DNA from: Patescibacteria group bacterium
Lineage (GTDB): Bacteria; Acidobacteriota; Aminicenantia; UBA2199
NCBI GenBank assembly: GCA_035528155.1
Contig: DATKZA010000014.1
Span: 419-64,418, forward strand
DNA length: 64,000 nucleotides
Reading direction: 5' to 3'
The translations under genes were made by a program, and so were the position numbers. Below the pieces are notes generated by a model, which saw only the letters and a list, made by a program, of their open reading frames with translations, had not been told where the DNA came from and did no database searches. Shown one piece after another: positions 1 through 64,000 of the stretch (within the stretch, counting starts at the first letter, position 1; the number at the start of each line of letters is the position of its first letter).

Positions 1-153
1 AATGATGATGACGGCTTGCTCCCTGAGCTCGGCCGCGCCCTCGGCGAACTGGCGCGCTTCAATGGCTGTCAAACGGTCATCCTGGAAAACGTCCAACCAA
101 AAAAACTCCTTGCCCCGCTGAAAAAAGCACTGACCTTGGGATGGAGCGGCTGA
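1..153 (+). CDS. 3' end of an unidentified CDS (5' end outside window)
   Basis: Frame +1 is open from base 1 to TGA at 151-153 (...LPELGRALGELARFNGCQTVILENVQPKKLLAPLKKALTLGWSG*). GC-rich codon usage like its neighbours. No family recognised. Confidence 0.3.
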   Translation, partial: NDDDGLLPELGRALGELARFNGCQTVILENVQPKKLLAPLKKALTLGWSG

Positions 154-197
154 TCAATTAGGGAACCTGCCGGTTTGCGAATGCGGAAGTGAGCCGG

Positions 198-740
198 CTA
201 CTCTTTTTTGCTGTGCAATTTTTTTTTGAAGAGTTTGAATTTTTCCGATTCGTTTTCCTTTTTCGACCAGCGACGAATGCCGGCCAGGTTGACCTCGTTG
301 TCCCTGGCGACCATCACGGCCTGTTCCAGCGCCTGCAGGTCATTCCAGAAATAGAAAGCTGCCAGGCGGTCGCGGACCGAATCGGTGCGCGTGAGCAATT
401 TGAGCTGCATCTTTTTAACAGCGATCGTGTTCGTGGCGGTGATCTTTTCCGCGCCGATCGAAAGGGGCGGATTCAGGATGTCGATGGAATATTTGACTTT
501 GCTGTTGACGTATATCCTGCCCTCGGGAGCAAAGCCGATCTGGAGCAAGGCCGCCTGGATCCTGGCCGTCGGGGCTTCCGAGATATTGACGAAGTCCAGG
601 TCATAGGATTCATAGCGGTTGCCGGTGTAGAGGCTGACGCAGGCGCCGCCGGTGAGCACGGTGTCGATGCCATGGGTGCGCAAATGATCGGAAACGAAAG
701 CCGCCAGTTCACGGTGCGATAGTTTTTGCGGATCTTTCAT
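198..740 (-). CDS. Minimal nucleotidyltransferase-fold protein (180 aa), second gene of a wHTH-NTase pair
   Basis: ORF track 198..740(-). N-terminal LTGGACVSLYTGNRYESYDLDF fits a G-[GS]-x(n)-D-x-D pol-beta-type NTase motif. Its ATG overlaps the upstream gene's stop (ATGA at 737-740). Confidence 0.6.
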   Translation of the reverse strand: MKDPQKLSHRELAAFVSDHLRTHGIDTVLTGGACVSLYTGNRYESYDLDFVNISEAPTARIQAALLQIGFAPEGRIYVNSKVKYSIDILNPPLSIGAEKITATNTIAVKKMQLKLLTRTDSVRDRLAAFYFWNDLQALEQAVMVARDNEVNLAGIRRWSKKENESEKFKLFKKKLHSKKE

Positions 741-1066
741 GACGGTTTCCCCGCCCGGCGCGGCCGGCGGCGGCGGATGTAATACTTGTCCCTCTCCGCG
801 GCGTCCAGGAAGTCCAGTGTCTTCTGCAGCATTGCTGCGAGTTCCTTGCGGAAGGGGTAGCGGGGGTTCAGGCCGTAGAGCCGCACCCTGCCCCGCAGCC
901 GGCTGTAGAGGACGCCGGCGCCTTCCATTTTTTTCAATTGATACTGGACGGCATTGAGGTTGAAGGCGAAATTGCGGGCGATCTCACTGGGGTAGGAGCC
1001 GTCGTTGGCCAGAAGAAAAAGGAGAATTTTCTCCTTGAGCGGCGATTCCAGCAATGCTTCCAACAT
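737..1066 (-). CDS. Winged-helix (ArsR/MarR-like) transcriptional regulator, 109 aa, basic C-terminal tail
   Basis: KILLFLLANDGSYPSEIARNFAFNLNAVQYQLKKMEGAGVLYSRLRGRVRLYGLNP is a typical wHTH. An AGGAGGAG RBS lies 3-4 nt upstream of the ATG. Translationally coupled to the NTase gene. Confidence 0.7.
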   Translation of the reverse strand: MLEALLESPLKEKILLFLLANDGSYPSEIARNFAFNLNAVQYQLKKMEGAGVLYSRLRGRVRLYGLNPRYPFRKELAAMLQKTLDFLDAAERDKYYIRRRRPRRAGKPS

Positions 1067-1078
1067 GATCTCCTCCTA

Positions 1079-1140
1079 CAACCCAGTTGGTCACACAACC
1101 AACGTGGTTGTATGTTAGAACAATACGGAGCGGTTGTCAA
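1079..1140 (-). promoter_or_regulatory. Sigma70-like promoter plus overlapping inverted repeats (candidate operator) for the wHTH-NTase operon
   Basis: Minus strand reads TTGACA (plus coordinates 1135-1140), a 17-nt spacer, then TAACAT (1112-1117). This is followed by ACAACCA-CGT-TGGTTGT and GTTGGT-N6-ACCAAC repeats, then the RBS and ATG at 1066. Confidence 0.45.
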
Positions 1141-1141
1141 G

Positions 1142-1169
1142 GGCATGCGCTTGAAATGTTCCGCATGCC
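1142..1169 (-). terminator. 8-bp perfect stem hairpin downstream of ltaE (no T-tract)
   Basis: GGCATGCG-N12-CGCATGCC lies between the ltaE stop (1201) and the next -35 box. The missing U-tract makes intrinsic termination uncertain. Confidence 0.3.
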
Positions 1170-1200
1170 GCCAAAAGCACAATTCAAACTGGAACAGATC

Positions 1201-2241
1201 CTATGTCTTCACCTTGCAGCTCTCTGCGACGGCGGCTGCGAAGTCGTCGATCTGTTTTTCCGTGGTGTTCCACGAGCACATCCAGCGCACTTCGTTTTTG
1301 TCCTCGTCCCAAATATAGAAGAAATACTTTTTCAATAACTTGTCGATGGCCCGGCGGGGCAGGGAGGCGAAGACTGCGTTGGCTTGTACAGGTTGAACGA
1401 TCTTCACTTCAGGAATAGATTTTACTTTTTCTTCAAGGAGCTTGGCCATGCGGTTGGCGTGGGCGGCGTTCTGCAGCCAGAGGTCGTCGCTGAGCAGCGC
1501 GGTCAGCTGGGCGGCGATGAAACGCATCTTGCTGGCCAGCTGCATCTTCTGCTTGCGGATGAAGAGGGTGTCTTTGCTCAGTTCGGGGCGGAAGCAGACC
1601 ACGGCTTCGCCGAGCAGCAGGCCGTTCTTGGTGCCGCCGAAAGAGAGAATGTCGACGCCGAGTTCGCCGCTGATCTCGCCCAGGCCCAGGCCCAGCGAGG
1701 CGGCGGCGTTGCACAGCCGGGCGCCGTCCATGTGCAGGAAGAGGCCGTTTTTACGGCAGAAGGCGGCGATCTCCCGTACCTCGGCGGCGCTGTAGACCGT
1801 GCCCAGTTCGCTGGCCTGGGTGATGGACACAAGCGCCGGCTGGACGCGGTGCTGGTCGAGGCGGCCGCGCAGGTGGCGGGCGATGTCGGCGCAGCCGAGC
1901 TTGCCGTCGGTGGTATGGACGGTGAGCAGCTTGCAGCCGGTGGCGCTTTCGGGGGCGCCGCACTCGTCGGCGTTGATGTGGGCGTGCTCGCTGCAGATCA
2001 CCGCCTGGAAGGAACGTGCCAGGGTGGAGATGCTGACGACGTTGGCCCCGGTGCCGTTGAAAACGAAATAGACGTCGGCCTCCTTGCCGAAGTGCCCGCG
2101 GAACTTTTCGGCGGCCGTGGCGGTGAAGTCGTCAAGTCCGTAGGCCACGGCCGGGCCGCTGTTGGCCTCGCTGATCGCCTCCAGTACGCGCGGGTGCACC
2201 CCCGAGTGGTTGTCGCTGCCGAATGTCGTGTCGACTGCCAT
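1201..2241 (-). CDS. ltaE: Low-specificity L-threonine aldolase (beta-eliminating lyase / PLP fold type I)
   Basis: 346 aa with family-typical FGSDNHSGVHPRVLEAI, FVFNGTGANV, HMDGARL and SFGGTKNG (PLP-Lys region). AGGAGGG RBS upstream. Confidence 0.85.
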   Translation of the reverse strand: MAVDTTFGSDNHSGVHPRVLEAISEANSGPAVAYGLDDFTATAAEKFRGHFGKEADVYFVFNGTGANVVSISTLARSFQAVICSEHAHINADECGAPESATGCKLLTVHTTDGKLGCADIARHLRGRLDQHRVQPALVSITQASELGTVYSAAEVREIAAFCRKNGLFLHMDGARLCNAAASLGLGLGEISGELGVDILSFGGTKNGLLLGEAVVCFRPELSKDTLFIRKQKMQLASKMRFIAAQLTALLSDDLWLQNAAHANRMAKLLEEKVKSIPEVKIVQPVQANAVFASLPRRAIDKLLKKYFFYIWDEDKNEVRWMCSWNTTEKQIDDFAAAVAESCKVKT

Positions 2242-2278
2242 GTTCCCTCCTTGTCCCGGCGCTGCACGCCGGGATTGT

Positions 2279-3202
2279 TCATGTTTTCTTGATGATCACC
2301 GCGGTGATGTCGTCATCGGGGCTGCTGTTAAAGGCCAGCAGGTCCTCTTTGACCTGAGCGAAGATCTGGCGGGCCGGGAGATGCTTGAAAGCCTTCAGTT
2401 TTTCTTCCAGCCGGCCGGGGAAGTATTTGCGCCCGTTGGCGTCGCGGTGGTCGGACAAACCGTCGCTGTAGAGGATCAGGATGTCGCCGTGCCCCATCAA
2501 ATTGATCTCGTTCACCGTGTATCTTTCCTTGACGCCGAGCAGCGGGATGGAGATCTCGCTGTTGCCGCGCGAGGGCATGGTGCCGATCTGGGGAAAAGAA
2601 ACCAGCCGGTCCTCGCTGATGGCCACCAGGCGGTCGAACTCGTTGGAAAAGACCATGGGCGGCGGGTGGGCGGCCGACAGGAAGCGGAAGGTGCCGTTTT
2701 CCGAGATCTCGCCGTAGACCATGGTCAGGGTCTTGGATATCCCCGAGGAATTGAAGAAGCGCGTGTTGATGTTGTCGAACAGGGTGGTGGTGATCTCCCC
2801 GAAAAATTTCAATTCGTAGGAAACGCCGAGCAAAAAAGCCTGGTGGAACACCGCGGCGATGAAGGCCGAGCTGAAGTCATGCCCCTCGACGTCGAGCACG
2901 ACGATGCCGGCCCGGGCGGCAGTTGCGCACAATTTGCTTTTCAGTTTTTCCGGGGCCTCGCGGATGAGCTTGTCCATTTTGTAGCGTTTTTTGAAATCGA
3001 CGTAGATGATGTGGTCGCCGCCGGCCTGGCCGTTGCGCGGCAGCGCTTCGCCGTAGACATCGATCCACGGCACTTCGGGAAGCTCCGAGGGCGGCGCGTC
3101 GAAGTTATGGACCAGTTCGCCCAGGTTCTCCAATTCGGCGGTCAGGAGATCGATGCGTTGCCGTGCCGCGGCCAGAAGTTCGCTTTCGCTTTTCTCTTTC
3201 AT
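2279..3202 (-). CDS. PP2C/SpoIIE-family serine phosphatase (RsbU-like), no sensor domain
   Basis: 307 aa with GGDHIIYVDF, VLDVEGHDFSSAF, ILYSDGLSDH and DDITAVIIKK, the PP2C metal-binding Asp motifs. Starts 4 nt after the dnaE stop. Confidence 0.8.
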   Translation of the reverse strand: MKEKSESELLAAARQRIDLLTAELENLGELVHNFDAPPSELPEVPWIDVYGEALPRNGQAGGDHIIYVDFKKRYKMDKLIREAPEKLKSKLCATAARAGIVVLDVEGHDFSSAFIAAVFHQAFLLGVSYELKFFGEITTTLFDNINTRFFNSSGISKTLTMVYGEISENGTFRFLSAAHPPPMVFSNEFDRLVAISEDRLVSFPQIGTMPSRGNSEISIPLLGVKERYTVNEINLMGHGDILILYSDGLSDHRDANGRKYFPGRLEEKLKAFKHLPARQIFAQVKEDLLAFNSSPDDDITAVIIKKT

Positions 3203-3206
3203 GGCA

Positions 3207-6200
3207 TCAGAAAAGGATTTCTATGGAATTCGGCCCCGTCAGTTTTTCGATGTCTTTTTTCATGGAGGCGGTGGCGCGAATGCCCTGGCCCGGCTCGGAA
3301 TTGATCACCACGCGCGCGTTGTCGGCGTGGTTGATGACGATGATATAGGGAACCGAGTCGCGGTTTTTTTCCAGCTTCTGCTTCAGTTTTTCATTGAAAC
3401 TCTCGTCGATCTGGTTGTAGTTGATGGTGATGACGATCTTGCGGGCTTTCTTTTTGAGCATGGCTTCGAGCTCATGCAGGTTCTCCAGGTAGATGGTCTC
3501 CTCGCTGTCGGATTCGGCGCCGCGGAAGTGGCTGCGGCCTTCCAAAAAATAGGGCACGTCGACCTTCAATTCCTTTTCCAGGGCCGCCCACCTGTCCTTG
3601 AAGCACAGGACCTTGATGCGCCCGGTCAGGTCCTCAAAATAAATTTCCCCGTAGGCATCGCCTTTTTTCGAAGTGCGGCGCGCAAATTCGGTGACCACTC
3701 CTCCCAGCTTGATGATCTCCCCCTTGAATTCATAGTTCTGGATGGCCAGAACGGTGGTGTTGGAGACCTTGCTGATCTCGCTGCTGAATTTTTCCAGTGG
3801 ATTGCGGGTGACGTAAATGCCGGCGATCTCCCTTTCACCCGTGATCATTTCGTTTTCCGGCCACTCCTCGAGTTTCAGGTATTCCCGGGGAATGTAATTG
3901 TCGTCGATCTCCTCGGCGAACAGGGCCTTCTGGTTGCGGCTGCGGTTCCTGTTGATGATGGCCGCCCTTTTGATCACGTCGCCGATGCCTTCGAACAGGG
4001 TCCGTCTTTTCAGGCCGAAACAATCGCAGGCCCCGGCCTTGATCAGGCTTTCCAGAACGTTTTTGTTGACCTTGCCCAGGTCGATGCGGGCGACGAAATC
4101 ATTGAAGTCCTTGAATTCCCCTTCCTGGTCGCGGGCCGCCAGGATGATGCCCAGGGCGGCGCTGCCCACGTTTTTCAGGCCGATCAGGCCGAAGCGGATG
4201 GCGCCGGCCGATTCGGCGTGGAAGTTTTCCCGGCTCTTGTTGATGTCGGGAGGCAGGATATCGATGCCCATTTTTTTGCTTTCCGAAATGTATTGGATGA
4301 TCTTCGAGGAGGTGCTGGTCTTGTCGGCTTCGGAACTGAGGTGGGCCGACATGAAGTAAACGGGGTAATGGGCTTTCAAATAGGCCGTCTGGTAGGCCAG
4401 GTAGGCGTAGGCCGTGGAATGGGATTTGTTGAAGCCGTATTCGGCGAAGGTCTTCATTTGACCGAAAAGCTCTTCGACTTTTTTCTTGTCGTAGCCTTTT
4501 TTGGCGGCGCGCTCAAGGAATCTTTTTTCCTGGGCGGGCATTTTGCTCGCTTCCTTCTTGCCCATGATCTTGCGCATTTCGTCGGCCTCGCTCATGGAAA
4601 AACCGGCGATGCGCACCGATATCTGCATGACCTGTTCCTGGAAAACGATGATGCCGTACGTATCTTTTAAAATCTCCTCGAGCTCGGGGAGGATATAACT
4701 GACCTTCTCGCGGCCCAGCTTGCGGTTGACGTAAACATCGGCCATGCCCGACTGCAGCGGCCCGGGGCGGTACAGGGCGTTGAGCACGATCAGGTCCTCG
4801 ATCCTGGTCGGCTTCGACTTTTTCAGATAGTCGCGCATGCCCGAGCTTTCGAACTGGAATATGCCGTCGGTGTCTCCTTTTTGGAAGACCTTGAAAGTCT
4901 TGGTGTCCAGCAGGTTGATGTTTTCCAGATCGATGACCGTGCCCTCGCTTTCCTGCACCGCGCGGACGATGTTTTTGATGATGGTCAGGGTTTTCAGGCC
5001 CAGGATGTCCATTTTCAGCAGGCCGATGTTCTCCACTTCGTCCTTTTCAAAATGGGTGGTGATGTCGTCCTTGGTTTTGTAAAGCGGCATGTATTCGGTC
5101 AGTTTCTTGGGGGCGATCACCACCCCGGCGGCGTGCATCGAGGTGTGGCGGATGTTGTTTTCCAGTTTCAGGGCGTATTGGATCAGCTTGGCGAACTCGG
5201 CGCTGCGCTTGATCTCGCGCTGCAATTCCGGACTTTTTTCAAGTACGTCCTTCAGCTCCACCTTGGGGCCCTCGGGGATCATTTTGGCCAGGCGGTTGAC
5301 ATCGGCCAGTTTGACCTCCATGACCCGGCCGATGTCGCGAATGGCCAGCTTGGCTTTCATGCGCCCGAAGGTGACGATCTGGGCCACGTTGTCCACGCCG
5401 TACTTGACGCGGATGTATTCGATGACCTCATCGCGGCGTTCGGCGTCGAAATCGATGTCGATATCGGGCAGGCTGACGCGCTCGGGATTGAGAAAACGCT
5501 CGAAGATCAGTTCGTATTCCAGCGGGTCGATATTGGTGATGCCCATGACGAACGCCACCAGGCTGCCCACCACCGAGCCGCGGCCGGGGCCGACCGGAAT
5601 GCCGCTTTCCTTGGCGAAGCGGATGATGTCCCAGACGATGAGGAAATAACCGGGGAAGCCCATTTCGCGGATTTTTTCTATTTCGTATAAAAGGCGTTCC
5701 TGGTATTCCTCGTGGCTATGCTTCAGGTGTTTGGACTTGGATAGGTAATGGTGCTTGATGCGCTCGAAGCCCTCGAGGCAGATCTTTTCGAAAAAATCGT
5801 CGGCGCTCAATTTGCCCGGTGTGTTGAAAGCGGGCAGGAAGTATTTTTTCAGCTTGAATTCGAAATTGCAGCGCGAGGCGATGTCGAAAGTGTTTTCCAG
5901 GGCGTCGGGGAGGTCGGCGAATAGTTCGGCCATTTCTTCGCTGGATTTGAAATAGAGCTGTTCGGTCTCCTTTTTCATCGGCCGGTCGGCGTCGCTGATG
6001 ACGTTGCTGGTCTGCAGGCAGATCAGGATCTCGCGGGCGTCGGCGTCTTCCTCGCTCAGGTAGTGGACGTCGTTGCTGGCAGCCAGCGGGATGTCCAGGT
6101 CCCGGGCCAGGTCCACCAGCTGCGGCAGGACCTGCAATTGTTCGGCCATGCCGTGGTTCTGGAGCTCGATGTAAAAATTGTCCTTGAAGACCTCGCGGTA

Positions 6201-6689
6201 CCAGCGGGCCGCCGTCCTGGCCTTGTCCTCGCGGCCGCGCAGCAGCTGGTAGGGGATCTCGCCCTGGATGCAGGATGACATGACCAGCAGGCCATCCTTG
6301 TATTTTTCCAGCAGCTCCTTGTCGATGCGCGGCTTGCGGTAAAAGCCCTCCAAAAAGGAGGCGGTGATCAGTTCGCACAGGTTGCGGTAGCCCTGGTCGT
6401 TCTTGACCAGTACCAGCAGGTGGAAATAGTTGAGTTCGTCCTCGCGGCGGTTGGGTTTGTCGAAACGGGAATTCGGCGCCAGGTACAATTCGGAACCGAT
6501 GATGGGCTTGATCTCGCTTTGCAGGGCTTTTTTGTAGAAATTGACCGCGCCCAGGATGGAGCCGTGGTCGGTCAGGGCCACGGCGGGCATCTGGAAAGCG
6601 CGGGCTTTTTTCAGCAGGTCGTCGATCTTCAGGGTGGAATCGAGCAGGCTGTATTCCGAATGCAGGTGCAGGTGGATGAAACTCTTCAT
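3207..6689 (-). CDS. dnaE: DNA polymerase III alpha subunit
   Basis: ~1160 aa. The N-terminal PHP domain FIHLHLHSEYSLLDS and overall length are unmistakable. The ATG at 6689 forms an ATGA overlap with the guaA stop. An alternative ATG two codons upstream is at 6695. Confidence 0.95.
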   Translation of the reverse strand: MKSFIHLHLHSEYSLLDSTLKIDDLLKKARAFQMPAVALTDHGSILGAVNFYKKALQSEIKPIIGSELYLAPNSRFDKPNRREDELNYFHLLVLVKNDQGYRNLCELITASFLEGFYRKPRIDKELLEKYKDGLLVMSSCIQGEIPYQLLRGREDKARTAARWYREVFKDNFYIELQNHGMAEQLQVLPQLVDLARDLDIPLAASNDVHYLSEEDADAREILICLQTSNVISDADRPMKKETEQLYFKSSEEMAELFADLPDALENTFDIASRCNFEFKLKKYFLPAFNTPGKLSADDFFEKICLEGFERIKHHYLSKSKHLKHSHEEYQERLLYEIEKIREMGFPGYFLIVWDIIRFAKESGIPVGPGRGSVVGSLVAFVMGITNIDPLEYELIFERFLNPERVSLPDIDIDFDAERRDEVIEYIRVKYGVDNVAQIVTFGRMKAKLAIRDIGRVMEVKLADVNRLAKMIPEGPKVELKDVLEKSPELQREIKRSAEFAKLIQYALKLENNIRHTSMHAAGVVIAPKKLTEYMPLYKTKDDITTHFEKDEVENIGLLKMDILGLKTLTIIKNIVRAVQESEGTVIDLENINLLDTKTFKVFQKGDTDGIFQFESSGMRDYLKKSKPTRIEDLIVLNALYRPGPLQSGMADVYVNRKLGREKVSYILPELEEILKDTYGIIVFQEQVMQISVRIAGFSMSEADEMRKIMGKKEASKMPAQEKRFLERAAKKGYDKKKVEELFGQMKTFAEYGFNKSHSTAYAYLAYQTAYLKAHYPVYFMSAHLSSEADKTSTSSKIIQYISESKKMGIDILPPDINKSRENFHAESAGAIRFGLIGLKNVGSAALGIILAARDQEGEFKDFNDFVARIDLGKVNKNVLESLIKAGACDCFGLKRRTLFEGIGDVIKRAAIINRNRSRNQKALFAEEIDDNYIPREYLKLEEWPENEMITGEREIAGIYVTRNPLEKFSSEISKVSNTTVLAIQNYEFKGEIIKLGGVVTEFARRTSKKGDAYGEIYFEDLTGRIKVLCFKDRWAALEKELKVDVPYFLEGRSHFRGAESDSEETIYLENLHELEAMLKKKARKIVITINYNQIDESFNEKLKQKLEKNRDSVPYIIVINHADNARVVINSEPGQGIRATASMKKDIEKLTGPNSIEILF

Positions 6690-8218
6690 TCCCATTCGAT
6701 CGTCGCCGGCGGCTTGGAGGTGATGTCGTAGACCACGCGGTTGACCTGGCGGATCTGGCGGACGATGCGGTTGGCGGCGGCGTCCAGCACCTGCGGCGGC
6801 AGCGCCGCCCAGTTGGCGGTCATGCCGTCGCTGCTGGTCACGGCGCGCAGGGCGATGACGTTGCCGTAGGCGCGCTCGTCGCCCATCACGCCGACGCTGC
6901 GCACCGGCAGCAGCACGGCGAACGCCTGCCAGGTTTTTTCATACCAGCCGCTTTTTTTTAATTCGTCGATAAAAATATCATCGGCCTGCTTCAGTACGGA
7001 AAGCTTCTTCGCCGTGATGTCGCCCAGGACGCGCACGGCCAGTCCCGGTCCGGGAAAAGGATGGCGGTTGAGGATGTCGGCGGGGATGTCCAGCAGCCGC
7101 GCCACCTGGCGCACCTCGTCCTTGAACAGGAACTTGAAGGGCTCGATGATCCGCCCCTGCTTTTCCAGTTTCTGCACTTCGCGCACGCGGTTGTGGTGGG
7201 TCTTGATGGTTTGTGACGGGCCCTGCACCGGGTTGCTTTCGATCACGTCGGGATAGAGCGTGCCCTGGATGAGGAAATCGAAACCTTTCAGGCCGCGGTA
7301 GAATACGTCGATAAAGGTCCTGCCGATGATCTTGCGCTTGCTTTCGGGCGCGCTGACCCCCTTGAGGTTCTTCAGGAAGCGGCGGCCGGCGTTGACATAG
7401 GTGACCTTCAACCCCAGGCGCCGGCGCAGGTTGTACAGGACCTCCTTCTCCTCGTCAAGGCGCAGCAGGCCGTTGTTGACGAAGATCGAGGTGACCTTGT
7501 CCCCCAGCGCCCTCTGCAGCAGCACCGCCAGGGTGGTGGAGTCGACGCCGCCGCTCACGCCCAGCAGCACGCGCTTGCCCAGGCATTGCCCGCGCAGTTC
7601 GGCGATCTCGTTTTCGACGAAATTTTTCATGCTCCAGGTGCGGTCGGCCTTGGCGATGGCGAAAAGGAAATTGGCCAGGATCTTTTTCCCTTCCCGGCTG
7701 TGCATGACCTCGGGATGGAACTGCACGGCGAAAATATTTTTCTTGCGGTTCTCGATGGCGGCGATGGTGCCGTCTGAGGAACGGGCGGTGACATGGTAGC
7801 CGGGAGCCGGGTCGGCTACCGAATCGCCGTGGCTCATCCAGACCGTGCTGTGGTCGTCCACGTTCGCGAACAAGGGGGTCGCGGCCTTGATATCGAGTTG
7901 CGCCTTGCCGTATTCGCGCTGGGTCGAGCGCTCCACCCGGCCGCCCAGCATCCTGGTGATCAATTGCATGCCGTAGCAGATGCCCAGGATGGGAATGCCG
8001 CAGCTGAGGAGCTCCCTGCTTACACGCGGCGCGCCGGTGACAGTGGTGCTGGCCGGTCCGCCCGAGAGGATGATGCCGGCCGGCGCTTCAGCCAGGATCT
8101 TTTTCAGGCTGTAATGGAAGGGACGGATCTCGGAAAAAACGCCCAGCTCGCGGATGCGGCGGGCGATGAGCTGGGTGTATTGCGAACCGAAGTCCAGGAT
8201 CAGGATTTTATCTTTCAT
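6686..8218 (-). CDS. guaA: GMP synthase (glutamine-hydrolysing)
   Basis: MKDKILILDFGSQYTQLIARRIRELGVFSEI, GICYGMQ (GATase Cys), SGGVDS P-loop and C-terminal ATIEWE. I chose the internal ATG at 8218 over the track's 8290 start because homologs begin at this point. Confidence 0.95.
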   Translation of the reverse strand: MKDKILILDFGSQYTQLIARRIRELGVFSEIRPFHYSLKKILAEAPAGIILSGGPASTTVTGAPRVSRELLSCGIPILGICYGMQLITRMLGGRVERSTQREYGKAQLDIKAATPLFANVDDHSTVWMSHGDSVADPAPGYHVTARSSDGTIAAIENRKKNIFAVQFHPEVMHSREGKKILANFLFAIAKADRTWSMKNFVENEIAELRGQCLGKRVLLGVSGGVDSTTLAVLLQRALGDKVTSIFVNNGLLRLDEEKEVLYNLRRRLGLKVTYVNAGRRFLKNLKGVSAPESKRKIIGRTFIDVFYRGLKGFDFLIQGTLYPDVIESNPVQGPSQTIKTHHNRVREVQKLEKQGRIIEPFKFLFKDEVRQVARLLDIPADILNRHPFPGPGLAVRVLGDITAKKLSVLKQADDIFIDELKKSGWYEKTWQAFAVLLPVRSVGVMGDERAYGNVIALRAVTSSDGMTANWAALPPQVLDAAANRIVRQIRQVNRVVYDITSKPPATIEWE

Positions 8219-8298
8219 AGATGGCGCAATTGTAGCAGATTTAAAGCAGGGGTTCAATAAGGATTTTCCCGATATTTTTCTGATTCCCACCGCAAAAT

Positions 8299-8327
8299 TG
8301 ACCTGCAGCGCCCCTAGGTTTATACTG
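8299..8327 (+). promoter_or_regulatory. Sigma70-like promoter of mutM, predicting a leaderless or near-leaderless mRNA
   Basis: TTGACC (8299-8304), a 17-nt spacer, then TATACT (8322-8327). The ATG at 8335 lies only 7 nt after the -10 box and no RBS is present. Confidence 0.45.
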
Positions 8328-8334
8328 GCTGTCC

Positions 8335-9159
8335 ATGCCCGAACTGCCCGAAGTCGAAACCATCGTCCGCGAATTGCACCGGCATATTGTCGGCAAGACC
8401 GTCGTCGCCGTCCGCTTGCTTTGGCCGCGCTCGGTTGATGGTTCGAAGAGTGAATTCCGCCGCCGTCTGCGGGGCATGCACATCGCCGCCGTGTCCCGGC
8501 GCGGCAAGTATATCGGCCTGGAAAGCGAAGACGGGACTTTCTTTACCATTCATCTGCGCATGACCGGCAAATTGGTGCGGGAGCTGACCGCCCCGGACCG
8601 CAAGCACCTGCGCGTGCAATTCAGCTTCCGGGACGGCACGGCGCTCCATTTCGTCGATGCCCGCAAGTTCGGCCGTTTGCGCCTGTGGCCCTGCCGCGGC
8701 CAATCCTGCCCCGGCCTGGGCCCGGAACCACTGCGCCAATCAACCGTGCTGGCGGCGCTGCGCCCCCTGCGAACCACCCGGGCCATCAAAACCGTTTTGC
8801 TCGATCAGTCCGTATTGGCCGGCGTTGGCAATATCTATGCCGACGAGGCTTTGTTCGCGGCCGGGATCCATCCCCTGGTCCCGGCTGCCGCCTTGAACGA
8901 TGGGCAGCAAAAACGCTTGGCCCGCTCCGTGCCGCGGGTTTTGCGTCTGGCCATAGGCCGCCGCGGCACCACTCTGCGCGATTACCGCACCGTCGAGGAC
9001 CGCAGCGGCGAAAACCAGGAACATCTCAATGTTTATGGCCGCGCCGGGCAGCCGTGTTTCCGTTGCGGAACTCCGATCGAAAAAATTCGCATTTCCGGCC
9101 GTTCCTCCCACTTCTGCCCGCGCTGCCAGAAAAACACTTCAGTGACAAGTGACAAGTAA
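8335..9159 (+). CDS. mutM: Formamidopyrimidine-DNA glycosylase
   Basis: N-terminal MPELPEVETI (catalytic Pro2/Glu3), H2TH region and C-terminal zinc finger CFRCGTPI...FCPRCQ. Confidence 0.93.
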   Translation: MPELPEVETIVRELHRHIVGKTVVAVRLLWPRSVDGSKSEFRRRLRGMHIAAVSRRGKYIGLESEDGTFFTIHLRMTGKLVRELTAPDRKHLRVQFSFRDGTALHFVDARKFGRLRLWPCRGQSCPGLGPEPLRQSTVLAALRPLRTTRAIKTVLLDQSVLAGVGNIYADEALFAAGIHPLVPAAALNDGQQKRLARSVPRVLRLAIGRRGTTLRDYRTVEDRSGENQEHLNVYGRAGQPCFRCGTPIEKIRISGRSSHFCPRCQKNTSVTSDK

Positions 9160-9236
9160 CGAGTGACGAGGAAAGATAGCCGCATTAATTCGAGATCTTG
9201 CCGCTCCATGTCACTTGTCACTCGTCACTCGTCACT
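9141..9236. repeat. Inverted repeat made of degenerate heptamer units (xAGTGAC)n / (GTCACTx)n between convergent mutM and kinase genes
   Basis: Left arm AGTGACAAGTGACAAGTAACGAGTGACGAG (9141-9170). Right arm GTCACTTGTCACTCGTCACTCGTCACT (9210-9236). The loop is ~39 nt. The left arm supplies the last codons and the stop of mutM. Confidence 0.6.
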
Positions 9237-9246
9237 ATAGCTTGGT

Positions 9247-10344
9247 TCAGATCTTGGCGATGAGCGATGATATCCAGGCGCTGATCGTGTGCCAGAGCGA
9301 GAGGATCATGCCGGGGATGCGCTCGTAGTTAAAGAAGATCCAGACCGTCAGGGTTAAAACAAGGATCAGATTCAGTATGACGCGGCGCAGGGGGCGTCTG
9401 GGCTTTTTGCGGATTTTGGAGCGCGAAGACTGCCTGGCGGTGGGGCTGGTGGCGCCGGTGCCGCTCAATCGGGTCTTTTCCCGGTTTACTGCCGTCGAAA
9501 TGTCGCTGAACTCAGGCTTTTCGGCCTTGGGCAGCTTGAACGGCTTGAACAGCGGTTTGACCAGTTCCTGCCACTCTTTTTCCGTGCCCGGGCGTTTGGC
9601 GCGCTCCTTGGCCATCATGAGGTCGATCAGCGGCTGGAAGGCGGCCAGCTCCCCGGGCAAGCGCGGGATGGGTTCGGTCACGTGCTTCATGATGACCGCC
9701 ATGGTCTGGCTGCCCTTGAAGGGCGGCGTGCCGCTCAGCATTTCGAAAAGGACCACGCCCAGGCTGTAGATATCGCTGCAGCCGTCGACGCGCTTGGCGT
9801 TCAGCTGCTCGGGGCTCATGTAGCGCGGCGTGCCCATGCTCATGCCCGAGCGGGTAAGCTGGGTGGTGGATTCGAGCACCCGGGCGATGCCGAAATCGAG
9901 GATGACCGGCGTGCCGTCACGGCGGAACATGATGTTGTCGGGTTTGACGTCGCGATGAATGAATCCCCGGCGGTGGGCGTAGAACAGGGCCGCCGCGACC
10001 TGGTTGGCGATGGTCAGCGCCTCGTTGGGATCGAGTCGCCGGCGTAAATGGATGCGCTGCTTGAGGCTTTCGGGGAAGAACTCCATGGCCATGAAGTACA
10101 GGGCGCCGCTCTTGCCCGCTTCGTACACCCTCACGATATTGGGGTGGTGCAGGCTGGAGATGGTCTGCGCCTCCTTGATGAAGCGTTTGACCGCCACATT
10201 TTCCGAGAAGCGGCTGCGGGTCATGACCTTCACTGCCACCAGCCGCGAGTGTTTCAGGTCCACGGCCAGGAACACGTCGGCGGCAGCGCCGCTGCCCAGG
10301 AATTTTTTCAGCTCGTATCCGGGAACTTCGGGAAAAGCGGCCAT
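9247..10344 (-). CDS. Ser/Thr protein kinase (Hanks type) with C-terminal membrane anchor
   Basis: GSGAAADVFLA...VAVKV (ATP site), HRDVKPDNIMF (catalytic loop), DFGIA and SPEQ. One C-terminal TM helix (LILVLTLTVWIFF). Confidence 0.85.
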   Translation of the reverse strand: MAAFPEVPGYELKKFLGSGAAADVFLAVDLKHSRLVAVKVMTRSRFSENVAVKRFIKEAQTISSLHHPNIVRVYEAGKSGALYFMAMEFFPESLKQRIHLRRRLDPNEALTIANQVAAALFYAHRRGFIHRDVKPDNIMFRRDGTPVILDFGIARVLESTTQLTRSGMSMGTPRYMSPEQLNAKRVDGCSDIYSLGVVLFEMLSGTPPFKGSQTMAVIMKHVTEPIPRLPGELAAFQPLIDLMMAKERAKRPGTEKEWQELVKPLFKPFKLPKAEKPEFSDISTAVNREKTRLSGTGATSPTARQSSRSKIRKKPRRPLRRVILNLILVLTLTVWIFFNYERIPGMILSLWHTISAWISSLIAKI

Positions 10345-10349
10345 ATTTT

Positions 10350-11366
10350 TTATTTGACTGGCGCTGAGTTTTCTTTATGGTATAGTCCCAAGCGCAAAAA
10401 AAGTTTCAGCCCCCCCCAAACGGTTAAAAAAGTACCCAGGCCTGCGACCAGGAATATTCCCCATGCGGAGGAGGAAGCGGCCGGGATCAAAGTCAGCGTC
10501 AGCCGCAGAGACAGGCTGAGCAGCCAGAAGAGCAGACCGCCAAGCAGCACGCGCAGCAGACGGATCGGAAGGGAACCTGTGTCTTCCGGGAGTTCTGACC
10601 TGAGTGCCAGGGTGAAGGCGGCGTTCAAGCCGATATAGAATCCGGCAAATTTGGCGCTGAGCAAAGAAAAGAGTGCCAGGAGCAGCGGCAGGACAAAAAG
10701 GAAAAAAAAGTACAATATTCCCGGCAGGGAGGAGGCGATCCTGGTCTTGGCAGCCGCGAAAAAGCGGTTCCGGTCAGGGTCGCTGCCGATGAGCCGCCAG
10801 GCGAAAAACAGTAGCAATCCGCCCAGCAGGGCGCCGCCCAATACGTCGGCCAGAAAATGCACGCCCAGGTATATGCGGGTGAAAGCCAGCAGCGCCACCA
10901 TGAACGGAGCCAGCCAGGCCAGTACGCGGCTGCGGAACACGATGGCCAGCCCGCCCCATATGGCGATAGCGCCCGAGACATGGCCCGACGGAAAACCGAA
11001 CGAAACCCCCTTGAGCCTGAAGGCGTTGATAACCGCTTGCCGGGGGAGGGCGAAAAAGCTTTTGCCGCCCATGGCCAGGAAAGGGCTGGCGGCGTCCCAG
11101 CCGGGTTCCAGGCAGGCCACGCGGGAATCGGCGAAAAAGGGGCGCGGCAGGCCGAAAAACTGCTTGGCGATCTCGCTGACGACGGCCGTCAAGGCGATGA
11201 TCTGAAATAACAGGAACCCCTTGCGCAGACTGACGCCCAGCATGACGGCGATGACCATGCCGATGACGAACTGGTAGTAGCCGGTGGCGGTGATCTGGCG
11301 CATCAGCCAGGTCAGGCTGTCTGAAGCCAATGACTGCAGGACGATATTGATCTCGGTCAGGAACAT
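10350..11366 (-). CDS. PAP2-family membrane phosphatase
   Basis: Polytopic membrane protein with PAP2 motifs PSGHVSGA and RIYLGVHFLADVLGG. Lies 5 nt upstream of the kinase gene. Confidence 0.75.
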   Translation of the reverse strand: MFLTEINIVLQSLASDSLTWLMRQITATGYYQFVIGMVIAVMLGVSLRKGFLLFQIIALTAVVSEIAKQFFGLPRPFFADSRVACLEPGWDAASPFLAMGGKSFFALPRQAVINAFRLKGVSFGFPSGHVSGAIAIWGGLAIVFRSRVLAWLAPFMVALLAFTRIYLGVHFLADVLGGALLGGLLLFFAWRLIGSDPDRNRFFAAAKTRIASSLPGILYFFFLFVLPLLLALFSLLSAKFAGFYIGLNAAFTLALRSELPEDTGSLPIRLLRVLLGGLLFWLLSLSLRLTLTLIPAASSSAWGIFLVAGLGTFLTVWGGLKLFLRLGLYHKENSAPVK

Positions 11367-11478
11367 GGCGCTACCTCTATTATGGAATGATTAGCCGGTT
11401 CACATTGTCCGCTAAAGACAGTCGAGTTGTCAACCGCGGTGGTTTTTGCGGCAAGCTTTGCGCCGGCGGCCGGCGATT

Positions 11479-11847
11479 TTACTCGTGGTAGCCGTGGCCG
11501 CCGCAGGCGTTGTTGAAGGTGAGTTCGATCAATTCGCCGGAGCTGAATTTGTCGATTGCCTGCTGCACCGTTTCGCCGGCCAGCAGATAGATCTTGATCC
11601 CGCCCTGGTTGAGCAGCTGCACGGCCCGCTGGCCCATGCCGCTGGTCAGGACGGCGTTGACATCCATCCCGGAGATCTTCCTCAAAGGCTGGCAGGCGCC
11701 GTGGGCATGATGCTGGTTGTCGTTTTCTATGACTTGGACACCCTTGGTTTCACTGTCATAGATGGTGAAATAACCGGCACTGCCGAAATGATTGTGCACC
11801 GTTTCGCTCAATCCGTTTTTTCCGTTTGTAGGCAAGCATATTTTCAT
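11479..11847 (-). CDS. NifB/NifX-family (dinitrogenase FeMo-cofactor-binding fold) protein
   Basis: 122 aa: MKICLPTNGKNGLSETVHNHFGSAGYFTIYD...VLTSGMGQRAVQLLNQGGIKIY is typical of this family. Confidence 0.75.
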   Translation of the reverse strand: MKICLPTNGKNGLSETVHNHFGSAGYFTIYDSETKGVQVIENDNQHHAHGACQPLRKISGMDVNAVLTSGMGQRAVQLLNQGGIKIYLLAGETVQQAIDKFSSGELIELTFNNACGGHGYHE

Positions 11848-11863
11848 TTTATTCTCCTTTTAT

Positions 11864-12142
11864 TTATTGGCGGTTTATTTTGATGGCCTTGTCATGGAGC
11901 AGCGCGTCGATGATCTTGAACCTTCCCGATTCCAGGAGCCGCTGTACGGTTCCCCGGGAAATGTTCATTTTTTCCGCTGCTTCGATCTGGCTCAGCCGGT
12001 CATGGTCGCATAAGCGCACGGCTTCGAACTCGTCCAGGAATATTTCATTCAGGGACGTTTCCAGCAAGGATAGCGAGCGCGGTTTGAAAATCTTGTCCGA
12101 CTCCAGGAAGCGGCAACAGCGGAGTTTTTTGCAGCGCGGCAT
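11864..12142 (-). CDS. DUF134/UPF0251 family putative DNA-binding protein
   Basis: 92 aa: MPRCKKLRCC...FKP...LDEFEAVRLCDHDRLSQIEAAEKMNISRGTVQRLL is the family signature with a sigma70-region-4-like HTH. Confidence 0.7.
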   Translation of the reverse strand: MPRCKKLRCCRFLESDKIFKPRSLSLLETSLNEIFLDEFEAVRLCDHDRLSQIEAAEKMNISRGTVQRLLESGRFKIIDALLHDKAIKINRQ

Positions 12143-12156
12143 TTACTTTCTCCAAT

Positions 12157-12170
12157 TGTGCATATGCACA
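12157..12170. promoter_or_regulatory. Perfect 14-bp palindrome TGTGCATATGCACA, 15 nt upstream of the DUF134 start, in a divergent intergenic region
   Basis: Read directly from the sequence. It lies between the DUF134 operon (-) and the RND operon (+). Confidence 0.4.
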
Positions 12171-12336
12171 TTATGAGGCATGTTTTGCCCGATGTCAACC
12201 GTCTGGACGATTCAGGCGGGAATCATTTTTCGAGGATCAGGATTAAAGAACAAAATAAAGACGATGAGTGCTTTCGATAAATGGTTTTGCTGTTCACGAA
12301 CAACCCCGCACCATGCCCCAATTGAAAAGAAAAATA

Positions 12337-12365
12337 TTGACATTTTCCGCAATTTGGTTTATTTT
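12337..12365 (+). promoter_or_regulatory. Sigma70-like promoter for the RND efflux operon
   Basis: TTGACA (12337-12342), a 17-nt spacer, then TATTTT (12360-12365), ~70 nt upstream of the ATG at 12434. Confidence 0.4.
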
Positions 12366-12433
12366 TTACTGAACTTTGCCAACTTTTTTCTCGTACAGTT
12401 ACGTGGCCTTGCTAACGGCAGAAGGATGGTAAG

Positions 12434-13660
12434 ATGAAGATGAAAATTTCGCGCAACAGATTGTTTCTGGTCGCCGGAGCGGTTTTGGTCGTTGCCTTCC
12501 TGGGCTGGAAGATCTATGAGAAAACCAAGGGCGGAGAAGGCTCCGGCCTCGGCGGCGTCGCCGTGGCCGTCGAGATCGCTCCCATCCAGAAAAGCTCCCT
12601 GCGCGACCTGGCCCGGTTCACCGGCACCCTGACCGCGAAGTCCAATGTCGTCGTGGCCCCGAAGATCGCCGGCCGCCTGAACCGGCTCCTGGTCGATATC
12701 GGCGATCCGGTGCGCAGCGGGCAGCTTCTGGCCGTCCTGGAGGACGAGGAATACCGCCAGCAGGTCATCCAGGCCGAGGCCGACCTGCGCGTGGCCGCCG
12801 CCAATTTGGAAGAGGCCCGAAGTTCCCTGGCCATGGCCGACCGCAACCTGGAGCGGGCGCGGACTCTTCACCAGACCGGCATCCAGTCGGACGCGCAGCT
12901 GGACCAGGTTCTCGCCCAGCAGCAGGCCCAATCGGCCAGGTACAACGTAACCGTGGCCCAGCTGGCGAACCGCGAAGCAGCCCTGGAGAGTTCCCGGGTG
13001 CGCCTCTCCTATTCCCAGATCAAAACATCCTGGGACAAGGGCGGCACGGTGCGCTACGTCGGCGAACGGTTCGCCGATGAGGGAGCCATGCTCACGGTGA
13101 ACAATCCCATCCTGACCATCATCCAACTGCAACCGATCCTCGCCGTCATCCACGTCACCGACAAGGATTACTTCCGCCTGAAGATCGGCCAGCCGGCCTG
13201 GATCAGCGGCAGCGCTTTTCCGGGCAAGGGCTTCCAGGGGCGCATCGTCCGCATCGCCCCCCTGCTGCAGGAAGCTTCGCGCCAGGCCCGGGTGGAGATC
13301 GAGGTAGAAAACCAGGAAAAACTTCTCAAGCCGGGCATGTTCGTCACCACTCAGATCGAGTACGCCCGCCGCGCCGACGTCACGGTCGTCCCCTACAACG
13401 CCCTGGCCAAAAGAAACGACCGGCAGGGGATCTTCCTGGTCGACCGGGCCACGAAGCTGGCCCGCTTCATCCCGGTCGAGACCGGGATCGTAGAGGGCGG
13501 GCGCGTGGAAATCGTCGCCCCGAAAAACCTTTCCGGTTACGTGGTCACTCTGGGACATTACTTGCTTGAAATCGAGGGCCAGGTCATCATTCCCGAAGCG
13601 CCCGCCGCTGCCGGCGATCCTCCGGGCGAAAGCGCGGTTCCGGGCGGAGACGGCCGATGA
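12434..13660 (+). CDS. RND efflux periplasmic adaptor (HlyD/MFP family)
   Basis: 408 aa with an N-terminal anchor, a coiled-coil hairpin (QAEADLRVAAANLEEA...) and lipoyl/beta-barrel segments (KPGMFV). ATGA overlap with the pump gene. Confidence 0.85.
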   Translation: MKMKISRNRLFLVAGAVLVVAFLGWKIYEKTKGGEGSGLGGVAVAVEIAPIQKSSLRDLARFTGTLTAKSNVVVAPKIAGRLNRLLVDIGDPVRSGQLLAVLEDEEYRQQVIQAEADLRVAAANLEEARSSLAMADRNLERARTLHQTGIQSDAQLDQVLAQQQAQSARYNVTVAQLANREAALESSRVRLSYSQIKTSWDKGGTVRYVGERFADEGAMLTVNNPILTIIQLQPILAVIHVTDKDYFRLKIGQPAWISGSAFPGKGFQGRIVRIAPLLQEASRQARVEIEVENQEKLLKPGMFVTTQIEYARRADVTVVPYNALAKRNDRQGIFLVDRATKLARFIPVETGIVEGGRVEIVAPKNLSGYVVTLGHYLLEIEGQVIIPEAPAAAGDPPGESAVPGGDGR

Positions 13661-16600
13661 ACATCTCGGATTTTTCCATCAAGCGCCCGGTGTTCACGGT
13701 GATGCTCACCCTGGCCATTGTGGCCGTGGGCCTGGTGGCGGTCAGCCGCCTGCCGATCGACCTCATGCCCGACATCACCTTCCCCACGCTGAGCATCTCC
13801 ACCTCCTATGAGAACACCGGGCCGGAGGAGATCGAGCAGATCATCACCCGGCCGATCGAGGAGGCCATGAGCGCCGTGCCCGGAGTCGAGGAGGTGTACT
13901 CGGTGTCCTCGGAGGGCAGCAGCAGCGTGCGGGTGATGTTCTCCTGGGGAACGGACCTGTCCGCCGCCGCCGACGACGTGCGCGAGCGCCTCGACCGCAT
14001 CATTTCGCACCTTCCCGAGGACGTTGAGCGGCCGATGCTGCGCAAGTTCGACCCGGCCATGTTCCCCATCCTGCTCATCGGCGCCCTCAGCAACCTCGAC
14101 CCCATCCAGACGCGGCGCATCATCGACGAGCAGATCTCCTACCGCCTCGAACGCGTTCCCGGGGTGGCCTCGGTCGATATCTGGGGCGGCCACGAGCGCG
14201 AGATCCAGGTCAATCTCGACGTTGACAAGGTGAAGGCGCTGGGGCTGCCGCTCGACCGCGTCATCACCGGCATCCGCGAGGGCAACGTCGACCTGCCGGC
14301 CGGGGTCATCGAGCGCGGCAACTACGAGATCCTGGTGCGCATTCCCGGCGTGTTCACCAACCTGCAGGAGATACGCGACACGGTCGTGGCCATGCGTGCC
14401 GGCGTGCCCGTACGCCTTAAGGAGATCGCCGACATCATGGACACCTTCCGCAAGATCACGCGCGTCGTGCGCGTCGACGGCATCCCCGGCACGCGCCTGG
14501 CGATCTACAAGCAGTCGGGAAAGAACACGGTCGAGGTGGCCAACGGCGTGCTCAAAGAGATCGCCCGCATCCAGGAGGACTGGCCGCAGATCCGGCTGAT
14601 CCCCATCCGCGACAGCTCCGAGTACATCAAGAACGCCATGGCCAACGTCAGCTCCACCGCCGTCTACGGCGGCCTGCTGGCCGTGCTCGTCCTGCTCTTC
14701 TTCCTGGGCAGCGTGCGCAGCACCGTGGTCATCGCCGTCTCCATCCCCATCTCGATCGTGGCCACCTTTGCCCTGATCTATTTCAACGGCTTCACGCTGA
14801 ACATCATGACCCTGGGCGGCCTGGCCCTGGGCATCGGCATGCTGGTCGACAACTCGATCGTCGTGCTGGAGAACATCGTGCGCCTGAAGGAAGGCGGCGT
14901 GCCGCCCATACAGGCCGCCCATGATGGGACGGGTGAAGTCGCCACCGCCGTGGTCGCCAGCACCCTGACCACCATCTGCGTCTTCCTGCCCATGATCTTC
15001 GTGCGCGGCGTCGCCGGCATCATGTTCAAGCAGCTGGCCTTCGTGGTCAGCTTCTCCCTGATCTGTTCGTTGTTCGTCGCCCTGACCCTGGTGCCCATGC
15101 TCTCCAGCCGCTTTCTGGGTCCAGCCAGGGCCCCGCGCTCGCGGCTGGAAAAGTGGAAGGTGCGGGTCACCTCGACGATCAAGCACGCGCTGTCCGTCCT
15201 GGAGGAGCACTATAAGCGCCTGCTCCACTACACCCTTGACCACCGCCCCAGGGTGCTGCTGGTCGTGGCCGCCCTGCTGGTGGGCAGCATCGCCCTGGTC
15301 CGCCTGGTGGGCAGCGAGTTCATGCCCACGACCGATGAGGGCGAGGTGCGCCTGAACGTCGAGATGGAAGTCGGCACCCGCCTGGCTGTTCTTGACGAGA
15401 AGTTCAAGGAGATCGCCGCCATCTTGCGCCGCGAGGTCCCGGAGATAGCCAGCATCGAGGAGAGCATCGGCGGCGGCGGCTGGCGACACGGCTCCCACAC
15501 CGGTGATTTCACCATCAAACTGGTTCCCCGCTCCCGGCGCTCGCGCTCGAGCGAGGAGATTGCCATGGGCCTGCGGCGCTCCCTGCAGGACATCCCCGGC
15601 GTCGTCATCCGCGCCCGCGCCGGCGGCGGCTTCTTCTTCATGCGCGGCGCCGGCGGCCAGGAGCGGGTGCAAGTAGAGGTTCGCGGCTTCGACCTGGAGA
15701 AGAGCGACGCCCTGGGACAGCAGGTGAAGAAGATCGTGGAGGGCGTTCGCGGTGTCTCCGACGTCCGCCTCAGCCGCGAACTGGGCAAGCCCGAGGAACT
15801 GCTGGTCATCAACCGCCCGGCCGCGGCGGACATGAAGCTGTCGGTGAGCCAGATCGGCGGCATGCTCGAGACCGTGCTCTCCGGCACCCAGGCCAGCACC
15901 TTCCGCGAGGGCGGCAAGGAATACCGCATCCTGGTCAAGGTGAAAGACGCCGAGACCTTGACCATCGAGGACCTGTTGAACCTGACGCTCACCAACAGCG
16001 ACAACCGGCCGGTCAGCCTGCGCAACGTCGTCGCGGTCAAGCCGCGCAGCGGCCCGCAGCGCATCGAGCGCCGCGACCGCGAGCGCGTGTTGACCATCTC
16101 GGCCGAGATCGAGGACCGCGACCTGGCCTCGGTCCTGGCCGACATCCGCGCCGGCCTGCGCCGCGTCCCCATCCCCCGCGACTTCGAGGTCACCTTTACC
16201 GGTGACTTCGAGGAGCAGGAGAAGGCGTTCCGCGAGCTGCTGATCAGCATCATCCTGGCCCTGATGCTGGTCTACATGGTCATGGCCATGCAGTTCGAAT
16301 CGGTGCGCGATCCCTTCATCGTCATGTTCTCGGTGCCGCTGGCGGTCATCGGCGTCATCTGGATGCTGCTGATCACCGGCACCACCTTCAACATGCAGTC
16401 CTACATCGGCTGCATCATGCTGGGCGGCATCGTGGTCAACAACGCCATCCTGCTGGTGGACCACACCAACCTGCTGCGCCGGCGCGACAAGATGGCGGTG
16501 CGCCAGGCCATCGAGGAGGCCGGGCGCCGGCGCCTGCGCCCCATCCTGATGACCGCCTCGACGACCATCCTGGCCATGCTGCCCCTGGCCATGGGGCTGA

Positions 16601-16731
16601 GGGAAGGAAGCGAGGCCCAGGCGCCCATGGCCCGCGCCGTGGTCGGCGGCCTGCTGAGCGCGAGCCTGATCACCCTGGTCGTCATCCCCGTTATCTATTC
16701 CCTGTTCGAGGGGAAGAAGGACAAGGCGTAA
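13657..16731 (+). CDS. RND efflux permease (AcrB/CzcA superfamily), 12-TM
   Basis: 1024 aa. [22 protein letters not shown]..., two large periplasmic loops and the conserved [16 protein letters not shown] motif. Confidence 0.93.
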
Positions 16732-16813
16732 GCGGTTCGACTGGAAGGAAAGCCGTGCACGGCATCCTGGGCTCGATCTTCAAACGCCGCTGAGCTCGAA
16801 ACTCATCCCCCTG

Positions 16814-16890
16814 CCCCTTCTCTTGGCAAGAGAAGGGGAGAAGAGCGCTCCCCTCTCTTTTTGAAAGAGGGGGGTCGGGGCTGAGTTTTT
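16814..16890 (+). terminator. Two adjacent GA/CT-rich hairpins followed by a short T-run after the RND operon
   Basis: CCCCTTCTCTTG/CAAGAGAAGGGG at 16814-16838. An imperfect CCCCTCTCTTT...AAAGAGGGGGG at 16850-16874. TTTTT at 16886-16890. Confidence 0.4.
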
Positions 16891-16909
16891 ATAGTGACGG
16901 ATTCTGCAT

Positions 16910-16938
16910 TTGACTGTGTTCTGTTAATGTGCTAACAT
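16910..16938 (+). promoter_or_regulatory. Sigma70-like promoter for the PFOR gene
   Basis: TTGACT (16910-16915), a 17-nt spacer, then TAACAT (16933-16938). A ~95-nt leader ends in the AAGGAGA RBS. Confidence 0.4.
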
Positions 16939-17035
16939 TTTTTAATTCATTCCGGAAAAGCCACAGGAAATTCCAGCTCCGGATTCAGCGGCTTCCTGTT
17001 TTCCTGCCCTTTTCCTAAAACAAGGAGAAACCATC

Positions 17036-20000
17036 ATGAGCGACAAAACAGCGACCATCGACGGCAATACCGCCGCGACCCATGTGGCCTATGCTTTCAG
17101 CGAAGTGGCGGCCATTTATCCCATCACCCCCTCTTCCAACATGGGGGAATTGGCCGACGCCTGGGCGGCCACCGGGCGCAAGAACATCTTCGGCCAGGAA
17201 GTGGAGGTCATCGAACTGCAGTCCGAGGGCGGCGCTTCCGGAGCCGTGCACGGGGCCCTGACGGCCGGGTCCATGACCACGACCTTCACCGCCTCGCAGG
17301 GGCTGCTGCTGATGATCCCCAACATGCACAAGATCGCCGGCGAAATGCTGCCCACCGTGTTCCATGTGTCGGCCCGTTCGCTGGCCTGCCAGTCGCTCTC
17401 CATATTCGGCGACCATTCCGACGTCATGTCGGTGCGCAACACCGGCTTCGCGCTGGTCGCCGCCGCGTCGGTCCAGGAGACCATGGACCTGGCCGTGGCA
17501 TCGCACCTGGCCACCCTGGAAAGCAGCGTACCTTTCCTCAATTTCTTCGACGGCTTCCGCACCTCGCACGAGATCCAGAAAGTGGAAATGATCGACTACG
17601 AGACCATGGCCGGCATGCTGGACATGAAGCTGGTGGAGGATTTCCGCGCTCGCGCCCTGACCCCCGACCACCCGGTCCTGAAGGTGGGGCAGCAGACCCC
17701 CGACGTCTACTTCCAGGGCCGTGAAACGGTGAACCTGTATTACGAGAAGCTCCCGGCCATCCTGCAGAAATACATGGACATCGTGGCCAAGAAAACCGGC
17801 CGCCCCTACCACCTGTTCGACTACGTCGGCCATGCCGAGGCGGAACAGATCATCATCGCCATGGGTTCGGCCTGCGAAACCATCGAGGAGACCGTGGAAC
17901 ACCTGAATAAAAATGGGGCCAAGCTCGGCCTGATCAAGGTCCGCCTCTACCGGCCCTTCTCCCTGGATGCGCTGGTGAACGCCCTGCCCAAGTCGGTGAA
18001 GAAGATCGCCGTCCTCGACCGCACCAAGGAGCCCGGCGCCCTGGGCGAACCCCTGTACATGGATGTGGCCACCGCCCTGGCCAACCGCGGCCTGACCATC
18101 ATCGGCGGCCGTTACGGACTCAGCTCCAAGGAATTCACCCCGGCCATGGCCAAGGCGGTCTTTGAGCACCTGGACGGCCCCTGCTTCCATGACTTTACCG
18201 TCGGCATCAACGACGATGTCTCCAAGCGCTCGCTGCCCTTCGACGCCGATTTCTCCATCGAGAAGAGCGATACCATCAGCTGCATCTTCTGGGGACTGGG
18301 CTCGGACGGCACCGTGGGCGCCAACAAGAATTCCATCAAGATCATCGGCGACCATACCGACATGTACGCCCAGGGGTATTTTTCCTATGACTCCAAAAAA
18401 TCGGGCGGCATCACCATCTCCTACCTGCGCTTCGGCAAGAGCCCCATCCGCGCCCCCTACCTGTCGACCTCGGCCGACTTTGTTGCCCTGCACAATCCGG
18501 CCTACATCGGCCGCTATGACGTGCTCAAGGGGATCAAGACCGGCGGCACCTTCCTGCTCAACTCCGATTGGGGCAACGAGGAGGTGTTCGACCACCTGAC
18601 CCGCGACATGCAGGAAACCATCATCAACAAGAAAGTAAAGTTCTTCAACATCGACGCCCTGAAGATCTCGGAAGCGGTCGGCCTGGGCAAGCGCATCAAT
18701 ACCGTGATGCAGGTGGCTTTTTTCAAGATCTCCGGCGTGCTGCCCGGGGACGAAGCCATCCAGCTGATCAAGGACTCGATCAAGAAGACCTATGAGAAGA
18801 AGGGCGAGAAGATCGTCAAGATGAACTGGGACGCGGTCGACCGCACCAGCGCCGCCCTGCAGCAGATAAAGGTCCCGGCATCCGTCGCGGATATCAAGAA
18901 GTCGGCTTTGGTGCCCAAGCTGATCCCCGACAGCGCATCCGAGTTCGCGCGCACCGTCATCGACAAGATGATGCATCTGCAGGGCGACTCCATCCCGGTC
19001 TCGCAGATGCCCCTGGACGGCAAGGCGCCGACGGCCACCGCCAAACTGGAAAAGCGCGGCATCGCCCCCCAGGTGCCGCACTGGCTGAGCGAGAACTGCA
19101 TCCAGTGCAACCAGTGCTCGCTGGTCTGTCCGCACGCCGCCATCCGCGCCAAGCAGATCGAGCCGGCGCAGCTTGCCGGCAAGCCGGCATCGTTCCAGAC
19201 TATGAAATCAATCACCAAGAACGAGAAAAAGCTGGAATACAAGGTGCAGGTCTATATCGAGGACTGCACCGGTTGCGGCAACTGCGTCCATGTCTGCCCG
19301 GCCAAGACCAAAGCCCTGGAGTTCCGTCCCATCGAGGACGAACGCCGGGCCGGCGAGGATGAAAACGTCGAGTTCTTCGAAAATCTTCCCGATAACATCA
19401 TGGACGGCACCACGATCGCCATGTTCAAGGGCGTGCAGTTCCGCAAGCCCTTGTTCGAGTTCTCGGGCGCCTGCGCCGGCTGCGGCGAAACGCCCTATGT
19501 CAAGCTGGTCTCCCAGCTCTTCGGCGAGCGCATGATGATCGCCAACGCCACCGGCTGTTCCTCGATCTACAGCGGCACCTTCCCCACCACTCCCTATTGC
19601 GTGGGCAAGGACGGCCGCGGCCCGACCTGGGCCAACTCGCTGTTCGAGGACAACGCCGAGTACGGCCTGGGCATGCGCCTGGCCGTGGACTCCAACCGCA
19701 AGCAACTGCGCCATGCCATCGACCGCCTGCTCGCGGCCGGAACCGACAAAACCCTGGAAGTGGCATTAAAAAAATGCCTTGAGTTGTGGGGCGGCAATGG
19801 CGACGATGCCCAGGCGGCCGCCAAAGCAGTAAAAAACCTGCTTCCCGGTTTTTTGAAATCGGCTCCGGCTGAAAAGCAGTCCTTACTGCGCAAGATCGCC
19901 GAACTTCAGGACTACCTGGTCGACAAATCGGTCTGGTGCATCGGCGGCGACGGCTGGGCTTATGATATCGGCTACGGCGGCCTGGACCATGTGCTGGCCA

Positions 20001-20569
20001 CGGGTAAAAACGTAAACGTGCTGGTGCTGGATACCGAAGTCTATTCCAACACCGGCGGCCAGGCGTCCAAAGCCACGCCGCTGTCGGCGGTGGCCCAGTT
20101 CGCTTCGGCCGGCAAGCGCACCGGCAAGAAGGACCTGGGGCTGATGTTCATGAGCTACGGCTACGTGTACGTGGCCTCGGTGGCCCTGGGCGCCAACATG
20201 AACCAGGTGGTCAAGGCCTTCCTGGAGGCCGAGGCCTACCCCGGGCCTTCCATCGTCATCGCCTATTCCCCCTGCATCATGCACGGCATCGACATGGGTT
20301 TCTCCAGCGCGGAAGCCAAGAAAGCCGTGCAGTCGGGCTACTGGCCGCTCTACCGCTACAACCCGGCGCTGGGCGCCGAGGGCAAGAACCCCTTCGTCTA
20401 CGAGAGCAAGGACCCGACCGTCGGCATGCAGGACTTCCTGGCCAAGGAGATCCGCTTTGCCACCCTCAAGCTGCAGTTCCCGGATATCGCCGACCGCCTG
20501 TACGAGCAGGCCGTGGCTTTCAAAAAAAACAAGCACGACTACTACAAAAAGCTGAGCGAATTGAAATAA
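17036..20569 (+). CDS. nifJ: Pyruvate:ferredoxin (flavodoxin) oxidoreductase, single-polypeptide type
   Basis: 1177 aa. [34 protein letters not shown]. Two ferredoxin-type clusters, [13 protein letters not shown] and [12 protein letters not shown]. TPP motif [16 protein letters not shown]. Confidence 0.93.
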   Translation: [1177 protein letters not shown]

Positions 20570-20597
20570 AAACTTCCGACGGATCGGGGAGAGTATC

Positions 20598-21218
20598 ATG
20601 GCCGTGGAAATTCAAAAGATCGACCTGGACCATCCCCACAAGCGGCTGCTGCAGCATGCCGCCAGCATCCTGAAAAACGGCGGCCTGATCGTGTATCCGA
20701 CCGACACGATCTACGGTCTCGGGGCCGACCTGTTCAACAAGGGTGCCATAGAGCGGATCTTCGAACTGAAAAAGACTTCCCGGCAGAAGCTGCTCAGTTT
20801 TATCTGCCCCGATCTGGCCTCGATCGCGGACTGGGCTTACCTGCCCACCAGCGCCTACCGTGTCCTGCGCCGCGTTACGCCGGGCAAGTACACCTTTGTC
20901 CTGCGCGCCAGCAAAGAGGTTCCCAAAATACTCCTGCAAAAACGGACCACGGTGGGGGTGCGCATCCCTGATTCGGCCGTGGCCCTGGGACTGGTCCGCG
21001 AACTCGGCCGGCCGCTGCTTTCCACCTCGGTGCCTCAAGGCGAAGACGATTATTATACCGATCCCCTGCGCATCGCCGAAACCTTTCGCCATGACATCGA
21101 CCTGATCCTCGATGCCGGCATCCTGGCCAACTTGCCTTCGACCATCGTGGACCTGAGCGGGCCTGCTGCGGCGATCCTCCGCCTCGGGGCCGGTGCCAGT
21201 GAGCCGTTCGGGTTGTAA
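20598..21218 (+). CDS. tsaC: L-threonylcarbamoyladenylate synthase (YrdC/TsaC family)
   Basis: 206 aa with GGLIVYPTDTIYGLGAD, KGRxxxxPL-like KKTSRQKLLSFI, and VGVRIPD...LSTSVP. Confidence 0.85.
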   Translation: MAVEIQKIDLDHPHKRLLQHAASILKNGGLIVYPTDTIYGLGADLFNKGAIERIFELKKTSRQKLLSFICPDLASIADWAYLPTSAYRVLRRVTPGKYTFVLRASKEVPKILLQKRTTVGVRIPDSAVALGLVRELGRPLLSTSVPQGEDDYYTDPLRIAETFRHDIDLILDAGILANLPSTIVDLSGPAAAILRLGAGASEPFGL

Positions 21219-21286
21219 TTCCTGCGCAGACCGATGCGCTGGATTGCATTTCATTTGCAACCGGTATAAAATCAAACGGAGTGAAA

Positions 21287-21826
21287 ATGACAAAAGCCAA
21301 TATTATTACCATTGTCCGCATCGTCATGGTCCCTTTTGTCTTGGTCATCCTGCTGACCGAAATGCAGAACAAGGAGATTATCGCTTTCGTGATCTTTGTC
21401 ATTGCCGCCGTCACCGATGCGCTAGACGGCTATCTCGCCAGGAAGCTCAACGAAGTCAGCGACCTGGGCAAGTTCCTCGATCCTTTGGCCGACAAGCTCC
21501 TGGTTACCGCGGCGCTGATCGCCCTGGTTTACCTGCAGGAAGTGGAAACCTGGGTGGCCGCGATCATCATCCTGCGCGAATTGTTCATCTCGTTCTTCCG
21601 TTTTTATTTTTTAATCAACAACGCCTCCTTTGCGGCCTCCGTCCCCGCCAAACTGAAAACCACGTTCCAGATCGTGGCCCTGGCCATTCTGATCATCTGC
21701 CGCAAGCTTCCTTTTGGCGAGCATTTACATGAATTGGGGACCGTCGTTCTTTATGTCGCGGTTTTGCTGACTGTGTACAGTGGTGCCGAATACGTCATCC
21801 GCTTCAGCCGCTCTGCTAAAGAATAG
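21287..21826 (+). CDS. pgsA: CDP-diacylglycerol--glycerol-3-phosphate 3-phosphatidyltransferase
   Basis: CDP-alcohol phosphatidyltransferase motif DALDGYLARKLNEVSDLGKFLDPLADK. I prefer the ATG at 21287 (GGAG 6 nt upstream) over the GTG at 21281. Confidence 0.85.
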   Translation: MTKANIITIVRIVMVPFVLVILLTEMQNKEIIAFVIFVIAAVTDALDGYLARKLNEVSDLGKFLDPLADKLLVTAALIALVYLQEVETWVAAIIILRELFISFFRFYFLINNASFAASVPAKLKTTFQIVALAILIICRKLPFGEHLHELGTVVLYVAVLLTVYSGAEYVIRFSRSAKE

Positions 21827-21828
21827 CC

Positions 21829-22782
21829 ATGCCCTATCCGAAGTACCGGCCGCTGAACAGGAAAAAGCTGAAAACCATTTCCATCACCGAGCGCCGCTCA
21901 CTGGTCCATTTGGAAGATTTCTCCCGGCCCTATCTCCCCGGCGCCGACTTCACATCGTTCATCGATTCTTTGCCTCCGTATCTCGCCGCCAAAGACCTGC
22001 GCGAGTTATCCGACCTGCTGGGCAAGGCCCGCAACAAAAGCAAACCCATCATCTGGGGTATGGGCGCCCATTTGGTCAAACTGGGCCTAGGCCCGCTGGT
22101 CATCGACCTGATGCAGCGCGGCTGGATCTCAGCCATCGCCACCAACGGCGCCATGATGATCCATGATTTTGAGATCGCCCTGGCCGGCCACACCTCTGAG
22201 GATGTCGCCGAAAACCTTCTCCAGGGGAATTACGGCAATACCGAGGAAACCGGGTTGTTTTTAAATCTGGCTCTCAAGGAGGGTTTGACCAAGAATATGG
22301 GGGCCGGGGAGGCGGTGGGTTACTACCTGATCCAGGCCAAATTGCCGCACCTGGAACAGAGTATTCTTTTCAACGCCTACAAGCTGAACATCCCGGTCAC
22401 CATCCACCCGGCCATCGGCACCGACTTCATCCATTACCACCCGATGTTCTCCGGTGAGATCACCGGGGCGCTGGCTGAAAAGGATTTTTATCTGCTGGCC
22501 TCCATTGTTTCCGAATTGAGCCAGGGCGGAGTATTTTTGAATATCGGTTCGGCGGTCATTCTGCCCGAAGTGTTTCTTAAAGCCGTTTCTTTCTGTTCCG
22601 CTCTAGGGATTTCCTTGGAAAAATTCCATACCGCTGTCTTCGATTTCAACCGGCATTACCGGCCTTTTGAGAATGTCTGCAAGCGGCCGGTAGCTCGGGG
22701 CGGCAAGGGATTCTATTTTGTCGGCCATCATGAGATCATGATCCCGCTGCTGGCAGCCATGATCCTGAGCAAGCAGACGTAG
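21829..22782 (+). CDS. Deoxyhypusine-synthase-like (DHS-like NAD-binding fold) protein
   Basis: 317 aa. GMGAHLVKLGLGPLVIDLMQRGWISAIATNGAMMIHDFEIALAG resembles the DHS family core. Recognised from memory only. Confidence 0.5.
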   Translation: MPYPKYRPLNRKKLKTISITERRSLVHLEDFSRPYLPGADFTSFIDSLPPYLAAKDLRELSDLLGKARNKSKPIIWGMGAHLVKLGLGPLVIDLMQRGWISAIATNGAMMIHDFEIALAGHTSEDVAENLLQGNYGNTEETGLFLNLALKEGLTKNMGAGEAVGYYLIQAKLPHLEQSILFNAYKLNIPVTIHPAIGTDFIHYHPMFSGEITGALAEKDFYLLASIVSELSQGGVFLNIGSAVILPEVFLKAVSFCSALGISLEKFHTAVFDFNRHYRPFENVCKRPVARGGKGFYFVGHHEIMIPLLAAMILSKQT

Positions 22783-22799
22783 ATTCCGACTCTCCGTCC

Positions 22800-24104
22800 A
22801 TGGAAATCCGCCACGATTTTTTCCCTCTTGCGGACAAACTGCGCCCGGAGCGCCTTGGCGAATTTGAAGGGCAGAACCACCTGACCGGACGCCAAAAGAT
22901 CGTTCAAGCCCTGGTGCAGAGCAAGAATCTCGCCTCCATGATCTTCTGGGGACCGCCGGGCACGGGCAAGACCACCCTGGCCCGCATCCTGGTCAGGGAA
23001 ACCGGCTACCCGGCCGCCGAGTTTTCGGCCACCGTCTCCGGAATCGCCGAGATCAAGAAAATCATGGAAAAATCCAAGGCTGCCCGCGCGGAGCGAGGCA
23101 AACCGCTGGTACTGTTCGTCGACGAGATCCATCATTTCAACCGCAGCGTCCAGGATGCATTTTTGCCGTACGTGGAGCGCGGCGATGTCATCCTGCTGGG
23201 GACCACAACCGAGAACCCGGCCTACAAGATCAACCGCGCCTTGCTTTCGCGCCTGAAGATCCTGGAATTGTTTCCTCTAAAAAATGAGCACCTGGCGCGC
23301 ATCCTGAATCGAGCCCTGGCCTTCCTCCATGAAAACGGCAGCGCCGATCTCCGTTTCACGCCCGAGGCCGAAGCCGTGCTCATCGGTTACAGCAACGGCG
23401 ACAGCCGCCGCTTGCTCAACCTGGTGGAGATTGTCTTCCAGACGGCGGACCACTCTGAAGCGGTGGGTGAAACATTCGTGCTCGATGTCATCCAGAACAA
23501 GGTGGCCGGCTATGACCGGAGCGGCGACGACCGCTACCAGTATATTTCCGCATTGCACAAGAGCGTGCGCAATTCCGACGTCGATGCCTCGCTGTTCTGG
23601 TTGTACCGCATGCTGGAAGGGGGCGAGGACCCGCTGTATATCCTGCGGCGCATGGTGCGCATGGCCGTCGAGGATGTCGGCCTGGCCGATCCCGATGCGC
23701 TGCGCCTCTGCCTGAACGCCAAGCAGGCCTACGAATTCCTCGGTTCTCCCGAAGGCGACCTGTTCCTGACCGAGGCGGCCGTCTACCTGGCCCTGGCCCC
23801 CAAAAGCAACGCCCTCTACGTGGCAGACAGCAAGATGAAGAAGATCTCCGAGAAATACAAGATGTTGCCCGTGCCCCTGCAGATCGTCAATCCCGACAAC
23901 TTTATCGCCGCCGGCAAAGGGGCCGGCAAGGATTACATTTACGCCCACGACCGCCCCGAAAAAACCTCGCTGCTCGAAACCCTGCCGGCGGGGATGAAGG
24001 AAAGGGGGTTCTATGAGCCCAACGATATGGGTTTTGAAAAGAACATCCGGCAGCGCCTGGCGTTCTGGCAGAAAATAAAAGACGAACTAAAGAAGAAGAA
24101 ATAA
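22800..24104 (+). CDS. rarA: Replication-associated recombination protein A (AAA+ ATPase)
   Basis: 434 aa with Walker A GPPGTGKTTLA, Walker B LFVDEIHHFN, and the MgsA C-terminal signature YISALHKSVRNSDVDASLFWL...GEDP. Confidence 0.9.
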   Translation: MEIRHDFFPLADKLRPERLGEFEGQNHLTGRQKIVQALVQSKNLASMIFWGPPGTGKTTLARILVRETGYPAAEFSATVSGIAEIKKIMEKSKAARAERGKPLVLFVDEIHHFNRSVQDAFLPYVERGDVILLGTTTENPAYKINRALLSRLKILELFPLKNEHLARILNRALAFLHENGSADLRFTPEAEAVLIGYSNGDSRRLLNLVEIVFQTADHSEAVGETFVLDVIQNKVAGYDRSGDDRYQYISALHKSVRNSDVDASLFWLYRMLEGGEDPLYILRRMVRMAVEDVGLADPDALRLCLNAKQAYEFLGSPEGDLFLTEAAVYLALAPKSNALYVADSKMKKISEKYKMLPVPLQIVNPDNFIAAGKGAGKDYIYAHDRPEKTSLLETLPAGMKERGFYEPNDMGFEKNIRQRLAFWQKIKDELKKKK

Positions 24105-24107
24105 GTT

Positions 24108-24400
24108 CTCGGTGTACGGTTGACGGTACACGGAAAAAAAAGACCAATTTCCAAGCACAAAATTCCATATAAGCACCAAGCACCAATGACCAAATGTCCC
24201 AAACGAAAAAAAGTGATAGTGCTGGTGGTAGTGATAGGAAGAAAATTATCGAAATCAATTGAATTTGAAAGAGCTTTTTGCTAACACTATCACTATCACT
24301 AACACTAACACTGATCTTTGTTTAAGATATTGGAACTTGGGATTTGTGATTTGGGATTTTACTCTTCCCGTCTACCGTCTGCCGTACACCGTCAACCGAG
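24108..24400. repeat. ~290-nt nested inverted repeat built from three different short-period (6-7 nt) tandem-unit families
   Basis: Outer arms are (xxxACGG)n at 24108-24133 against (CCGTxxx)n at 24368-24400. Middle arms are CCA-rich heptads at 24146-24203 against TTGGAACTTGGGATTTGTGATTTGGGATTTT at 24330-24360. Inner arms are (AGTGAT)n-like at 24212-24238 against (CTATCA/CTAACA)n at 24281-24313. Confidence 0.6.
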
Positions 24401-24443
24401 TGCTGATATTGTTTTTCGTTCTTTTTTGTGGTAAGTTTTGCAT

Positions 24444-24818
24444 ATGAACGTGCAAGTGACGCCGGCGGCTCTCGAGGAAATCGAGGTGCTACGGGCGACC
24501 GGCTACCGGGGGGCGGGATTTTTGCTGGGCACGACCATCGGCCGTTTTGTATTGATCGAGCAATTGCTGGCCGTCGATTTTGACCGTGTGAACGGCAGCA
24601 GCGTTTATGGAATAATCTGCAAAACATACCAACCCCGTCTGCAGGGTGTTTTCTTTTGCCGCAAACCGATGTTCGCCCTGGACTGGATTTTGCATGACCT
24701 GGTCATGGTTATAAAACGCGACCAGATTGAGATGCTCACCTGCGAATTTTCCGCTGCCAAGCACAAAGCCGTTCTGGCTCCTCTTATGGAGGACAAGGAG
24801 GGGGTATGGCCGATCTGA
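24444..24818 (+). CDS. Hypothetical protein (124 aa)
   Basis: ORF 24438..24818. The first ATG is at 24444. Its 3' end overlaps the AMMECR1 gene start by 13 nt and contains that gene's RBS. No family recognised. Confidence 0.45.
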   Translation: MNVQVTPAALEEIEVLRATGYRGAGFLLGTTIGRFVLIEQLLAVDFDRVNGSSVYGIICKTYQPRLQGVFFCRKPMFALDWILHDLVMVIKRDQIEMLTCEFSAAKHKAVLAPLMEDKEGVWPI

Positions 24819-25369
24819 CCGACCTGGAGAAAAAGGAGCTTTTGCGTCTGGCCCGGGGGACCATAAAAAAATTCCTGGCTAACGGGGAGCGCCAGAGCCC
24901 GCCCGAGGACCACCCTGCTTTTTCGGCGAAACGCGGGGTCTTTGTTACCCTGCACCGCCGCGGCGAGCTGCGCGGCTGCATCGGTTATCCCCTGCCTTAC
25001 AAGCCTCTGGGGGAAGCGGTCGTGGACAACGCCATCGCCGCCGCCAGCGAAGATCCCCGTTTTTCGACCGTCTCTGCGGATGAATTGCGGGAGATCGATA
25101 TCGAGATTTCGGTTTTGACCGTTCCCCAAAAAGTCGAAGGACCCGACCAGGTGCAGGTGGGCCGGGACGGCATCATCATCAGCAAGGGATTCCAGCGCGG
25201 CCTGCTGTTGCCCCAGGTACCGCTCGAGCAGGGTTGGGACCGGGAACAATATCTATCCTACGGCTGCCGCAAAGCCGGGTTGGCCGCGGACGAATGGAAA
25301 AGAGGCGTGCAGATCGAGGTTTTCCAGGCAACGGTTTTTGGAGAAAAGGCTATGGGGGTGGAACCATGA
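24806..25369 (+). CDS. AMMECR1-domain protein
   Basis: 187 aa. RGVFVTLHRRGELRGCIGYPLP and LLPQV are hallmark AMMECR1 motifs. Confidence 0.85.
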   Translation: MADLTDLEKKELLRLARGTIKKFLANGERQSPPEDHPAFSAKRGVFVTLHRRGELRGCIGYPLPYKPLGEAVVDNAIAAASEDPRFSTVSADELREIDIEISVLTVPQKVEGPDQVQVGRDGIIISKGFQRGLLLPQVPLEQGWDREQYLSYGCRKAGLAADEWKRGVQIEVFQATVFGEKAMGVEP

Positions 25370-25770
25370 GCGGCTATCGAACCATCGAGGTCAAGAGTAC
25401 GCAGAAAATCGAATTCATCGACATCACGCAGCAAGTCCGCGAGTTCGTGCGTGCGGCAAAGTGCCGGGAGGGCATGCTGCAGATCTTCAGCCCGCATACC
25501 ACGGCCGGCGTATCCATCAACGAGAACGCCGATCCTGACGTTCCCCGTGATATCGGTGAGTTTTTCAGGCACTTGCTGCCGGGGCAGGATTATTTCCGCC
25601 ACGCCGAGGGCAATTCGCCGGCACACATCCTTTCCAGCCTGGTGGGAGCGTCGGAAACCCTGGTCGTCCATAACGACGAGCCGCTCCTCGGCTCCTGGCA
25701 GGGGATCTTTTTCTGCGAGTTCGACGGCCCGCGCCAACGCCGAGTCTTCCTGAAGGTCATCCCCGGCTGA
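25366..25770 (+). CDS. yjbQ: YjbQ/UPF0047 family (secondary thiamine-phosphate synthase-like) protein
   Basis: MSGYRTIEVKSTQKIEFIDIT...SPHTTAGVSINENADPDV...GNSPAHI...G(S)WQGIFFCEFDGPR. I chose the internal ATG at 25366, which forms an ATGA overlap with the AMMECR1 stop. Confidence 0.85.
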   Translation: MSGYRTIEVKSTQKIEFIDITQQVREFVRAAKCREGMLQIFSPHTTAGVSINENADPDVPRDIGEFFRHLLPGQDYFRHAEGNSPAHILSSLVGASETLVVHNDEPLLGSWQGIFFCEFDGPRQRRVFLKVIPG

Positions 25771-25779
25771 GCCCGGACC

Positions 25780-26304
25780 ATGACCGAGCAAGCCGATCGC
25801 CATCCCCGCAGACGGCGCCGCTGGCCGTTCCTTTTTCTCCTGGCCCTGGCGGTAGTCTCGCTGCTGCTGCACGCCGCGAAATTACGCCGCCAAGGAGAGG
25901 TGCAGGGGCTCTGCGACCAAGAGGCCATGATGGCGGTCACCCGACCGGTGGAGAAGACCAAGGCCCAGCGCGCTCGTTTCTATCAGATCCGGTATTTTCT
26001 CGGCTATTCCATGGCCGCCTCGCATGCCACCGCCGACCTTGTGCGCCGCGTCAACGCCATCGTCGCCCCGCTGCGGCTGCTCGCCGTCCAGATTGACCCG
26101 GGCGTGCGCGATCTGGGCTTTGAGCTGGCGGTTGAGGTCGCCGGCGGCTCCAGGGAAGTGCGGCGGCGGCTCGCCGTTTTTCTTGAACGGCTGCGCAATA
26201 TCCACAACGTCACGCTGGCCGATCTTTCCAGGCCGGGTCCCACCGCCCGGGGCGGGGGAGTGCGCGTCTTCACCGTCAAAGGCCGGGCTGAGCTTCAACC
26301 GTGA
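25780..26304 (+). CDS. Hypothetical N-terminally membrane-anchored protein (174 aa)
   Basis: Arg-rich N-terminus followed by the TM helix WPFLFLLALAVVSLLLH. No family recognised. Confidence 0.45.
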   Translation: MTEQADRHPRRRRRWPFLFLLALAVVSLLLHAAKLRRQGEVQGLCDQEAMMAVTRPVEKTKAQRARFYQIRYFLGYSMAASHATADLVRRVNAIVAPLRLLAVQIDPGVRDLGFELAVEVAGGSREVRRRLAVFLERLRNIHNVTLADLSRPGPTARGGGVRVFTVKGRAELQP

Positions 26305-27149
26305 AAATGGGAAAACTGGCGTGCGTCCTGCTGCGGGTGCTGGCGGTGCTGGCCGTGCTGGCGGCTTTCGTGGCCCTGGACTGGTACCCCACGGTCAAGG
26401 AACTCGGCCTCCTGCGCCGCCAGCGGGGTGACCTGGAGCGGAAGATCGTGGAGTACGCCAGCATGGCCGCCAAGTTCAATTTCCCGGACCAGGCGGAGAG
26501 ATCGATTCTGGCAAACGCCAAGGCCGAATTGGATCGGGCGTTGCCGTTGGTTGAAAACGATGCGGCTTGGACGGCCATCGGTCTGGTGGATCTGCAGGCC
26601 CGAGCCAGGGAGGATCTCATTTCCCATGCCAGGTTTTTGTTCTACTGGCAAATCGATTCAACGAAACTCGGGACGGACGGTCCAGGGGGGAAGGATCCCC
26701 TGACCGGTTGGATCAGTCGGCAGTTTGTAAATATCCAGGACGGTTTCTCAATCGCTTTCGCTCCAGGCGGCTTTCCTTGGCACGAGGTTTTTTCCGGCTC
26801 GGAGTTCGGCCGCGGCCAATTGGCCAGTCGGCCGATGTGCATAATCGCCATGGCGCCGCTGCCGGCTCTGCTTGGCTTCATCAATCGCCTTTCCTGGGGC
26901 GAAGCCAGGTTGGAGATCGTCCGCCTGCGTCTGGAGCCCGGCATGCCACTTGCAAAAGCCTGGCTGGTCTGCCGTGGCAACTACCGGATAGCCGCTCCAT
27001 CCCCGTGGTTGGTTAAAACGGGGTATGGGAAGGGAGGCGAGAACCTGTTGGTCGACCCCGATTCGCCCCTGCTTTGGCAGAAGGTCGACCCGCTCCTGGC
27101 GCCTCGCGTTGAAAAAAAAGAGCTGCCGGCCGCCGGCAGCCCCTGGTAA
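26301..27149 (+). CDS. Hypothetical N-terminally membrane-anchored protein (282 aa)
   Basis: TM helix LACVLLRVLAVLAVLAAFVAL followed by a coiled-coil-like segment. Its start overlaps the previous gene's stop. No family recognised. Confidence 0.45.
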   Translation: MKMGKLACVLLRVLAVLAVLAAFVALDWYPTVKELGLLRRQRGDLERKIVEYASMAAKFNFPDQAERSILANAKAELDRALPLVENDAAWTAIGLVDLQARAREDLISHARFLFYWQIDSTKLGTDGPGGKDPLTGWISRQFVNIQDGFSIAFAPGGFPWHEVFSGSEFGRGQLASRPMCIIAMAPLPALLGFINRLSWGEARLEIVRLRLEPGMPLAKAWLVCRGNYRIAAPSPWLVKTGYGKGGENLLVDPDSPLLWQKVDPLLAPRVEKKELPAAGSPW

Positions 27150-27154
27150 ATGAC

Positions 27155-27607
27155 ATGCGCGTAGTGGTGCAAAGGGTTTCGCAAGCCAGCGTCGAAATTG
27201 ACGGCCGCACGGTCGGCCGCATTGGGACGGGACTCCTTTTGCTGGTCGGCATCGAAAAAGGGGACGGGGAAAAAGAGATTGAATTCATGGCCGATAAAAT
27301 TCTCAATTTGAGGATCTTTGCCGATGCCGACGGCAAGATGAACCTGAGCGTTCAGGAGATCAGGGGCGAGATCCTTTCTGTTTCACAGTTCACGCTGGCT
27401 TCCCGTATCAAAAAAGGGCGCCGGCCTGATTTTTCAGACGCCGAAGAGCCCGGCCGGGCCGAATTGCTGTATGAGCAGTTCAACCGCAAGCTGGCCGTCG
27501 TGGTGTCCGTAGCCACAGGGATTTTCGGGGCCATGATGGATATCCATTCGCTCAACCATGGCCCGGTGACCATCATATTAGAGAAAACCAAAGACGAACT
27601 TGGTTGA
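27155..27607 (+). CDS. dtd: D-aminoacyl-tRNA deacylase
   Basis: 150 aa. MRVVVQRVSQASVEIDG...GLLLLVGI...SQFTL...GRRP.F...A...FGA.M...L.N.GPVT, the classic Dtd pattern. Confidence 0.92.
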   Translation: MRVVVQRVSQASVEIDGRTVGRIGTGLLLLVGIEKGDGEKEIEFMADKILNLRIFADADGKMNLSVQEIRGEILSVSQFTLASRIKKGRRPDFSDAEEPGRAELLYEQFNRKLAVVVSVATGIFGAMMDIHSLNHGPVTIILEKTKDELG

Positions 27608-27708
27608 CGGTTTACGGTAGACGGCGTACGGCAACCGCAAGATGATGAACTAGATCATGCTATTGAATTTTGTGTTTGCCTTCTACCGTCTGCCGTCCGC
27701 CGTATGCC
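27603..27708. repeat. Inverted repeat of (xxxACGG)n / (CCGTxxx)n heptads, same family as 24108/24368
   Basis: Left arm GTTGACGGTTTACGGTAGACGGCGTACGGCA (27603-27633) contains the dtd stop codon. Right arm TTGCCTTCTACCGTCTGCCGTCCGCCGTATGC (27677-27708). The 14-nt string CTACCGTCTGCCGT is identical to 24373-24386. Confidence 0.55.
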
Positions 27709-27722
27709 TGGGAAAAGGCGAG

Positions 27723-27755
27723 CCCCCCCCATGTAGCGGGGGGGGTGTTTTTTTT
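27723..27755 (+). terminator. Rho-independent terminator after dtd
   Basis: An 8-nt C run, a 7-nt loop ATGTAGC, an 8-nt G run, then TGTTTTTTTT. Confidence 0.75.
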
Positions 27756-27798
27756 AGGTGGGAGTTATGATTATATAAAGGGGGGAGAGATGGAAAGG

Positions 27799-28053
27799 CT
27801 AATTGATGTCCGCATTTTTTGTTTTTTTATTTTCAGGTTTTTTCGCAGGAGCGCTTTTTTCCTCGCTGCCGCCGCTGTTTTTGTAGTCGGTAATATACCA
27901 GCCCTTGCCCTTGAACTGGAAAGAACTCAGTGAAATGATCTTTTTGGATTTGCCCCGGCAATAGATGCATTTGCTGATTGGTTCAGCCGTGATGCTCTGC
28001 AGGGCTTCAAAGGTCTTTCCGCATTTTGAGCATCTGTATTCATAAATCGGCAT
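27799..28053 (-). CDS. FmdB-family zinc-ribbon protein
   Basis: MPIYEYRCSKCGKTFEALQSI......CIYCRG is the family signature. The ATG at 28053 lies 8 nt after a GGAGG. Confidence 0.8.
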   Translation of the reverse strand: MPIYEYRCSKCGKTFEALQSITAEPISKCIYCRGKSKKIISLSSFQFKGKGWYITDYKNSGGSEEKSAPAKKPENKKTKNADIN

Positions 28054-28163
28054 ATCCATTTCCTCCGAATAATTTTTTATAGCATACTTGCTGTTGGCTG
28101 TCAATGAAAAAATCAAAGAATCTTTCTTGGAATTGCCAGCGTCTAAATTGTTGGCAAGGAGAA

Positions 28164-28192
28164 TTGAATTTTATGAAGAAATATGCTATAAA
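28164..28192 (+). promoter_or_regulatory. Sigma70-like promoter upstream of bamA
   Basis: TTGAAT (28164-28169), a 17-nt spacer, then TATAAA (28187-28192). Confidence 0.35.
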
Positions 28193-28224
28193 ATTACATT
28201 CAGTCCATTTTTTACGAGGTTGTC

Positions 28225-30537
28225 ATGCTTAAAAAACTGCCGTTGCTGGTGATGGTATTGTTGGGCACGCAATTTTTGGGTGCCGATATCATCCAAAAAA
28301 TTCAAGTTGAAGGCAACAAAAAGGTCTCACGCGAAACCATTCAATTTTATATGAAGTCACGTGAGGGCGGTGTGTATGATGCGCAAAAACTGAAGGATGA
28401 TTTCAAGGCCCTGTGGGAAACCGGTTTTTTTAATGATATCCGCTTTGAATCGGAAAATGGCGACAGTGGAAAGATCGTGCGTCTGATCCTGGCGGAAAAT
28501 CCGTTGATTTCTTCCGTGACCTACAAAACCGGAAAAAAAGTAAAGGAAAGTGATATTGTTGAAAAACTGCAGAACAGCAACATCATCCTGCAGGCTTTTT
28601 CTTATTACAGTCCGGCCAAGATCCGCAAGGTAAAAAAGATCATCACCGACATGCTGCTGGAAAAGGGCTACAACCAGGCAGCGGTCACCATCGACGAAAA
28701 GAAAGAAAACGAACAGGTCGCTCTGACCATCCAGGTCGATTCGGGTTCCAAAACCAGGATCGCCAGCGTAGTGTTCCCCGGGCTTACCAAGAAATCGGTT
28801 TCCCCCGGTTTTTTGCGTCGGGGTATGAAGAACAACCAGACTCACAATATCTTTTCCCATATCGGCGGCAAGGATGTCTACAACAATGAGAAGATAAACG
28901 AAGACCTGGAGGAGATCCGGCTGCGCTTGCAGCAAAAAGGCTATCTTGAGGCCAAGATCGGGACCCCTGAATTCAGCATGATCAACAAGAAGACCGTTTT
29001 CGGCAAGCTGCAGAAAATGCTCAAGATCAGCATCCCCGTGGATCTCGGCCCGCGCTACCGGGTGGGAAATATTGCCCTGGAAGGCAACAAGATCATTCGC
29101 AGTGATTTTTTAAAAAGCCTGATTACCATTAAAAGCGGTCAGGTCTACAACATCAAGAAGCGCAACAAGTTCATCGAGGAGATACAGAAGTTCTATGGCG
29201 GCATCGGCTATTTTTATGCACAGGTCGTGCCGAGCGAAAATCTGGACCCGGTCAAGCAGACGGCCGATCTGACCATCAATATCCAGGAAAATGATGTTGT
29301 TTACCTTGGCAAGCTCGAATTCACCGGTAACACCTTTACCAAAGACCATGTCATTCGCCGCGAATGGTTCCTGCGCGAAGGCCGGCGCTTGAACATCAAC
29401 TCCCTGGAGGATTCTATCAAGCGCATGAAACAATTGGGCCTGGTCACCGTCGAAAAAATGCCCGACATCAAGGCTGATCCACAGGATCCGCAGAAAATAA
29501 ACATCACCGCTGAAGTCAAGGAACTGAATCGGCAAATGATCAATTTCAATGTCGGCTACAGCGGTTATGAGGGTTGGTTCGTCGCTTTGGGTTATTCGAC
29601 CCAGAATTTTCTGGGCATGGGCGAATCGTTCACCCTGAACCTGCAAAGCGGCACCCGGGCCAAGAACTACCAGTTCGCTTTCGTTGAGCCTTATCTGTTC
29701 AATTTGCCGGCCAATTTCGGCATTGACATCTTCAAAACCTCATACCGCTATCCCTACATGTATACCCGCGAAGGAGAAGGCTTCAACATTTCCACTTCGG
29801 CCCGTTTCTGGAAATATTGGGGCACATCGATTATTTATAGTATGGAAAATATTTCGATCAGCGACATCTATGAAGATTATCAATTTATGAATTCTTATGC
29901 TTCCTATTATTATTCCGAGGGCAAGAGAAGAATTTCCGCATTGGCACCCACCTTATATTACTCCACGGTGGATTCGCCCATATTCCCCAGTTCCGGCAGC
30001 AAATTCCTGGCCACTTACCGCTATTCCGGTGGTTTCCTTGGCGGGGACATCAATCTGCACAAACTGAAATTAGAGCTGGTCAGGTTCCAGCCCATATGGA
30101 AAAGGCACGTGCTGGGTATACATGCCATGTATGAAGGCTTGGCGCCGTTCGGCGGCCGGGCAACTCCTTTTTATGAAAGGTTTTTCTTGGGCGGCGAACG
30201 TTCCATTCGCGGTTTTGACATTTACAATCTCGGCCCCCGCGACAAGAACGGCAATGTTGTTGGCGGCAATAAATCTTTTTTACTCAACTTTGAATACGCC
30301 ATCCCCCTGACCCAGCAATTTTCCTTTGTCTTTTTCTATGATGTCGGCAACTCTTATGAAGTCGGCATGCCCATTAAACTGAAAGATGTCTATTCATCAG
30401 CGGGACTTGAACTGAAAATATTCGTGCCCATGCTCAACGTACCCTTCCGCCTGATCTTCGCCTACAATCCCAGAATCCTGAGAAGCGAGGACCAGCATTT
30501 TGTCTTTAAATTCGCCGTAGGGCCATCATTTTATTAA
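28225..30537 (+). CDS. bamA: Outer membrane protein assembly factor BamA (Omp85, POTRA repeats + beta-barrel)
   Basis: 770 aa with a signal peptide, I..I.V.GN..V POTRA starts, a barrel with FFLGG.RS.RGF, and a C-terminal ...FAVGPSFY. Confidence 0.92.
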   Translation: MLKKLPLLVMVLLGTQFLGADIIQKIQVEGNKKVSRETIQFYMKSREGGVYDAQKLKDDFKALWETGFFNDIRFESENGDSGKIVRLILAENPLISSVTYKTGKKVKESDIVEKLQNSNIILQAFSYYSPAKIRKVKKIITDMLLEKGYNQAAVTIDEKKENEQVALTIQVDSGSKTRIASVVFPGLTKKSVSPGFLRRGMKNNQTHNIFSHIGGKDVYNNEKINEDLEEIRLRLQQKGYLEAKIGTPEFSMINKKTVFGKLQKMLKISIPVDLGPRYRVGNIALEGNKIIRSDFLKSLITIKSGQVYNIKKRNKFIEEIQKFYGGIGYFYAQVVPSENLDPVKQTADLTINIQENDVVYLGKLEFTGNTFTKDHVIRREWFLREGRRLNINSLEDSIKRMKQLGLVTVEKMPDIKADPQDPQKINITAEVKELNRQMINFNVGYSGYEGWFVALGYSTQNFLGMGESFTLNLQSGTRAKNYQFAFVEPYLFNLPANFGIDIFKTSYRYPYMYTREGEGFNISTSARFWKYWGTSIIYSMENISISDIYEDYQFMNSYASYYYSEGKRRISALAPTLYYSTVDSPIFPSSGSKFLATYRYSGGFLGGDINLHKLKLELVRFQPIWKRHVLGIHAMYEGLAPFGGRATPFYERFFLGGERSIRGFDIYNLGPRDKNGNVVGGNKSFLLNFEYAIPLTQQFSFVFFYDVGNSYEVGMPIKLKDVYSSAGLELKIFVPMLNVPFRLIFAYNPRILRSEDQHFVFKFAVGPSFY

Positions 30538-30558
30538 GCATACAATAAGGAGAATAAC

Positions 30559-31077
30559 ATGAAAAAAAACCTGTTTCTGATCTTTGCTCTGGTCGCTCTG
30601 ACCACGTTTGTTTTCGCTGAAATCAAGATCGGCATCATCAACCCCCAGGTGGTTCTGCAGAATTCGGTCAAAGGCAAGCAAGCCATTGAAAGACTGAAAT
30701 CCCTGCAGATTTCCAAGCAGAAAAGATATGAAGCCATGCAGAAAGAGATCGATGCCCTGGAAAAAGAAACCATGTCTCCCGCTCTGAACCAGGATGCCAG
30801 GGACAGGAAAACCCAGGATTTGCAGAACAAGAGGGTCGAGATCAAGCGCTTTGCCGAAGACGCCCAGAAAGAGAGCATGACCGCGCAGCAAAAAGAATTC
30901 GAAAGTATCCAACGCGACCTGATGCCCCTCATTGAAAAAATCGCCAAAGCGGATGGTTATTCATTGGTCCTGGACCTGAACACGGCCGGTGTAACGTATT
31001 TCGAGCCCGCTATCGACATCACTGAAAAGGTAGTCCAGGCCTATGATGCCCCGTCTTCGGCCGCCCCTAAAAAATGA
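30559..31077 (+). CDS. skp: OmpH/Skp-family periplasmic chaperone
   Basis: 172 aa with a signal peptide, KIGIINPQVVLQNS and a long charged coiled-coil. It occupies the conserved position after bamA. Confidence 0.85.
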   Translation: MKKNLFLIFALVALTTFVFAEIKIGIINPQVVLQNSVKGKQAIERLKSLQISKQKRYEAMQKEIDALEKETMSPALNQDARDRKTQDLQNKRVEIKRFAEDAQKESMTAQQKEFESIQRDLMPLIEKIAKADGYSLVLDLNTAGVTYFEPAIDITEKVVQAYDAPSSAAPKK

Positions 31078-31511
31078 ACCGTATCCTGACCCTGGAAGAC
31101 ATCAAAAAGATCCTGCCCCACCGTTATCCCTTCCTGCTGGTGGACCGCGTAACTGAAATCAACGGCGAAAAATCGATCAAAGGCTATAAAAATGTCACCG
31201 GCAACGAAGAGTTTTTCTTGGGACATTTCCCGGGCAATCCAGTCATGCCCGGGGTGCTGGTGATTGAAGCCCTGGCCCAATTGGGAGCCGTGCTTTTGAT
31301 GCAGCGGTTTGTCGGCCAGAAGGTTTTCGCTTATTTTGCCGGCATCGACAAAGCCCGCTTTAAAAAACCAGTGCTTCCCGGTGATCGGCTCGATATGGAT
31401 GCGCTGGTTTTGAGAGACCGGGGGAAATTTGCCGTGATTGAAGGCAAGGCTTCTGTCGATGGCCAAGTTGCCGCGCAAGCGACCCTGATGTGCATAGTAA
31501 CGCAACAATGA
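31074..31511 (+). CDS. fabZ: 3-hydroxyacyl-ACP dehydratase
   Basis: [34 protein letters not shown]. Confidence 0.93.
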
Positions 31512-32314
31512 ACCAGCCGCTGATCCACCCCACCGCCGTAATCAGCCCCAAGGCTGAATTGGGGCATGGCGTTCAGGTCGATGCCTACTCGGTCATCGGT
31601 CCCGGTGTGCGCATCGGTGACCACACCGTGGTAAAGCACCATGCCATCATAGACAAGAACACGATTGTCGGCAAAAACTGCCTGATCTTCCCCTTCTCTT
31701 CCCTGGGCACCGATCCCCAGGACTTGACCTTCAAGGGCGAAGAAACCTGGGTGCACATCGGCGATGAAAACGTCATTCGCGAGTTTATTACCATCAATCG
31801 CGGCACGGTCAAGGGTGGAGGTGTCACGCGCATCGGTGATCACAACTACTTTATGGCTTATGTTCACATCGCTCATGACTGCCAGATCGGCAGTTACATC
31901 CAGTTCGCCAATAATACCACGCTGGCCGGCCATGTGGAAGTCGAGGATTATGTCGGCGTCAGCGCTTTCTGTTCGATGCTGCAGTTCGTGCGCATCGGCC
32001 GCAACGCCTACATCGGCGGCTACAGCATCGTTTGCCAGGACATCCTTCCTTTCGCCAAGGTGGCCCAGAACCGGGAATCGTTCAGCCTGTACGGACCGAA
32101 TTCCATCGGCATGATGCGCAATGGTTTCAATCGGGATTTCATCGAGAACGTCAAGGATATCTTCCGCATCATCTACCGTTCGGACCTGAACACAACCCAG
32201 GCTGTCAAGAAGATTGTTGAGGCTCACCCTGGTATGAATGAGAGCCAGATCATCATTGATTTCATCGGCAAAACCAAAAGAGGGATCTTAAAGAATTTCC
32301 GTTCTGATGACTGA
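31508..32314 (+). CDS. lpxA: Acyl-ACP--UDP-N-acetylglucosamine O-acyltransferase
   Basis: LIHPTAVISPKAELG..V.V..Y..IG hexapeptide repeats and a helical C-terminus. I chose the ATG at 31508, which forms an ATGA overlap with the fabZ stop. Confidence 0.92.
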   Translation: MNQPLIHPTAVISPKAELGHGVQVDAYSVIGPGVRIGDHTVVKHHAIIDKNTIVGKNCLIFPFSSLGTDPQDLTFKGEETWVHIGDENVIREFITINRGTVKGGGVTRIGDHNYFMAYVHIAHDCQIGSYIQFANNTTLAGHVEVEDYVGVSAFCSMLQFVRIGRNAYIGGYSIVCQDILPFAKVAQNRESFSLYGPNSIGMMRNGFNRDFIENVKDIFRIIYRSDLNTTQAVKKIVEAHPGMNESQIIIDFIGKTKRGILKNFRSDD

Positions 32315-33116
32315 AACAGTCGGAATAATCGCCGGGGAGTCTGTTCTGCCCCTGCTGACTTGCCGCGAGGCGCGGCGCCAGGGGAAAAAGACAGTTGTTG
32401 CCGCCGTGAAAGGCCTGGCGCTGCCCGAACTTGCCCGGGAAGCCGATGTCTGGGCTGAATTTTCTCTCGGCCAGTTGGGCGGGGTCATCCGTTTTTTCAA
32501 GTGGAACGGCGTACGCCGGGCGCTGATGATCGGCCGGGTCAAGCATGCAGCCATTTTTTCCATTTGGACGATGGATGGCAAATTTTTGCGATTCCTGGCC
32601 AAGGTCAAGGATAAAACCACCACTTCACTGCTCGCCGCCCTGGCCGATTTTTTTTCGAACGAAGGAATCGAAATCATGGATTCCACTTTTTTCCTGAAGG
32701 AGTATTTGCTGGAGGCAAAAAATTACACGCCGCAAATCCGCATGAAAGATGCACTGGCCTGGGATATCGAATTCGCCTGGGAAAAAGCCTGGGGCATTGC
32801 CGCCCTGGATATCGGCCAGACCATATGCGTTAAAAACCGGGCCGTGGTGGCGGTTGAGGCCATGGAAGGCACCGACCGGACCATTGCCAGGGCGGCAGAG
32901 ATCGCCGGTCCGGGCCTGGTCGTAGCCAAGGTCAGCAGGCCAGGTCATGACATGCGTTTCGATGTGCCGGTAGTCGGGCTGAAGACCATGGGAATCCTTG
33001 AGGAATGCCGGGCGGCGGCTTTTGTGCTGGAAGCAAAAAAGACACTGATGCTGGACCAGGCAGACATGATCGACCGGGCCGGCAAAAAAAATATCGTTTT
33101 AATGGGGAAAGCATGA
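32307..33116 (+). CDS. lpxI: LpxI-family (DUF1009) UDP-2,3-diacylglucosamine diphosphatase
   Basis: 269 aa. GIIAG.S.LPLL, DIGQTICVKNRAVVAVEAMEGTDRTI and KVSRPGHDMRFDVPVVG are typical LpxI motifs. Position after lpxA fits. Confidence 0.8.
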   Translation: MTETVGIIAGESVLPLLTCREARRQGKKTVVAAVKGLALPELAREADVWAEFSLGQLGGVIRFFKWNGVRRALMIGRVKHAAIFSIWTMDGKFLRFLAKVKDKTTTSLLAALADFFSNEGIEIMDSTFFLKEYLLEAKNYTPQIRMKDALAWDIEFAWEKAWGIAALDIGQTICVKNRAVVAVEAMEGTDRTIARAAEIAGPGLVVAKVSRPGHDMRFDVPVVGLKTMGILEECRAAAFVLEAKKTLMLDQADMIDRAGKKNIVLMGKA

Positions 33117-34030
33117 GAATTGGAGTGATTGGGACCGGAGCAATGGGCAGCAACCATCTGCGGGTATTGGGCCAGTTGCCACAGTGGCGGATCACCTGCG
33201 CTGCGGATGTGAATCCTGCTAATTTGGAAAAGAACTGTCGCGGCTACGAAATCATCAAACTGGCCGATTACCGGCAGGCCCTGGAGCATGTGGACGCAGT
33301 CATGATATCGACCCCCACGCTTGAGCATTTTCCGATCTGCCGGTTTTTCCTGGAGAACGGCAAGCATGTCCTTGTGGAAAAACCGATCAGCAAAACTCTG
33401 GCTGAAGCCGACCAGATGATCGCCCTGGCTGAGCAGAAACAACTGGTTCTGGCCGTGGGGCACCTGGAAAGGTTCAACCCGGCGGTCGAATACGCTGGTC
33501 GGTTGGTGGAAAAGCCCCGCTTCATTGAAATTCAGCGCCTGGGTTCCTTTTCACCGCGTTCACTGGACATCGACGTGATCATGGATCTGATGATCCATGA
33601 CCTGGACATCATCCTGCAGTGGGACCGCTCCGGAGTCAAGGAGATCCGGGCCAGCGGTGTGCCGATCATTTCCAAAAAAATCGATATTGCCAATGTCCGA
33701 CTGGAATTCCATTCCGGCCTGGTGGCCAACCTGACTGCCAGCCGGGTTTCACAAGAAAAAACCCGTAAACTGCGCATTTTTCAAAACAACCTTTACCTTT
33801 CCGTGGATTACAAAAAAAGAAGCGTGAAAATGTTCCAGCTGCGGGATGGGCAGATCCTGGAGAATATTCCACAGATTGACGATGTGGAACCGCTTTACAA
33901 TCTTTGGCAGAATTTTTATAAAACCGTTGCCGGCAGCGGTAATTTCAACGTGAGCGGCCATGACGGCAGGGCCGCGCTGCAGTTGGCGCTGTCCATCTTG
34001 GATCGCTTGAACGCTGTCCTGGATGCTTGA
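33113..34030 (+). CDS. Gfo/Idh/MocA-family NAD(P)-dependent oxidoreductase
   Basis: MRIGVIGTGAMGSNHLRVL Rossmann start and EKP motif (VLVEKPISKT). The ATG at 33113 forms an ATGA overlap with the lpxI stop. Confidence 0.8.
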   Translation: MRIGVIGTGAMGSNHLRVLGQLPQWRITCAADVNPANLEKNCRGYEIIKLADYRQALEHVDAVMISTPTLEHFPICRFFLENGKHVLVEKPISKTLAEADQMIALAEQKQLVLAVGHLERFNPAVEYAGRLVEKPRFIEIQRLGSFSPRSLDIDVIMDLMIHDLDIILQWDRSGVKEIRASGVPIISKKIDIANVRLEFHSGLVANLTASRVSQEKTRKLRIFQNNLYLSVDYKKRSVKMFQLRDGQILENIPQIDDVEPLYNLWQNFYKTVAGSGNFNVSGHDGRAALQLALSILDRLNAVLDA

Positions 34031-35102
34031 GCAGTACATCCGGCTCCAGACCGAGAAAAAAACTTTTCCCGGAATCTCCATTTTGGTCGCCGGCGGTGGA
34101 AAGATTCTCTATGACCGCCATTTCGGGCTCAAGGCTGTTTGGCCCAAACCCCATCTTTTGGCAACTGACACATTGTATGACCTGGCTTCACTGACCAAAC
34201 CGCTGGTCAGCGCCTTTCTGGCCGTTTATCTGATCGAAAAAAAACAATTGCGGCTTGACGACGAGGTGCACCGGTTTTTTCCCGCTTTTACCTTAACGGT
34301 CACCTTGGAACAGCTGCTGACCCACAGCGCCGGTTTCAAGCCCTGGCATCCATTCTACCTGTATCGCCCCCTGGATGATCTCAGCCAGATTGCTGCGTTG
34401 AATGTCGTTGCCTGGCCCGGTGCGCAGGTTTCATACTCCGATATCGGCTATATTTTGCTACGTCGGCTGCTGGAAAAAGTATCTGGAAGCAGCTTCCGGG
34501 AGCTTGCCCAAGCCGTTATCTTCGACAGGCTTAAATTGGGCAATACTTTTTTGCTGGTGCCGGAGGAGAAAAAAACGCGCTGCGCACCCACCGAGATCGG
34601 CAATTGTTATGAAAGAGATATGTGCGCTGCTGAACATGAGGCGGCGGCGGCCTTTTTTCCCTGGCGCAGCGGATTGATCAGTGGCGAGGTGCATGACGCC
34701 AACTCTTTTTACAGCGGCGGCAGCGCCGGCAATGCCGGCCTGTTTTCCTGCGCTCACGATCTGTTTAAAATGAACCTGGAATTTTTCCCTGAAACCGCCA
34801 CATTACTGAAGAGCGATTCCATCGCCCTTTTCTGGCAGAACCGTACTCCCTGGGACAGGCAGCAGCGATCGATCGGTTTCCTGCTGAATCGGTCTCCGCA
34901 AAGTTCGGGAGGCAGGGCATTGGCCCCGGGAGCGATCGGGCACAATGGCTTTACGGGCACGTCATTGTGGCTGGAGGCGGAAAAACAACGCCAATGGATC
35001 CTGCTGACCAATCGGGTTCACCCCCGGGTGAAAAAAACGAATTTCAACACCCTGCGCCGCAAGCTGCACCGACTGCTCAAGGATGAATTGAACCTGACAT
35101 GA
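34023..35102 (+). CDS. Serine hydrolase (beta-lactamase class C / PBP4*-like esterase family)
   Basis: S-x-x-K motif ASLTKP, a YSD (Y-x-N-like) motif, and HNGFTG (K/H-T/G-G box). Confidence 0.8.
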   Translation: MLEQYIRLQTEKKTFPGISILVAGGGKILYDRHFGLKAVWPKPHLLATDTLYDLASLTKPLVSAFLAVYLIEKKQLRLDDEVHRFFPAFTLTVTLEQLLTHSAGFKPWHPFYLYRPLDDLSQIAALNVVAWPGAQVSYSDIGYILLRRLLEKVSGSSFRELAQAVIFDRLKLGNTFLLVPEEKKTRCAPTEIGNCYERDMCAAEHEAAAAFFPWRSGLISGEVHDANSFYSGGSAGNAGLFSCAHDLFKMNLEFFPETATLLKSDSIALFWQNRTPWDRQQRSIGFLLNRSPQSSGGRALAPGAIGHNGFTGTSLWLEAEKQRQWILLTNRVHPRVKKTNFNTLRRKLHRLLKDELNLT

Positions 35103-36007
35103 AACTGCTGGGTTTCCTTATTTCACTCCTGGTTCACCTTCTGTTGCTGTTGCTGATCATAACGGTTCGATTTCCGGTCCTCGAACTGGAAGTCAAACCG
35201 CAGATCATTCAGATCGTGCCGATGTCGCCGCCGCGCGCCGATATCCAGCCCCTAAGGGTCCCGGCCGCGGTCTATGCCCGGCCTTTTGTCTTGAAAGGCG
35301 GTGCCCGGGGCAATGGCCGCGGTCAGGTTTCCGGCCCAAGCACCGGGACTAGCGGGGGGTTGGCCACGATCCCTGTTTCAAAAAGGGGAAACGCTTCCCC
35401 AACCGCTCGACCCGAGCAACCCGAAACCGGGTTAGCGTCGGCCCCGGCCTCTGGATCCGCAATACCGGCCGCAACCGGCAAACGGTCAAAATTGACCGTC
35501 AACCTGGACCGTGTCGCCCAACTTTTACGCGAGCAAAAAATCGCGAGAGAACGTTCAGTCCATTCGGGATTCATCACCGACAAGACAGTTGAAGGACTGC
35601 CCTTCGGCGATCTTCCCGGCCGCGGCGAAAGCGGCGACGTGTCCCCCGGTGGGGACGTGTCCCCTGGGGGGGACGGAACGTCCAGCCATGCGCTTGGCGG
35701 CAATGCCTTTTTCGACTCCGCCGGCTACGATATCACCCCCTGGGCCAAGCGCATGGTCTACCGGGTCAAGAAAAACTGGATCTTCCCTCCGGTTTCCGAA
35801 TACGGCTTGAAAGGGGTGGTGGGCATCTACCTGCGCATTGGGCGCGACGGCTCCATCGCCAACATCCACATCCGCAAAACTTCCGGCATCAGGCCTTTCG
35901 ACCAGGCTGCCTTCAATGCCATCAAATTGAGCGCCCCCCTGCTGCCTTTGCCCGATGACTTCCCCAATGCGGATCTGCCGGCTTATTTGCTCTTTTATTA
36001 CAATTGA
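35099..36007 (+). CDS. TonB-family energy transducer
   Basis: N-terminal TM, a Pro/Gly/Ser-rich linker and a TonB C-terminal domain (...YLRIGRDGSIANIHIRKTSGIRPFDQAAFNAIK...PLP). Confidence 0.75.
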   Translation: MKLLGFLISLLVHLLLLLLIITVRFPVLELEVKPQIIQIVPMSPPRADIQPLRVPAAVYARPFVLKGGARGNGRGQVSGPSTGTSGGLATIPVSKRGNASPTARPEQPETGLASAPASGSAIPAATGKRSKLTVNLDRVAQLLREQKIARERSVHSGFITDKTVEGLPFGDLPGRGESGDVSPGGDVSPGGDGTSSHALGGNAFFDSAGYDITPWAKRMVYRVKKNWIFPPVSEYGLKGVVGIYLRIGRDGSIANIHIRKTSGIRPFDQAAFNAIKLSAPLLPLPDDFPNADLPAYLLFYYN

Positions 36008-36014
36008 AGGATCG

Positions 36015-36521
36015 CTATTCTTCCGTTTTAGACCTGTGGGCTTCCAAGCGGGCCATTTCCTGAAAACGGTGGCTGTATCTCAGGTTGGGCGGGATCAGAA
36101 ACAGCTCGGCCAGGCCGTGGTGCAGGACGATCTCGTTCAGCATCCGCCCGTCGGCCAGGTACACGTAGCCCAGCAGGCGGTAAAAGCGGTCGCGTTTTTT
36201 CACGTCGAATTCGATCCAGATCTGGCTGCCGTACCGCAGGTAGCGCTGGACGAATTCGGTTGCTTTCATGCCGCGGCTGATGACTTCGTCCGGGCTGGAG
36301 GAATCCCTCAGGGCTTCCTCGTAGACCCTGTCGTTCAAGGCCGTTTCCAGCGCGTCCAGTCCGATCAGCTTGAGTTCCTCCCATTTGCCGCCGTACAGAA
36401 TGGTCAGGGTGTCGGCACTGATGACACGGATGAGGCGGGCGGGTTCCTTATTGATTGTTTTTGTGGGCAGCTCGGCGGCGACAAATAGCATGATCAGCAA
36501 ACCCATGGCCATGGTTTTCAT
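36015..36521 (-). CDS. Secreted thermonuclease (staphylococcal nuclease/SNase-like) family protein
   Basis: Signal peptide, then V..V.DGDT-like VISADTLTILYGG, L.G.D.PE-like LIGLDALET, and YGR.L.YVY-like FYRLLGYVYLADGRMLNEIVLHHGLA. Confidence 0.7.
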   Translation of the reverse strand: MKTMAMGLLIMLFVAAELPTKTINKEPARLIRVISADTLTILYGGKWEELKLIGLDALETALNDRVYEEALRDSSSPDEVISRGMKATEFVQRYLRYGSQIWIEFDVKKRDRFYRLLGYVYLADGRMLNEIVLHHGLAELFLIPPNLRYSHRFQEMARLEAHRSKTEE

Positions 36522-36800
36522 GACACCTCCTGGCTCGGAATGACTGCGCCCGTTATATTATAATATATTTTTTCACATTTTTGCCACAGAAAAACAATCG
36601 CTTGTCTGGCGCTAAACAAAAGCCAATTTTTTTCCGTATATCATTTTCGACTGTTTTTTGTGGTAAATTATAATAAATTGATAAAATCGTTGCCTCGGAC
36701 CGCAGGAGGAATAGGCGGATGCTCATGAAAAAAGAATACTTGTCTTTCGTCAGAATGGAAAATCAGCATTAGTCTCACGGCAGACGAAAAAGGAGCCGAT

Positions 36801-38171
36801 ATGGAAGATGTGTCCGAGCAACGAGTCGCCCTGTTGGTAACCACGCTCAGTTCCCTGCTGACGCCCATGATGGGTTCGGCGGTGAACATCGCCATGCCGG
36901 CCATCGCCCAGGATTTCTCCATGGACGCCGTCCTGCTGAGCTGGGTGGCCAGTTCCTATCTTTTGGCCGCGGCCATTTTCCTGCTGCCCTTCGGCCGGCT
37001 TGCCGATATCGTCGGCCGCAAGAAAATATTCGTATACGGGACCGTTATTTTCAGCACTGCTGCGCTTCTGGCCGGTTTGGCTCCGCGGGCGAATGTTTTC
37101 CTTTTCGCCCGCCTGGTCCAGGGAATCGGCGCGGCCATGATATTCGGAACCGGCATCGCCATATTGACCTCGGTCTATCCGCCCCAGCGGCGCGGCTGGG
37201 TTTTGGGCATCAATGTGGCCGCTACTTACACGGGATTGTCTCTGGGACCGTTCGTCGGCGGCCTGCTGACCCAATATTTAGGATGGCGTTGGGTATTTTT
37301 GCTCAATGTTCCCCTGGGGGTACTGATCCTGGTGGCGGTCTGGTTGAAAATGCCCCAGGAATGGGCCGGATCCCGTGGTGAACCCTTTGATTGGAAGGGT
37401 TCCCTGGCCTACACCCTGATGCTGACCGCCTTCATGCTCGGTTTCACCTGGCTGCCGCGCTGGAAAGGGCTGGTGATGCTCCTGGCCGCAGCCGGAACCA
37501 TGCCCCTGTTTTTGATTTGGGAAGCCCGCCATAAGCATCCTATTTTTCAAGCCCGCTTGATCCGCGGCAATACGGTTTTTGCCTTTTCCAACCTGGCGGC
37601 GCTGATTAATTACAGCGCCACCTTCGCCATCACCTTCCTGTTGAGCCTATACCTGCAATACATCAAGGGATTCGATCCCCGTGCGGCCGGACTTGTGCTC
37701 ATCGCCCAGCCCGTGGTCATGGCTGCATTTTCGCCGCTGGCCGGAAGGCTTTCCGATCGGTTGGAGCCCAGGCTGGTGGCTTCGCTGGGCATGGGGGTCT
37801 CTGCCGCCGGCCTGTTTTTGTTTGTCTGGCTGAATGCCCACAGCGGCTTGGGGTTCATCGTGGCCGCCCTGATGCTGGTGGGATTCGGCTTCGCCCTTTT
37901 TTCCTCCCCTAATACCAACGCCATCATGAGCTCGGTTGATAAAAAATACTACGGCGTAGCCTCGGCGACCCTGGCTACCATGCGCATGGTGGGGCAGATG
38001 TTGAGCATGGGCATCGCCACCCTGGTTTTTTCCCTGTTCATCGGCAAGGTGCAGATCACGCCGGCCATTTATCCGCTGTTCCTCAATAGCCTAAGGGTGT
38101 CGTTTGTCGTTTTTTTTGTATTGTGCTGCTGCGGAGTATTTTTCTCCCTGGCCCGGGGTCGGCTGCGCTGA
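36801..38171 (+). CDS. MFS transporter, 14-TM DHA2 (EmrB/QacA)-like
   Basis: 456 aa. GRLADIVGRKKIF (motif A) and a polytopic profile. Confidence 0.88.
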   Translation: MEDVSEQRVALLVTTLSSLLTPMMGSAVNIAMPAIAQDFSMDAVLLSWVASSYLLAAAIFLLPFGRLADIVGRKKIFVYGTVIFSTAALLAGLAPRANVFLFARLVQGIGAAMIFGTGIAILTSVYPPQRRGWVLGINVAATYTGLSLGPFVGGLLTQYLGWRWVFLLNVPLGVLILVAVWLKMPQEWAGSRGEPFDWKGSLAYTLMLTAFMLGFTWLPRWKGLVMLLAAAGTMPLFLIWEARHKHPIFQARLIRGNTVFAFSNLAALINYSATFAITFLLSLYLQYIKGFDPRAAGLVLIAQPVVMAAFSPLAGRLSDRLEPRLVASLGMGVSAAGLFLFVWLNAHSGLGFIVAALMLVGFGFALFSSPNTNAIMSSVDKKYYGVASATLATMRMVGQMLSMGIATLVFSLFIGKVQITPAIYPLFLNSLRVSFVVFFVLCCCGVFFSLARGRLR

Positions 38172-38183
38172 CGGCCGAGTTTG

Positions 38184-39062
38184 ATGCGCGTCGTCGCTCC
38201 TTACGATTTGTTCTTTATTGTTTTATATGCCTTGCTGATTCCCGCAGTCGGTGTGTTGGTTTTTTGCATGACCGGCCGGGCCGTGGTACTGCCCCTCCTG
38301 CTGTTACTGGAGGCCCTTTACCTGATGCTGGCACTCAGAAAACCATGGCAACGCCGCCTGGGGTTGCGAACGTCTTTTCCCGATGAATGGCGTGAATTTT
38401 TGCTTTCCCGCTCGGCCTATTTTTACGGTCTGGACGAGGACGGCAGAATGCGATTTGAGCGCGATGTCCGCCTGTTCCTCGTCGACGTTCGCATCACCGG
38501 CATCGGGGGACGGCCCCTTTCCTGGCCGACCCGCTTGCTCATCGCCGCCGGGGCTGCGGCCATGCTGCACGGCCGGCCCGATTGGGAGCCGCCGCTCGCC
38601 GATGGCGTTACGGTATATCCCGGCATGAGTTTTGACCGCAATTATCAGGTAAAAAAGGGAAACATTGCCGGACAAGCCCCTGCGGGGGGACCGATGCTGC
38701 TCACCGAGGGAAGTCTGATGCAGGGATTTGCCGATGCCGAAGACGGCTTCAATGTCCTGATTCACGAACTGGCCCACTTTTTTGACCGGGAAGCGAGAAA
38801 GAGCGGGCTGAAATTGCGGCTGCAGTCGGGGACGGTTGCCTGGGCCGAGACCATGGCCCGGGAATGGCAGCGGCACGACCACGGGGCCTCGATCCTGCCC
38901 GCTTACGCCGCCCAGAATGAGGCCGAATTCTTTGCCGTGGCCAGTGAAATGTTCTTTGAAAATCCCCGGCCGCTCCATGACGCCCATCCCGGACTTTTTG
39001 AAATACTGCGGGAGTTCTACCAGCAGGACCCGCGGCAGGTTCTGGCCAGCCGGCCCGTATAA
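38184..39062 (+). CDS. M90-family (MtfA-like) zinc metallopeptidase with N-terminal TM segments
   Basis: HELAHFFD (HExxH) and EFFAVASEMFFE are typical of MtfA/M90. Confidence 0.7.
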   Translation: MRVVAPYDLFFIVLYALLIPAVGVLVFCMTGRAVVLPLLLLLEALYLMLALRKPWQRRLGLRTSFPDEWREFLLSRSAYFYGLDEDGRMRFERDVRLFLVDVRITGIGGRPLSWPTRLLIAAGAAAMLHGRPDWEPPLADGVTVYPGMSFDRNYQVKKGNIAGQAPAGGPMLLTEGSLMQGFADAEDGFNVLIHELAHFFDREARKSGLKLRLQSGTVAWAETMAREWQRHDHGASILPAYAAQNEAEFFAVASEMFFENPRPLHDAHPGLFEILREFYQQDPRQVLASRPV

Positions 39063-39146
39063 ATCCAGCCGCAGCATAAAGCATTTGAAAGTTTATTATA
39101 AATAAACAATTTGTCTGAATTTACGCAAACAATTCACATCCGTTAA

Positions 39147-39207
39147 TTGCAATTTCAAAAAAATATCCTTAAAATAATATTATAGGGGAAACTTATTTTC
39201 ATTTGAG
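39147..39207 (+). promoter_or_regulatory. Island element copy A (promoter-like boxes + degenerate palindrome)
   Basis: TTGCAA (39147-39152), a 17-nt spacer, TAAAAT (39170-39175), then GGGGAAACTTATTTTC (39185-39200). Lies 32 nt upstream of the OmpA-like ATG. Confidence 0.5.
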
Positions 39208-39238
39208 TTAACTTGATAGAAAAAGGAGGGAGAATATA

Positions 39239-40078
39239 ATGAAAAAGAATGTTTTTATTATTTATTGCTTTTGTTTATTCGTACTTTCGGTAACACCCGT
39301 TCTGTCCCTTGCCCAGGAAGATGTGCCGGGCAGCAAAGATCATCCAATTCTTACGCGAATGCCCAGCTTCTACATCTCAGACTATCAATATAAGGAATTT
39401 GACCAGGCCGATTTCAAAAATGATAAGGGGGAGGATATTAAGATTGAAGGCCACAAATATCACATTGAATATGAAATCAAGAAAGACAGGAGGGCTCCGA
39501 GTGAACTTCAAATTTTAAGAAACTATGAAAATGCTATAAAAAAAATAGGAGGTTCGATTCTTTATGAAGCTCCAGGAGAAACATGGCTCAAGGTGGAAAC
39601 GGGCGGAAAAATAACGTGGATTTATATATATGCGCATTCTGAGGGAGAATCATATGAAGTGGCGATTGTAGAGAAAAAGGCAATGGCGCAGGAAGTCGTT
39701 GCCGATGCAAAAAGCCTGGCAAGGGATATCCGCTCGACCGGGCATGTATCTGTTTATGGTATCTACTTTGACTTTAATGAAGCCACGGTTAAGCCAGAGT
39801 CCGAGTCGACGCTGAAGGAGATTGCGAAACTTCTAAAAAATGAACCTGAGCTAAATCTGTACGTGGTCGGGCACACTGATGGTGTGGGGAAAACTGCTTA
39901 CAATATGAAACTTTCCCTGGCACGGGCTGAAGCTGTTGTAAGAGTCCTGGTAACAAAGTATGAGGTGGCTCAGAACAGGCTTGATTCTTATGGAGTGGGC
40001 CCCTTGAGCCCTGTAGCTTCCAATGAGACCGAGGAAGGCCGAGCAAAAAACAGACGGGTTGAGTTGGTTAAAGAATAG
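39239..40078 (+). CDS. OmpA-family protein: signal peptide + N-terminal domain (DUF4892-like) + OmpA C-terminal peptidoglycan-binding domain
   Basis: 279 aa. GSKDHPILTRMPSFYISDY resembles the DUF4892 start. The C-terminus FDFNEATVKPES...VGHTDGVG...YNMKLSLARAEAV...GRAKNRRVELV is a canonical OmpA_C domain. Confidence 0.85.
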   Translation: MKKNVFIIYCFCLFVLSVTPVLSLAQEDVPGSKDHPILTRMPSFYISDYQYKEFDQADFKNDKGEDIKIEGHKYHIEYEIKKDRRAPSELQILRNYENAIKKIGGSILYEAPGETWLKVETGGKITWIYIYAHSEGESYEVAIVEKKAMAQEVVADAKSLARDIRSTGHVSVYGIYFDFNEATVKPESESTLKEIAKLLKNEPELNLYVVGHTDGVGKTAYNMKLSLARAEAVVRVLVTKYEVAQNRLDSYGVGPLSPVASNETEEGRAKNRRVELVKE

Positions 40079-40087
40079 TCGATATGA

Positions 40088-42073
40088 ATGGTGGTTATTA
40101 TGAATAAAATAAAGTTTTTTTTCCCAGCTCTGCTGTTTTCTTTATTGTTCAGCATATCTTTTATAGCATTTGCAACTTCCGGTGATGGATGTGATGGCTG
40201 TAAGAGAGATGCGGTACTTAAGAAAGCCATTGGTCTGGACAAGGACTGGGCTGCGGAATACAACCGGTTAAAAAATTGGGTTTCAAAGAACTTCGATGAG
40301 CCCGAAGGAGAGCCAAACCAGTTAGAGCCCTATATCCGCTGGATGGGTATCAAGGCCAAGGACAGAGACGAAGTCAAAGCCCTCCTGGAAGAAGTGAACC
40401 GCCTGAGTTATCTCAATCCCAAGGACAAAGCTCTGGAACAATGGACACAAAAGTTCTTTTATCTCCAGGAACTGGCACAGGGCTCGGGAATATCGACGGT
40501 AAACGGCGCCTGTATGAAGTTCATGCGCTTGAGAAGCCCGCTATTCCCAAAGATTGCAAACTGGAAGGAGCTTATTTGGAGGCTGCAGAGGTATGGAAGA
40601 GTTATTTATACAAAAGCCCAGGAAACGGCTTTCGTTAGTCCCATGATCAAAGGATATGCAAAATGTTTGATCAATTTTTCCATTCGGGATGTGGAAGGTG
40701 ATCCGTATGGTTTTGGTGTTTATCGGGATCGTGAAGGACTTTTCGGCTATATGGACGAAGAGGGGTTTCTTAACATCCCAGATCGCGATTTCACAACGGA
40801 CTGTGAAAGACGAGGAGAATTCACGCTGACATCAAAAGGGGAGCCTGCCCAGCCCACGGATATTGGCCTGGACTGGATAGAAAAGGTACGAGAAGAAGCC
40901 AAATGGTGGCAGCTTGCCGGGGAGTATTCTGATGCCACGGATTTGATGAATGAGTTTTTCGAGGATTCCATGTGTAAAAGCCCACCCAACACGCCCGGAC
41001 AAGGACACAAGAATTTTTATGGCAAACAGGCCCTGAAACACAGCCTGCAAAAATCCATAGATTATAATGACGGCTTTTACGGCATTGTATACGGCAAAGT
41101 GGAAATAGAGACCAGTGAAGGCAGGACCCCGGCCGGATATGCCACCGTCAAAGTCACTGACCCCCATGACAAGAAGACATGGGAGACGGAAGCCGACAGT
41201 GAAGGAAATTACGAGATCAAGGATGTCATTCTCCACAAAGACTGCTCTCCTTTTACGATCACAGCCGCATCCGGCATAGACAAGGTCATCGATCAATATG
41301 ACGGTCCTCTGGAAAAGCCTGACCGATCTTACCGTTATAAAAAGAATTTGGTAATCCGCAAATCACCTGTATCTGCTAGGATTACTTTAACATCGGAAAC
41401 GACAACCAAAGCAGATGGTACAATAAATTTCCCGGGAGAGGGAGAGAGGAAGACAATTGTTAAGGACAATAGTTATAAAATCATAAGTGTAACAATATTA
41501 GCTAATTTTGAAGAAAAACCGGAGGTTGATTTCGACGATCAACTAAAAGTCATAGGTTACAATTATAAAATAACTAACTATAAGGTAATTTCAGAGACCT
41601 ACAGTGACGAAGGCACGTTTTATGAAGCTCAGTACGATGCTGCTGGCCGTCTCCGGGTAGAATCAACGAGCAAAACTACACGGAGCGGGACATCAACAAA
41701 AATAGAGCTTCAATCAATTGAAAGTAATACAATGTCGCTGGATGTGGATAAAACGACGGGCAAGATAAACTATGTAGATTTTCCTTTTTTTGATGTAATG
41801 TTCATAGTTAATAGCAATTCCCAGACAACTGGCAGAAAAGAGTCATCAATAGGCAACTACGACCCTATTAACATTAGCGACACAAAATCATATGATAATG
41901 AGTTTTCGGTTCAATCAGGTTCAGGTTCACGGCTAAAAGTGCTTAATGGAGACGGCGTGCATTTTATTTCGGGAAAGTATGTTGATGAACATACAACGGT
42001 AGACAACCAAGATACAAGAACAAGAACAGAGAAAGTTACATATCAGTGGGAGGTTAGAATACAAAAAAAATGA
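40088..42073 (+). CDS. Secreted 661-aa protein of unknown function with an internal carboxypeptidase-regulatory-like (CarboxypepD_reg) beta-sandwich
   Basis: Signal peptide (alternative start at 40100, MNKIKFFFPALLF...AFA). YGKVEIETSEGRTPAGYATVKVTDPHDKKTWETEADSEGNYEIKDV (~41080-41270) is a textbook CarboxypepD_reg pattern. The rest is unrecognised. Confidence 0.7.
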   Translation: MVVIMNKIKFFFPALLFSLLFSISFIAFATSGDGCDGCKRDAVLKKAIGLDKDWAAEYNRLKNWVSKNFDEPEGEPNQLEPYIRWMGIKAKDRDEVKALLEEVNRLSYLNPKDKALEQWTQKFFYLQELAQGSGISTVNGACMKFMRLRSPLFPKIANWKELIWRLQRYGRVIYTKAQETAFVSPMIKGYAKCLINFSIRDVEGDPYGFGVYRDREGLFGYMDEEGFLNIPDRDFTTDCERRGEFTLTSKGEPAQPTDIGLDWIEKVREEAKWWQLAGEYSDATDLMNEFFEDSMCKSPPNTPGQGHKNFYGKQALKHSLQKSIDYNDGFYGIVYGKVEIETSEGRTPAGYATVKVTDPHDKKTWETEADSEGNYEIKDVILHKDCSPFTITAASGIDKVIDQYDGPLEKPDRSYRYKKNLVIRKSPVSARITLTSETTTKADGTINFPGEGERKTIVKDNSYKIISVTILANFEEKPEVDFDDQLKVIGYNYKITNYKVISETYSDEGTFYEAQYDAAGRLRVESTSKTTRSGTSTKIELQSIESNTMSLDVDKTTGKINYVDFPFFDVMFIVNSNSQTTGRKESSIGNYDPINISDTKSYDNEFSVQSGSGSRLKVLNGDGVHFISGKYVDEHTTVDNQDTRTRTEKVTYQWEVRIQKK

Positions 42074-42244
42074 AACTTTCGCAGGCAAGGGCCAAGGCAG
42101 TTATAAAAGCCCTGGTAACAAAGCATGGAGTGGCTCAGAACCGTCTTGATCCCTATGGAGTGGGCCCCTTTGAGCCCTGTGGCCTCCAACGAGACCGATG
42201 AAGGGCGAGCAAAAAACAGACGGGTGGAGTTGGTTAAACAGTAA
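42070..42244 (+). pseudogene. Remnant of a second OmpA-like C-terminal domain (paralogous to 39906-40078), frameshifted
   Basis: Nucleotide-level similarity runs from ATGAAACTTTC... through ...GCAAAAAACAGACGGGT(T/G)GAGTTGGTTAAA. An extra T in GGCCCCTTTGAG shifts the frame. Only the last ~57 codons of an OmpA domain are present. Confidence 0.65.
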
Positions 42245-42257
42245 ACAGGAGGCAATC

Positions 42258-42848
42258 ATGTTCAAAAAAGCTGTATTAGCGGGATTCATAATCCTGACGT
42301 TTTCCAATTATACAGGAATTGTATATGGAAAGGGGGAAACAACAGGCTATTTGCAGATTATTTATAAAAGCTGTGAATGTGGGATGACTAAGCCCCATGT
42401 ATTCAGCTGTTATGCCCCTTTTTCTATAAAAGGCAATAAAATAATCGGAGATTTTGAAATTCCAGAAGATGCCAAAATGTACCTTCCCGTTGTCCCGATT
42501 GACCCTGCTGATCGTGATTCTTCCGATTTTGAAAAACAAATTATCGTGTATTCGTACAAATGCCCTCCAGTAGATGAGGACTGTCCCCCACCGGATGTTA
42601 ATGGCCAACTAAACGTTCATAAGGTAAGTGGCGAGGTCGTTAAAATTAAAGGAAAAAAAATGCTGCATTTTGTGATAAGACTTTCTATTCCATATTGCAC
42701 TGTGAATGTATGTGGTCACGTGGCTGATCGTTCAATGGAACCCTGGTCTGATGAGTTTCTGGCCCCATTCCAAGACGGTTATCGTACAGAGCGAGGTGAA
42801 AATGTAATGTTTATTTACGTAGTTAATCTTCAGGCGGACCCAAAATGA
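42258..42848 (+). CDS. Secreted Cys-rich hypothetical protein (196 aa)
   Basis: AGGAGG lies 5 nt upstream of the ATG at 42258. Signal peptide MFKKAVLAGFIILTFSNYTGIVYG. 9 Cys in total. No family recognised. Confidence 0.6.
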   Translation: MFKKAVLAGFIILTFSNYTGIVYGKGETTGYLQIIYKSCECGMTKPHVFSCYAPFSIKGNKIIGDFEIPEDAKMYLPVVPIDPADRDSSDFEKQIIVYSYKCPPVDEDCPPPDVNGQLNVHKVSGEVVKIKGKKMLHFVIRLSIPYCTVNVCGHVADRSMEPWSDEFLAPFQDGYRTERGENVMFIYVVNLQADPK

Positions 42849-42871
42849 TACACTGCTTCGCAAAAAGCACA

Positions 42872-42934
42872 GTGCAATTTCAATAAAAATTTTCTTAAAA
42901 TCCCAGCATGAGACAAATTGATTTTCCTATATAT
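42872..42934 (+). promoter_or_regulatory. Island element copy B
   Basis: GTGCAA (42872-42877), an 18-nt spacer, TAAAAT (42896-42901), then ATGAGACAAATTGATTTTCCTATAT. It opens a 43-codon ORF (42908-43039) that ends 21 nt before the DUF502 gene. Confidence 0.45.
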
Positions 42935-43060
42935 GAAGCAGACCTGGTATTTCATGGTAATGATACCGGTATGACTGGGGCTTTTCCCCGAAAAATACCG
43001 AAGCAAACGGTTGATTCCGTCTTCGATATTGTTCGGTAAAAAATTTTAGGGGGAACCAAA

Positions 43061-43660
43061 ATGAAAAAGATCAAAAATTTTATTAAAACGACTCTTTTTG
43101 GAGGATTACTTGTTATCCTTCCCATCGTTCTTACTTTTTTTCTTATAAGGTGGATATTTAATATTGTTTCGGGAATGATAGAACCCTTGACCATGTTGAT
43201 AATGAAACAACCGCATATGCGAAAGATTATTGCGGATATCATCTCCGTGGTTCTGATAATCGTGGTCTGCTTTGTGATCGGCTTGATCGTAAAGACAAAA
43301 ATAGGTAGATATTTATTTGCTGAGATCGATAATCATATCCTAAAAATTGCTCCGGGTTATTCATTATTCAAGGAAACATTGAAGCAACTTGTGGGTCAGG
43401 AAAAGAAACCTTTCTCTTCAGTGGTTCTGGCAAGAATATTCGGCAGCGATACACTTATGACCGGTTTTGTTACCGATGATCACCCGGACGGCAGGTATAC
43501 GGTCTATTTCCCCTCGGCGCTTAACCCCACAACCGGGCTTTTGTGTCATTTGAAAAAAGAGGATGTCCGGATAATCGATGTTTCCGTAGAGACGGCAATG
43601 AGGTCGATCATCAGCTGCGGGGTGGGATCAGCCAAGCTGTTTGAAAAGTTGAAACAATAA
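43061..43660 (+). CDS. DUF502-family membrane protein
   Basis: 199 aa. The N-terminal LFGGLLVILPIVLTFFLIRWIF and a second TM helix resemble the DUF502 topology and signature. Confidence 0.7.
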   Translation: MKKIKNFIKTTLFGGLLVILPIVLTFFLIRWIFNIVSGMIEPLTMLIMKQPHMRKIIADIISVVLIIVVCFVIGLIVKTKIGRYLFAEIDNHILKIAPGYSLFKETLKQLVGQEKKPFSSVVLARIFGSDTLMTGFVTDDHPDGRYTVYFPSALNPTTGLLCHLKKEDVRIIDVSVETAMRSIISCGVGSAKLFEKLKQ

Positions 43661-43781
43661 ATTTTGACAAATTTGGCTTAAAGCAAATTTGTACAACCGA
43701 ATCCAGAATCGTTATTGCATAACTGTACCAGGACGCCTGCCGGCGGTTCAAACAAACAAGTCAAGCACGGTTAAAACGATC

Positions 43782-43845
43782 TTGCAATTTCAATACAATT
43801 TCCTTACACTATCATCATGGGGAAAATTGAGTTTCCTATAAGTTC
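43782..43845 (+). promoter_or_regulatory. Island element copy C
   Basis: TTGCAA (43782-43787), a 17-nt spacer, TACACT (43805-43810), then ATCATCATGGGGAAAATTGAGTTTCCTATAAGT. A 13-codon mini-ORF runs 43817-43858. Confidence 0.5.
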
Positions 43846-43882
43846 AAATCATTCCTGACGACTGAAGAAAGGGGGAGAAATT

Positions 43883-45838
43883 ATGGTTCGTATAAAGTTT
43901 TTATATTGCTTACGGGCAGCGATATTGCTGATGCTTTTGACAAACGTTGTGTCCCATGCAGTTGCGGACTCACAAAAGACCCTGCCGGCGCAGGTCAAGT
44001 TAAACATAAGCTGGGACATCGACGGGGAATACGAACATAGGAAGGGATCATTTTTAATGCAAATAGCAGGGACTATGGAACTCAATCCTTTGAGCGTGCA
44101 AACCCCTGGCGGCAAAGCAATAACGCCGGTATCTCTCCAATACTCCGCAGAAGGTTTGAGTGGTTCATTCAACTATCAGGAGACGGTTACCGAGAAAGCA
44201 AAACCTAAGGAATGTGCACCGGTGCAGAACTACAAGGGCTCGGGGGCGATTAACACGGTTGGAGGCGGCCTGCGAGTGCAGCGAATGAAACACCTGGCTT
44301 CGGCCTATCTGGACAAACTCACCCCCATGCAAAAGCAGTTCCTTGCTCAGATTCCCGGGCAGGAATTGCTTCTTGATTTTTACCAGTTTGGCTGTGTACT
44401 CCCCGGACGATTTGTTGTATCGGGTATGTGCCAGGGCAGAGATTGTAAATACGACAAATGCGAAAAAAAAATAAGCCTTGGCAGGGTTTCTCTGGGTTTT
44501 AAAATACCGTCCTCCGGAAAGATGGAAGGCCATCGCAATTGGAAGGCCAGCCCTAAAACATTCGAATCTATCTTTATTGTCAGCTTAGCCGACCTGCCCG
44601 ATAAAATGGGACTCCCCGCTTACAAACCGGCGCAATCCACTGGAGGGGATGTGACCTATAACGTCACCTGGGCTTTTGGTAAGGCCGTTTTAAAACCCCT
44701 GGACGGGGAGGTACGCACGGTATCTTTCAATTACACCGACGGCAGCCAGGACCAGGAACATAGTCTGAAGCTCTTGCACCACAACCCGTCCCGGCCCGTC
44801 GAGCCGCCGGAATGGATCCGCGGCGACGTAGTGCCCGAACCGGCGGCTTTTGTACGCGATTACCCTTTTCTCGTGAAGGCCGTCTTTGATTGCCGTAGAC
44901 CGGTCAAGGCTGCCGAGATTCGTGCCGATGAAACAGGCGATTCCGGTAGTTGCTTCGGCGGGCAGCTAACCCAGGTAGGCGATTTAACTATTTCCGGCAA
45001 ACAAATCTCCGGAGAATTCGTCATCAAAACACCCCAGAAGGTAATCGGAACCCACCGAGTACGCTGGCAATGGGAGGGCGATATCGAGTTTGAGGACGAG
45101 CCGGGGAAAATAAAAGCGAATCTTGGAGAAAGTGAGCATACAATTTACATTGTTGGCGACGTACCCACAAGAAATACTCGCGCCTACAAACACGCTGTGG
45201 ACCTCGGCTGCGAATGGGCGGAGGGAACTGATGGAGGTGCTGATACTTTTGGGCAAATCTGGTCAAAATTTTGGAACATCAGGGCTCCGAACGGCGGCAT
45301 CCTGTCTTATGCACATAAGCCGGAATGTCCGGGTGACACTAACGCATTACTCACAAATAACGAGGGCAAATGTGGCGCCTGGGCTGACTTCTTCAAAGAT
45401 ACTGTCGGCATTCATGGAATTCAGATTTTAAAAATCGGCATTTATCCAAAGAATGCAGAGATGACTATCCCAGGAGAGTCATGCTTCGATACCATAGTGG
45501 TCAAAGAGGGACCAGCCCAGGGCAACCCTGAGCCGGCCCGTGTTTTTTTTGAGCACGTACTAAATGAATTAAATGGGATTTATTACGATCCCTCCTACCA
45601 TTATGAGTTTTCCGGAAGTTTAAATGGCTATGAAAACGAAATGTTCCAAGGCTACTGTCGCAGTCTTGAGGTGAAAGACCTTATCAACTCTGGCAAAACC
45701 AGGTGCGCTCAAATAAACCATTCCAACAAGCAGCAAAGAGAAGCGCTCATCGCTGAGTGTCTTATTAAGGCAGAGGATGATGGAACCGCGTGTGTACCCA
45801 ACCGGGATGAATGCGAAGTTTACGAAATAATTGAATAA
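43883..45838 (+). CDS. Secreted 651-aa protein with a C-terminal transglutaminase-like (papain-fold Cys-His-Asp) domain
   Basis: Signal peptide ...VVSHAVA. GKCGAWADFFKDTVGIHGI (Cys codon 45371-45373), EHVLNEL (His 45554-45556) and IYYDPSY (Asp 45587-45589) match the G-x-C-x-x-[FW]-A ... H ... D-P-[ST] layout of transglutaminase-core enzymes. Confidence 0.65.
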   Translation: MVRIKFLYCLRAAILLMLLTNVVSHAVADSQKTLPAQVKLNISWDIDGEYEHRKGSFLMQIAGTMELNPLSVQTPGGKAITPVSLQYSAEGLSGSFNYQETVTEKAKPKECAPVQNYKGSGAINTVGGGLRVQRMKHLASAYLDKLTPMQKQFLAQIPGQELLLDFYQFGCVLPGRFVVSGMCQGRDCKYDKCEKKISLGRVSLGFKIPSSGKMEGHRNWKASPKTFESIFIVSLADLPDKMGLPAYKPAQSTGGDVTYNVTWAFGKAVLKPLDGEVRTVSFNYTDGSQDQEHSLKLLHHNPSRPVEPPEWIRGDVVPEPAAFVRDYPFLVKAVFDCRRPVKAAEIRADETGDSGSCFGGQLTQVGDLTISGKQISGEFVIKTPQKVIGTHRVRWQWEGDIEFEDEPGKIKANLGESEHTIYIVGDVPTRNTRAYKHAVDLGCEWAEGTDGGADTFGQIWSKFWNIRAPNGGILSYAHKPECPGDTNALLTNNEGKCGAWADFFKDTVGIHGIQILKIGIYPKNAEMTIPGESCFDTIVVKEGPAQGNPEPARVFFEHVLNELNGIYYDPSYHYEFSGSLNGYENEMFQGYCRSLEVKDLINSGKTRCAQINHSNKQQREALIAECLIKAEDDGTACVPNRDECEVYEIIE

Positions 45839-45880
45839 CAAGACGTTCGATCGATTTGGGCTTACAATTCGCATCGTTTA

Positions 45881-45945
45881 TTGCAATTTCACTAAAATTC
45901 CCTTAAAATTCCATCATAGGGAAAATTAATTTTCCTATAAGTCGA
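45881..45945 (+). promoter_or_regulatory. Island element copy D (best-preserved; perfect 16-bp palindrome)
   Basis: TTGCAA (45881-45886), a 17-nt spacer, TAAAAT (45904-45909), then the palindrome GGAAAATTAATTTTCC at 45920-45935. Confidence 0.55.
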
Positions 45946-46010
45946 GCTGGTTGCCGGCGGATTGGCGATTGCGAATGAAAGTCGGCAACAAATACTTAGG
46001 AGGCCCATCT

Positions 46011-46457
46011 ATGTCAAGATCCATGATCGTTCTGGTGATGTTGAGCGGATGTTTGCTGATCTTCGGAAATACGGTCCAGGCGGCTGATGAAAGTGTCGGA
46101 CAAGCCATTATTGGACATTGGTCAATCGCCCCCAACGAAGCCAGGACAAAAGGAACACTGATTTTTAATAACAATGGGACGTATGAGCGGATCGAAACTG
46201 ATAAGGACAATAGCAGCTATTCGGTCAAAGGCCCGTATAAGATAAATGAAAAGCAGCACCCATGCGCCATCGACCTGTGCGTAGATAAATGTGGCGGGGC
46301 CGGTTCGGAGTGGACCACCTTGTTCGGGATATTGAGATTTCTGGATAACGGCCAACTGGAAATCCAGTTCTCATCCAGCAGTGAAAGACCTGAGGCATTT
46401 CCCCAAAAACCAGACCTCGGCACTTATCTGTTGACCCGAAAAGCGGTTAAAGAATAG
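46011..46457 (+). CDS. Small secreted lipocalin-like protein (resembles the TIGR03067 family)
   Basis: AGGAGG lies 7 nt upstream of the ATG at 46011. Signal peptide ...NTVQA. GHWSI..., KQHPCAIDL, GILRFLDNGQLEIQFSSSSERPEAF resembles the P.AIDL ... GIY.LdGD.L.l......RP..F pattern of that family. Confidence 0.55.
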   Translation: MSRSMIVLVMLSGCLLIFGNTVQAADESVGQAIIGHWSIAPNEARTKGTLIFNNNGTYERIETDKDNSSYSVKGPYKINEKQHPCAIDLCVDKCGGAGSEWTTLFGILRFLDNGQLEIQFSSSSERPEAFPQKPDLGTYLLTRKAVKE

Positions 46458-46494
46458 GCACATGTTTCCCTTTGATCAAAGTGCGGGAGGAAAA

Positions 46495-46532
46495 TCGAAT
46501 CATAATGGGTAAAATTAATTTTCTTAAAAGTT
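46495..46532 (+). repeat. Island element copy E (3' half only), containing the start codon of the next gene
   Basis: ATCATAATGGGTAAAATTAATTTTCTTAAAAGT aligns with copies C and D. No TTGCAA/-10 part is present upstream. Confidence 0.5.
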
Positions 46533-47335
46533 TATTTCCAGCTCTTGTTTTTATTGTTCTTTCCTTATTGTCGACAGGTTTGTATTTTGGCGAGGAAAAA
46601 ACCGGACAAGTAGATGGGGATCTTACTCAATTTGCCGGAACCTGGTCAGGGCATGGGGCAGGTGAGGAGGTGAGGTTTAGGGACAAGAATGGGTTATTGA
46701 TACTCACCGTCAAACACAAAACCGAATTTGTCTTCCACGTTGAAGAAAACGGGAAGATCGCGGGTGAGGGAACCATCGAATATGGTCTTGAAAGAAATAC
46801 TTCCGGTCTTGATGACCTTGTTGCCGGGGTGCATTCACTCATGGGACTGGCCCAGGTCCCTGGAATAGGTGTAGAGGGCCCTCTCGGTGATGCGGCAAAA
46901 AAAGTTGGGGAAGAGTTGACAGATGTAAAGGGAGTAACAAAGATCCAATATGATGCCCCCCACCTTAAACACGGGCCAGAAATTAGACATTTCAAATTTA
47001 CAGGAACAATAAAAAATGGAACCTTTAAAAATAATGAAGGGCAAGAGGTCGAAGCATTTTTAATTGAACTGGATGAAGTAAAGAATTTTACACTGATGGG
47101 GGGCAATCCCGACAACACTCTTATTGCAGAATATGAGGTCAACAAGGTTAAAACTGATGCCAAGTTCCCCTGCTGGTCCCCTTTCATGGAAGGGGCCGGG
47201 ATCGTCCGCAAAGGCCCGGGAAATATTCATATCGCTGAATTCCAGCAGAAGGGAGAACATCGCAAGGGCAAGCGTGTCTGGCAGGAATACGGATATGTCT
47301 GGCTCGCCCGGCAGATCGCCCCGGAAAAAAAGTAG
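46505..47335 (+). CDS. Hypothetical exported/anchored protein (276 aa)
   Basis: ATG at 46505 (MGKINFLKSLFPALVFIVLSLLSTGLYFG). No family recognised. Confidence 0.6.
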   Translation: MGKINFLKSLFPALVFIVLSLLSTGLYFGEEKTGQVDGDLTQFAGTWSGHGAGEEVRFRDKNGLLILTVKHKTEFVFHVEENGKIAGEGTIEYGLERNTSGLDDLVAGVHSLMGLAQVPGIGVEGPLGDAAKKVGEELTDVKGVTKIQYDAPHLKHGPEIRHFKFTGTIKNGTFKNNEGQEVEAFLIELDEVKNFTLMGGNPDNTLIAEYEVNKVKTDAKFPCWSPFMEGAGIVRKGPGNIHIAEFQQKGEHRKGKRVWQEYGYVWLARQIAPEKK

Positions 47336-47522
47336 TCAGACATAGCGGATTGCGACAGAAGATTTGTTAAATGAAATGATCTTACTCGCTGCCTGATTTC
47401 TTGATCCTGTCGGCGACAGCCGCGGCAGGTATTGGCTGCCGGCGGGGTTGGCCGCGATTCACTTTGTTTTTTTTCCGGGTTCTTTTGTGATATGATTTTC
47501 AACCTTGGGCAAGGAGGACCGG

Positions 47523-48626
47523 ATGGCCATAAAAAAAGGGTTTTGTTTCGGGACGGTTTTCCTCATGATCCTGTCGCTGGCGGCCGCAGAATGGCAAAAA
47601 GAAACTGCCGATCGCATCGCCAGGGAAAAAGAGTATCCGCTGCTGGTGGAAAACCTGCAGAAACAATTCCCCGCTCTCGCTGACGGTGAAAAGGCCGCGG
47701 TGAGCCTGATTATCGGCTACTGCCAGTCCCGTCTGAAAGATTTCCAGGCCGAGCTGTTCTGGATGAAAAAATATCTTGAGGAATTCAGGGCCGTTTCTGT
47801 CAAGATCGGGTTCATCTCCGCCGCCAGCAGACAGAAGATCCTGCAATTCAGGGCTTCGTGGCAGAAGGATTTTCCGGTTATCTGGGAACTGGGGCTCGAA
47901 GCGGCCGATTCCGAATTCGCCTACTTCGCTCCACCGGGCGAGTTGAAGTTGCGTCTCCAGGTTTCGGTTCCATGCAATTTCCAGCTCTTTGGCCGGGAAG
48001 GGGATTTGCTGGCCCAGGGCTTACTGGACCAGGATGTTCGCAGTGTGGCCGTTCCGCTCATGGCTGATTTTTGCAAGGTTTCCAGCCATGGTTTCCGCCT
48101 GCTGCTGACTTTGCGACACGCCCCGGAAAAAACGATTGAAAAATATTTCACCATTGAACTCGAGTATCTCTACCCGGAGGATGTAGAATTCGATCCGTTG
48201 AGCGCTGAAGTAAAACTCAAGGGACGGGAATGGCAGCCCGAGAACAAAAGCGAAACCATTGTCATTTCCCAGCGCATGCATTTTGACAAAAAGTTGTTTA
48301 AAAAAACCGTATTGAAAAATATTTTGATCGGCGCCGCTTTCTTTGTCGTAAGATCCACCCTGCTTACCTCCACCATGGACAATTCCGAAACGTCTCTTTT
48401 CGCGAAATCCGCCCTGTACGGCACGCGCAAGGTGTTCAACCTGGCCGGTATCGGCTTCAGCCTGGCGGCTTTGAGCCAATTGCCCAAGGTTTTCAAACGG
48501 GAAAAGATCATTGAAGAGAAAACCGTGGACCTGCCCGAAGCACGCGCGGCCAATGAGGATTTGAAACGGGACCTGGAACTGAACCGGGAAAAGATCAGGG
48601 TCAAGCTTTCGGTCCAGGCGATCTGA
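47523..48626 (+). CDS. Hypothetical membrane protein (367 aa): signal/anchor, soluble domain, two C-terminal hydrophobic segments
   Basis: AGGAGG lies 5 nt upstream of the ATG at 47523. FCFGTVFLMILSLAAA, and later NILIGAAFFVV and LAGIGFSLAAL. No family recognised. Confidence 0.6.
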   Translation: MAIKKGFCFGTVFLMILSLAAAEWQKETADRIAREKEYPLLVENLQKQFPALADGEKAAVSLIIGYCQSRLKDFQAELFWMKKYLEEFRAVSVKIGFISAASRQKILQFRASWQKDFPVIWELGLEAADSEFAYFAPPGELKLRLQVSVPCNFQLFGREGDLLAQGLLDQDVRSVAVPLMADFCKVSSHGFRLLLTLRHAPEKTIEKYFTIELEYLYPEDVEFDPLSAEVKLKGREWQPENKSETIVISQRMHFDKKLFKKTVLKNILIGAAFFVVRSTLLTSTMDNSETSLFAKSALYGTRKVFNLAGIGFSLAALSQLPKVFKREKIIEEKTVDLPEARAANEDLKRDLELNREKIRVKLSVQAI

Positions 48627-48639
48627 TCAGGGGGAAAAG

Positions 48640-49281
48640 ATGATCAAAAAAATACTTTTGCTGATCATGGGGCTCACCATGGCCAATACGGTTTTCGCCG
48701 ACCTGAGTTTTTCAATTTCCTTCCATTCCAATGAAACCCTCAAGGTTTTTACCAGCCAGTACATCGCCAACCAAACGCCGGCACCCGGTTTTCGCGACAC
48801 CCTGATCGTACTGTCCTCTTTCCAGCCAAACCGCCAGGAATTCCTCGTTTTCGGCAACATCATCAAGGGCGCGAATGTTTTAATCGAAAACGGCATATGG
48901 GAGACGAAAAAGCACACTTTGGGCATGGGGTTCGGCAAGGTGCTGACCATCCCTGTCCGCCTGACCAAGATCGGCTTGGAATTCAGCCTGGATTTTTCGG
49001 CCGGGCCTTACTTCCATATCTTTTTGAGCAACCACTACACCCATGTAAGCGGCCAGTACAAAAAGGAAGTCGAAACGGCCAGCATCTTGCACCGTGTCCA
49101 GTACGGACTGTATTCGACCGCCCGCTTGCGCCTGACCCATTACAAAAAATATTTCAACGCCGTGGACTTCAACCTCGGGCTCCATTTTTTCATGCCCTTC
49201 AGCAACCACGAATTCAACGACGACGCCAAAGCCCGCTATCACTTGTTCAAGACCTTCGCCTCTCTCGGGATCTCTTTTTAA
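48640..49281 (+). CDS. Small putative outer-membrane beta-barrel protein (213 aa)
   Basis: Signal peptide MIKKILLLIMGLTMANTVFA. Alternating hydrophobic strand pattern. C-terminal ...FASLGISF ends in an aromatic residue (beta-signal-like). Confidence 0.5.
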   Translation: MIKKILLLIMGLTMANTVFADLSFSISFHSNETLKVFTSQYIANQTPAPGFRDTLIVLSSFQPNRQEFLVFGNIIKGANVLIENGIWETKKHTLGMGFGKVLTIPVRLTKIGLEFSLDFSAGPYFHIFLSNHYTHVSGQYKKEVETASILHRVQYGLYSTARLRLTHYKKYFNAVDFNLGLHFFMPFSNHEFNDDAKARYHLFKTFASLGISF

Positions 49282-49356
49282 TTGAAAGTTGACAATAAGA
49301 TTGGCAAACAAACGGCATTGTCTTATAATAACGTTGCCAAAAGGAGGAGGAGGAGA

Positions 49357-50487
49357 ATGAAATCTTTCAAAGCTTCAAAAAGAATGTCTGCCCTTCTGAC
49401 GATTATTTGTTTTTTCGGGGTCATGGAATTGGCCGTCCTGCCCGGGCCGTTGCCAGCCACCGGTATTGGCACTCAAATCGCGACTGGGAATGACGACCAG
49501 CCGAATTATGTTGTCAGGGAAAGTGCTTCCAGGCAGATCAAGAAAAAAACGCCATCCATTCTGCCCTGGATCATTGCCGGTGGCGTGGTTTTGGCTGCTG
49601 TCTTGGTCCTGATCTTGACAAAAAAAAGCGGCGATGACGGTTCGGTCACGGTCAGCGAGTTCGGCGGCCATGGCACGACCGATGGCTTGTTCGATCATCC
49701 TTCCGGTATTGCCCTGGACAGCAGCGGCAATGTGTATGTTTCGGACATGAACAACCGCCGCATCCAGAAATTCACCGCCAACGGGGTTTTTATTAAAAAA
49801 TGGAATTTTTCTCCGGGTTTGCACCCTCTCGGGCTGGTTGTCTCCGGCAACCGCCTCTATGTCTGCGATCTCAACACCACGGGTTCGAACCTGCAGGTTT
49901 TCGACTTGGAGGGCAATCACCAGGCCACCTGGAAAGTGCCGGATTACAACAACCTTTCCGGGAATCCGGCGTCCGCGGATGTCGACGCCGACAGTTCGGG
50001 AAATCTCTATGTCCTTGACAATATCAACCGCGATGTGGTCATTTTCAATAGTTCCGGCACGGTGAACGGGCATTTCAGAATTCAGAGGGACAATCCCTGG
50101 CCCGGCCCCAATGGCATCGCCATCGCCGGAAACCAGGTGTTCATTGCCGAAAGTTCCGACAACCAATACGGCAACCGGATCAATGTCTTCGATCTGAGCG
50201 GCACCTTCATCCGCACCTGGGGCGGCACCGGCAGCGGCCCCGGTCAATTCAGGAACCCGATTGGAATTGCGGTCATGAAAAGTGACTCGTTGATCGTGGG
50301 CGATCACAACGTCTCTCCTACCTTTGCCCGCATCCAGAAATTCAGTTTCAGCGGCAGCTATCAGGACATGATCCAGCCGGCGCAGGGGACATTTTATGCC
50401 CGGGCTCTAGCTGTCAATGAACAGGCCGGCAAAATTTATGTTTGCGCGGGCAACAATGACAGTATCCTGGTGATCGATACTTTTTAA
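49357..50487 (+). CDS. Membrane-anchored NHL-repeat (six-bladed beta-propeller) protein
   Basis: GGAGGAGGAGGAG RBS before the ATG at 49357. Repeated units of the type FDHPSGIALDSSGNVYVSDMNNRRIQKF, and F.NPIGIAV....L.V.D. TM helix PWIIAGGVVLAAVLVLILT. Confidence 0.8.
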   Translation: MKSFKASKRMSALLTIICFFGVMELAVLPGPLPATGIGTQIATGNDDQPNYVVRESASRQIKKKTPSILPWIIAGGVVLAAVLVLILTKKSGDDGSVTVSEFGGHGTTDGLFDHPSGIALDSSGNVYVSDMNNRRIQKFTANGVFIKKWNFSPGLHPLGLVVSGNRLYVCDLNTTGSNLQVFDLEGNHQATWKVPDYNNLSGNPASADVDADSSGNLYVLDNINRDVVIFNSSGTVNGHFRIQRDNPWPGPNGIAIAGNQVFIAESSDNQYGNRINVFDLSGTFIRTWGGTGSGPGQFRNPIGIAVMKSDSLIVGDHNVSPTFARIQKFSFSGSYQDMIQPAQGTFYARALAVNEQAGKIYVCAGNNDSILVIDTF

Positions 50488-50510
50488 TATTTGCAGAGGC
50501 GGTCCATAAA

Positions 50511-50546
50511 AAAGGGGAGTAGTGATTCCCCTTTCGAGTTTTTTTT
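50511..50546 (+). terminator. Rho-independent terminator after the NHL gene
   Basis: AAAGGGGA-N8-TCCCCTTT followed by CGAGTTTTTTTT. Confidence 0.7.
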
Positions 50547-50788
50547 ACTGCTTAAAAAGTTCTTGCGATTTCCCGGATCCATTTCGGGTCGGCGGGCTAG
50601 TGTCCGGCCGCCACCAACCAGGTCGCAGCCGGCCCGATTGTCCCTGGAGACCGCCAATTCGATTTTCGGGAGCGATTGTAAACTTGAGTTGAGAAAATTC
50701 AAAAAAACTCTAGACAAACGAGATTTTTGTATAAAAACTTTATCTATCATACAGTTAAACTAAGGATGAGTTTATACGGGAGGGAAAA

Positions 50789-51613
50789 ATGAAAAAAACA
50801 GTTTCATGGCTGGGAATCATGGGTTTGATCGTGGCGGCCGGGCTGCTGGTCATTTCCGGCGCGGCGCTTTTGTCCGCCGCTGAAGGCTGGTGCTGCCTGG
50901 ATGGCGTGGTGTTCGCGGCCACGCCCGAGCAGTGCAAGGAGAAGGGGGGCATGTACTTCGCTACCCAGGCCGAAGCGGAGAATTATTGCAAGCAGCCGCC
51001 GGCGACGGGCTGGTGCTGCAAGGACGGGGTGGTGTTCGCGGCCACGCCCGAGCAGTGCAAGAGGAAGGGCGGCGTGTATTTCGCGACCGAGGCCGAAGCG
51101 AGAAAGTACTGCGATCAGCCGCCGGTGACGGGCTGGTGCTGCAAGGACGGTGTGGTGTTCGCGGCCACGCCCGAGCAGTGCAAGAGGAAGGGCGGGGCAT
51201 GGTTCGCCACCAAGCCGGCAGCGGAGAAATATTGCCGGGAAGGGAATAAACTTCCCGATCTGATTGTTCGGGACATTGTCCTCAACCGCAAATGTCAGGT
51301 GGTGGTCATCGTTGCCAACGTCGGCCCGGGAGCGGTTCCGGATGAAGTATGGACCGTCCACAAGCCGACCAGCAGCAGTGTCTACCTCTATATCAACGGT
51401 CACAAATGGGGCGGCGGGACGATCTGGGGCTTCGATCCGGGCAAGCACCTGCAGAGCCCGGGCGGCACGGCGAAATATGTCAGCAAATTGATCGTTGGCG
51501 CCGCGGCCGAGATCACCGCCCTCATCGACCACACCGGTGAGGTCAATGAAACCAATGAAGGCAACAATAAGTTGATTAAAAAGTTGGAATGCAAAGTTGG
51601 GGGGACCAAGTAG
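50789..51613 (+). CDS. Exported protein with three tandem 41-aa four-cysteine repeats and a C-terminal CARDB-like domain
   Basis: 274 aa with a signal/anchor. 3x GWCC.DGVVFAATPEQCK.KGG.(Y/W)FAT..(E/A)A..YC. Then LPDLIVRDIVLN...V.V.VANVGPG..., typical of CARDB. Confidence 0.7.
   Translation: MKKTVSWLGIMGLIVAAGLLVISGAALLSAAEGWCCLDGVVFAATPEQCKEKGGMYFATQAEAENYCKQPPATGWCCKDGVVFAATPEQCKRKGGVYFATEAEARKYCDQPPVTGWCCKDGVVFAATPEQCKRKGGAWFATKPAAEKYCREGNKLPDLIVRDIVLNRKCQVVVIVANVGPGAVPDEVWTVHKPTSSSVYLYINGHKWGGGTIWGFDPGKHLQSPGGTAKYVSKLIVGAAAEITALIDHTGEVNETNEGNNKLIKKLECKVGGTK
50885..51240 (+). repeat. Three in-frame tandem copies of a 123-bp GC-rich coding repeat
   Basis: GGCTGGTGCTGC recurs at 50885, 51008 and 51131, an exact 123-nt spacing. 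Copies 2 and 3 are nearly identical over their first ~70 nt. Confidence 0.85.
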
Positions 51614-51646
51614 AATAAATAATCTGACTTAGTCTGTGAAGCAAAC

Positions 51647-51671
51647 GCAGCGGCACCATTTCAGCCGCTGC
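51647..51671. terminator. GC hairpin between convergent genes (no clear T-tract)
   Basis: GCAGCGGC-N9-GCCGCTGC. Confidence 0.3.
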
Positions 51672-51703
51672 CAGCGCAGGATCACGCCGGGCCGGTGATT
51701 TGG

Positions 51704-52216
51704 CTAATGGTTATGGCGCATGACCTGGCGGCTTATGAAGCGGTCGACTAAAGCAGCGCTGAGCAGACCCAGTCCGCCGAGAATGAACGGCTTGGCGTTG
51801 CCGCCCACCCAGAAAAAGAGCCGTTTTATTTGATCACCCAGGGGAAGAAACGCCGTTTTGAGTGTGTCGAAGACCTGCAGGGTACCATTGGCCAGGGGCC
51901 GCATGTTCACAAAAATGAGCAATCCGGCCAGGATGACGGCGGCAGCGCCGATCGCCAGGGCGATCTTGGCTGCCGGTCGCTCCCAAAAAACAGGCCGGGA
52001 AGCGGGGATTCTATCCAGTACGGAGTCGGCAAAAGTCGGCGGCAGAGCGAAGCCGGGATCGGCTGCCAAACCGGCATACAGTTGCCGGAAGCTGTCCAGG
52101 CGTTTTTGACAGCTGGCGCAGGTTCCCAGGTGCATGGGTAGGATCGATCCGGTCTGAAGCATGCGGGTGTCCAGGATCTCCTGGATCTGTTCGTTGGTCA
52201 AATGATCGTTGTTCAT
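51704..52216 (-). CDS. Anti-sigma factor (zf-HC2 type) with one TM helix
   Basis: H-x3-C-x2-C motif HLGTCASCQ near the N-terminus. TM AAKIALAIGAAAVILAGLLIFV. ATGA overlap with the sigma gene. Confidence 0.75.
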   Translation of the reverse strand: MNNDHLTNEQIQEILDTRMLQTGSILPMHLGTCASCQKRLDSFRQLYAGLAADPGFALPPTFADSVLDRIPASRPVFWERPAAKIALAIGAAAVILAGLLIFVNMRPLANGTLQVFDTLKTAFLPLGDQIKRLFFWVGGNAKPFILGGLGLLSAALVDRFISRQVMRHNH

Positions 52217-52788
52217 GATTCCTCCCGAGCAGCGGGCAAAAGCCGTTCGCGCAATTTTTGCCGGGCGCGGAACAGGTGGCTCTTGACCGTTCCGGCCGGC
52301 ATTGTCAGCGTCCGGCCGATCTCCTCGTAATTCATTTCTGAAAAGTGAAAAAGCGTCAGGATGAGCCGGTAATGAGCGGGCAGTCGCTCGATCTCCTGCA
52401 TCAGGTTGCGGTTGCTGTCAGCCTGCTCGCTAATGTGTTCCGGGTTGTGGCCGTTTCCGGCGACATTTTCCAGCGTTTGCCCATTGGCACTTACATCAGC
52501 GAACAGGGGCATGCGTTTCCTGCGCAGGTGGTTGATGCAGGTATTGCTGGCGATGCGGCCGATCCAGCCTGGAATTTTGGCGGCCCCCTGGAATTCCCCG
52601 ATATTTTGGAAGATTTTCAGGAAAATTTCCTGGCATAATTCCTCGCGGTCGGCGTTATTGTAGACCATGCGGAATACGATAGCCGCTACCAGGCGCTGGT
52701 ATTTTTCAATGAAAACGCGGAAGGCCTGGCGGTCTCCGGCCTGAACGCGGCTGACCAGAAGAGTGACTTCATCGATGGGTTCGTTCAT
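52213..52788 (-). CDS. ECF-type RNA polymerase sigma factor (sigma-70 group IV)
   Basis: Region 2: FRVFIEKYQRLVAAIVFRMV...DREELCQEIFLKIF. Region 4: LPAHYRLILTLFHFSEMNYEEIGRTLTMPAGTVKSHLFRARQKLR. Start uncertain; an alternative ATG at 52833 would add 15 codons. Confidence 0.85.
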   Translation of the reverse strand: MNEPIDEVTLLVSRVQAGDRQAFRVFIEKYQRLVAAIVFRMVYNNADREELCQEIFLKIFQNIGEFQGAAKIPGWIGRIASNTCINHLRRKRMPLFADVSANGQTLENVAGNGHNPEHISEQADSNRNLMQEIERLPAHYRLILTLFHFSEMNYEEIGRTLTMPAGTVKSHLFRARQKLRERLLPAAREES

Positions 52789-52973
52789 CTGCGCGTCGGG
52801 CGTCTGGTATTTGATTTGTCTTGCCTGCTTCATTGGTATTATAGTAAACATCCCAAAAAGATGGAAGTTGCAAAAAATTGAATTATTTTTTCTGAAACAT
52901 TCTCCGCCTAGGCCTGTTAGTTCTCTTGAGAGGCGGTTGAGGCTGCCTTCGAAAATCGCCATGGAGGTGAAAA

Positions 52974-53330
52974 ATGAGCGAGAATTTTGCTGCTGTTTTT
53001 ATTTTGGCTGTGATCGGTTATTTCATCCTGGAATTGGTCAAGGTTGTCTCGGAGAGCCGTTTGCGCCACAAACTGATCGAAAAAGGCATGGTGGATGAAA
53101 AGGTCAAGCTTTTGTTCCAGCCGCAGATGCTGAACCAGTCGGCTTCGGCCCTGAAATGGGGCCTGGTGCTGATCGCCGTGGGAATGGCTTTCCTGTTCAC
53201 TTACGGGATCTACAGCTGGGTGCCTTCCGGAATCCGTGAAGAGATGACCGCCGGGGCGGTTTTCTTCATGGCCGGCCTGGGCATGATCGTTTATTACGGC
53301 ATTGCCCGCAGCCAGGAAAAGAAGAATTAG
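52974..53330 (+). CDS. Small 3-TM membrane protein, divergent from the ECF sigma gene
   Basis: GGAGGTG RBS. 118 aa with three hydrophobic helices. No confident family assignment. Confidence 0.55.
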   Translation: MSENFAAVFILAVIGYFILELVKVVSESRLRHKLIEKGMVDEKVKLLFQPQMLNQSASALKWGLVLIAVGMAFLFTYGIYSWVPSGIREEMTAGAVFFMAGLGMIVYYGIARSQEKKN

Positions 53331-53360
53331 GCCAATCGGAACAATAGCCGATTGAAACGC

Positions 53361-53414
53361 AGGCCGACCGCAGCTCCGGGTTAAAGACGGAGCCCGGTCG
53401 GCCTGTTTCTTTTC
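53361..53414 (+). terminator. Long GC-rich hairpin followed by a T-rich tract
   Basis: AGGCCGACCG..GCTCC...GGAGC.CGGTCGGCCT followed by GTTTCTTTTC. Confidence 0.6.
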
Positions 53415-53440
53415 ATTCAGAATTGTGATATTTTTCTTTT

Positions 53441-55468
53441 GTGAAGAAAAAATTATTGGGGGGAATACCCCAACATACAAAAACAGGTATTGCCCTGATT
53501 CTGGCAGTTTGCTATCTATTTTTGCGGGGGATATTGCCGCCTCCGGCACCATGGGGAATTCTGCTGGGCAGCGAATTGACGATTTTCTCACTTCTGGTTG
53601 CCTGGACATGGGCAGGAAGCGGTTTCTTTAACAAAAAAAAAGAAAAGCCCTTAGCCGTTGTTTTTATTATAACAATTCTTGATTTATTGATTGTCATTCT
53701 TTTCGTCATTTGGCACAGCTGGGATTTTCAGCCCGCGCTCAAGGGTGAAGTGTCTTTTTTTGTTCGTCTGGCCGCCATTTTATTGTTAATTTTATTGACC
53801 GCAATCCTGGGCCTGATTTTTTCCGCCTTGCGGGAATTGTTTTTTTTGAAAAAAACACGCCAACCCGGCTGGTTTTTCGAAGCCATGCTGGTCTGTTTCC
53901 TCTTTTCCTTTTTCGCTCCGATCATCGCGGCCGTGGCCGTTCCTTTTTTCATGAGCATTTCCATTTGTTTCATGGTGCTGAATTCATTCCGGGTGAAATG
54001 GATCGCGTTCCTGGTAAAAAAACAAAAAAAACAGTTGACTGTCCTGGCCGGCTTGTCACTTGGCATTTTTATAGCCAACGCCATTCTGATCTTCGACAGC
54101 CCGCTCATAGCAGCGATGATTCAGCCTTTGTCTCCAGGACTTTTCCAGCTTGGGAAAATCATCCTGCTTTATGGGGCTTGCTACTCCGGGGTCATCCTGT
54201 TTGCCACTCTCTTTCATTTGCCCACTGCTGACGCCTATGACCGCAAGGCCGAAGAATTCGCCTCGCTGGTCGATTTGAGCCAATCGATCACCGGCACGAT
54301 GGAATTCAGGGAATTGGCTGAAAAAGTCACCACGGTTACCGCCGGAGTGTGCCACAGCGATTATTCCTGGCTGTTGATCATTCAAAATGATGATTTCAGC
54401 GTCCCGGCTGCCTTCAATATCGGCAGCCGCGAGGCCCGCGAGCTCAGCCTCGCTCTTTTGGGTGATACCGTGCCGGATAACCGGACGGTGAAGATTTTCC
54501 GGGATAAAAAGTTGAAAATTCACATCCAAAATGATGTCCTAAATTTTTCGTTCAGTTCGCTGGCCATCGCTCCCCTGCGGGTCAAGAACCGGACCACCGG
54601 GTATTTGTTCATGGCCATCAAAAAGGATTCATTTTTTGAAGAAGATGATATCCAGACCATCAAGGCTTTTGCCAATTCCGCGGCCATGGCTTTGGAAAAC
54701 GCACGCATGCTGGAAACCCGCCTGGAAAAGGAAAGATTGCTCAAGGAGTTGGAGGTGGCCCGGGTGATGCAGCAGCGCTTGCTGCCACAATCCGTACCGC
54801 AAGCAGCATGCGCCGATATCGCTGTCTATTTCTCGCCCGCCTATGAAGTCGGCGGCGATTATTACGATTTTTTTCTCCAGGATGACCGGCGCTTGGGATT
54901 TGTCATTGCCGACGTATCAGGAAAGGGATTGGCTGCCGCTTTCATTATGGCGGAGTTGAAGGGGATTTTTGAATCCCTGGCCGGTGTGATCAACGATCCC
55001 GGCCAACTGCTGGCCAAGGCCAACGAGGTTTTAAGAAAAAGTCTGGAAAAAAATCGTTTTGTGTCAGCCAGTTACGGCTTGATTGATACCCAATCCATGG
55101 TCCTGCGCGTGGCCCGGGCCGGACATATGCCTTTTTTCTTGAGTTCCGGCGGCAGGATCGAAACCCATGTGCCGCCGGGATTGGCTTTGGGTGCGGCCGC
55201 TGAACCGCTTTTCAGCGAAAAACTCAAGGAAATAACCATTGCGCTTCACACAGGTGATATGATTGTTTTCATTACCGATGGAATTTCCGAGGCCAAGAAC
55301 CTGATCGGCAATGAATTCGGTTACGAGCGTTTGCAGGGTGTCATCCAGTCCAATCCAGATGTCGGCGCCGAAGCATTGACGGAATTCATCATGGAAGAAG
55401 TCAAAGCCTTTGCCAATCAGCCGGTCCAGTATGATGATATTACTTTGCTGGTCATTAAAATCAAGTAA
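53441..55468 (+). CDS. Membrane-bound sensor phosphatase: polytopic N-terminus + GAF-like domain + PP2C/SpoIIE domain
   Basis: 675 aa with a GTG start and ~8 TM helices. PP2C motifs GGDYYDFF, VIADVSGKGLAAAF, FITDGISEA and DDITLLVIKI. Confidence 0.8.
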   Translation: MKKKLLGGIPQHTKTGIALILAVCYLFLRGILPPPAPWGILLGSELTIFSLLVAWTWAGSGFFNKKKEKPLAVVFIITILDLLIVILFVIWHSWDFQPALKGEVSFFVRLAAILLLILLTAILGLIFSALRELFFLKKTRQPGWFFEAMLVCFLFSFFAPIIAAVAVPFFMSISICFMVLNSFRVKWIAFLVKKQKKQLTVLAGLSLGIFIANAILIFDSPLIAAMIQPLSPGLFQLGKIILLYGACYSGVILFATLFHLPTADAYDRKAEEFASLVDLSQSITGTMEFRELAEKVTTVTAGVCHSDYSWLLIIQNDDFSVPAAFNIGSREARELSLALLGDTVPDNRTVKIFRDKKLKIHIQNDVLNFSFSSLAIAPLRVKNRTTGYLFMAIKKDSFFEEDDIQTIKAFANSAAMALENARMLETRLEKERLLKELEVARVMQQRLLPQSVPQAACADIAVYFSPAYEVGGDYYDFFLQDDRRLGFVIADVSGKGLAAAFIMAELKGIFESLAGVINDPGQLLAKANEVLRKSLEKNRFVSASYGLIDTQSMVLRVARAGHMPFFLSSGGRIETHVPPGLALGAAAEPLFSEKLKEITIALHTGDMIVFITDGISEAKNLIGNEFGYERLQGVIQSNPDVGAEALTEFIMEEVKAFANQPVQYDDITLLVIKIK

Positions 55469-55492
55469 GCCATCTCCCGGTTTCTGCTTTTG

Positions 55493-57055
55493 TTAAAGGT
55501 TGAAAACGGTTTGCTCTTTTGAAAATTCGATCTGTTTGGCTTGGAGACTGGTCCCCTCGATTTTTTCCAGGCGGGCCAGGGACAAGCTGTAATCGCACAA
55601 GGCCCGCAGCTCGGTGCTCTTGGCCAGGGTAAAATCACGCTGGTATTGCAAAACCATGAAGCTGGTACTTAAACCGGCGGCTTGACGCTTTTCCTCGGCA
55701 GTCAGTTTTTTTTCGGCAAGTTCACGGGCGAAACGGGTGGCCTGGATACGCTGGAAGTTGCTGGCCACGGAACGGGCAACGGTGGAAAGCTCCAGGCTGA
55801 TTTGCCGTTCCATATCGAGACGGCGCAATTGCGCTTCGCGGCGCTCCATCCGGGCCGCGGAATAGGCCCCGCGTGAAAACAAAGTATTCAATGGAATGTC
55901 CAGCGAAAGGTAAATCGACCAGTTTTTATAGTTGAACTCCATGGCGTTTTTAAAGGCGTCGGCCACCGCTCCCGGGATGACTCCGATCACTTCACCGGTC
56001 AGGGGGTTGTCGTCACGATACACGATCCGCGTCCCTGACAAGCCGGGGCTCCAGTATTGAAGGTTGAGATTCAAAGCCGGCAGCAGCTGGTTTTTGGCGT
56101 ATCCCAGTTCCAAATTCTTGCTGGCGAGGGCGATGCCGGTATTCAGGTAGTCGGGCCGGTTGGCCAGTGCCAACCGCAGAGCTTCTTGTGTGTCCACTGT
56201 TCTTTCATCGCGGCGCGGATCGTCGCCCGGGCGGATCATGATCCCGGACCCTCCGTTTTCAGCCCCCAGGTTTATCGTGGAGTACAGTTCGTCGCGGCTG
56301 TTTTCCAGCAAGGCCCGGGCTTCCAGGATTTCTGCCTGGCGGCTGGCCTTTTCGGCTTCGGCGCTCAGAATTTCAATTTCCGCGAGGACTCCCAGTTCGG
56401 CCATTTTCATGTTTTTTTTCAGTAGATCCTCTGCCAGCTGTAAGGCTTGGTTCTTCGCTTCCAGGTTGCGTTCGGCAAAAACCAGATTCCAATAGAGTTC
56501 CTCGACCCGGTACACGGTGTCCAGCAGTGCCGTTTTCAATTCGTTGGCCGAGATGTTGCGGTTGTGGCCGGTGATGATGATGTTCTTGCGGCTGATGCGG
56601 TTTCCCATGTCGCGCAGCAGGGGCTGCACCAGTCTGAACACCACCGCGCCCTCGTAACGGGGGTTGATGGTCTGGAAGCGCTGATTGCTTTCATATTGGC
56701 TGGTATCAACGTTGAGCATAAAGCTGCCGCCCAACCATAATGCCTGGGTAAGCTGGCCGGAGAGTTGCTGGCTTTCGGCGCTGATGGCCCCTTCGGCTTC
56801 GATCCATGAATAAGAAGGAGTGTTGGTCTTGGCTTTGCCGAGCTGGAAAGCCAAAACCGGCAGGAATTTTTCCTTTGCTTGGCTTAGCAGACCTTCCTGG
56901 CGTTCGACCTGCACCACCTTGATTCCCAGGGCGATATTGTTTTTCAAGGCGATGACCAGGCATTCTTGTAGCGAAAATGTTCTTTCCTCGGCCCCGAAGG
57001 AAAACATGCCCAACAGGACAAAGAGCAACAACAAAATAATGAGCAGCCTTTTCAT
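55493..57055 (-). CDS. TolC-family outer membrane efflux protein
   Basis: 520 aa with a signal peptide. Two repeats of the TolC coiled-coil/beta pattern (L.ECL..AL.NN..L..., ...A...L..A...). Confidence 0.85.
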   Translation of the reverse strand: MKRLLIILLLLFVLLGMFSFGAEERTFSLQECLVIALKNNIALGIKVVQVERQEGLLSQAKEKFLPVLAFQLGKAKTNTPSYSWIEAEGAISAESQQLSGQLTQALWLGGSFMLNVDTSQYESNQRFQTINPRYEGAVVFRLVQPLLRDMGNRISRKNIIITGHNRNISANELKTALLDTVYRVEELYWNLVFAERNLEAKNQALQLAEDLLKKNMKMAELGVLAEIEILSAEAEKASRQAEILEARALLENSRDELYSTINLGAENGGSGIMIRPGDDPRRDERTVDTQEALRLALANRPDYLNTGIALASKNLELGYAKNQLLPALNLNLQYWSPGLSGTRIVYRDDNPLTGEVIGVIPGAVADAFKNAMEFNYKNWSIYLSLDIPLNTLFSRGAYSAARMERREAQLRRLDMERQISLELSTVARSVASNFQRIQATRFARELAEKKLTAEEKRQAAGLSTSFMVLQYQRDFTLAKSTELRALCDYSLSLARLEKIEGTSLQAKQIEFSKEQTVFNL

Positions 57056-57786
57056 GCTTTCTCCATACTTTTTTTCTTGCGGACTCCGGTCTCCGGTTTC
57101 CCGTTTCCCATCGCTGTTTTTGCTTCGCTTTCCATCCAGCCGTCCAGGAGGTGGATGACGCGGTCGGAATAGGATGCGTTCTTCTCAGAGTGGGTGACCT
57201 GGATAATGGTTGTCCCTTCTTTGTTGAGCTTTTTGAACAGCTCCATGATTTCCTCGCCCTGCCTGGAGTTCAGGTTGCCGGTCGGCTCATCGGCCAGGAT
57301 CAATTTCGGATTGATGATCACGGCCCGGGCCACGGCCACCAGTTGCTGCTGTCCACCCGACAGCTGGTTCGGGAAAAGGTTTTTCTTGGCCACGATGCGG
57401 AAGCGGTCCAGGGTATCGGCCACCAGGCTTTTGCGTTCGTCGGACTTGACTTTTTTATAGAGCAGGGGAGTCTCCAGATTTTCGTAGACCGTGAGTTCAT
57501 CAATCAGGTGGTAGCTTTGAAAAACGAAACCGATATTCTGCTGGTGGATCTGGGTACGCTTTTTTTCATTCAAAGAGTGGACCGGTTGGTCATAAAAGTG
57601 ATATTGACCTTCCGATGCCTCATCGAGCATGCCGATGATATAGAGCAGGGTTGATTTTCCGGCTCCGGATGGGCCCATGATGGTCAGGAATTCCCCTTCT
57701 TGCATGTCCAGGTCGATATTTCTGAGCACAAAAGTTTTGACGAAGCCGCTGCTGTAAAACTTGGTGATACCCCTCAATTTGATCAT
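57052..57786 (-). CDS. ABC transporter ATP-binding protein (MacB/LolD-type)
   Basis: Walker A GPSGAGKST, signature LSGGQQQ, Walker B ILADEPTGNLD-like. A ~20-aa basic C-terminal tail. ATGA overlap with tolC. Confidence 0.9.
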   Translation of the reverse strand: MIKLRGITKFYSSGFVKTFVLRNIDLDMQEGEFLTIMGPSGAGKSTLLYIIGMLDEASEGQYHFYDQPVHSLNEKKRTQIHQQNIGFVFQSYHLIDELTVYENLETPLLYKKVKSDERKSLVADTLDRFRIVAKKNLFPNQLSGGQQQLVAVARAVIINPKLILADEPTGNLNSRQGEEIMELFKKLNKEGTTIIQVTHSEKNASYSDRVIHLLDGWMESEAKTAMGNGKPETGVRKKKSMEKA

Positions 57787-57836
57787 GGCTGTTTCTCCCT
57801 ATTTTGTTCCTGGCAAAACCTGCAGGTTTTCATTTA

Positions 57837-58118
57837 TCAGTTCTGGCTGCCACTCTCATCGGCATCCACACGGCGGAACGTGACCGGGATGTTGCTTTCG
57901 GTCGGCGAACCGATGGTCACCAGCTGCCAGTCTCGGTCGTGCTCGCGGATCACTTTTCTCAAGACTCTCACTTTATCCTCGGAAGTAGGATCGCTGTTTT
58001 CCCAATTGACGATTTCCACCCGGTAATGCAGCGTTTTTTTCCTGCCGTTGATACGGACCTCGATTTCAACGTTTTGTTCGGCTTCCATGGTCGGGATCTG
58101 TAAAACCACTTCTTTCAT
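57837..58118 (-). CDS. Small hypothetical protein (93 aa) within the ABC operon
   Basis: MKEVVLQIPTMEAEQNVEIEVRINGRKK... The ATG at 58118 lies 1 nt after the previous stop, and GGAGG sits in the upstream gene's last codons. No family recognised. Confidence 0.45.
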   Translation of the reverse strand: MKEVVLQIPTMEAEQNVEIEVRINGRKKTLHYRVEIVNWENSDPTSEDKVRVLRKVIREHDRDWQLVTIGSPTESNIPVTFRRVDADESGSQN

Positions 58119-58119
58119 T

Positions 58120-58371
58120 TTAACCTCCACAAGGCTCAGTTTTTTGATCAACTCCTTCCACGGTTTTAAGCTTGTACAACACCCGACCGAGATAGCCGGC
58201 TTCGTTGATTTCGGCGATATAGAGCCCGGGCTGCATGTGGGCGCTTGTCTTGAGCCGGGTTTCGGAAAGGTTTTCCAGCAGGACCTCCGCTTGCCATTCA
58301 TTCTGGTTGTCGGCGAGCAGAACCTGGGTCTTTTCGCTGACCAGCTTCTGCAAAATATCTTTCAAACTCAT
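58120..58371 (-). CDS. Small hypothetical protein (83 aa) within the ABC operon
   Basis: MSLKDILQKLVSEKTQVLLADNQ... GGGAGG lies 7 nt upstream of the ATG at 58371. No family recognised. Confidence 0.45.
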   Translation of the reverse strand: MSLKDILQKLVSEKTQVLLADNQNEWQAEVLLENLSETRLKTSAHMQPGLYIAEINEAGYLGRVLYKLKTVEGVDQKTEPCGG

Positions 58372-58654
58372 GTTTTTGCCTCCCGGGCATTTTTTGAATG
58401 CCGGATCCACAGAATAATAAGCAAAAATGATGCCAAGCGCACAAGAAGGGGTTTATTAAAAACCCTTGTGGGGAAAGGCTTTCCGCGAGAAGATCCGGGG
58501 CTTCATATCCTTCCCGCTCTCGTCCTGTCCGCTATTGAACCATCCGTGTCCGCTGGCGGACACCATGGCCGGAGAAGGCAGACTGGAAACCGGAAGAAAA
58601 AGGTTGTTTCATATTCCTGATTCCGTTCTTTCGGTCTCCGGTTTTCCATTTCTT

Positions 58655-61006
58655 TCATTCATAACGCAGGCTGTCCACCGGGTTGGCGCGGGCGGCGCGG
58701 GCGGTCTGGAACCAGACTGCGCTGGAAGCAAAAAAGGCGCTCAAACCACCGGTCAGAACAAAGATCATCGGATTGATGGAGGCGTGGTAATAATAGCCCT
58801 GTAGCCAGCGCGACATCAGATAATAGCCCAAGGGCCAAGCAATGGCATTGGCGATGGCCACCCATTTTGAGAAATCACGGATGAACAAGCCGGCAATACG
58901 CAGCGGGGAGGCCCCGAGTATCTTGCGTATGCCGATCTCCTTTGTTTTTTCCTCGGCCATGAAGGATGACAGGCTGATCAGGCCCAGGCAGCAGATCAGG
59001 ATGGCGATCAGCGTGAAGGCCATGAAGATTCTTCCCTGTTGCTTGTCTTTGAGGTAGAGGCTGTTGAAATCCTGATCAAGGAAATGGGGCTCGAAACTGA
59101 AATTGGGATTTATCTTGCGCCAGGCATCCTTGAAATATGCGAGTGCCTGGGCAAGCCTTCCCGGCCTGATTTTTGCTACCAGCAGCCCGCGGCTGCCGCC
59201 CACTTCACGCAGGGTCAGCAGCAATGGTTTGATGGGATCGTTCAGGGGCCGGAAGTTGAAATTCTTCACCACACCGATGATCGTTCCCTTCTGGCGCCAG
59301 AAATTGACGGATTTTCCGATGGGATCCTTGATCCCCATTTGCCGGACGGCTTCTTCATTGACTATGACATTGTTCTCATCGCTGGGCAGCTCCTTGGAAA
59401 AATTCCTGCCTTGCACCATCTTCATCCCGAAGGTCGGAATGAAATCGCAGTCACCTGAGGAGAAAGCCACCGGCAACTCTTTTCCCGCCGGCCTGCCTTC
59501 CCAATCCAGCCCGTCCCATTGCACGAAGATCTGTGAAGGCAGGTAGCGACAGGAAGTGACGTTTACGATGTCGGGGCTGGCCATAATTTCTCTCTTGACC
59601 ATTTCCGCCCGCCGGCGGCTGTCACCATGCATCTGGATGTAAACCAGATCAGACCGGTCCAGGCCCATGTCCTTTTCCTGGATGAAATGGATCTGTTCTT
59701 TGATGGTCAGGGTGCCGATGATCAGCATGGCGGACAGGGAGAACTGAAAAATCACCAACCCCTTGCGGAGCGTTTCATTCCTGGCGGGGAACAAGGAACG
59801 CATGCCGGCTCCGGCGGCCGGGGCGCGGCTAAGGATGATCGCCGGATAACCTCCAGCAGTCATTCCGACCAGAAGCGACAGGACAAACATTTTGATCAGC
59901 CATCCCGGATGGAACAGTTCCGGGTTCATGCCGCTCTGCGCCAGTTCCCGGAAATAAGGCAAAAGGATCTTGACCAGTCCCAGGGATCCCCAAAAGGCGA
60001 TCGTGGAACTGAGCAGGGATTCGATAACAAATTGGATCCCGATCTGGGAACGTGTGCTCCCCAGAGTTTTTCTTACTCCCACTTCCTTGCAACGCCGCTC
60101 AAAGCGGGCCGTGGCCAGGTTCATGAAGTTGATGCAGGCGATCAGCAGGATGAACACGGCGATGATCGAAAAAATCCGTATATTTTTCATCTGGCCATCC
60201 GTGCCATCCGGCCGGTACAGATGGATGTGCTCAAGTTTCTGCAAATGCAGCTTCACCTTGCGGTCCGGAGTGAATTCGCTCATCAAACCGGCGATTTTAT
60301 TCTCCACTGCCGCGGACGAGCAATTTTTGCCAAGCTGGATATAAGTGGGATAATTGTTTCCGCGCCAGTTGGCTTCCAGTGCGGCCAGGTCGGCGTTGAA
60401 ACGCGGATAGGATTGAAAACTGATAAAAAAATCGTATTGAAAATCGGAAGCCGCGGGAATGTGAACGACTCCGGATACGGCAAAATCCGCCCGGTTGCTG
60501 AGGGCGAGAGTTTTGCCCATCGGGTTTTCCTTTCCGAAATATTTCTCGGCCATGCGGTCGCTGATCACAATGGAGGCTGGATCGTCCAGGGCATGGGCCG
60601 GATTTCCTTTGGTAAAGGGAAATGAAAAAATGGAGAAGAAAGACGGATCGACGAAAAGGAAGCCCAATTCACTGTGAATTTTGTCCTGATAGCGAACCAT
60701 GAAATCGTCGGTTGCCGTCCGGGTTACGGCGATGATCTCCGGAAAACGCTCTACCAGGGCCCGGCCCAGGGGAAAAGGCATCCAGGGGTGGTTTTCCACT
60801 CCGTTCTCGTGGGATTCTTCCATGATCACCCGATAGATGCGGTCGGCGTTGGCATGGAAACGGTCAAAGCTTGTTTCATGCTGGACCCAGAGCAGAATCA
60901 GGAACGAGCAGGCCATGCCCACGGCCAGGCCGAAGATGTTGATGAGCGAGTATCCTTTCTGGAGGATGATGTTGCGCCAGGCGATTTTAAAATAATTTTT
61001 CAGCAT
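58655..61006 (-). CDS. ABC transporter permease, duplicated MacB-periplasmic-domain/FtsX architecture (~780 aa, 'ADOP'-like)
   Basis: MLKNYFKIAWRNIILQKGYSLINIFGLAVGMA... Two FtsX 4-TM modules. C-terminal ARANPVDSLRYE. Confidence 0.9.
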   Translation of the reverse strand: MLKNYFKIAWRNIILQKGYSLINIFGLAVGMACSFLILLWVQHETSFDRFHANADRIYRVIMEESHENGVENHPWMPFPLGRALVERFPEIIAVTRTATDDFMVRYQDKIHSELGFLFVDPSFFSIFSFPFTKGNPAHALDDPASIVISDRMAEKYFGKENPMGKTLALSNRADFAVSGVVHIPAASDFQYDFFISFQSYPRFNADLAALEANWRGNNYPTYIQLGKNCSSAAVENKIAGLMSEFTPDRKVKLHLQKLEHIHLYRPDGTDGQMKNIRIFSIIAVFILLIACINFMNLATARFERRCKEVGVRKTLGSTRSQIGIQFVIESLLSSTIAFWGSLGLVKILLPYFRELAQSGMNPELFHPGWLIKMFVLSLLVGMTAGGYPAIILSRAPAAGAGMRSLFPARNETLRKGLVIFQFSLSAMLIIGTLTIKEQIHFIQEKDMGLDRSDLVYIQMHGDSRRRAEMVKREIMASPDIVNVTSCRYLPSQIFVQWDGLDWEGRPAGKELPVAFSSGDCDFIPTFGMKMVQGRNFSKELPSDENNVIVNEEAVRQMGIKDPIGKSVNFWRQKGTIIGVVKNFNFRPLNDPIKPLLLTLREVGGSRGLLVAKIRPGRLAQALAYFKDAWRKINPNFSFEPHFLDQDFNSLYLKDKQQGRIFMAFTLIAILICCLGLISLSSFMAEEKTKEIGIRKILGASPLRIAGLFIRDFSKWVAIANAIAWPLGYYLMSRWLQGYYYHASINPMIFVLTGGLSAFFASSAVWFQTARAARANPVDSLRYE

Positions 61007-61015
61007 GGTTCGCTC

Positions 61016-63466
61016 CTATTCGTATCGCAGGCTGTCCACCGGGTTGGCGCGGGCGGCGCGAATGGCTTGGTAACCGACCGTCAGCAAGGCGATGGCCAGT
61101 CCCAGCAGGCCCGAGAGCACGAATACGGTAACGTTGATTGAAGTGCGGTAGGCGAAATTTTGCAGCCAGCGCTGCATCAGGTAATAGGCGACAGGCCAGG
61201 CAATGAGATTGGCCAGGCCGACCAGCAGGACGTAATCCCTGACCAATAAAAGGGCCATTTCATGAATGGCTGCGCCGAGAACTTTGCGGATGCCGATCTC
61301 CTTGGTTCTTTTCGCTGCTGAAAAAGAGGCCAGCCCGAACAGGCCCAGGCAGCCGATGAAAACGGCCAGTGCGGCAAAAATGGCAAAGATGCTGCCGATT
61401 CTCATTTCGGATTCATATAGCATATTGAGGCTTTCGTCCAGGAAGGCATACTCAAAGGGTTCGCCGGGCAGCAGGGCTGTCCATTTTCGTTTCAATGTCT
61501 TGATGACAGCGGCGATTTGGCCGGGTTTCAGGCGCATGACCAGGTTGCCCAGGCTTTGCCCGCGGCGCAGCACCAGCGGCGCGATGGCTTCGCGCAGCGA
61601 TTCGTAATGAAAATCCTCGACTACGCCGATGACCGTGCAGGGAACCTGGACCATGGCTCCCGGCTTCTCCGCATCCATATCCATCATGATCAGCGTTTGT
61701 CCCAAGGGCTTTTTCAAGCCGAAATGGCGCACGGCGGCCTGGTTGATGAGAACGGTCTGGGCGTCGCCGCTGAATTGGGCCGAGAAATTGCGGCCGGCGA
61801 CGATCTTCATGCCCAGCGTGGCGATGTAATCTTCATCGATCTGCCAGAATGAAATCGGGAAAGCCTGCCTGGGATTGGGATTGTCGGCGCGGGCGATCGG
61901 CATCCTGGCGCGCGCCGAGGGGATGGGGAGGTAGCTGGAAAGGGTGGCGCTGACCACTTGGGGGACCTTCGCCAGTTCCTGCTTCAATGTTTCGGCATGG
62001 TTCCCCAGGAGTTGGCTGTGACGCAGGATCAACACCTGCTCCTTGTCGAAGCCGAGCTTCTTGTTCTGGATGTAATGCAATTGCCGGAAGACGACGATGG
62101 TGCCGATGATCATGACCGCTGAAACGGCGAACTGGAAAACGACCAGCCCGCGTCGCAGCCGGCCCTTTCCGGCTCCGCTCCCGGCCTGGCCGCGCAGGAT
62201 GGAAGCGGGACGGAAAGCCGAGAGCAGGAAAGCGGGATAAGCCCCGGCCATGATCGTCACCAGCAGTGTCAGAGCCAAGACGGCGGCGATCGCCGCAGGA
62301 TTCGCCAGAGCCGAAACCGCCAGCTCCTTGGCGGTCAAGCTGTTGAAAAGCGGCAGTATGATCACCAGCAAAAGGCAGGCGACTGCCAAGGCCAGCAGGC
62401 ACAGCACCAGCGATTCGGTCAGGAATTGCTTGATCAGGTCCAGGCGGAATGAGCCCAGGACCTTGCGCAGTCCCACTTCCTTGGCGCGTGAGATGGAACG
62501 GGCGGTGGAGAGGTTGACGAAATTGATGATGGCCAGGATCAGGATGAAGAGTGAGACCGCGCTGAAGAGAAAGATGTATTTGATGTCGCTGTTGGGTTCG
62601 AATTCGCCGCCGTCATAATTGGAATGGAGGTGGATGGCGGCCAACGGCTGCAGGGAGTAATTCAGTTTCATTTTGGCCTTGGTCATGAAATCTTCCAGAG
62701 AAATTCCCATGAATTGCTTGATCTCCGGAGCCAGGTGTGTCGCGAACAACAGCGGCAATTTGGCTTCCAGGCCCGAGGCCGAGGCGCCCGGGCGCAGCAG
62801 CAGATAGGTCTGGAAATTGAAGCTCATCCAGGAACCCATGGATGGATCCGTTGTTAAATCCAGGGTGGAAAACGAGGCGATCAAGTCGAAGTGAAAATGC
62901 GATGTTCGCGGGATATCGGCGAAAACGCCGCTGACCTGCCAGTCATCCTTGTCATCGATGCGCAAGGTCCTGCCGACGGGATCGGCCGCGCCGAAATATT
63001 TTTCAGCCGTCGTTTTGCTGAGCACGACGGTCCGCGGCGCCGCCAGCACGGCCTGGCGATCCCCTTTGAGCAGCGGCACCGAGAAAACGTCAAAAAAAGA
63101 AGGATCGCTGTAGATCACCCGCTTTTCCCGGAAGACGGTCGCCCCGACCTGGACCTTGGCACTGCCTTCCTCGCGGAAGCGCACGGCGTTTTCGACCTCC
63201 GGGAATTCCTCCACCATGGTCTTTGCCGCCGGCGCCCCGGCGCCGACGATATTGATCTCCACGCCATCGCGAACCATGCGCGTCGTGATCCGGAAAATGC
63301 GTTCGGACTTTTCATGAAAGCGGTCATAGCTCAATTCGTCCTGGATATACAGGAAGGCCAGCAGGCAGGCGGCGATGCCGATGGCCAGGCCCGATAGGGT
63401 GATCAGGGTATAGCCCTTGGAGCGCGACAAATTTCTGAAAGCCACCTTGAAGTAGTTTTTGAACAT
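61016..63466 (-). CDS. ABC transporter permease paralog (816 aa, duplicated FtsX)
   Basis: MFKNYFKVAFRNLSRSKGYTLITLSGLAIGIA... Same architecture and the same C-terminal ARANPVDSLRYE. Confidence 0.9.
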   Translation of the reverse strand: MFKNYFKVAFRNLSRSKGYTLITLSGLAIGIAACLLAFLYIQDELSYDRFHEKSERIFRITTRMVRDGVEINIVGAGAPAAKTMVEEFPEVENAVRFREEGSAKVQVGATVFREKRVIYSDPSFFDVFSVPLLKGDRQAVLAAPRTVVLSKTTAEKYFGAADPVGRTLRIDDKDDWQVSGVFADIPRTSHFHFDLIASFSTLDLTTDPSMGSWMSFNFQTYLLLRPGASASGLEAKLPLLFATHLAPEIKQFMGISLEDFMTKAKMKLNYSLQPLAAIHLHSNYDGGEFEPNSDIKYIFLFSAVSLFILILAIINFVNLSTARSISRAKEVGLRKVLGSFRLDLIKQFLTESLVLCLLALAVACLLLVIILPLFNSLTAKELAVSALANPAAIAAVLALTLLVTIMAGAYPAFLLSAFRPASILRGQAGSGAGKGRLRRGLVVFQFAVSAVMIIGTIVVFRQLHYIQNKKLGFDKEQVLILRHSQLLGNHAETLKQELAKVPQVVSATLSSYLPIPSARARMPIARADNPNPRQAFPISFWQIDEDYIATLGMKIVAGRNFSAQFSGDAQTVLINQAAVRHFGLKKPLGQTLIMMDMDAEKPGAMVQVPCTVIGVVEDFHYESLREAIAPLVLRRGQSLGNLVMRLKPGQIAAVIKTLKRKWTALLPGEPFEYAFLDESLNMLYESEMRIGSIFAIFAALAVFIGCLGLFGLASFSAAKRTKEIGIRKVLGAAIHEMALLLVRDYVLLVGLANLIAWPVAYYLMQRWLQNFAYRTSINVTVFVLSGLLGLAIALLTVGYQAIRAARANPVDSLRYE

Positions 63467-63525
63467 GGTTCACCTCATTTTGATTTCATCACTTCGCACC
63501 GCGGTCTGTGGTCTCCGGATTCCAT

Positions 63526-64000
63526 TTATTCATATCTCAAGCTGTCGACCGGGTTGGCGCGGGCGGCCTTGATGGACTGGTAACCGACGGCGAGCATGGC
63601 GATGATCAGGGCCATAAGTCCGGAAATGAAGAAAATGCCGACACCGATGTTGATGCGGTACGCAAACTCCCGCAGCCATTCGTTCATGAAATAGTAGGCC
63701 AGCGGCCAGGCGATCAGGTTGGCCAGCAAAACGCACTGGATAAATTCACGGGAAAAGAACCCGACAATACCGGCGACCGAGGCTCCGAGAACTTTGCGGA
63801 TGCCGATCTCCTTGGTTTTCTGTTCGGCCAGGAAAGCCGCCAGGCCGTAGAGCCCCAGGCAGGAAATGAATAAGGCCAGGGCGCCAAGGCCGTTGATCAG
63901 CGTACCCAGCTTCTCCTGGGAACGGTACAACTGGTCGTAGTCCTGGTCCAGGAAACGGTATTCAAAGGGGATTCCCGGATTCAGCCGTGTGAAGGTCTTT
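63526..64000 (-). CDS. C-terminal part of a third permease paralog (5' end outside window)
   Basis: The frame stays open to base 64000 (...KTFTRLNPGIPFEYRFLDQDYDQLYRSQEKLG...), aligned with the equivalent FEYAFLDES.. / FEPHFLDQD.. segments of the other two. Ends ARANPVDSLRYE. Confidence 0.85.
   Translation of the reverse strand, partial: KTFTRLNPGIPFEYRFLDQDYDQLYRSQEKLGTLINGLGALALFISCLGLYGLAAFLAEQKTKEIGIRKVLGASVAGIVGFFSREFIQCVLLANLIAWPLAYYFMNEWLREFAYRINIGVGIFFISGLMALIIAMLAVGYQSIKAARANPVDSLRYE

Follow-up and report, generated by a model that had tools for sequence, protein, structure and literature searches.

The 293 bp that follow rarA raise the question of what creates, and what maintains, a large palindrome directly behind a stop codon. 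The window, by which we mean the whole 64,000-nt stretch of DNA that was analysed, carries rarA on the forward strand as an ORF at 22800–24104, with its TAA stop codon at 24102–24104; Pfam RuvB_N/AAA/MgsA_C domains are on record for a protein identical to the RarA encoded here. The first arm of a hairpin begins 4 nt after this stop codon, and the element as a whole is an imperfect palindrome (24108–24400) composed of three concentric arm pairs. We favor the view, at a probability of roughly 0.55, that the element is self-renewing dispersed repeat DNA tolerated in the 3′ flanks of genes, rather than a structure maintained by selection.

The arms are tandem arrays of short units and are not palindromic in themselves. 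The outer left arm (24108–24133) consists of CTCGG, TGTACGG, TTGACGG and TACACGG, that is, a terminal CTCGG unit followed by (xxxACGG)3, and it faces an outer right arm (24367–24400) of CCCGT, CTACCGT, CTGCCGT, ACACCGT and CAACCGAG, or (CCGTxxx)4 with a CCGAG end; the ACGG/CCGT core is invariant across the units of both. An A8 run (24134–24141), lying opposite the T-rich 24361–24366, separates the outer from the middle layer, where CCAA-type heptads of partial periodicity (24142–24204) outsize their right partner, (TTGGxxx)4 at 24330–24360. The inner left arm (24212–24238) is preceded by an A7 run and changes to hexamers (AGTGAT, AGTGCT, GGTGGT, AGTGAT and AGG), while the inner right arm (24281–24312) is (CTAACA/CTATCA)5 followed by TTTGTTT; each layer has an A-run on its 5′ side and a T-rich run on its 3′ side. 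The apical loop between them (24239–24280) contains a small palindrome of its own, TCGAAATCAATTGAATTTGA. Tandem Repeats Finder reports period 6 at 24281–24312 (5.3 copies) and period 7 at 24337–24359 (3.3 copies), 24368–24398 (4.4 copies) and 24171–24186 (2.3 copies). The sequence-only reading had described a nested inverted repeat with degenerate arms built from heptamers and hexamers, and the sequence itself, Tandem Repeats Finder and folding bear out both that design and its coordinates.

Downstream of the hairpin and ahead of the next gene's ATG lies a conserved block on the forward strand (24406–24443, ATATTGT ... TGgTAAGTT), which is invariant among five close relatives and still recognizable in more distant ones. 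A sigma-70 consensus scan called no promoter in this block or inside the hairpin; from its position and motif, the block nevertheless looks like a promoter or leader. Because the hairpin stands between the rarA stop codon and this conserved start region, it probably forms part of the 3′ UTR of a transcript, where it would pair into a stem of about 100 bp with interruptions. The stem may incidentally block 3′ exonucleases or hinder read-through, which would be a side effect and not the reason for its existence.

The potential to fold is far beyond what composition predicts. As RNA, the forward strand of 24100–24410 reaches −107 kcal/mol, where dinucleotide shuffles average −61.9 ± 5.1 (z −8.8) and none of 100 does as well, and the reverse strand is nearly equal at −104.7 kcal/mol (z −8.3); with DNA parameters z is −6.1. 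Each layer was also folded by itself, as arm, GAAA and arm, against 300 shuffles of the arms. The outer pair (z −6.6) and the inner pair (z −6.4) were equaled by none of them, whereas the middle pair was marginal (z −1.7, equaled by 16 of the 300) because its arms are unequal, at 63 and 31 nt, and only partly periodic. Of the three arm pairs originally read from the letters, the outer and inner ones thus stand on their own, and the middle one is weak when taken alone in the window; this CCAA/TTGG layer is homologous to well-paired CCAA-type hairpins in five relatives (L002, L013, L022, L023 and L005). Rfam covariance models found no match (E-values up to 1 over 23000–29000, gathering score over the whole window), and neither did a tRNA/tmRNA scan.

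The simplest account of such a structure would be local slippage combined with chance complementarity, or an error of assembly. Short tandem units are indeed prone to slippage, and whole-unit insertions and deletions do separate orthologues. The shuffling results (0 of 100 and 0 of 300) refute chance complementarity, however, and the arms match even at variable positions, with the same elements found at unrelated loci. Two independent assemblies, built from other samples and both encoding an identical RarA, match the window at every one of 356 bases around the spacer; the sequence is thus the same in three assemblies, and an artefact is ruled out. We therefore give this account a negligible chance: the structure is real and is stable at strain level.

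Two further heptamer hairpins occur in the window. One (9141–9236, z −7.5), of the form (AGTGACN)4 ... (GTCACTN)4, lies between the convergent fpg (forward strand) and Ser/Thr kinase (reverse strand) genes, and the fpg stop codon falls within its first units. The other (27602–27708, z −6.6), of the form (GGTNNAC)4 ... (CCGTNNN)4, is immediately 3′ of dtd, whose TGA stop falls in its first unit; it has TCTACCGTCTGCCGT in common with the outer right arm behind rarA (24371–24385). A single-arm array of GGGAAAC/CGGAGAC on the reverse strand (57080–57109) is partnerless and sits in the final codons of an ABC ATPase ORF. Among the 20 intergenic gaps of 50–700 nt in the window, only those behind rarA, fpg and dtd carry a period-7 signal. 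The sequence-only reading had staked its case on a fold better than dinucleotide shuffles and on similar repeats elsewhere in the genome, and both were found, the latter at the fpg and dtd loci.

Period-7 runs show an excess of about 20-fold across the window and the Aminicenantes loci together, with 26 counted where shuffled sequence gives 1.3; period 8 yields none. Almost without exception these runs are intergenic, starting at, overlapping or lying a few nucleotides from a stop codon. The relatives concerned, with RarA proteins 79–94% identical to that of the window, are metagenome-assembled genomes mostly labeled Candidatus Aminicenantes, some Acidobacteria or Chrysiogenales, in line with the earlier remark that the gene content is not cyanobacterial. 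More distant relatives (RarA about 60–69% identical) have no period-7 run in non-coding DNA and a single run inside an ORF. Genomes whose RarA is at least 79% identical to that of the window are hairpin-rich, and the relatives L014–L020, L025 and L026 are free of hairpins. Copies were found at two or three loci per genome, in samples of about 20–64 kb rather than whole genomes.

Hairpins directly behind genes invite an interpretation as terminators, and the strongest competitor to self-renewing repeat DNA is an RNA element kept by selection, either a terminator or insulator of modular, bidirectional design or a stabilizer of 3′ ends; any long stem would then be favored while its sequence turns over. 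We regard this as unlikely, and it nonetheless ranks first among the competitors, ahead of a dedicated mobile element and of a heptamer-binding protein. The folds are very stable, the A-runs and T-rich runs flanking each layer resemble those of bidirectional terminators, and the rarA and fpg/kinase spacers contain no other terminator-like site. The sequence-only reading had named a terminator among several possible roles; as canonical terminators the hairpins nevertheless fail. No terminator-like site was called in 24108–24400, and a T-run falls within 18 nt of the 3′ arm in only 4 of 47 heptamer hairpins. The real terminators of the window (27722–27755 and 53360–53410) are short G+C stems followed by a T-run. 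Although both kinds of structure are stem-loops 3′ of genes with A-rich 5′ and T-rich 3′ sides, the heptamer stems are 25–100 bp long with periodic mismatches, have loops of 14–400 nt and usually lack a U-tract at the base. No site in 24108–24400 fits the usual description of an intrinsic terminator, with a short G+C-rich stem, a loop of 3–8 nt and a U-tract that starts 0–2 nt after the stem.

The dtd locus places the two kinds of structure side by side. Downstream of its heptamer hairpin stands a canonical intrinsic terminator on the forward strand, a G+C stem with T8 (27722–27755), and this terminator, GCCCCCCCCATGTAGCGGGGGGGG plus T-run, is kept in the window and in six relatives (L010, L013, L021, L022, L023 and L024). 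In the same seven, the heptamer region that precedes this conserved terminator is scrambled. The dtd hairpin belongs to the 3′ UTR and comes before the real terminator, which speaks against heptamer hairpins as selected 3′-end signals.

Comparison of the orthologous rarA spacers, measured from the rarA stop to the conserved block before the next ATG, reveals how quickly these elements change. Spacer length ranges from 29 to 301 nt, and the units are ACGG, GTGAC, AGACGTT or CTGACA, or there are none. The spacer of L022 has the same three layers as the window with a decayed outer right arm, and that of L002 has two layers. L001 and L013 retain the CCGT right arm, the copy in L001 being identical to that of the window, and have the left arm swapped for an AGTGACN array plus a GTAG-tagged hairpin. 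Arms are of ACGG type in L003 and L021, AGACGTT in L006, CGTGACG in L008 and L009, and a CTGACA hexamer in L012; the spacer of L004 holds only a GTAGGGGCG ... CGCCCCTAC hairpin, and those of L010 and L024 hold remnants only. Where there is no hairpin, a mere 30–45 nt or so separate the stop codon from the conserved block. Most rarA spacers fold better than shuffles, with z between −2 and −12; weak folds are seen for L022 (z −3.3) and for the dtd loci of L010 and L021 (about 0). Arms have thus been swapped, deleted or replaced between genomes just ~20% diverged at synonymous sites, and of the roles suggested for the element at the outset, that of a recombination hotspot fits best.

This variability can be read in two ways. 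Hairpins are present in most close orthologues, and that some hairpin occupies most of these spacers could mean that selection acts for any hairpin, irrespective of its sequence. On the other side, L004, L010 and L024 have only remnants or no hairpin of this kind, and the stems that do align show little sign of being preserved. Conservation of the structure was tested on a single well-aligned pair, the window and L022, using a structure derived from the window. Of the 98 window pairs, 55 are unchanged, 8 were kept through change (2 of them by compensatory substitution), 22 are broken and 13 gapped. Substitutions affect 19% of paired and 12% of unpaired columns, while 23% of rarA four-fold sites differ between the same two genomes; since the paired positions diverge nearly as much as the four-fold sites, and changed pairs are mostly broken, the stems drift at approximately the neutral rate. 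Whole-unit insertions and deletions were also seen in this pair. Nor is there an advantage for G-U pairs on the sense strand: among the spacers folded, both strands are about equal in energy, and either may be ahead. The substitutions give no indication of selection for the structure, and each of these results weakens the case for a selected RNA element.

The same elements turn up at places that are not orthologous. The 218-nt hairpin behind rarA in L021 aligns with the hairpin behind dtd in L024 and with one in L060, at a mean column identity of 81%; L060 is a metagenome contig on which the hairpin adjoins an MFS transporter gene, and no RarA, Dtd, BamA, Fpg or AMMECR1 homologue was found on it. 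A CCAA-type hairpin with the core CCAATGACCCAAAC ... GTTTGGGTCATTGG is present at both the rarA and the dtd loci of L013 and L022, and also in L023 and L005, while the AGTGACN left arm behind rarA in L001 and L013 is 86–89% identical to the arm at the fpg locus of the window. Arms of one locus also resemble each other more than they resemble arms elsewhere: at the three variable positions of the unit, arms from the same locus agree at 80% and arms from different loci at 37%; arm-to-arm agreement reaches 100% in L009. The loop of the CCAA hairpin in L002 is replaced, in the window and L022, by an A-run, a hexamer hairpin and a T-rich run, so the layering looks like the outcome of hairpins landing in the loops of others. 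Were the outer stems important, new hairpins would be expected in loops and not in arms, and that is where they are found; this observation counts against self-renewing repeat DNA, as does the failure to identify a transposase, target-site duplications or any other means of copying.

Dispersal of this kind could also be the work of a dedicated enzyme such as a transposase that is specific for hairpins or single-stranded DNA and targets hairpin loops, in which case the elements would be nested, non-autonomous mobile DNA similar to MITEs or REPINs. Full-length homologues at three unrelated loci are what such an enzyme would leave behind, as are the replaced loop, the fixed internal polarity and the conserved inverted ends CTCGG ... 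CCGAG of the window element; a CTCGG or CTTGG terminal unit starts 49 of 183 ACGG arrays. GTAG-tagged, REP-like hairpins, a separate element, co-occur with heptamer hairpins in relatives. Yet neither target-site duplications nor sharp insertion boundaries were recognized, and the sole comparison of a filled with an empty site points the other way: the dtd hairpin of the window lacks the CCAA layer and keeps a TTGG-arm remnant, so a deletion, not an empty site, is indicated. No transposase was found among the 20 window proteins, a part of the genes of the window, and the 8 proteins from other loci that were scanned against Pfam, and an enzyme would need to recognize each of many unit types. Ectopic recombination between loci sharing arm types accounts for the same data, and we hold a dedicated mobile element to be distinctly unlikely.

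The period itself calls for comment, as it is specifically 7. Differences between units sit in 2.68 columns where 3.91 would be expected by chance (25 of 25 arrays), and the ACGG/CCGT core of the outer arms does not vary at all, a pattern that periodic binding sites might produce. The arrays would then serve a single-strand-binding protein for RNA or DNA with a footprint of about 7 nt, such as an OB-fold or cold-shock-type protein, which would open or close the hairpin in 3′-end regulation; CspB reportedly binds with one protein molecule to each heptamer (PMC4679880). Such a concentration of differences in few columns does not demonstrate constraint, as variant units that become duplicated leave the same pattern. 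Dozens of unrelated units, even inside one hairpin, hexamer arrays within the same structures and the lack of an identified candidate protein all argue against binding sites, which we consider very unlikely.

Beyond the lineage, the metagenome pattern CGG(NNNACGG)3YAAG retrieved ACGG arrays in at least 120 metagenome stretches, on contigs with a G+C content of 0.36–0.75 among the 82 matches read. An inverted CCGT partner lies downstream in 24 of these 82, with loops of 14–418 nt, and upstream in one; shuffled queries gave none, and the arrays mostly have three to five units. This polarity is discounted, since the YAAG suffix may itself select it. On viral contigs, inverted heptamer pairs occur in both polarities (10 partners downstream, 11 upstream), and many of these matches may be due to chance because the pattern had only 15 fixed bases. 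A pattern-free census of period 7 in all collected loci gave 58 inverted pairs of many unit types, and in 27 of 33 pairs outside pattern selection the 5′ arm is the more purine-rich.

Placement relative to genes is similarly ordered. When strands were called strictly, by stop-free reading frame plus GC3, 16 elements lay in tandem, 8 in convergent and none of the 24 in divergent spacers, with 3 uncertain; nine "divergent" cases that a crude longest-ORF call had produced include none that this rule calls confidently. The confident calls therefore always lie 3′ of at least one gene, in keeping with a selected 3′-end signal. The upstream ORF often ends within the first units of the 5′ arm, and with TGACGG, TAAACGG, GTGACA and similar purine-rich units every reading frame meets a stop within 21 nt. 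Polarity and absence from divergent spacers demand a filter, and to that extent count against self-renewing repeat DNA; the stop codons that purine-rich arms offer in all frames may be that filter.

Considering these results together, we prefer to see the rarA element as a compound member of a dispersed family of hairpin-forming repeats, in which two arrays of 6–7-nt units are inverted with respect to each other, the purine-rich array usually standing 5′, on either strand. In this Aminicenantes-like lineage the family fills the small non-coding gap behind stop codons, as far as a compact genome allows. In this view, general processes of replication and recombination create and renew such DNA. 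Slippage would add or remove whole units, as the whole-unit indels between orthologues indicate; one arm would be copied from the other, through inverted duplication or intrastrand template switching, and the two would therefore match even at the variable positions of the unit, a match that is observed whereas its mechanism is our inference. Elements or half-elements would then be copied between loci that share arm types, which the homology at non-orthologous loci makes plausible, and new hairpins would land in old loops to give concentric layers, as the comparison of the window with L002 suggests. Between such events the stems decay at about the neutral rate, as the divergence from L022 shows.

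A more far-reaching proposal is that these hairpins belong to a class of self-propagating elements, so far undescribed and widespread among uncultured bacteria, which dedicated machinery generates or moves and which, in lineages that possess them, act as modular bidirectional 3′-end or insulator signals. The traits of the class would be arms made of heptamer arrays, a fixed polarity with purines 5′ and pyrimidines 3′, CTCGG ... CCGAG ends (in the ACGG family) and insertion into loops, and if it exists, the period of 7 would be the footprint of that machinery. We rate this as quite unlikely. What the loci offer is a testable question, namely whether such hairpins are selected 3′-end signals or junk that renews itself through slippage and template switching. 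For annotation, the hairpins mark the ends of genes and often supply the stop codon, and should be recorded neither as terminators nor as CRISPR-like arrays or small RNAs.

Several families of bacterial repeats share features with these elements, and no paper was found on such repeats in Aminicenantes. The REP, BIME and REPIN sequences are described in PMC3116915 and PMC3733652 as extragenic, dispersed hairpins whose inverted doublets form larger hairpins; a REP is an imperfect palindrome of 20–40 nt, tagged with GTAG or CGTC and associated with a RAYT transposase, and is regarded as probably selfish, with termination and mRNA stability possibly affected as a side effect. Extragenic position, hairpin formation and dispersal are common to both. 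Unlike REP, the arms here are tandem heptamers without the GTAG tag, and no RAYT was found among the proteins scanned; as the tag is missing (GTAGGGG[CT] is absent from the window), the window element is not a REP.

Direct TAACTGA heptamers are known from Beggiatoaceae, some Cyanobacteria and Bacteroidetes (MacGregor 2015, PMC4679880), where they immediately precede start codons and have a proposed role in translation; of 170 sets, one is inverted. They share with the present elements the intergenic tandem heptamers, the stop codons in forward orientation and a patchy phylogenetic distribution. They differ in being direct and 5′ of genes, whereas the elements here are inverted pairs behind stop codons.

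The sequence-only reading had likened the element to the STRR repeats, which are direct arrays in heterocystous cyanobacteria, defined by specific units and by taxon. Their units, as reportedly given by Mazel et al. in 1990, are CCCCAGT, TTGGTCA and CAACAGT. With these units, dimers of STRR1, STRR2 and STRR3 had 0, 2 and 0 near-matches in the 64 kb, with no tandem STRR1 or STRR3. PMC4692102 cites three tandem heptanucleotides for Calothrix PCC 7601. Both kinds of repeat are non-coding arrays of heptamers in tandem, and in both a genome has several families of units; the likeness holds at this level. Since STRR are direct arrays and not paired, nested, inverted arms behind stop codons, it is a resemblance in design only, and with so few near-matches and a non-cyanobacterial host the elements are not STRR.

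Judged by its sequence features, the closest known kind is the inverted GGGAATC, or (GGGANTN)n, heptamer repeats of Xanthomonas (Rehm et al. 2015, PMC4692102), which are intergenic tandem heptamers, mostly of about four units, with conserved and free positions. Each Xanthomonas genome has 70–75 pairs of convergently oriented arrays that are potential stem-loops; the repeats lie about 28 nt from the upstream ORF, far nearer than to the next, and are rare between divergent ORFs. The same intergenic sites carry repeats of very different lengths and sequences in close species, and the repeats are transcribed, with their function unknown (PMC4692102). An excess of intergenic heptamer repeats in bacteria has, according to the same source, been noted since 2007 without an accepted origin or function. 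Tandem 7-nt units, about four per array, inverted pairs able to pair, a position 3′ of the upstream ORF and rarity in divergent spacers are features that the Aminicenantes elements share. In Xanthomonas, however, there is one unit type with a G-tract, capable of forming a G-quadruplex, whereas here the units are of ACGG, GTGAC, CCAA and AAAAGG type or hexamers without GGG tracts; those of the window element reach GG at most, and none of its layers has the four GGG tracts that a G-quadruplex takes. What the present loci add to the Xanthomonas pairs is a new lineage, in another phylum, several unit families within one genome, a concentric stacking of arm pairs, whole elements at unrelated, non-orthologous loci and a purine-first polarity, together with hypervariable hairpins that can be contrasted directly with perfectly conserved canonical terminators right beside them.

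Two further heptamer hairpins, each formed by two inverted arrays of 7-nt units, accompany the rarA hairpin within the window. The second, (AGTGACN)4 ... (GTCACTN)4 at 9141-9236, fills the 87-nt gap that separates the convergent fpg and Ser/Thr protein kinase genes, and its first units contain the fpg stop codon. The third lies directly 3' of dtd, where it is followed by a canonical terminator with a G+C stem and T8 (27602-27755 for the two together), with bamA downstream from 28225. This terminator is kept in every relative read, whereas the heptamer hairpin preceding it is scrambled. The form of a real terminator in this organism is exemplified at 53360-53410, where a textbook intrinsic terminator (CAGGCCGACCG ... 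CGGTCGGCCTG followed by TTTCTTTTC) is found. Two neighbouring hairpins, of the forms CCCCTTCTC ... GAGAAGGGG and CCCCTCTCTTT ... AAAGAGGGGGG, were also observed at 16800-16890, 3' of a gene ending at 16731, and similar motifs occur in the metagenome contig L051.

Between the rarA hairpin and the ATG of the next gene lies a block, ATATTGT ... TGgTAAGTT (24406-24443), that is invariant among close relatives and can still be recognised in distant relatives. The block resembles an extended -10 promoter; a consensus promoter scan did not call it.

A single heptamer array lacking a partner, GGGAAAC GGGAAAC CGGAGAC CGGAGTC, is present on the minus strand at 57080-57109, directly preceding the start of the next gene, and seems to encode the C-terminal tail of an ABC transporter ATPase. 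A different coding repeat, of 123 nt in about three copies with 82-89% matches, was seen at 50874-51235 within the gene for a CARDB-domain protein, its product being a 41-residue Cys-rich repeat. Separately, G+C content falls to about 35-48% at 39000-47300, against 55-65% elsewhere; this island, which may be foreign DNA, carries an OmpA-family gene, a gene for a DUF502 protein and two genes whose products, of 651-661 aa, have no Pfam match.

G+C-rich, REP-like palindromes tagged with GTAG, GTAGGGGCG ... CGCCCCTAC, are present in relatives and none was found in the window. They were located at L001:11360, L004:11302, L013:8427, L005:19679-20295, where they are clustered, and L108:117-168, and in relatives they are sometimes inserted within heptamer hairpins. 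The IMG/VR viral contigs L157, L162, L193, L206, L225, L237 and L261 likewise contain ACGG-type heptamer arrays in inverted arrangement, and in some of these the polarity is reversed (CCGT ... ACGG) with hardly any loop between the arms.

Follow-up and report, generated by a model that had tools for sequence, protein, structure and literature searches.

Do eleven adjacent, co-directional genes for exported and membrane proteins form one dedicated surface system, or did they come together by different routes? The question is raised by a 12.5-kb block in the 64-kb stretch of DNA analysed here (the window) from an uncultured Aminicenantes bacterium, for which an earlier note had proposed a single, co-inherited cell-surface system. 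We consider it likely that the block is a composite of two origins, in which a low-GC, foreign set of genes (G1-G7) is followed by native envelope genes.

Content and composition of the block

The block consists of eleven ORFs (G1-G11), found at the positions given earlier and all on the + strand, to which all coordinates below refer. A hydrophobic N-terminal segment was detected in 11/11, a count made by Kyte-Doolittle hydropathy only; the description as eleven exported or membrane ORFs is thus borne out. For G6, G7, G8 and G10 the probable start codon is an internal ATG, which yields products of 148, 276, 367 and 376 aa. Co-directionality is not peculiar to the block, as the listed + strand ORFs with Pfam matches span 31490 to 51613.

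The abrupt drop in GC reported at ~39.07 kb is evident in 100-nt bins, where GC falls from 0.61 to 0.27 at 39070. The region 39063-47504 is the lowest-GC 8.4-kb stretch of the 64 kb (0.444 vs 0.563 in the remaining window), and GC3 is 0.36-0.55 in G1-G7 vs 0.62-0.94 in 20 native window genes, with native values regained from G8 on. The windowed GC and GC3 profiles therefore confirm the foreign composition. The earlier note had listed enzymes of central metabolism, transporter ATPases and mobility genes as missing; in agreement with this, Pfam, NCBIfam and further family searches turned up neither metabolic enzymes nor ATPases nor mobility genes within the 12.5-kb block. The ORFs of the window scanned with Pfam include no integrase, transposase or recombinase either, and its 64 kb contain no tRNA. 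Downstream of the block we recovered the expected ECF sigma factor, candidate anti-sigma factor and GAF-PP2C gene; the ECF operon runs towards G11 instead of diverging from the block.

Most of the genes are indeed unrecognisable, and the domains that had been named fared unevenly. G1 (39239..40078) codes for an exported protein whose C terminus is a peptidoglycan-binding domain of the OmpA type, as Pfam confirms (PF00691, E 4e-23, 82 bits vs a gathering threshold of 27.2, model positions 1-98 of 98). NCBIfam matches are confined to the OmpA_C part and score below their cut-offs throughout, and no family was matched by the first 170 residues. The secreted G2 product (40088..42073) opens with a conserved leader of 46 aa and ends in a variable region; between them are a helical domain and a predicted transthyretin-like sandwich (aa 50-425). 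The CarboxypepD_reg domain claimed for it has no Pfam match in G2 itself, but a homologue (P0076) carries PF13620, and the AlphaFold model (pLDDT >90 through most of aa 50-425) contains a sandwich matching transthyretin-like structures (2h0e_B, prob 0.99, TMt 0.47; 2gpz_A, prob 0.97, TMt 0.50). Next comes the frameshifted 3' end of an OmpA-like gene (42067..42243; 83-88% identical to 39902-40077), a remnant that makes up the 5' portion of the G3 ORF, so that the true start of G3 is at 42258. G3 itself (42258..42848) is a Cys-rich exported protein of 196 aa with no family match in Pfam, NCBIfam and further family searches.

G4 (43061..43660) is a membrane protein for which the proposed DUF502 assignment holds (PF04367, E 6e-12, 45.8 bits vs a gathering threshold of 23.8). 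The secreted G5 product (43883..45838) has beta-sandwich domains followed by a putative transglutaminase/papain-like module at its C terminus. Its proposed Cys-His-Asp triad (Cys497-His558-Asp569) stands up insofar as the three residues are invariant in 22 homologues, the Cys in a G-x-C-x-x-W and the Asp in a DPS context. However, G5 has no Pfam match, Transglut_core is found neither in G5 nor in 60 remote relatives, no PDB profile matches, and Foldseek similarity to transglutaminase 3 is weak (1nug and 1l9m; E 7e-4 and 9.5e-4; prob 0.91-0.96; TM ~0.17). G6 (45951..46457) is a small exported protein with a probable start at MSRSM (148 aa), and G7 (46472..47335) an exported or anchored protein with a probable start at 46505.

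A variable island between M90 and G8

G1-G7 form a low-GC accessory island (39063..47460) between an M90 peptidase gene and G8. In 13 loci of related Candidatus Aminicenantes species (L026, L027, L030-L037, L039, L040 and L054), M90 and G8 are separated by a gap of only 70-230 nt in the island-free order MFS-M90-G8-G9; G1-G7 are therefore a clade-specific insert. The GC boundary falls on this insertion, and identity with the relatives is lost in the final M90 codons and regained ~45 nt upstream of G8. A repeat search found no direct-repeat pair bracketing the whole island.

The interval also differs among close relatives, with four distinct gene contents where G8 is 87-100% identical to that of the window. 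At 87-90% identity, L028 and L038 have M90-G4-G8, L023 has M90-G4-E-G6-G7-G8, and L041 has M90-E-G1-P0079-remnant-G3-E-G4-E/G7-G8, where E is the repeat treated below and the remnant is again the OmpA 3' end. G4 is the most widely shared island gene (L023, L028, L038 and L041). No island genes are present in relatives whose G8 is 82% identical or less. Other cargo occupies the same interval in L029, which has a transporter-like ORF on the minus strand, and in L025, which has different fragments. The region thus combines deviating composition with variable presence at one fixed site among close relatives. The taxon labels of the MAGs concerned are inconsistent (Aminicenantes, Acidobacteria, Chrysiogenales, Clostridia).

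Two island genes have a distribution of their own. Homologues of G2, conserved with it only over aa 52-433, occur in Bacteroidota and other groups in unrelated contexts, and outside the window's own species none of these loci has another block gene within 10 kb. The same holds for G5, whose homologues outside that species are spread over four different, unrelated settings, again with none of the other block genes inside 10 kb. Of the 22 proteins in the G5 family, the closest is 81% identical and comes from Desulfobacterota, and organism names are attached only to members from Desulfobacterales (the 81% cluster), Deltaproteobacteria and Thermodesulfobacteriota. The composition of G5 (GC 0.495, GC3 0.53) matches that of a 78%-identical homologue in L015 (GC 0.489, GC3 0.505), and acquisition from a Desulfobacterota-type donor would best explain its presence here. 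In addition, the slot after G1 is polymorphic: L041 carries a different gene, P0079, with the same 46-aa leader, and P0078-P0085 and G2 occupy this one slot in different strains, the former having bodies unrelated to G2, the same leader at up to 96% identity, and a C terminus that resembles that of G2.

In contrast, G8 and G9, the only part of the block conserved across the class, appear to be a native pair with its own promoter region. G8 (47505..48626), with an N-terminal hydrophobic segment, a second TM-like segment (aa 263-281) and native composition (GC3 0.66), has conserved synteny and 64 homologues (54-100% identity), all from MAGs labelled Aminicenantes, Acidobacteria or Chrysiogenales. 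Its upstream region (47462..47504), common to island-less species, contains TGTGATATGAT, an extended -10-like element, plus a Shine-Dalgarno sequence. G9 (48640..49281; 213 aa, ending ...GISF) is exported, may be a small outer-membrane barrel, and follows G8 in every locus reaching beyond G8. The pair often adjoins an ECF/anti-sigma pair. G10 (49282..50487) is a membrane-anchored protein of native composition with a predicted NHL beta-propeller, as had been reported (Pfam E 1e-20, 73 bits vs a gathering threshold of 20); outside the window's own species it occurs only in L029 and L030. G11 (50789..51613) is exported and contains three 41-aa Cys-rich repeats, encoded by tandem 123-nt units (50885-51253) that vary in number; the CARDB domain ascribed to it does have a Pfam match, though a marginal one (PF07705, 23.5 bits vs a cut-off of 22.7, E 6e-5). 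Both G10 and G11 have a native composition and a patchy distribution, and are best read as additions.

These data bear directly on the proposal of one dedicated surface system of eleven genes (anchor, barrel, propeller/adhesin and protease), co-regulated via a cis-element and perhaps an ECF sigma factor. Such a system would fit the export or anchor signal in every product, the reappearance of G1, the G2 slot, G3, G4 and G7 together in L041, and the ECF/anti-sigma pair often found beside G8-G9. Nevertheless, the complete eleven-gene order occurs in conspecific contigs only, M90 adjoins G8 directly in the 13 related loci, the cargo differs between strains, homologues of G2 and G5 are solitary elsewhere, composition divides the block into foreign and native parts, a conserved promoter region of its own precedes G8, and the ECF operon is convergent with G11. 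Across separated genomes, gene order is conserved for G8-G9, not for the eleven-gene block: synteny, whose absence from relatives the earlier note had named as grounds for rejection, is missing for the whole, and sub-blocks shared by genus-level relatives soften this only in part. The synteny data already largely refute a single co-inherited system, and we regard it as improbable. Given the set shared with L041, part of the island is stably co-inherited within the clade and could be functionally linked.

We favour as the best explanation a young island that would have arisen in a single genus-level clade of Candidatus Aminicenantes, where the interval flanked by the core genes M90 and G8 would be a recombination hotspot, through piecemeal assembly of horizontally acquired genes for exported and membrane proteins. 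Its cargo would comprise the OmpA-type anchor G1, the polymorphic secreted G2, the DUF502 protein G4, the transglutaminase-like G5 and the small G3, G6 and G7, and would represent envelope and secreted proteins that vary as a set from strain to strain rather than an interdependent machine. The whole account, an acquired island G1-G7 next to a native G8-G9 pair and patchy G10 and G11, is in our judgement probably correct.

Alternatively, the island might be ancestral and repeatedly lost, or the contig a chimeric assembly joining Aminicenantes DNA to foreign DNA. Direct repeats readily give rise to deletions, and the differences in G5 and G6 could be losses; however, repeated loss would have to produce the same clean M90-G8 junction in thirteen loci across the class, the GC3 of the island is far off native values, and G5 has relatives in another phylum. 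As to the contig, L001 reproduces the region from 41651 (the 3' part of G2) through G11 to 55592 at 99.6% identity, and six contigs, drawn from five samples, carry G5 with unchanged neighbours, which argues against misassembly. The M90-E-G1 junction is also present in a JGI contig of L041/L045 and in an independent Logan assembly (L042). Either variant is very improbable.

The 68-nt repeat

The common cis-elements postulated for the block are real: a 68-nt repeat heads G1, G4, G5 and G6, and the beginning of G7 is itself a fifth, partial copy. It combines a promoter-like part with the G7 start codon and first nine codons. The promoter-like part contains a sigma-70-like promoter (TTGCAA, 17 nt, TAAAAT or TACACT), called on a 9/12 consensus match, and the repeat may well have promoter activity; promoter-like sites are not enriched across the region overall. 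Its 18-nt 5' core occurs four times, vs 0.09 expected in 64 kb, always before G1, G4, G5 and G6. Copy E1 (39141..39208), upstream of G1, has TTGCAA, a 17-nt spacer, TAAAAT and a degenerate copy of the G7 start, and scores as promoter-like; E2 (42866..42934), E3 (43776..43843) and E4 (45875..45942) lie upstream of G4, G5 and G6. E5 (46501..46531) corresponds to the 3' half and contains the true G7 start (ATG GGT AAA ATT AAT TTT...), and in L041 a full repeat is placed directly at the G7 start codon; G7 is the source of the repeat. The copies are 75-84% identical to one another, those of the island and its relatives are all in gene orientation, and no consistent inverted repeats flank them.

An nhmmer search of 704 kb of DNA found full copies in the island, its conspecific contigs, L041 and its duplicates and L023, and otherwise in only two unrelated places, each represented by two stretches (L048/L050 and L044/L051). 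For a single system, the near-identical promoter-like repeats at four units would be expected, and shared promoters of this kind could mean co-regulation, but at the other loci the repeat also sits before unrelated genes.

The repeat divides the island into four inserted units (G1-G3, G4, G5 and G6), each led by a copy, with unit sizes between repeats of 589, 909, 2099 and 3726 nt. The junction at which G5 is present or absent coincides exactly with the repeat: the G4-G6 spacer of L023 is a chimera, 84% identical to the G4-E3 side of the window and 95% to its E4-G6 side, with one repeat between the two. We infer that the copies would supply transcription to captured genes and that, as direct repeats, they would serve as crossover points through which units are gained or lost between strains. 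The direction is ambiguous for each unit; G5, for example, may be a gain of the window's lineage, or the lineages of L023 and L041 may have lost it by deletion between repeats.

A more specific possibility is that the repeat is the site of a new capture mechanism, by which foreign ORFs enter at the 5' end of the resident, leaderless G7. A recombinase encoded elsewhere would insert circular cassettes at the 68-nt repeat and duplicate repeat and promoter each time; the result would be an integron-like array in which each cassette is given its own promoter through the duplicated promoter and start segment. Four units with five repeat copies fit n cassettes and n+1 sites, the units are co-oriented and of cassette-like size, G5 comes and goes exactly at the repeat, and the G5 homologues of other phyla are not accompanied by it, so that the repeat belongs to the host. 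However, the Pfam-scanned ORFs of the 64 kb include no integrase or other recombinase, the copies have no attC-like inverted-repeat structure, and flanking inverted repeats were not found. Their 75-84% identity fits old duplications followed by homologous recombination, the OmpA remnant in the G1-G2-G3 unit is a sign of ordinary recombination, and in L023 and L028 G4 is joined to M90 with no repeat at the junction. We consider an array of this kind unlikely, and an undescribed capture site at the G7 start equally so.

Comparison with known systems

Among known systems, the young island that we favour resembles integration hotspots and plasticity regions in having foreign, strain-variable cargo at a fixed interval between core genes, but the window has no integrase, tRNA, transposase or phage/ICE remnant in its 64 kb, and the units are parted by a promoter-bearing repeat from a resident gene. 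With integron arrays and CALINs it shares tandem, co-oriented, low-GC and mostly single-gene units, homologous short repeats between them, and gain or loss exactly at a repeat. Here, however, the repeat lies 5' of the gene and comprises a promoter and gene start instead of a 3' attC hairpin, the units own promoter-like sites, there is no IntI in the 64 kb, and the attC cores (RYYYAAC...GTTRRRY) are absent from the repeat copies by inspection. Invertible-promoter surface-variation loci differ from the island repeat, which has no consistent inverted repeats and a single orientation.

At the level of the cargo, G2 and P0078-P0085 recall polymorphic secreted-protein loci in combining a constant leader with a body that is swapped within one slot, although here there are no recognisable toxin, immunity or secretion-system domains and no sign of a delivery apparatus. 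G5 resembles the transglutaminase/papain-like superfamily in its invariant Cys-His-Asp and in the beta-sandwiches that precede the catalytic module, but differs in its lack of a Pfam Transglut_core match and its TM of ~0.17. G1 has the full-length OmpA_C of OmpA/Pal-type anchors, from which its unmatched N-terminal 170 residues and NCBIfam equivalog scores below cut-offs set it apart. We read the locus as a genome-plasticity hotspot of the ordinary kind, unusual only in its promoter-repeat-bounded units.

Content and composition of the block

An earlier note proposed that eleven consecutive plus-strand genes form one dedicated cell-surface module. We recovered all eleven ORFs (G1 to G11, 39239-51613 (+)), several of whose starts need correction, and a Kyte-Doolittle scan identified the hydrophobic N-terminal segment expected of exported or anchored proteins in 11/11 products, with additional TM-like segments in G4 (one more), G8 (aa 263-281) and G10 (a second one). 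Among the domains that had been named, OmpA in G1 (4e-23), DUF502 in G4 (6e-12) and NHL in G10 (1e-20) were retrieved by Pfam and CARDB in G11 is marginal (23.5 bits against a cut-off of 22.7), leaving seven of the eleven proteins with no significant Pfam match; a DUF3994 match in G6 falls below threshold (18.1 bits against 25). NCBIfam gave nothing for the block proteins except sub-threshold OmpA_C matches on G1. Searches of ten block proteins with PADLOC and PHROGs yielded only generic OmpA_C/MotB-type matches, all to G1, which rules out a defence system or a prophage.

The abrupt drop in composition reported near 39.07 kb is clearly visible in 100-nt bins, where GC goes down at 39070 from 0.61 to 0.27. 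Between 39063 and 47504 GC is 0.444, versus 0.563 elsewhere in the window, and no other stretch of 8.4 kb within the 64 kb is lower. GC3 splits the genes cleanly, with 0.36-0.55 in G1-G7 (hereafter the island) versus 0.62-0.94 in G8-G11 and 20 other window genes. The original observation is thus confirmed. Co-orientation is not peculiar to the block, because the listed plus-strand ORFs with Pfam matches span 31490-51613.

A second low-GC patch at 28-31 kb (GC 0.44-0.48) corresponds to bamA (28225-30537), which codes for five POTRA stretches and an Omp85 domain. We considered it as another island and rejected this, as its GC3 of 0.62 is within the native range, at the low end. Its low GC therefore stems from amino-acid composition and not from foreign origin, and bulk GC by itself is misleading in this genome. 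In two public assemblies (L003 and L004), antisense ORFs of 143 and 310 aa (48880-49311 (-) and 49375-50307 (-)) are annotated instead of G9 and G10, and such 'proteins' are present in protein databases; they are probably a gene-caller artefact of high GC3.

The remainder of the window is core chromosome (dnaE, guaA, acrB, PFOR, bamA, lpxA, lpxI, macB). No tRNA was detected by a scan over the window, nor any Rfam family at gathering thresholds. We found no relevant literature on islands or pangenomes of Aminicenantes.

Gene order around G8 and island states in relatives

G8 has 64 homologues with 54-100% identity, and the ten named ones are all MAG proteins with the labels Aminicenantes, Acidobacteria or Chrysiogenales. 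Searching the GTDB species genomes with an alignment of G8 gave 18 loci, onto which the window proteins were mapped by tblastn. The recurrent order is MFS, M90 peptidase, G8, G9, (G10), (G11), anti-sigma/ECF sigma, GAF-PP2C and TolC-like genes. The G8-G9 pair is kept in every G8-bearing locus that extends past G8, with named sources only in MAGs of the Aminicenantes lineage, and is the only conserved pair among the block genes; G10 occurs in only two of the related loci (L029 and L030), and the distribution of G11 is patchy. Downstream of the ECF sigma gene (51704-53330 region), a 170-aa ORF without Pfam match carries an H-x3-C-x2-C motif (HLGTCASC) of a kind typical of zinc-binding anti-sigma factors, and the ECF sigma and GAF-PP2C genes are separated by a DUF6249 gene (52974-53330).

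The gap between the M90 gene and G8 is only 70-230 nt in L026, L027, L030-L037, L039, L040 and L054, the last with a G8 82% identical to that of the window. In the window the distance is 8.4 kb and coincides exactly with the low-GC stretch. Identity with the relatives is lost in the last M90 codons and regained about 45 nt before G8. The region preceding G8 (47462-47504; TTTGTTTTTTTCC...TGTGATATGAT...GGCAAGGAGGACCGGATG) displays an extended -10-like element and a Shine-Dalgarno sequence, and is conserved in L023, L026, L027, L028 and L041, where G8 is 75-100% identical, whether the island is present or absent.

Close relatives, defined by a G8 87-90% identical to that of the window, present different states of the same interval: M90-G4-G8 in L028 and L038, M90-G4-G6-G7-G8 in L023, and M90-G1-P0079-G3-G4-G7-G8-G9 in L041, P0079 being a 446-aa protein in place of G2. 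The window and its conspecific contigs (L001-L006) all have G5 between identical neighbours, and L001 is 99.6% identical to the window over a stretch that starts in the 3' part of G2, includes G11 and extends to 55592.

Other cargo was observed at or near this interval. L041 has a sulfatase gene (5953-7779 (-)) between MFS and M90, and in L025 fragments of unrelated ORFs, transporter- and ATPase-like, precede G8 (1-2490). The M90-G8 interval of L029 contains a minus-strand ORF for a 449-aa, transporter-like multi-pass membrane protein (8622-9971 (-)). L029 and L040 belong to one MAG, yet differ at this junction, and strain mixing in the bin may account for the difference.

A promoter-like repeat at the unit boundaries

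The cis-elements that had been claimed to be common to the block are indeed present, as a 68-nt direct repeat at 39141, 42866, 43776 and 45875, upstream of G1, G4, G5 and G6 (copies E1-E4), with its 3' half found again at 46501, at the start of G7. The copies are 75-84% identical to one another, and an 18-nt core is found four times in 64 kb versus 0.09 expected, and nowhere but in these copies. In L041 a full repeat lies directly on G7, reading TTGCAA, 17 nt, TACACT, 6 nt and ATG GGT AAA ATT AAT TTT, the latter being the G7 N-terminus. The repeat therefore joins a promoter-like segment to the initial nine codons of G7, a layout resembling that of a leaderless mRNA. Copies E1-E4 have a degenerate start (ATA in two), after which come the leader and Shine-Dalgarno sequence belonging to the captured gene itself. 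A consensus promoter/terminator scan picked up only E1 and E4, with counts of such sites no higher than in shuffles. We rejected both an RNA structure, whether in the 5' UTRs or in the repeat where it is transcribed (z-scores -0.2, -0.2, +1.2 and -1.8), and an invertible promoter, as the repeat has no flanking inverted repeats.

The spacer between G4 and G6 in L023 is a precise chimera with a single repeat in its middle: the left part is 84% identical to the G4-E3 side of the window, and the right part 95% identical to the E4-G6 side. The presence or absence of G5 thus falls exactly on the repeat. An nhmmer search covering 704 kb of DNA recovered full copies in the island, the conspecific contigs, L041 and its duplicates, L023, and two other places. 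These two places, each represented by two metagenome contigs, have single copies before unrelated genes, one before a 481-aa membrane protein (L048/L050; L050 ~1547-1617 (-)) and one between tatC and a YihY-like gene (L044/L051; L051 ~3773-3841 (-)). In L049 (~10563-10605 (-)) only the promoter part is present, 6 nt ahead of a 250-aa ORF that begins with GTG and appears to be leaderless.

We infer that each unit would receive its promoter from the repeat, and that the repeat may serve as crossover point for unit gain and loss, by either homologous or site-specific recombination. An integron-like mechanism could also be imagined to have captured the units, and we consider this improbable. No integrase or transposase is encoded by any scanned window ORF; moreover, the repeat has no attC-like structure, identity between its copies is not uniform, and no repeat stands between M90 and G4 in L023 and L028.

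Probable origin of the island genes and nature of the region

A search of 5.8 billion clustered sequences yielded only 22 homologues of G5, and those with a name belong exclusively to Desulfobacterales (81% cluster), Deltaproteobacteria and Thermodesulfobacteriota. They occupy four unrelated neighbourhoods, namely the interior of an ABC-transporter operon, positions ahead of LemA-DUF3137-DUF3592 and ahead of a protein with a faint GIDE match, and other settings. By tblastn, no other block gene was found within 10 kb of these homologues, and the repeat is absent near those of other phyla. The composition of the window G5 is that of a 78%-identical relative, and not that of its host.

In the structural model of G5 (mean pLDDT 76), beta-sandwich domains make up the N-terminal part and an alpha/beta module the C-terminal part; C497, H558 and D569 are invariant. 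Foldseek gave weak matches to transglutaminase 3 (E 7e-4 and 9.5e-4, prob 0.91-0.96, TM ~0.17), and PDB sequence-profile searches with G5 and G8 reached a best E of only 0.58. An exhaustive profile search returned 2301 matches at E <=1e-3 (857 at 1e-10), in which the N-terminal module (aa ~10-275) and the C-terminal Cys-His-Asp module (aa ~275/400-590) occur separately in hundreds of proteins. Pfam domains in the large remote relatives are mostly of adhesin-type Ig, cadherin and PKD families. Since no Pfam model matches G5 itself and no catalytic family was found by Pfam in 60 remote relatives, the modules look like two sizeable undescribed domain families. Together with the helical domain of G2, they make three large families without Pfam, NCBIfam or PDB match.

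This helical domain is well predicted (pLDDT >90 over most of aa 50-330) and has no credible structural neighbour in Foldseek. A transthyretin-like sandwich comes after it, and then a variable C-terminal region modelled with low confidence. For the G2 core (aa 52-433) we counted 63 homologues, some of them in Bacteroidales, Aureibaculum and 'Clostridiales' MAGs; their contexts are unrelated and lack G1 and G3. G2 and P0079 have in common only a 46-aa leader and the C-terminal end. The same leader (MNKIKFFFPALLFSLLFSISFIAFATSGDGCDGCKRDAVLKKA; window 40100-40240) is found throughout P0078-P0085, proteins of 442-516 aa whose middle is unrelated to G2 and whose C-terminal ends resemble that of G2 (GDG[VI]H..., W.[IV].R..KK). 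These sequences suggest body-swapping between conserved ends.

The final 176 nt of G1 recur, frameshifted and at 83-88% identity, between G2 and G3 (42067-42243), and L041 has this remnant as well. By sequence, this OmpA remnant appears to be a second recombination scar, and it makes the G3 ORF seem 20 codons too long. At the other end of the block, G11 has a 41-aa Cys-rich repeat (GWCCKDGVVFAATPEQCK.KGG..FAT.AEA.KYC) of which the window holds three copies (50885-51253) and L001 (9139-10209), a contig otherwise 99.6% identical, five. The tandem repeats of this exported protein are thus polymorphic in length within the coding sequence, and relatives also differ in repeat number.

Given that G2 and G5 homologues stand in unrelated contexts, there is no block-wide synteny, an outcome that the earlier note had itself named as speaking against its proposal. 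The idea of one dedicated cell-surface system is not supported, as the eleven-gene synteny is absent in relatives and M90 and G8 are adjacent in related loci. The best-supported interpretation is that the region is a hotspot of genome plasticity: a young island, made up of exported- and membrane-protein genes acquired horizontally, would have entered one Aminicenantes clade between two core genes, where it adjoins the native G8-G9 pair. The uniformity of the block results from this hotspot and from a long co-oriented chromosomal stretch rather than from shared function, and to mine the block as a "novel envelope system" would therefore be a mistake.

This removes a tempting false lead, and documents the passage of genes for secreted proteins from one phylum to another, from a Desulfobacterota-like donor to the uncultured Aminicenantes lineage, with several intermediate strain states of the island surviving in public metagenomes. 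Of lasting value are the short promoter-bearing repeat placed exactly at a gene presence/absence junction, the three families without database match, one with an invariant Cys-His-Asp triad, and the G8-G9 pair. Chromosomal hotspots or islets of horizontal gene transfer are a kind already known, and the sole unusual trait of this one is that its units are bounded by a promoter repeat.

Follow-up and report, generated by a model that had tools for sequence, protein, structure and literature searches.

A probable clade-specific promoter-plus-leader module placed ahead of unrelated genes in Aminicenantes

The 5' stem-loop of the E. coli ompA transcript protects the mRNA from 5'-end-dependent decay. 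In Deinococcus, the RDRM palindrome, a 17-bp site bound by DdrO, is spread over unrelated genes. Promoter reuse as a general phenomenon has already been described (PMC3575422). In that commentary, putative mobile promoters (PMPs; Matus-Garcia, Nijveen & van Passel 2012) are highly similar non-coding sequences before unrelated genes, found within one genome and across related genomes and matching no known mobile element or Rfam family; they are defined as lying at −150 to −50 from the start codon, with at least 80% identity over at least 50 nt (PMC3575422). The Neisseria Correia elements, ERIC and REPIN are named as promoter-bearing MITEs (PMC3575422). Finally, leaderless genes have as their signature TANNNT, with the first T about 12 nt ahead of the start codon (PMC3160421).

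The window, that is, the whole 64-kb stretch of DNA analysed, has an AT-rich island, to which a set of co-oriented repeats is confined: four full copies (A–D) and a partial copy E. The repeats are genuine. The repeat finder recovered them where an earlier note had placed them (families D2–D4 and D9, all on the + strand), and the exact string TGCAATTTCA occurs four times in the window, solely at 39148, 42873, 43783 and 45882. The nhmmer profile of A–D yields just these four full copies in the 64 kb, with E-values of 1e-15 to 1e-19, which are self-inclusive, as the profile was built from the same copies. It also picks up copy E at 46500–46532 (E 0.06); the latter matches copy D at 84% over 31 nt by the repeat finder. 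A separate pair of repeat families, D5/D6, is a nearby duplication of the OmpA 3' end. The features are as follows.

39045..43035 (.): segment lacking in the relative L054, which takes in copies A and B together with the genes that separate them
39120..39212 (+): copy A, before the OmpA-family gene; upstream block CAAACAATTCACATCCGTTAA, −35 TTGCAA at 39147-39152, 17-nt spacer, −10 TAAAAT at 39170-39175, predicted +1 at 39182 (ATA), 3' half divergent
39239..40078 (+): gene of an OmpA-family protein with a signal peptide, first after copy A
42866..42938 (+): copy B, before the DUF502 gene, whose start is 153 nt past the copy B ATG; −35 GTGCAA at 42872-42877, 18-nt spacer, −10 TAAAAT at 42896-42901, ATG at 42908 starting a 43-codon ORF, hairpin not formed
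43061..43660 (+): gene of a DUF502 membrane protein, first after copy B
43683..46501 (.): segment lacking in the relative L024
43776..43847 (+): copy C, before the 651-aa secreted-protein gene; −35 TTGCAA at 43782-43787, −10 TACACT at 43805-43810, ATG at 43817 (13-codon ORF), hairpin of −5.7 kcal/mol
43843..45881 (.): segment lacking in the relative L054
43883..45838 (+): gene of a 651-aa protein with a signal peptide and without a Pfam match, first after copy C; missing from L024 and L054
45857..45946 (+): copy D, before the 148-aa gene; upstream ACAATTCGCATCGTTTA, −35 TTGCAA at 45881-45886, −10 TAAAAT at 45904-45909, ATA at 45916, perfect palindrome GGAAAATTAATTTTCC at 45920-45935, hairpin of −7.2 kcal/mol
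46011..46457 (+): gene of a 148-aa protein with a signal peptide, first after copy D; missing from L024
46495..46532 (+): partial copy E, in which the 3' part of the element only is clearly present (ATCAT-AAT-GGGTAAAATTAATTTTCTTAAAAGT); it forms the start codon and the first 9 codons of the 276-aa gene and is preceded by a Shine-Dalgarno sequence (GGGAGGAAAA) and no promoter
46505..47335 (+): gene of a 276-aa exported protein; the 3' half of the element supplies its first codons

The element is not due to chance, since it is also present in other genomes and in metagenome contigs. It was found at seven loci in four GTDB species genomes (three Aminicenantes/Acidobacteria MAGs and one labelled Sedimentisphaerales) and, by a search pattern leaving the 3' half free, in 37 metagenome contigs, where nhmmer reveals additional divergent copies; the distinct copies number about 41 in all. 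The consensus is ATTGCAATTTCAAT-AAAAnTTCCTTAAAAT-CCCATC-ATGGGgAAAATTGATTTTCCTATCAGT. Both collection scans demanded TGCAATTTCA and CTTA (CTTAAAAT in the metagenome scan), and hence the apparent conservation of these columns is inflated. The conserved block is longer than first described, beginning in many relatives about 20–25 nt 5' of the −35 box (AATTCACA.CCGTCTA). Its 3' end is sharp, at ...TATCAGT, about +27, with IC flat by +31, whereas the 5' edge is fuzzy. The GC content of the host loci ranges from 31 to 61%, and the genes downstream show no GC bias. Three more distant relatives, with 60 kb searched, gave zero copies, so the distribution may be narrow. Rfam has no match for the element, and the earlier statement that no described element has this layout holds for Rfam and the literature searched.

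Each copy is probably a clade-specific, reusable promoter-plus-leader module of about 75–100 nt, belonging to the Aminicenantes (Acidobacteriota). The signature is of the sigma70 type (TTGCAA, 17 nt, TAAAAT), and about 41 distinct copies retain the −35/−10 geometry. The pair had been called almost ideal; in fact, the hexamers match the consensus at 9/12 positions, and hexamer matches of this kind are not enriched in the AT-rich island region (15 found against 13.7 expected from shuffles). Hence the significance of the promoter reading rests on conservation rather than on hexamer quality. Secondary copies, whose hexamers were not forced by the search pattern, still retain both hexamers at the 17-nt spacing (TTGCAG-17-TACAAT, ATGCAA-17-TAAAAT, TTGCCA-17-TAAAAT, TTGCAA-17-TACACT and TAAAAC); T-12 and A-11 are preserved in them, and T-7 mostly so. 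The gap between the −10 box and the ATG is constant, 5–6 nt, and the first T of the −10 box (TAAAAT/TACACT) is 12 nt ahead of the conserved ATG, as in leaderless genes. At three loci the conserved ATG opens a long ORF without a Shine-Dalgarno sequence (L024:4811-5641, 276 aa; L040:7006-8022; L013:425-1474). A more distant homologue of the 276-aa protein has an unrelated TTGCAT-17-TACAAT-TTCATC-ATG arrangement.

Each copy examined faces a downstream gene, and none was found inside genes. At most loci a gene start led by a Shine-Dalgarno sequence follows 44–160 nt past the ATG; at L008, two copies stand back to back, each serving one of two divergent genes. The first genes are diverse in Pfam content and do not form one pathway, but exported proteins are enriched: an N-terminal hydrophobic segment (signal peptide or membrane anchor) is present in 32 of 36 first genes, compared to 70 of 177 background ORFs (40%) from the same loci (Fisher p = 3e-8, with a crude rule for hydrophobicity and ORF calls made for this analysis). 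The first reading proposed earlier was a shared promoter/operator defining a regulon. Of the readings it is the best supported, though in its promoter part only, given the preserved geometry, the gene-facing copies and the ATG at the leaderless-start position; the targets are functionally mixed.

The orientation of the copies also bears on whether the element is a Correia-like MITE incidentally carrying an outward promoter. It is indeed dispersed, multi-copy and about 100 nt long, some contigs (L035, L037, L022) hold copies that are 93–99% identical, and some copies contain a palindromic insert flanked by TA..TA. However, the copies share no terminal inverted repeats, their 5' edge is fuzzy, and no target-site duplications were noticed at the edges, in a search that was not systematic because of this fuzziness. 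Moreover, all copies are gene-directed, none within genes, and the IMG/VR viral contigs contain no exact match to the promoter-half pattern. Such an origin is thus very unlikely.

Another earlier reading was that the 5' region of one gene was repeatedly duplicated within the island. Five co-oriented copies in 7.4 kb, with copy E being a real gene N-terminus, would agree with it, and the duplicated OmpA 3' end shows that local duplication happens. This explanation is contradicted by the cross-genome distribution, and we consider it hardly credible. The element precedes unrelated genes in other genomes, and the window copies are mutually 58–75% identical, no nearer than to copies of other genomes, hence they are not recent serial duplicates. 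The 276-aa protein family occurs in Candidatus Aminicenantes and Acidobacteriota MAGs; its members begin with MKKK.., MNRR.. etc., and the MGKINF start is seen solely in relatives that are at least 95% identical. Thus the direction is the reverse of that proposed: the element supplied the 276-aa gene with its start.

Recombination between the module copies reshuffles the gene island. In L024, a C×E recombinant element, with the crossover in CATCATGGG, is fused straight to the ATG of the 276-aa gene, resulting in the leaderless arrangement. In L054, a single C×D hybrid element stands ahead of the 148-aa gene. In each case the intervening genes are gone. In addition, the M90 peptidase gene of L054 abuts the DUF502 gene; this junction, 39045/43035, falls outside the elements. 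The copies, being direct repeats, would serve as recombination points at which the genes between them are deleted or inserted, and the island would differ among strains in this way. Such an event would have brought a full promoter directly onto the 276-aa gene's start codon in L024, this start being copy E.

The module may work as follows. The housekeeping sigma70-type RNA polymerase would bind TTGCAA, the 17-nt spacer and TAAAAT, and the upstream block, A/T-rich and containing AATTCACA, may assist in part of the copies. The first transcribed nucleotide would be the A in the conserved C-ATG, 7 nt past the −10 box, and the initial ~27 nt of the transcript (ATGGGgAAAATTGATTTTCCTATCAGT) would be maintained as nucleotide sequence. 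A few genes would begin translation at the 5'-terminal AUG itself, their mRNA being leaderless; in most, a short leader, either untranslated or translated incidentally, would separate this AUG from the gene led by a Shine-Dalgarno sequence. The module would have been copied ahead of many unrelated genes, preferentially those of exported or membrane proteins, so that such genes would share one expression signal. Promoter activity, the transcription start and co-regulation by the module are predicted here from the sequence.

The segment had also been described as conserved at the peptide level, and a regulatory leader peptide had been suggested: the leaderless mini-ORF (MGKIDFPIS...) would be translated, and its translation would control the downstream gene. 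The ORFs exist as described (43 codons at 42908–43039 in copy B and 13 codons in copy C), and 35 of the 41 copies have ATG, precisely at the leaderless start-codon position; leaderless small upstream ORFs are reportedly known in mycobacteria. However, ATA replaces ATG in six of the 41 copies, including A and D, as was noticed earlier, and the ORFs vary in length from 7 to 59 codons and end in unrelated tails. A 1-nt deletion in L050 shifts the frame, yet the nucleotide string is kept. Nor are the changes centred on third codon positions; for example, CCT is replaced by TCT, CAT, ACT or CTT, never by CCN. The mini-ORF is thus not conserved at the peptide level, and a controlling peptide is improbable.

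The spacer, the discriminator and some 27 nt downstream are all conserved, which is more than a plain promoter needs; hence an additional DNA- or RNA-binding protein probably acts at the element. It may tentatively be suggested, as an addition to the promoter reading and not its replacement, that the conservation past the hexamers is due to a dedicated transcription factor that binds there and co-regulates the genes of envelope and secreted proteins. It could bind at the palindrome at about +12 (GGAAAATTGATTTTCC), at the related TTTCC segment of the spacer, and/or at an upstream T(C/T)CACA-N5-TTCACA direct repeat. The palindrome overlaps the predicted start, a classic repressor position; in copy D it is perfect, matching both strands, and covers +5 to +20 rather than the +10 to +30 given before. 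AAAATTYCC, within the spacer, has its complement at +3..+13 (I2 in copy D), some of the copies share the conserved upstream block, the products of the target genes have a common cellular destination, and the TCCTATCAGT motif is in tandem duplicate in five copies. On the other hand, no candidate regulator gene recurs beside the element across the loci with inspected neighbours, copies A and B have a degraded palindrome, two-site changes, e.g. in L025, are asymmetric, and many copies lack the upstream direct repeat. The duplicated 3' motifs are 10, 10, 12, 14 and 15 nt apart, that is, in no fixed helical phase, unlike what is expected for a DNA-binding protein.

This variable spacing fits a single-stranded target, and it is possible, if rather doubtful, that the module acts as a cis-acting RNA leader. 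The transcript would start with an AU-rich hairpin of 9 bp with a 5-nt loop (+1 to +23), which would either shield the mRNA from 5'-end-dependent decay or bind an RNA-binding protein controlling stability or translation of exported-protein mRNAs. The hairpin begins exactly at the predicted +1 and has a folding energy of −5.7 to −7.2 kcal/mol where the copy is consensus-like, and standard pairs occupy 89% of pair cells, compared to 52–61% with the partners slid. One-sided changes counted as paired all give G-U or A-U on the element strand (29 cells), there are two double changes from G-C to A-U, and the L050 deletion trims the loop, leaving the stem intact. In a subfamily (L014, L017, L027, L031, L045) the loop contains a palindromic insert of about 45 nt, giving −22 to −26.5 kcal/mol in L017, L027 and L031, with one compensatory pair between L027 and L031. 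L014 with its insert reaches just −14.9 kcal/mol, no better than shuffles, and the insert could be a small palindromic mobile element between TA..TA. Further, covariation is no higher than in column shuffles, RNAalifold gives no consensus structure, the z-scores of the basic hairpin are just −1.2 to −2.1, and Rfam has no match. The wobble-compatible and wobble-incompatible transitions, about 18 and 10 in a hand tally of the alignment, do not differ significantly. The window copies A and B do not form the hairpin.

As regards the known systems, the module resembles Deinococcus RDRM/DdrO in having a palindromic motif near the start site of functionally mixed genes of one clade, but about 75–100 nt are conserved as opposed to the 17-bp site, the palindrome is imperfect in most copies, and the regulator is putative. 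As in the 5' UTR of E. coli ompA, the hairpin would stand at the 5' end, with no unpaired 5' nucleotides, on mRNAs of envelope proteins. However, at −6 to −7 kcal/mol it is weak, copies A and B lack it, and its conservation is one of sequence and not of covarying pairs. Like promoter-bearing MITEs, the module is a short dispersed repeat that would supply promoters to neighbours; unlike them, it has no terminal inverted repeats, no target duplications seen and no transposase among the genes annotated, and it is strictly gene-directed. With promoters of leaderless genes (PMC3160421) it shares the first T of TAAAAT/TACACT 12 nt before the ATG and, in L024, L040 and L013, the ATG opening a long ORF without a Shine-Dalgarno sequence. 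In contrast, most copies reach a stop after 7–59 codons, followed by a gene led by a Shine-Dalgarno sequence, hence the module would mostly give a leadered mRNA with a leaderless-looking 5' end. Similar sequences upstream of unrelated genes, matching no known mobile element or Rfam family, are common to the module and the PMPs as these are described in the commentary. The window copies are just under the 80% cut-off (A and D match at 78% over 68 nt by the repeat finder), and the conserved block takes in the −10 box, the start site and about 27 transcribed nt. The module thus reads as belonging to the putative mobile promoters or shared promoter-leader elements, as a member not described before; its preference for genes of exported proteins and the recombination between its copies are additional features.

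The repeat is real. The five co-oriented copies described by the earlier note were all recovered by a repeat finder on the + strand, as direct-repeat families D2–D4 and D9:

39147, + strand, full copy A, in front of an OmpA-family gene
42872, + strand, full copy B, in front of a DUF502 gene
43782, + strand, full copy C, in front of a gene for a 651-aa secreted protein
45881, + strand, full copy D, in front of a gene for a 148-aa protein
46495–46532, + strand, 3' partial copy E, forming the start of a 276-aa gene

The 10-mer TGCAATTTCA has four exact occurrences in the 64 kb, solely at the four full copies. The scan with a profile built from A–D yielded no further full copy in the window and recovered E at 46500–46532 (E = 0.06); the repeat finder gives E an 84% match to D over 31 nt. 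The earlier note was also right about the 16-bp palindrome of copy D, the ATA triplets of A and D and the short ORFs of B and C; the conserved block proved longer than had been seen.

The copies lie within an island of 41–50% GC in a genome of 55–62% GC. The island is bordered by an M90 peptidase gene on one side and by more unknown exported-protein genes on the other, and its proteins recur unchanged on several metagenome contigs. Other genes of the window encode BamA and ADOP-type duplicated permeases (ADOP is the NCBIfam name, short for acidobacterial duplicated orphan permease). The BamA gene (28225–30537) is situated in a second low-GC stretch (44–48% GC) of the otherwise 55–62% GC window. 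At 50885–51253, a 123-nt unit is repeated three times in tandem, with 85% and 72% identity to the first copy; these units are presumably 41-residue repeats within a coding region.

The species-level scan, covering one genome per species with a pattern fitted to A–D, yielded 7 loci, spread over three Aminicenantes/Acidobacteria MAGs plus a fourth that bears the label Sedimentisphaerales. The metagenome scan, in which the pattern fixed the promoter half alone and left the 3' half unconstrained, matched 37 contigs, and nhmmer applied to the same contigs added more divergent copies. After de-duplication, about 41 distinct copies form the consensus (aaATAATTCACAaCCGTCT)ATTGCAATTTCAAT-AaAatTTCCTTAAAAT-CCCATC-ATGGGgAAAATTGATTTTCCTATCAGT. 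The information content drops abruptly after CAGT at the 3' side and declines gradually at the 5' side. The GC content of the host loci varies from 31 to 61%, hence the element is maintained across genomes of differing composition. IMG/VR viral contigs contained no match to the promoter pattern. Copies from the same contig are more alike on some contigs, but not overall (identity 0.73, vs 0.71 for different contigs), and homogenisation within contigs was dropped as a general rule. The loci L010 (JBELAA010000057.1) and L029 represent one GTDB match in the MAG labelled Sedimentisphaerales (Planctomycetota), which is either a mis-binned contig or a case of transfer beyond the Acidobacteriota.

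The boxes had been taken for a near-ideal −35/−10 pair. The geometry of this pair stands, whereas its quality does not: the hexamers (TTGCAA-17-TAAAAT in A and D, with an 18-nt spacer in B and TACACT in C) agree with the consensus at 9 of 12 positions, and such matches are equally frequent in shuffles of this AT-rich stretch, so that hexamer quality by itself proves nothing. The sigma70-type geometry (spacing of 16–18 nt; T-12, A-11 and T-7 kept) holds in the ~41 copies, including the pattern-independent ones: copies not forced by the search pattern retain TAnnnT or TAnnnC, separated by 17 nt from a preceding hexamer that resembles TTGCAA. The distance from the −10 box to the ATG is always 5–6 nt, with the first T of the box about 12 nt before the ATG. 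A first T about 12 nt 5' of the start codon is a signature of leaderless genes (PMC3160421). Every examined copy faces the downstream ORF, and one locus (L008) has two back-to-back copies, each serving one of two divergent genes. Most copies are followed by a start led by a Shine-Dalgarno sequence 44–160 nt past the conserved ATG; elsewhere the ATG itself opens the ORF. In three loci this ORF is long and has no Shine-Dalgarno sequence:

L024, orthologue of the 276-aa protein
L040, PD40-repeat protein
L013, C39-like peptidase

This TACAAT-6 nt-ATG geometry recurs, in an unrelated promoter, at a more distantly related homologue of the 276-aa protein. From the leaderless-type ORFs, the geometry and the gene-facing copies we infer a promoter of the housekeeping type, with the A of C-ATG as the predicted first transcribed base, about 7 nt past the −10 box. 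As far as sequence can tell, the promoter reading is well supported.

Several other types of promoter and site were considered by eye and dropped: T7-like phage promoters (CATAGGGA), given the variable −1/+1 positions and a conserved block of far greater length; the sigma32 −10 box (CCCCATNT), given the wrong spacing; FNR/CRP boxes (TGAT-N6-ATCA), given the wrong spacing and the loss of the motif in TATAAGT variants; and ECF promoters, whose AAC/CGT motifs are absent from the element. A gene for an ECF-type sigma factor (Sigma70_r2/r4) with a small neighbour is found at ~51950–53097 (−), about 5 kb past the island (position converted from the coordinates of L001); no link between this gene and the element was found.

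The segment downstream of the inferred start had also been proposed to encode a regulatory leader peptide. However, of the 41 copies, 35 open the mini-ORF with ATG and six have ATA instead, the ORF length ranges from 7 to 59 codons with unrelated tails, and in one locus (L050) a 1-nt deletion shifts the frame while the nucleotide string is preserved. Nor do the substitutions concentrate at third codon positions. A leader peptide or upstream ORF, for which a conserved start, frame and peptide and coding-type substitution would be expected, was thus rejected; judging by the aligned copies, the constraint on this segment is on nucleotides and not on the peptide.

This conserved segment may form an RNA hairpin. 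From +1 to +23 the consensus could fold into a stem of 9 bp capped by a loop of 5 nt (−5.7 to −7.2 kcal/mol), and window copies A and B do not form it. In 35 sequences, 89% of the pair cells hold standard pairs, as compared to 52–61% with slid partners, and wherever a one-sided change leaves the pair intact, it yields G-U or A-U on this strand. On the other hand, column shuffles match the real alignment, double changes occur at one pair alone, and RNAalifold yields no consensus structure for the element; hence we do not claim a structured RNA motif. Rfam 15 at the gathering threshold produced no match in the window or in 12 loci, and at E <= 5 on the island nothing overlapping any copy.

The strongest predicted helices are seen in a subfamily with a palindromic insert of ~45 nt:

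L014:2269–2396, − strand, element with the insert
L017:2560–2695, − strand, element with the insert
L027:1065–1245, element with the insert
L031:1442–1598, element with the insert
L045:244–424, element with the insert

The insert is a palindrome, TAGCATCACT...AGTGATGCTA, bounded by TA..TA and situated in the loop of the start-proximal hairpin. In the best three copies (L017, L027, L031) it extends the helix to −22 to −26.5 kcal/mol, and one compensatory pair is observed between L027 and L031, both leaning towards an RNA hairpin. However, L014 reaches just −14.9 kcal/mol, and the insert does not occur elsewhere in the sequence examined: no free-standing palindrome (GCATCACT...AGTGATGC) was found outside the element in ~400 kb of loci. 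It may be either a mobile insert or an expansion of the helix.

At the 3' edge, the motif TCCTATCAGT (or TATAAGT) is duplicated in tandem, two or three times with periods of 10–15 nt, in five copies:

L039, tandem 3'-edge motif
L022:~8050–8148, − strand, tandem 3'-edge motif
L035:~4640–4728, − strand, tandem 3'-edge motif
L023, tandem 3'-edge motif
L036:~7740–7765, tandem 3'-edge motif

Beyond the copies and these tandem duplicates, the degenerate 9-mer T[CT]CTAT[CA]AG has about 8 occurrences in ~400 kb. Taken together, the hairpin and palindrome features and the tandem TCCTATCAGT suggest that the start-proximal segment is bound by some factor, as either DNA or RNA. An operator or an RNA function may account for the extra conservation. 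The upstream repeat T(C/T)CACA-N5-TTCACA, which is missing from many copies, might be a site of the OmpR/PhoB type.

The genes after the element have a mixed set of Pfam matches: the OmpA family, BON, Lgt and DUF502; peptidases (tricorn-like, S9/S15, M15, C39); and beta-lactamase-fold proteins, PAD, amidohydrolase, GH130, GmrSD and sensor proteins. Many have no match. By a crude predictor, an N-terminal hydrophobic segment is present in 32 of 36 first genes vs 70 of 177 other ORFs of the same loci (odds ratio 12, p = 3e-8). The idea that element-linked genes are AT-rich or foreign was rejected: they are not AT-rich relative to their surroundings, with 17 of 35 lower.

The second island gene (40241–42156) encodes 661 aa, vs 450 aa in L024:1792–3102, the middle parts being unrelated. 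Similarly, the large secreted proteins following the element in L007/L042 and in L012 are alike at the ends only. Variable genes for secreted proteins thus adjoin the element. Directly past the 661-aa gene, at 42067–42243, there is a second copy of the 3' end of the OmpA-family gene, 83–88% identical to 39902–40077; it is apparently a frame-disrupted remnant (43-codon ORF at 42070–42201), and is present in the relative L024 too.

Serial duplication of the 5' end of one gene had also been offered as a possible origin of the copies. The window copies have 58–75% mutual identity, no closer than to copies elsewhere; thus they are old and not a recent local series, and local serial duplication is not supported. 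For the 276-aa gene the direction is in fact the reverse. Its homologues carry the labels Candidatus Aminicenantes or Acidobacteriota. They begin with diverse signal peptides of the usual kind, and MGKINF is confined to relatives at least 95% identical. Hence it was the element that donated the first codons to the gene. In three more distant relatives the element is absent before the homologues. The segment GTTTCCCTTTGATC 5' of E (46470–46504) has a weak likeness to the spacer and −10 box of the element, and is followed by a 21-nt stretch holding a Shine-Dalgarno sequence, treated by MAFFT as an insertion. Copy E may be a decayed full copy turned into an operon-internal ribosome-binding site.

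Three closely related strains, with 91–96% identity in the shared parts, have differing islands. In L024, a single C×E chimera with the crossover in CATCATGGG is fused straight to the 276-aa gene, and window 43683–46501 is absent. In L054, the 148-aa gene has a single C×D hybrid in front of it, and 43843–45881 is absent; a separate loss of 39045–43035 (copies A to B) has its junction outside the elements. In this way, recombination between direct copies removes or adds the intervening genes, visibly reshaping the island between close strains.

The element is best explained as a clade-specific promoter-leader module, reused mainly at exported-protein genes and serving also as a recombination point. 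Aminicenantes are abundant uncultured bacteria of sediment and subsurface, and we know of no genetics or mapped promoters in this group. One module of ~75–100 nt before dozens of unrelated genes, mostly for exported proteins, would give the lineage a concrete predicted expression signal, a candidate natural strong promoter for heterologous work, and a purely sequence-based way of predicting co-expressed members of the secretome. Promoter reuse is unusually clear here, as the reused piece includes the predicted start site and is able to supply a gene with its start codon. It is conceivable, though we consider it improbable, that the module is more than a promoter and acts as a clade-specific cassette, for both expression and recombination, of the Aminicenantes exported proteome. 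A dedicated factor would then recognise its conserved transcribed 5' segment, made up of the hairpin and the repeatable UCCUAUCAGU motif, and couple stability, translation or membrane delivery to secreted-protein mRNAs, while the direct repeats would allow surface-protein genes to be gained, lost and swapped between strains. Evidence for such a factor, or for a function of the RNA, would add to the interest of the module; a specific DNA- or RNA-binding factor explaining the extra conservation would amount to a new regulatory system.

As regards known classes, the MITE alternative and a Correia-like element were rejected, since five copies share no terminal inverted repeats between their ends and all copies are co-oriented with the downstream gene; visual inspection of the element edges showed no direct repeats on the two sides, and the 5' edge is gradual. 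In integron cassette arrays, attC sites are imperfect palindromes downstream of promoterless cassettes near an integron integrase, whereas the element precedes genes and itself carries promoter-like hexamers, and the scan of island genes showed no integrase. The cassette reading would make the module a promoter-first analogue of cassette systems. In geometry the element resembles leaderless-gene promoters, and its putative hairpin occupies a position like that of the known 5'-terminal stabiliser hairpins. Among described concepts, putative mobile promoters (PMPs) come closest; they are defined by an identity of 80% or more across 50 nt or more of sequence preceding non-homologous genes in one genome. 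PMPs are similar upstream sequences before unrelated genes, with no Rfam match and an unknown way of spreading (PMC3575422). The window falls narrowly below the PMP cut-off (best pair A vs D, 78% over 68 nt), while copies on single contigs of relatives are 97% (L035), 99% (L037) and 93% (L022) identical over ~72 nt. The downstream genes are unrelated.
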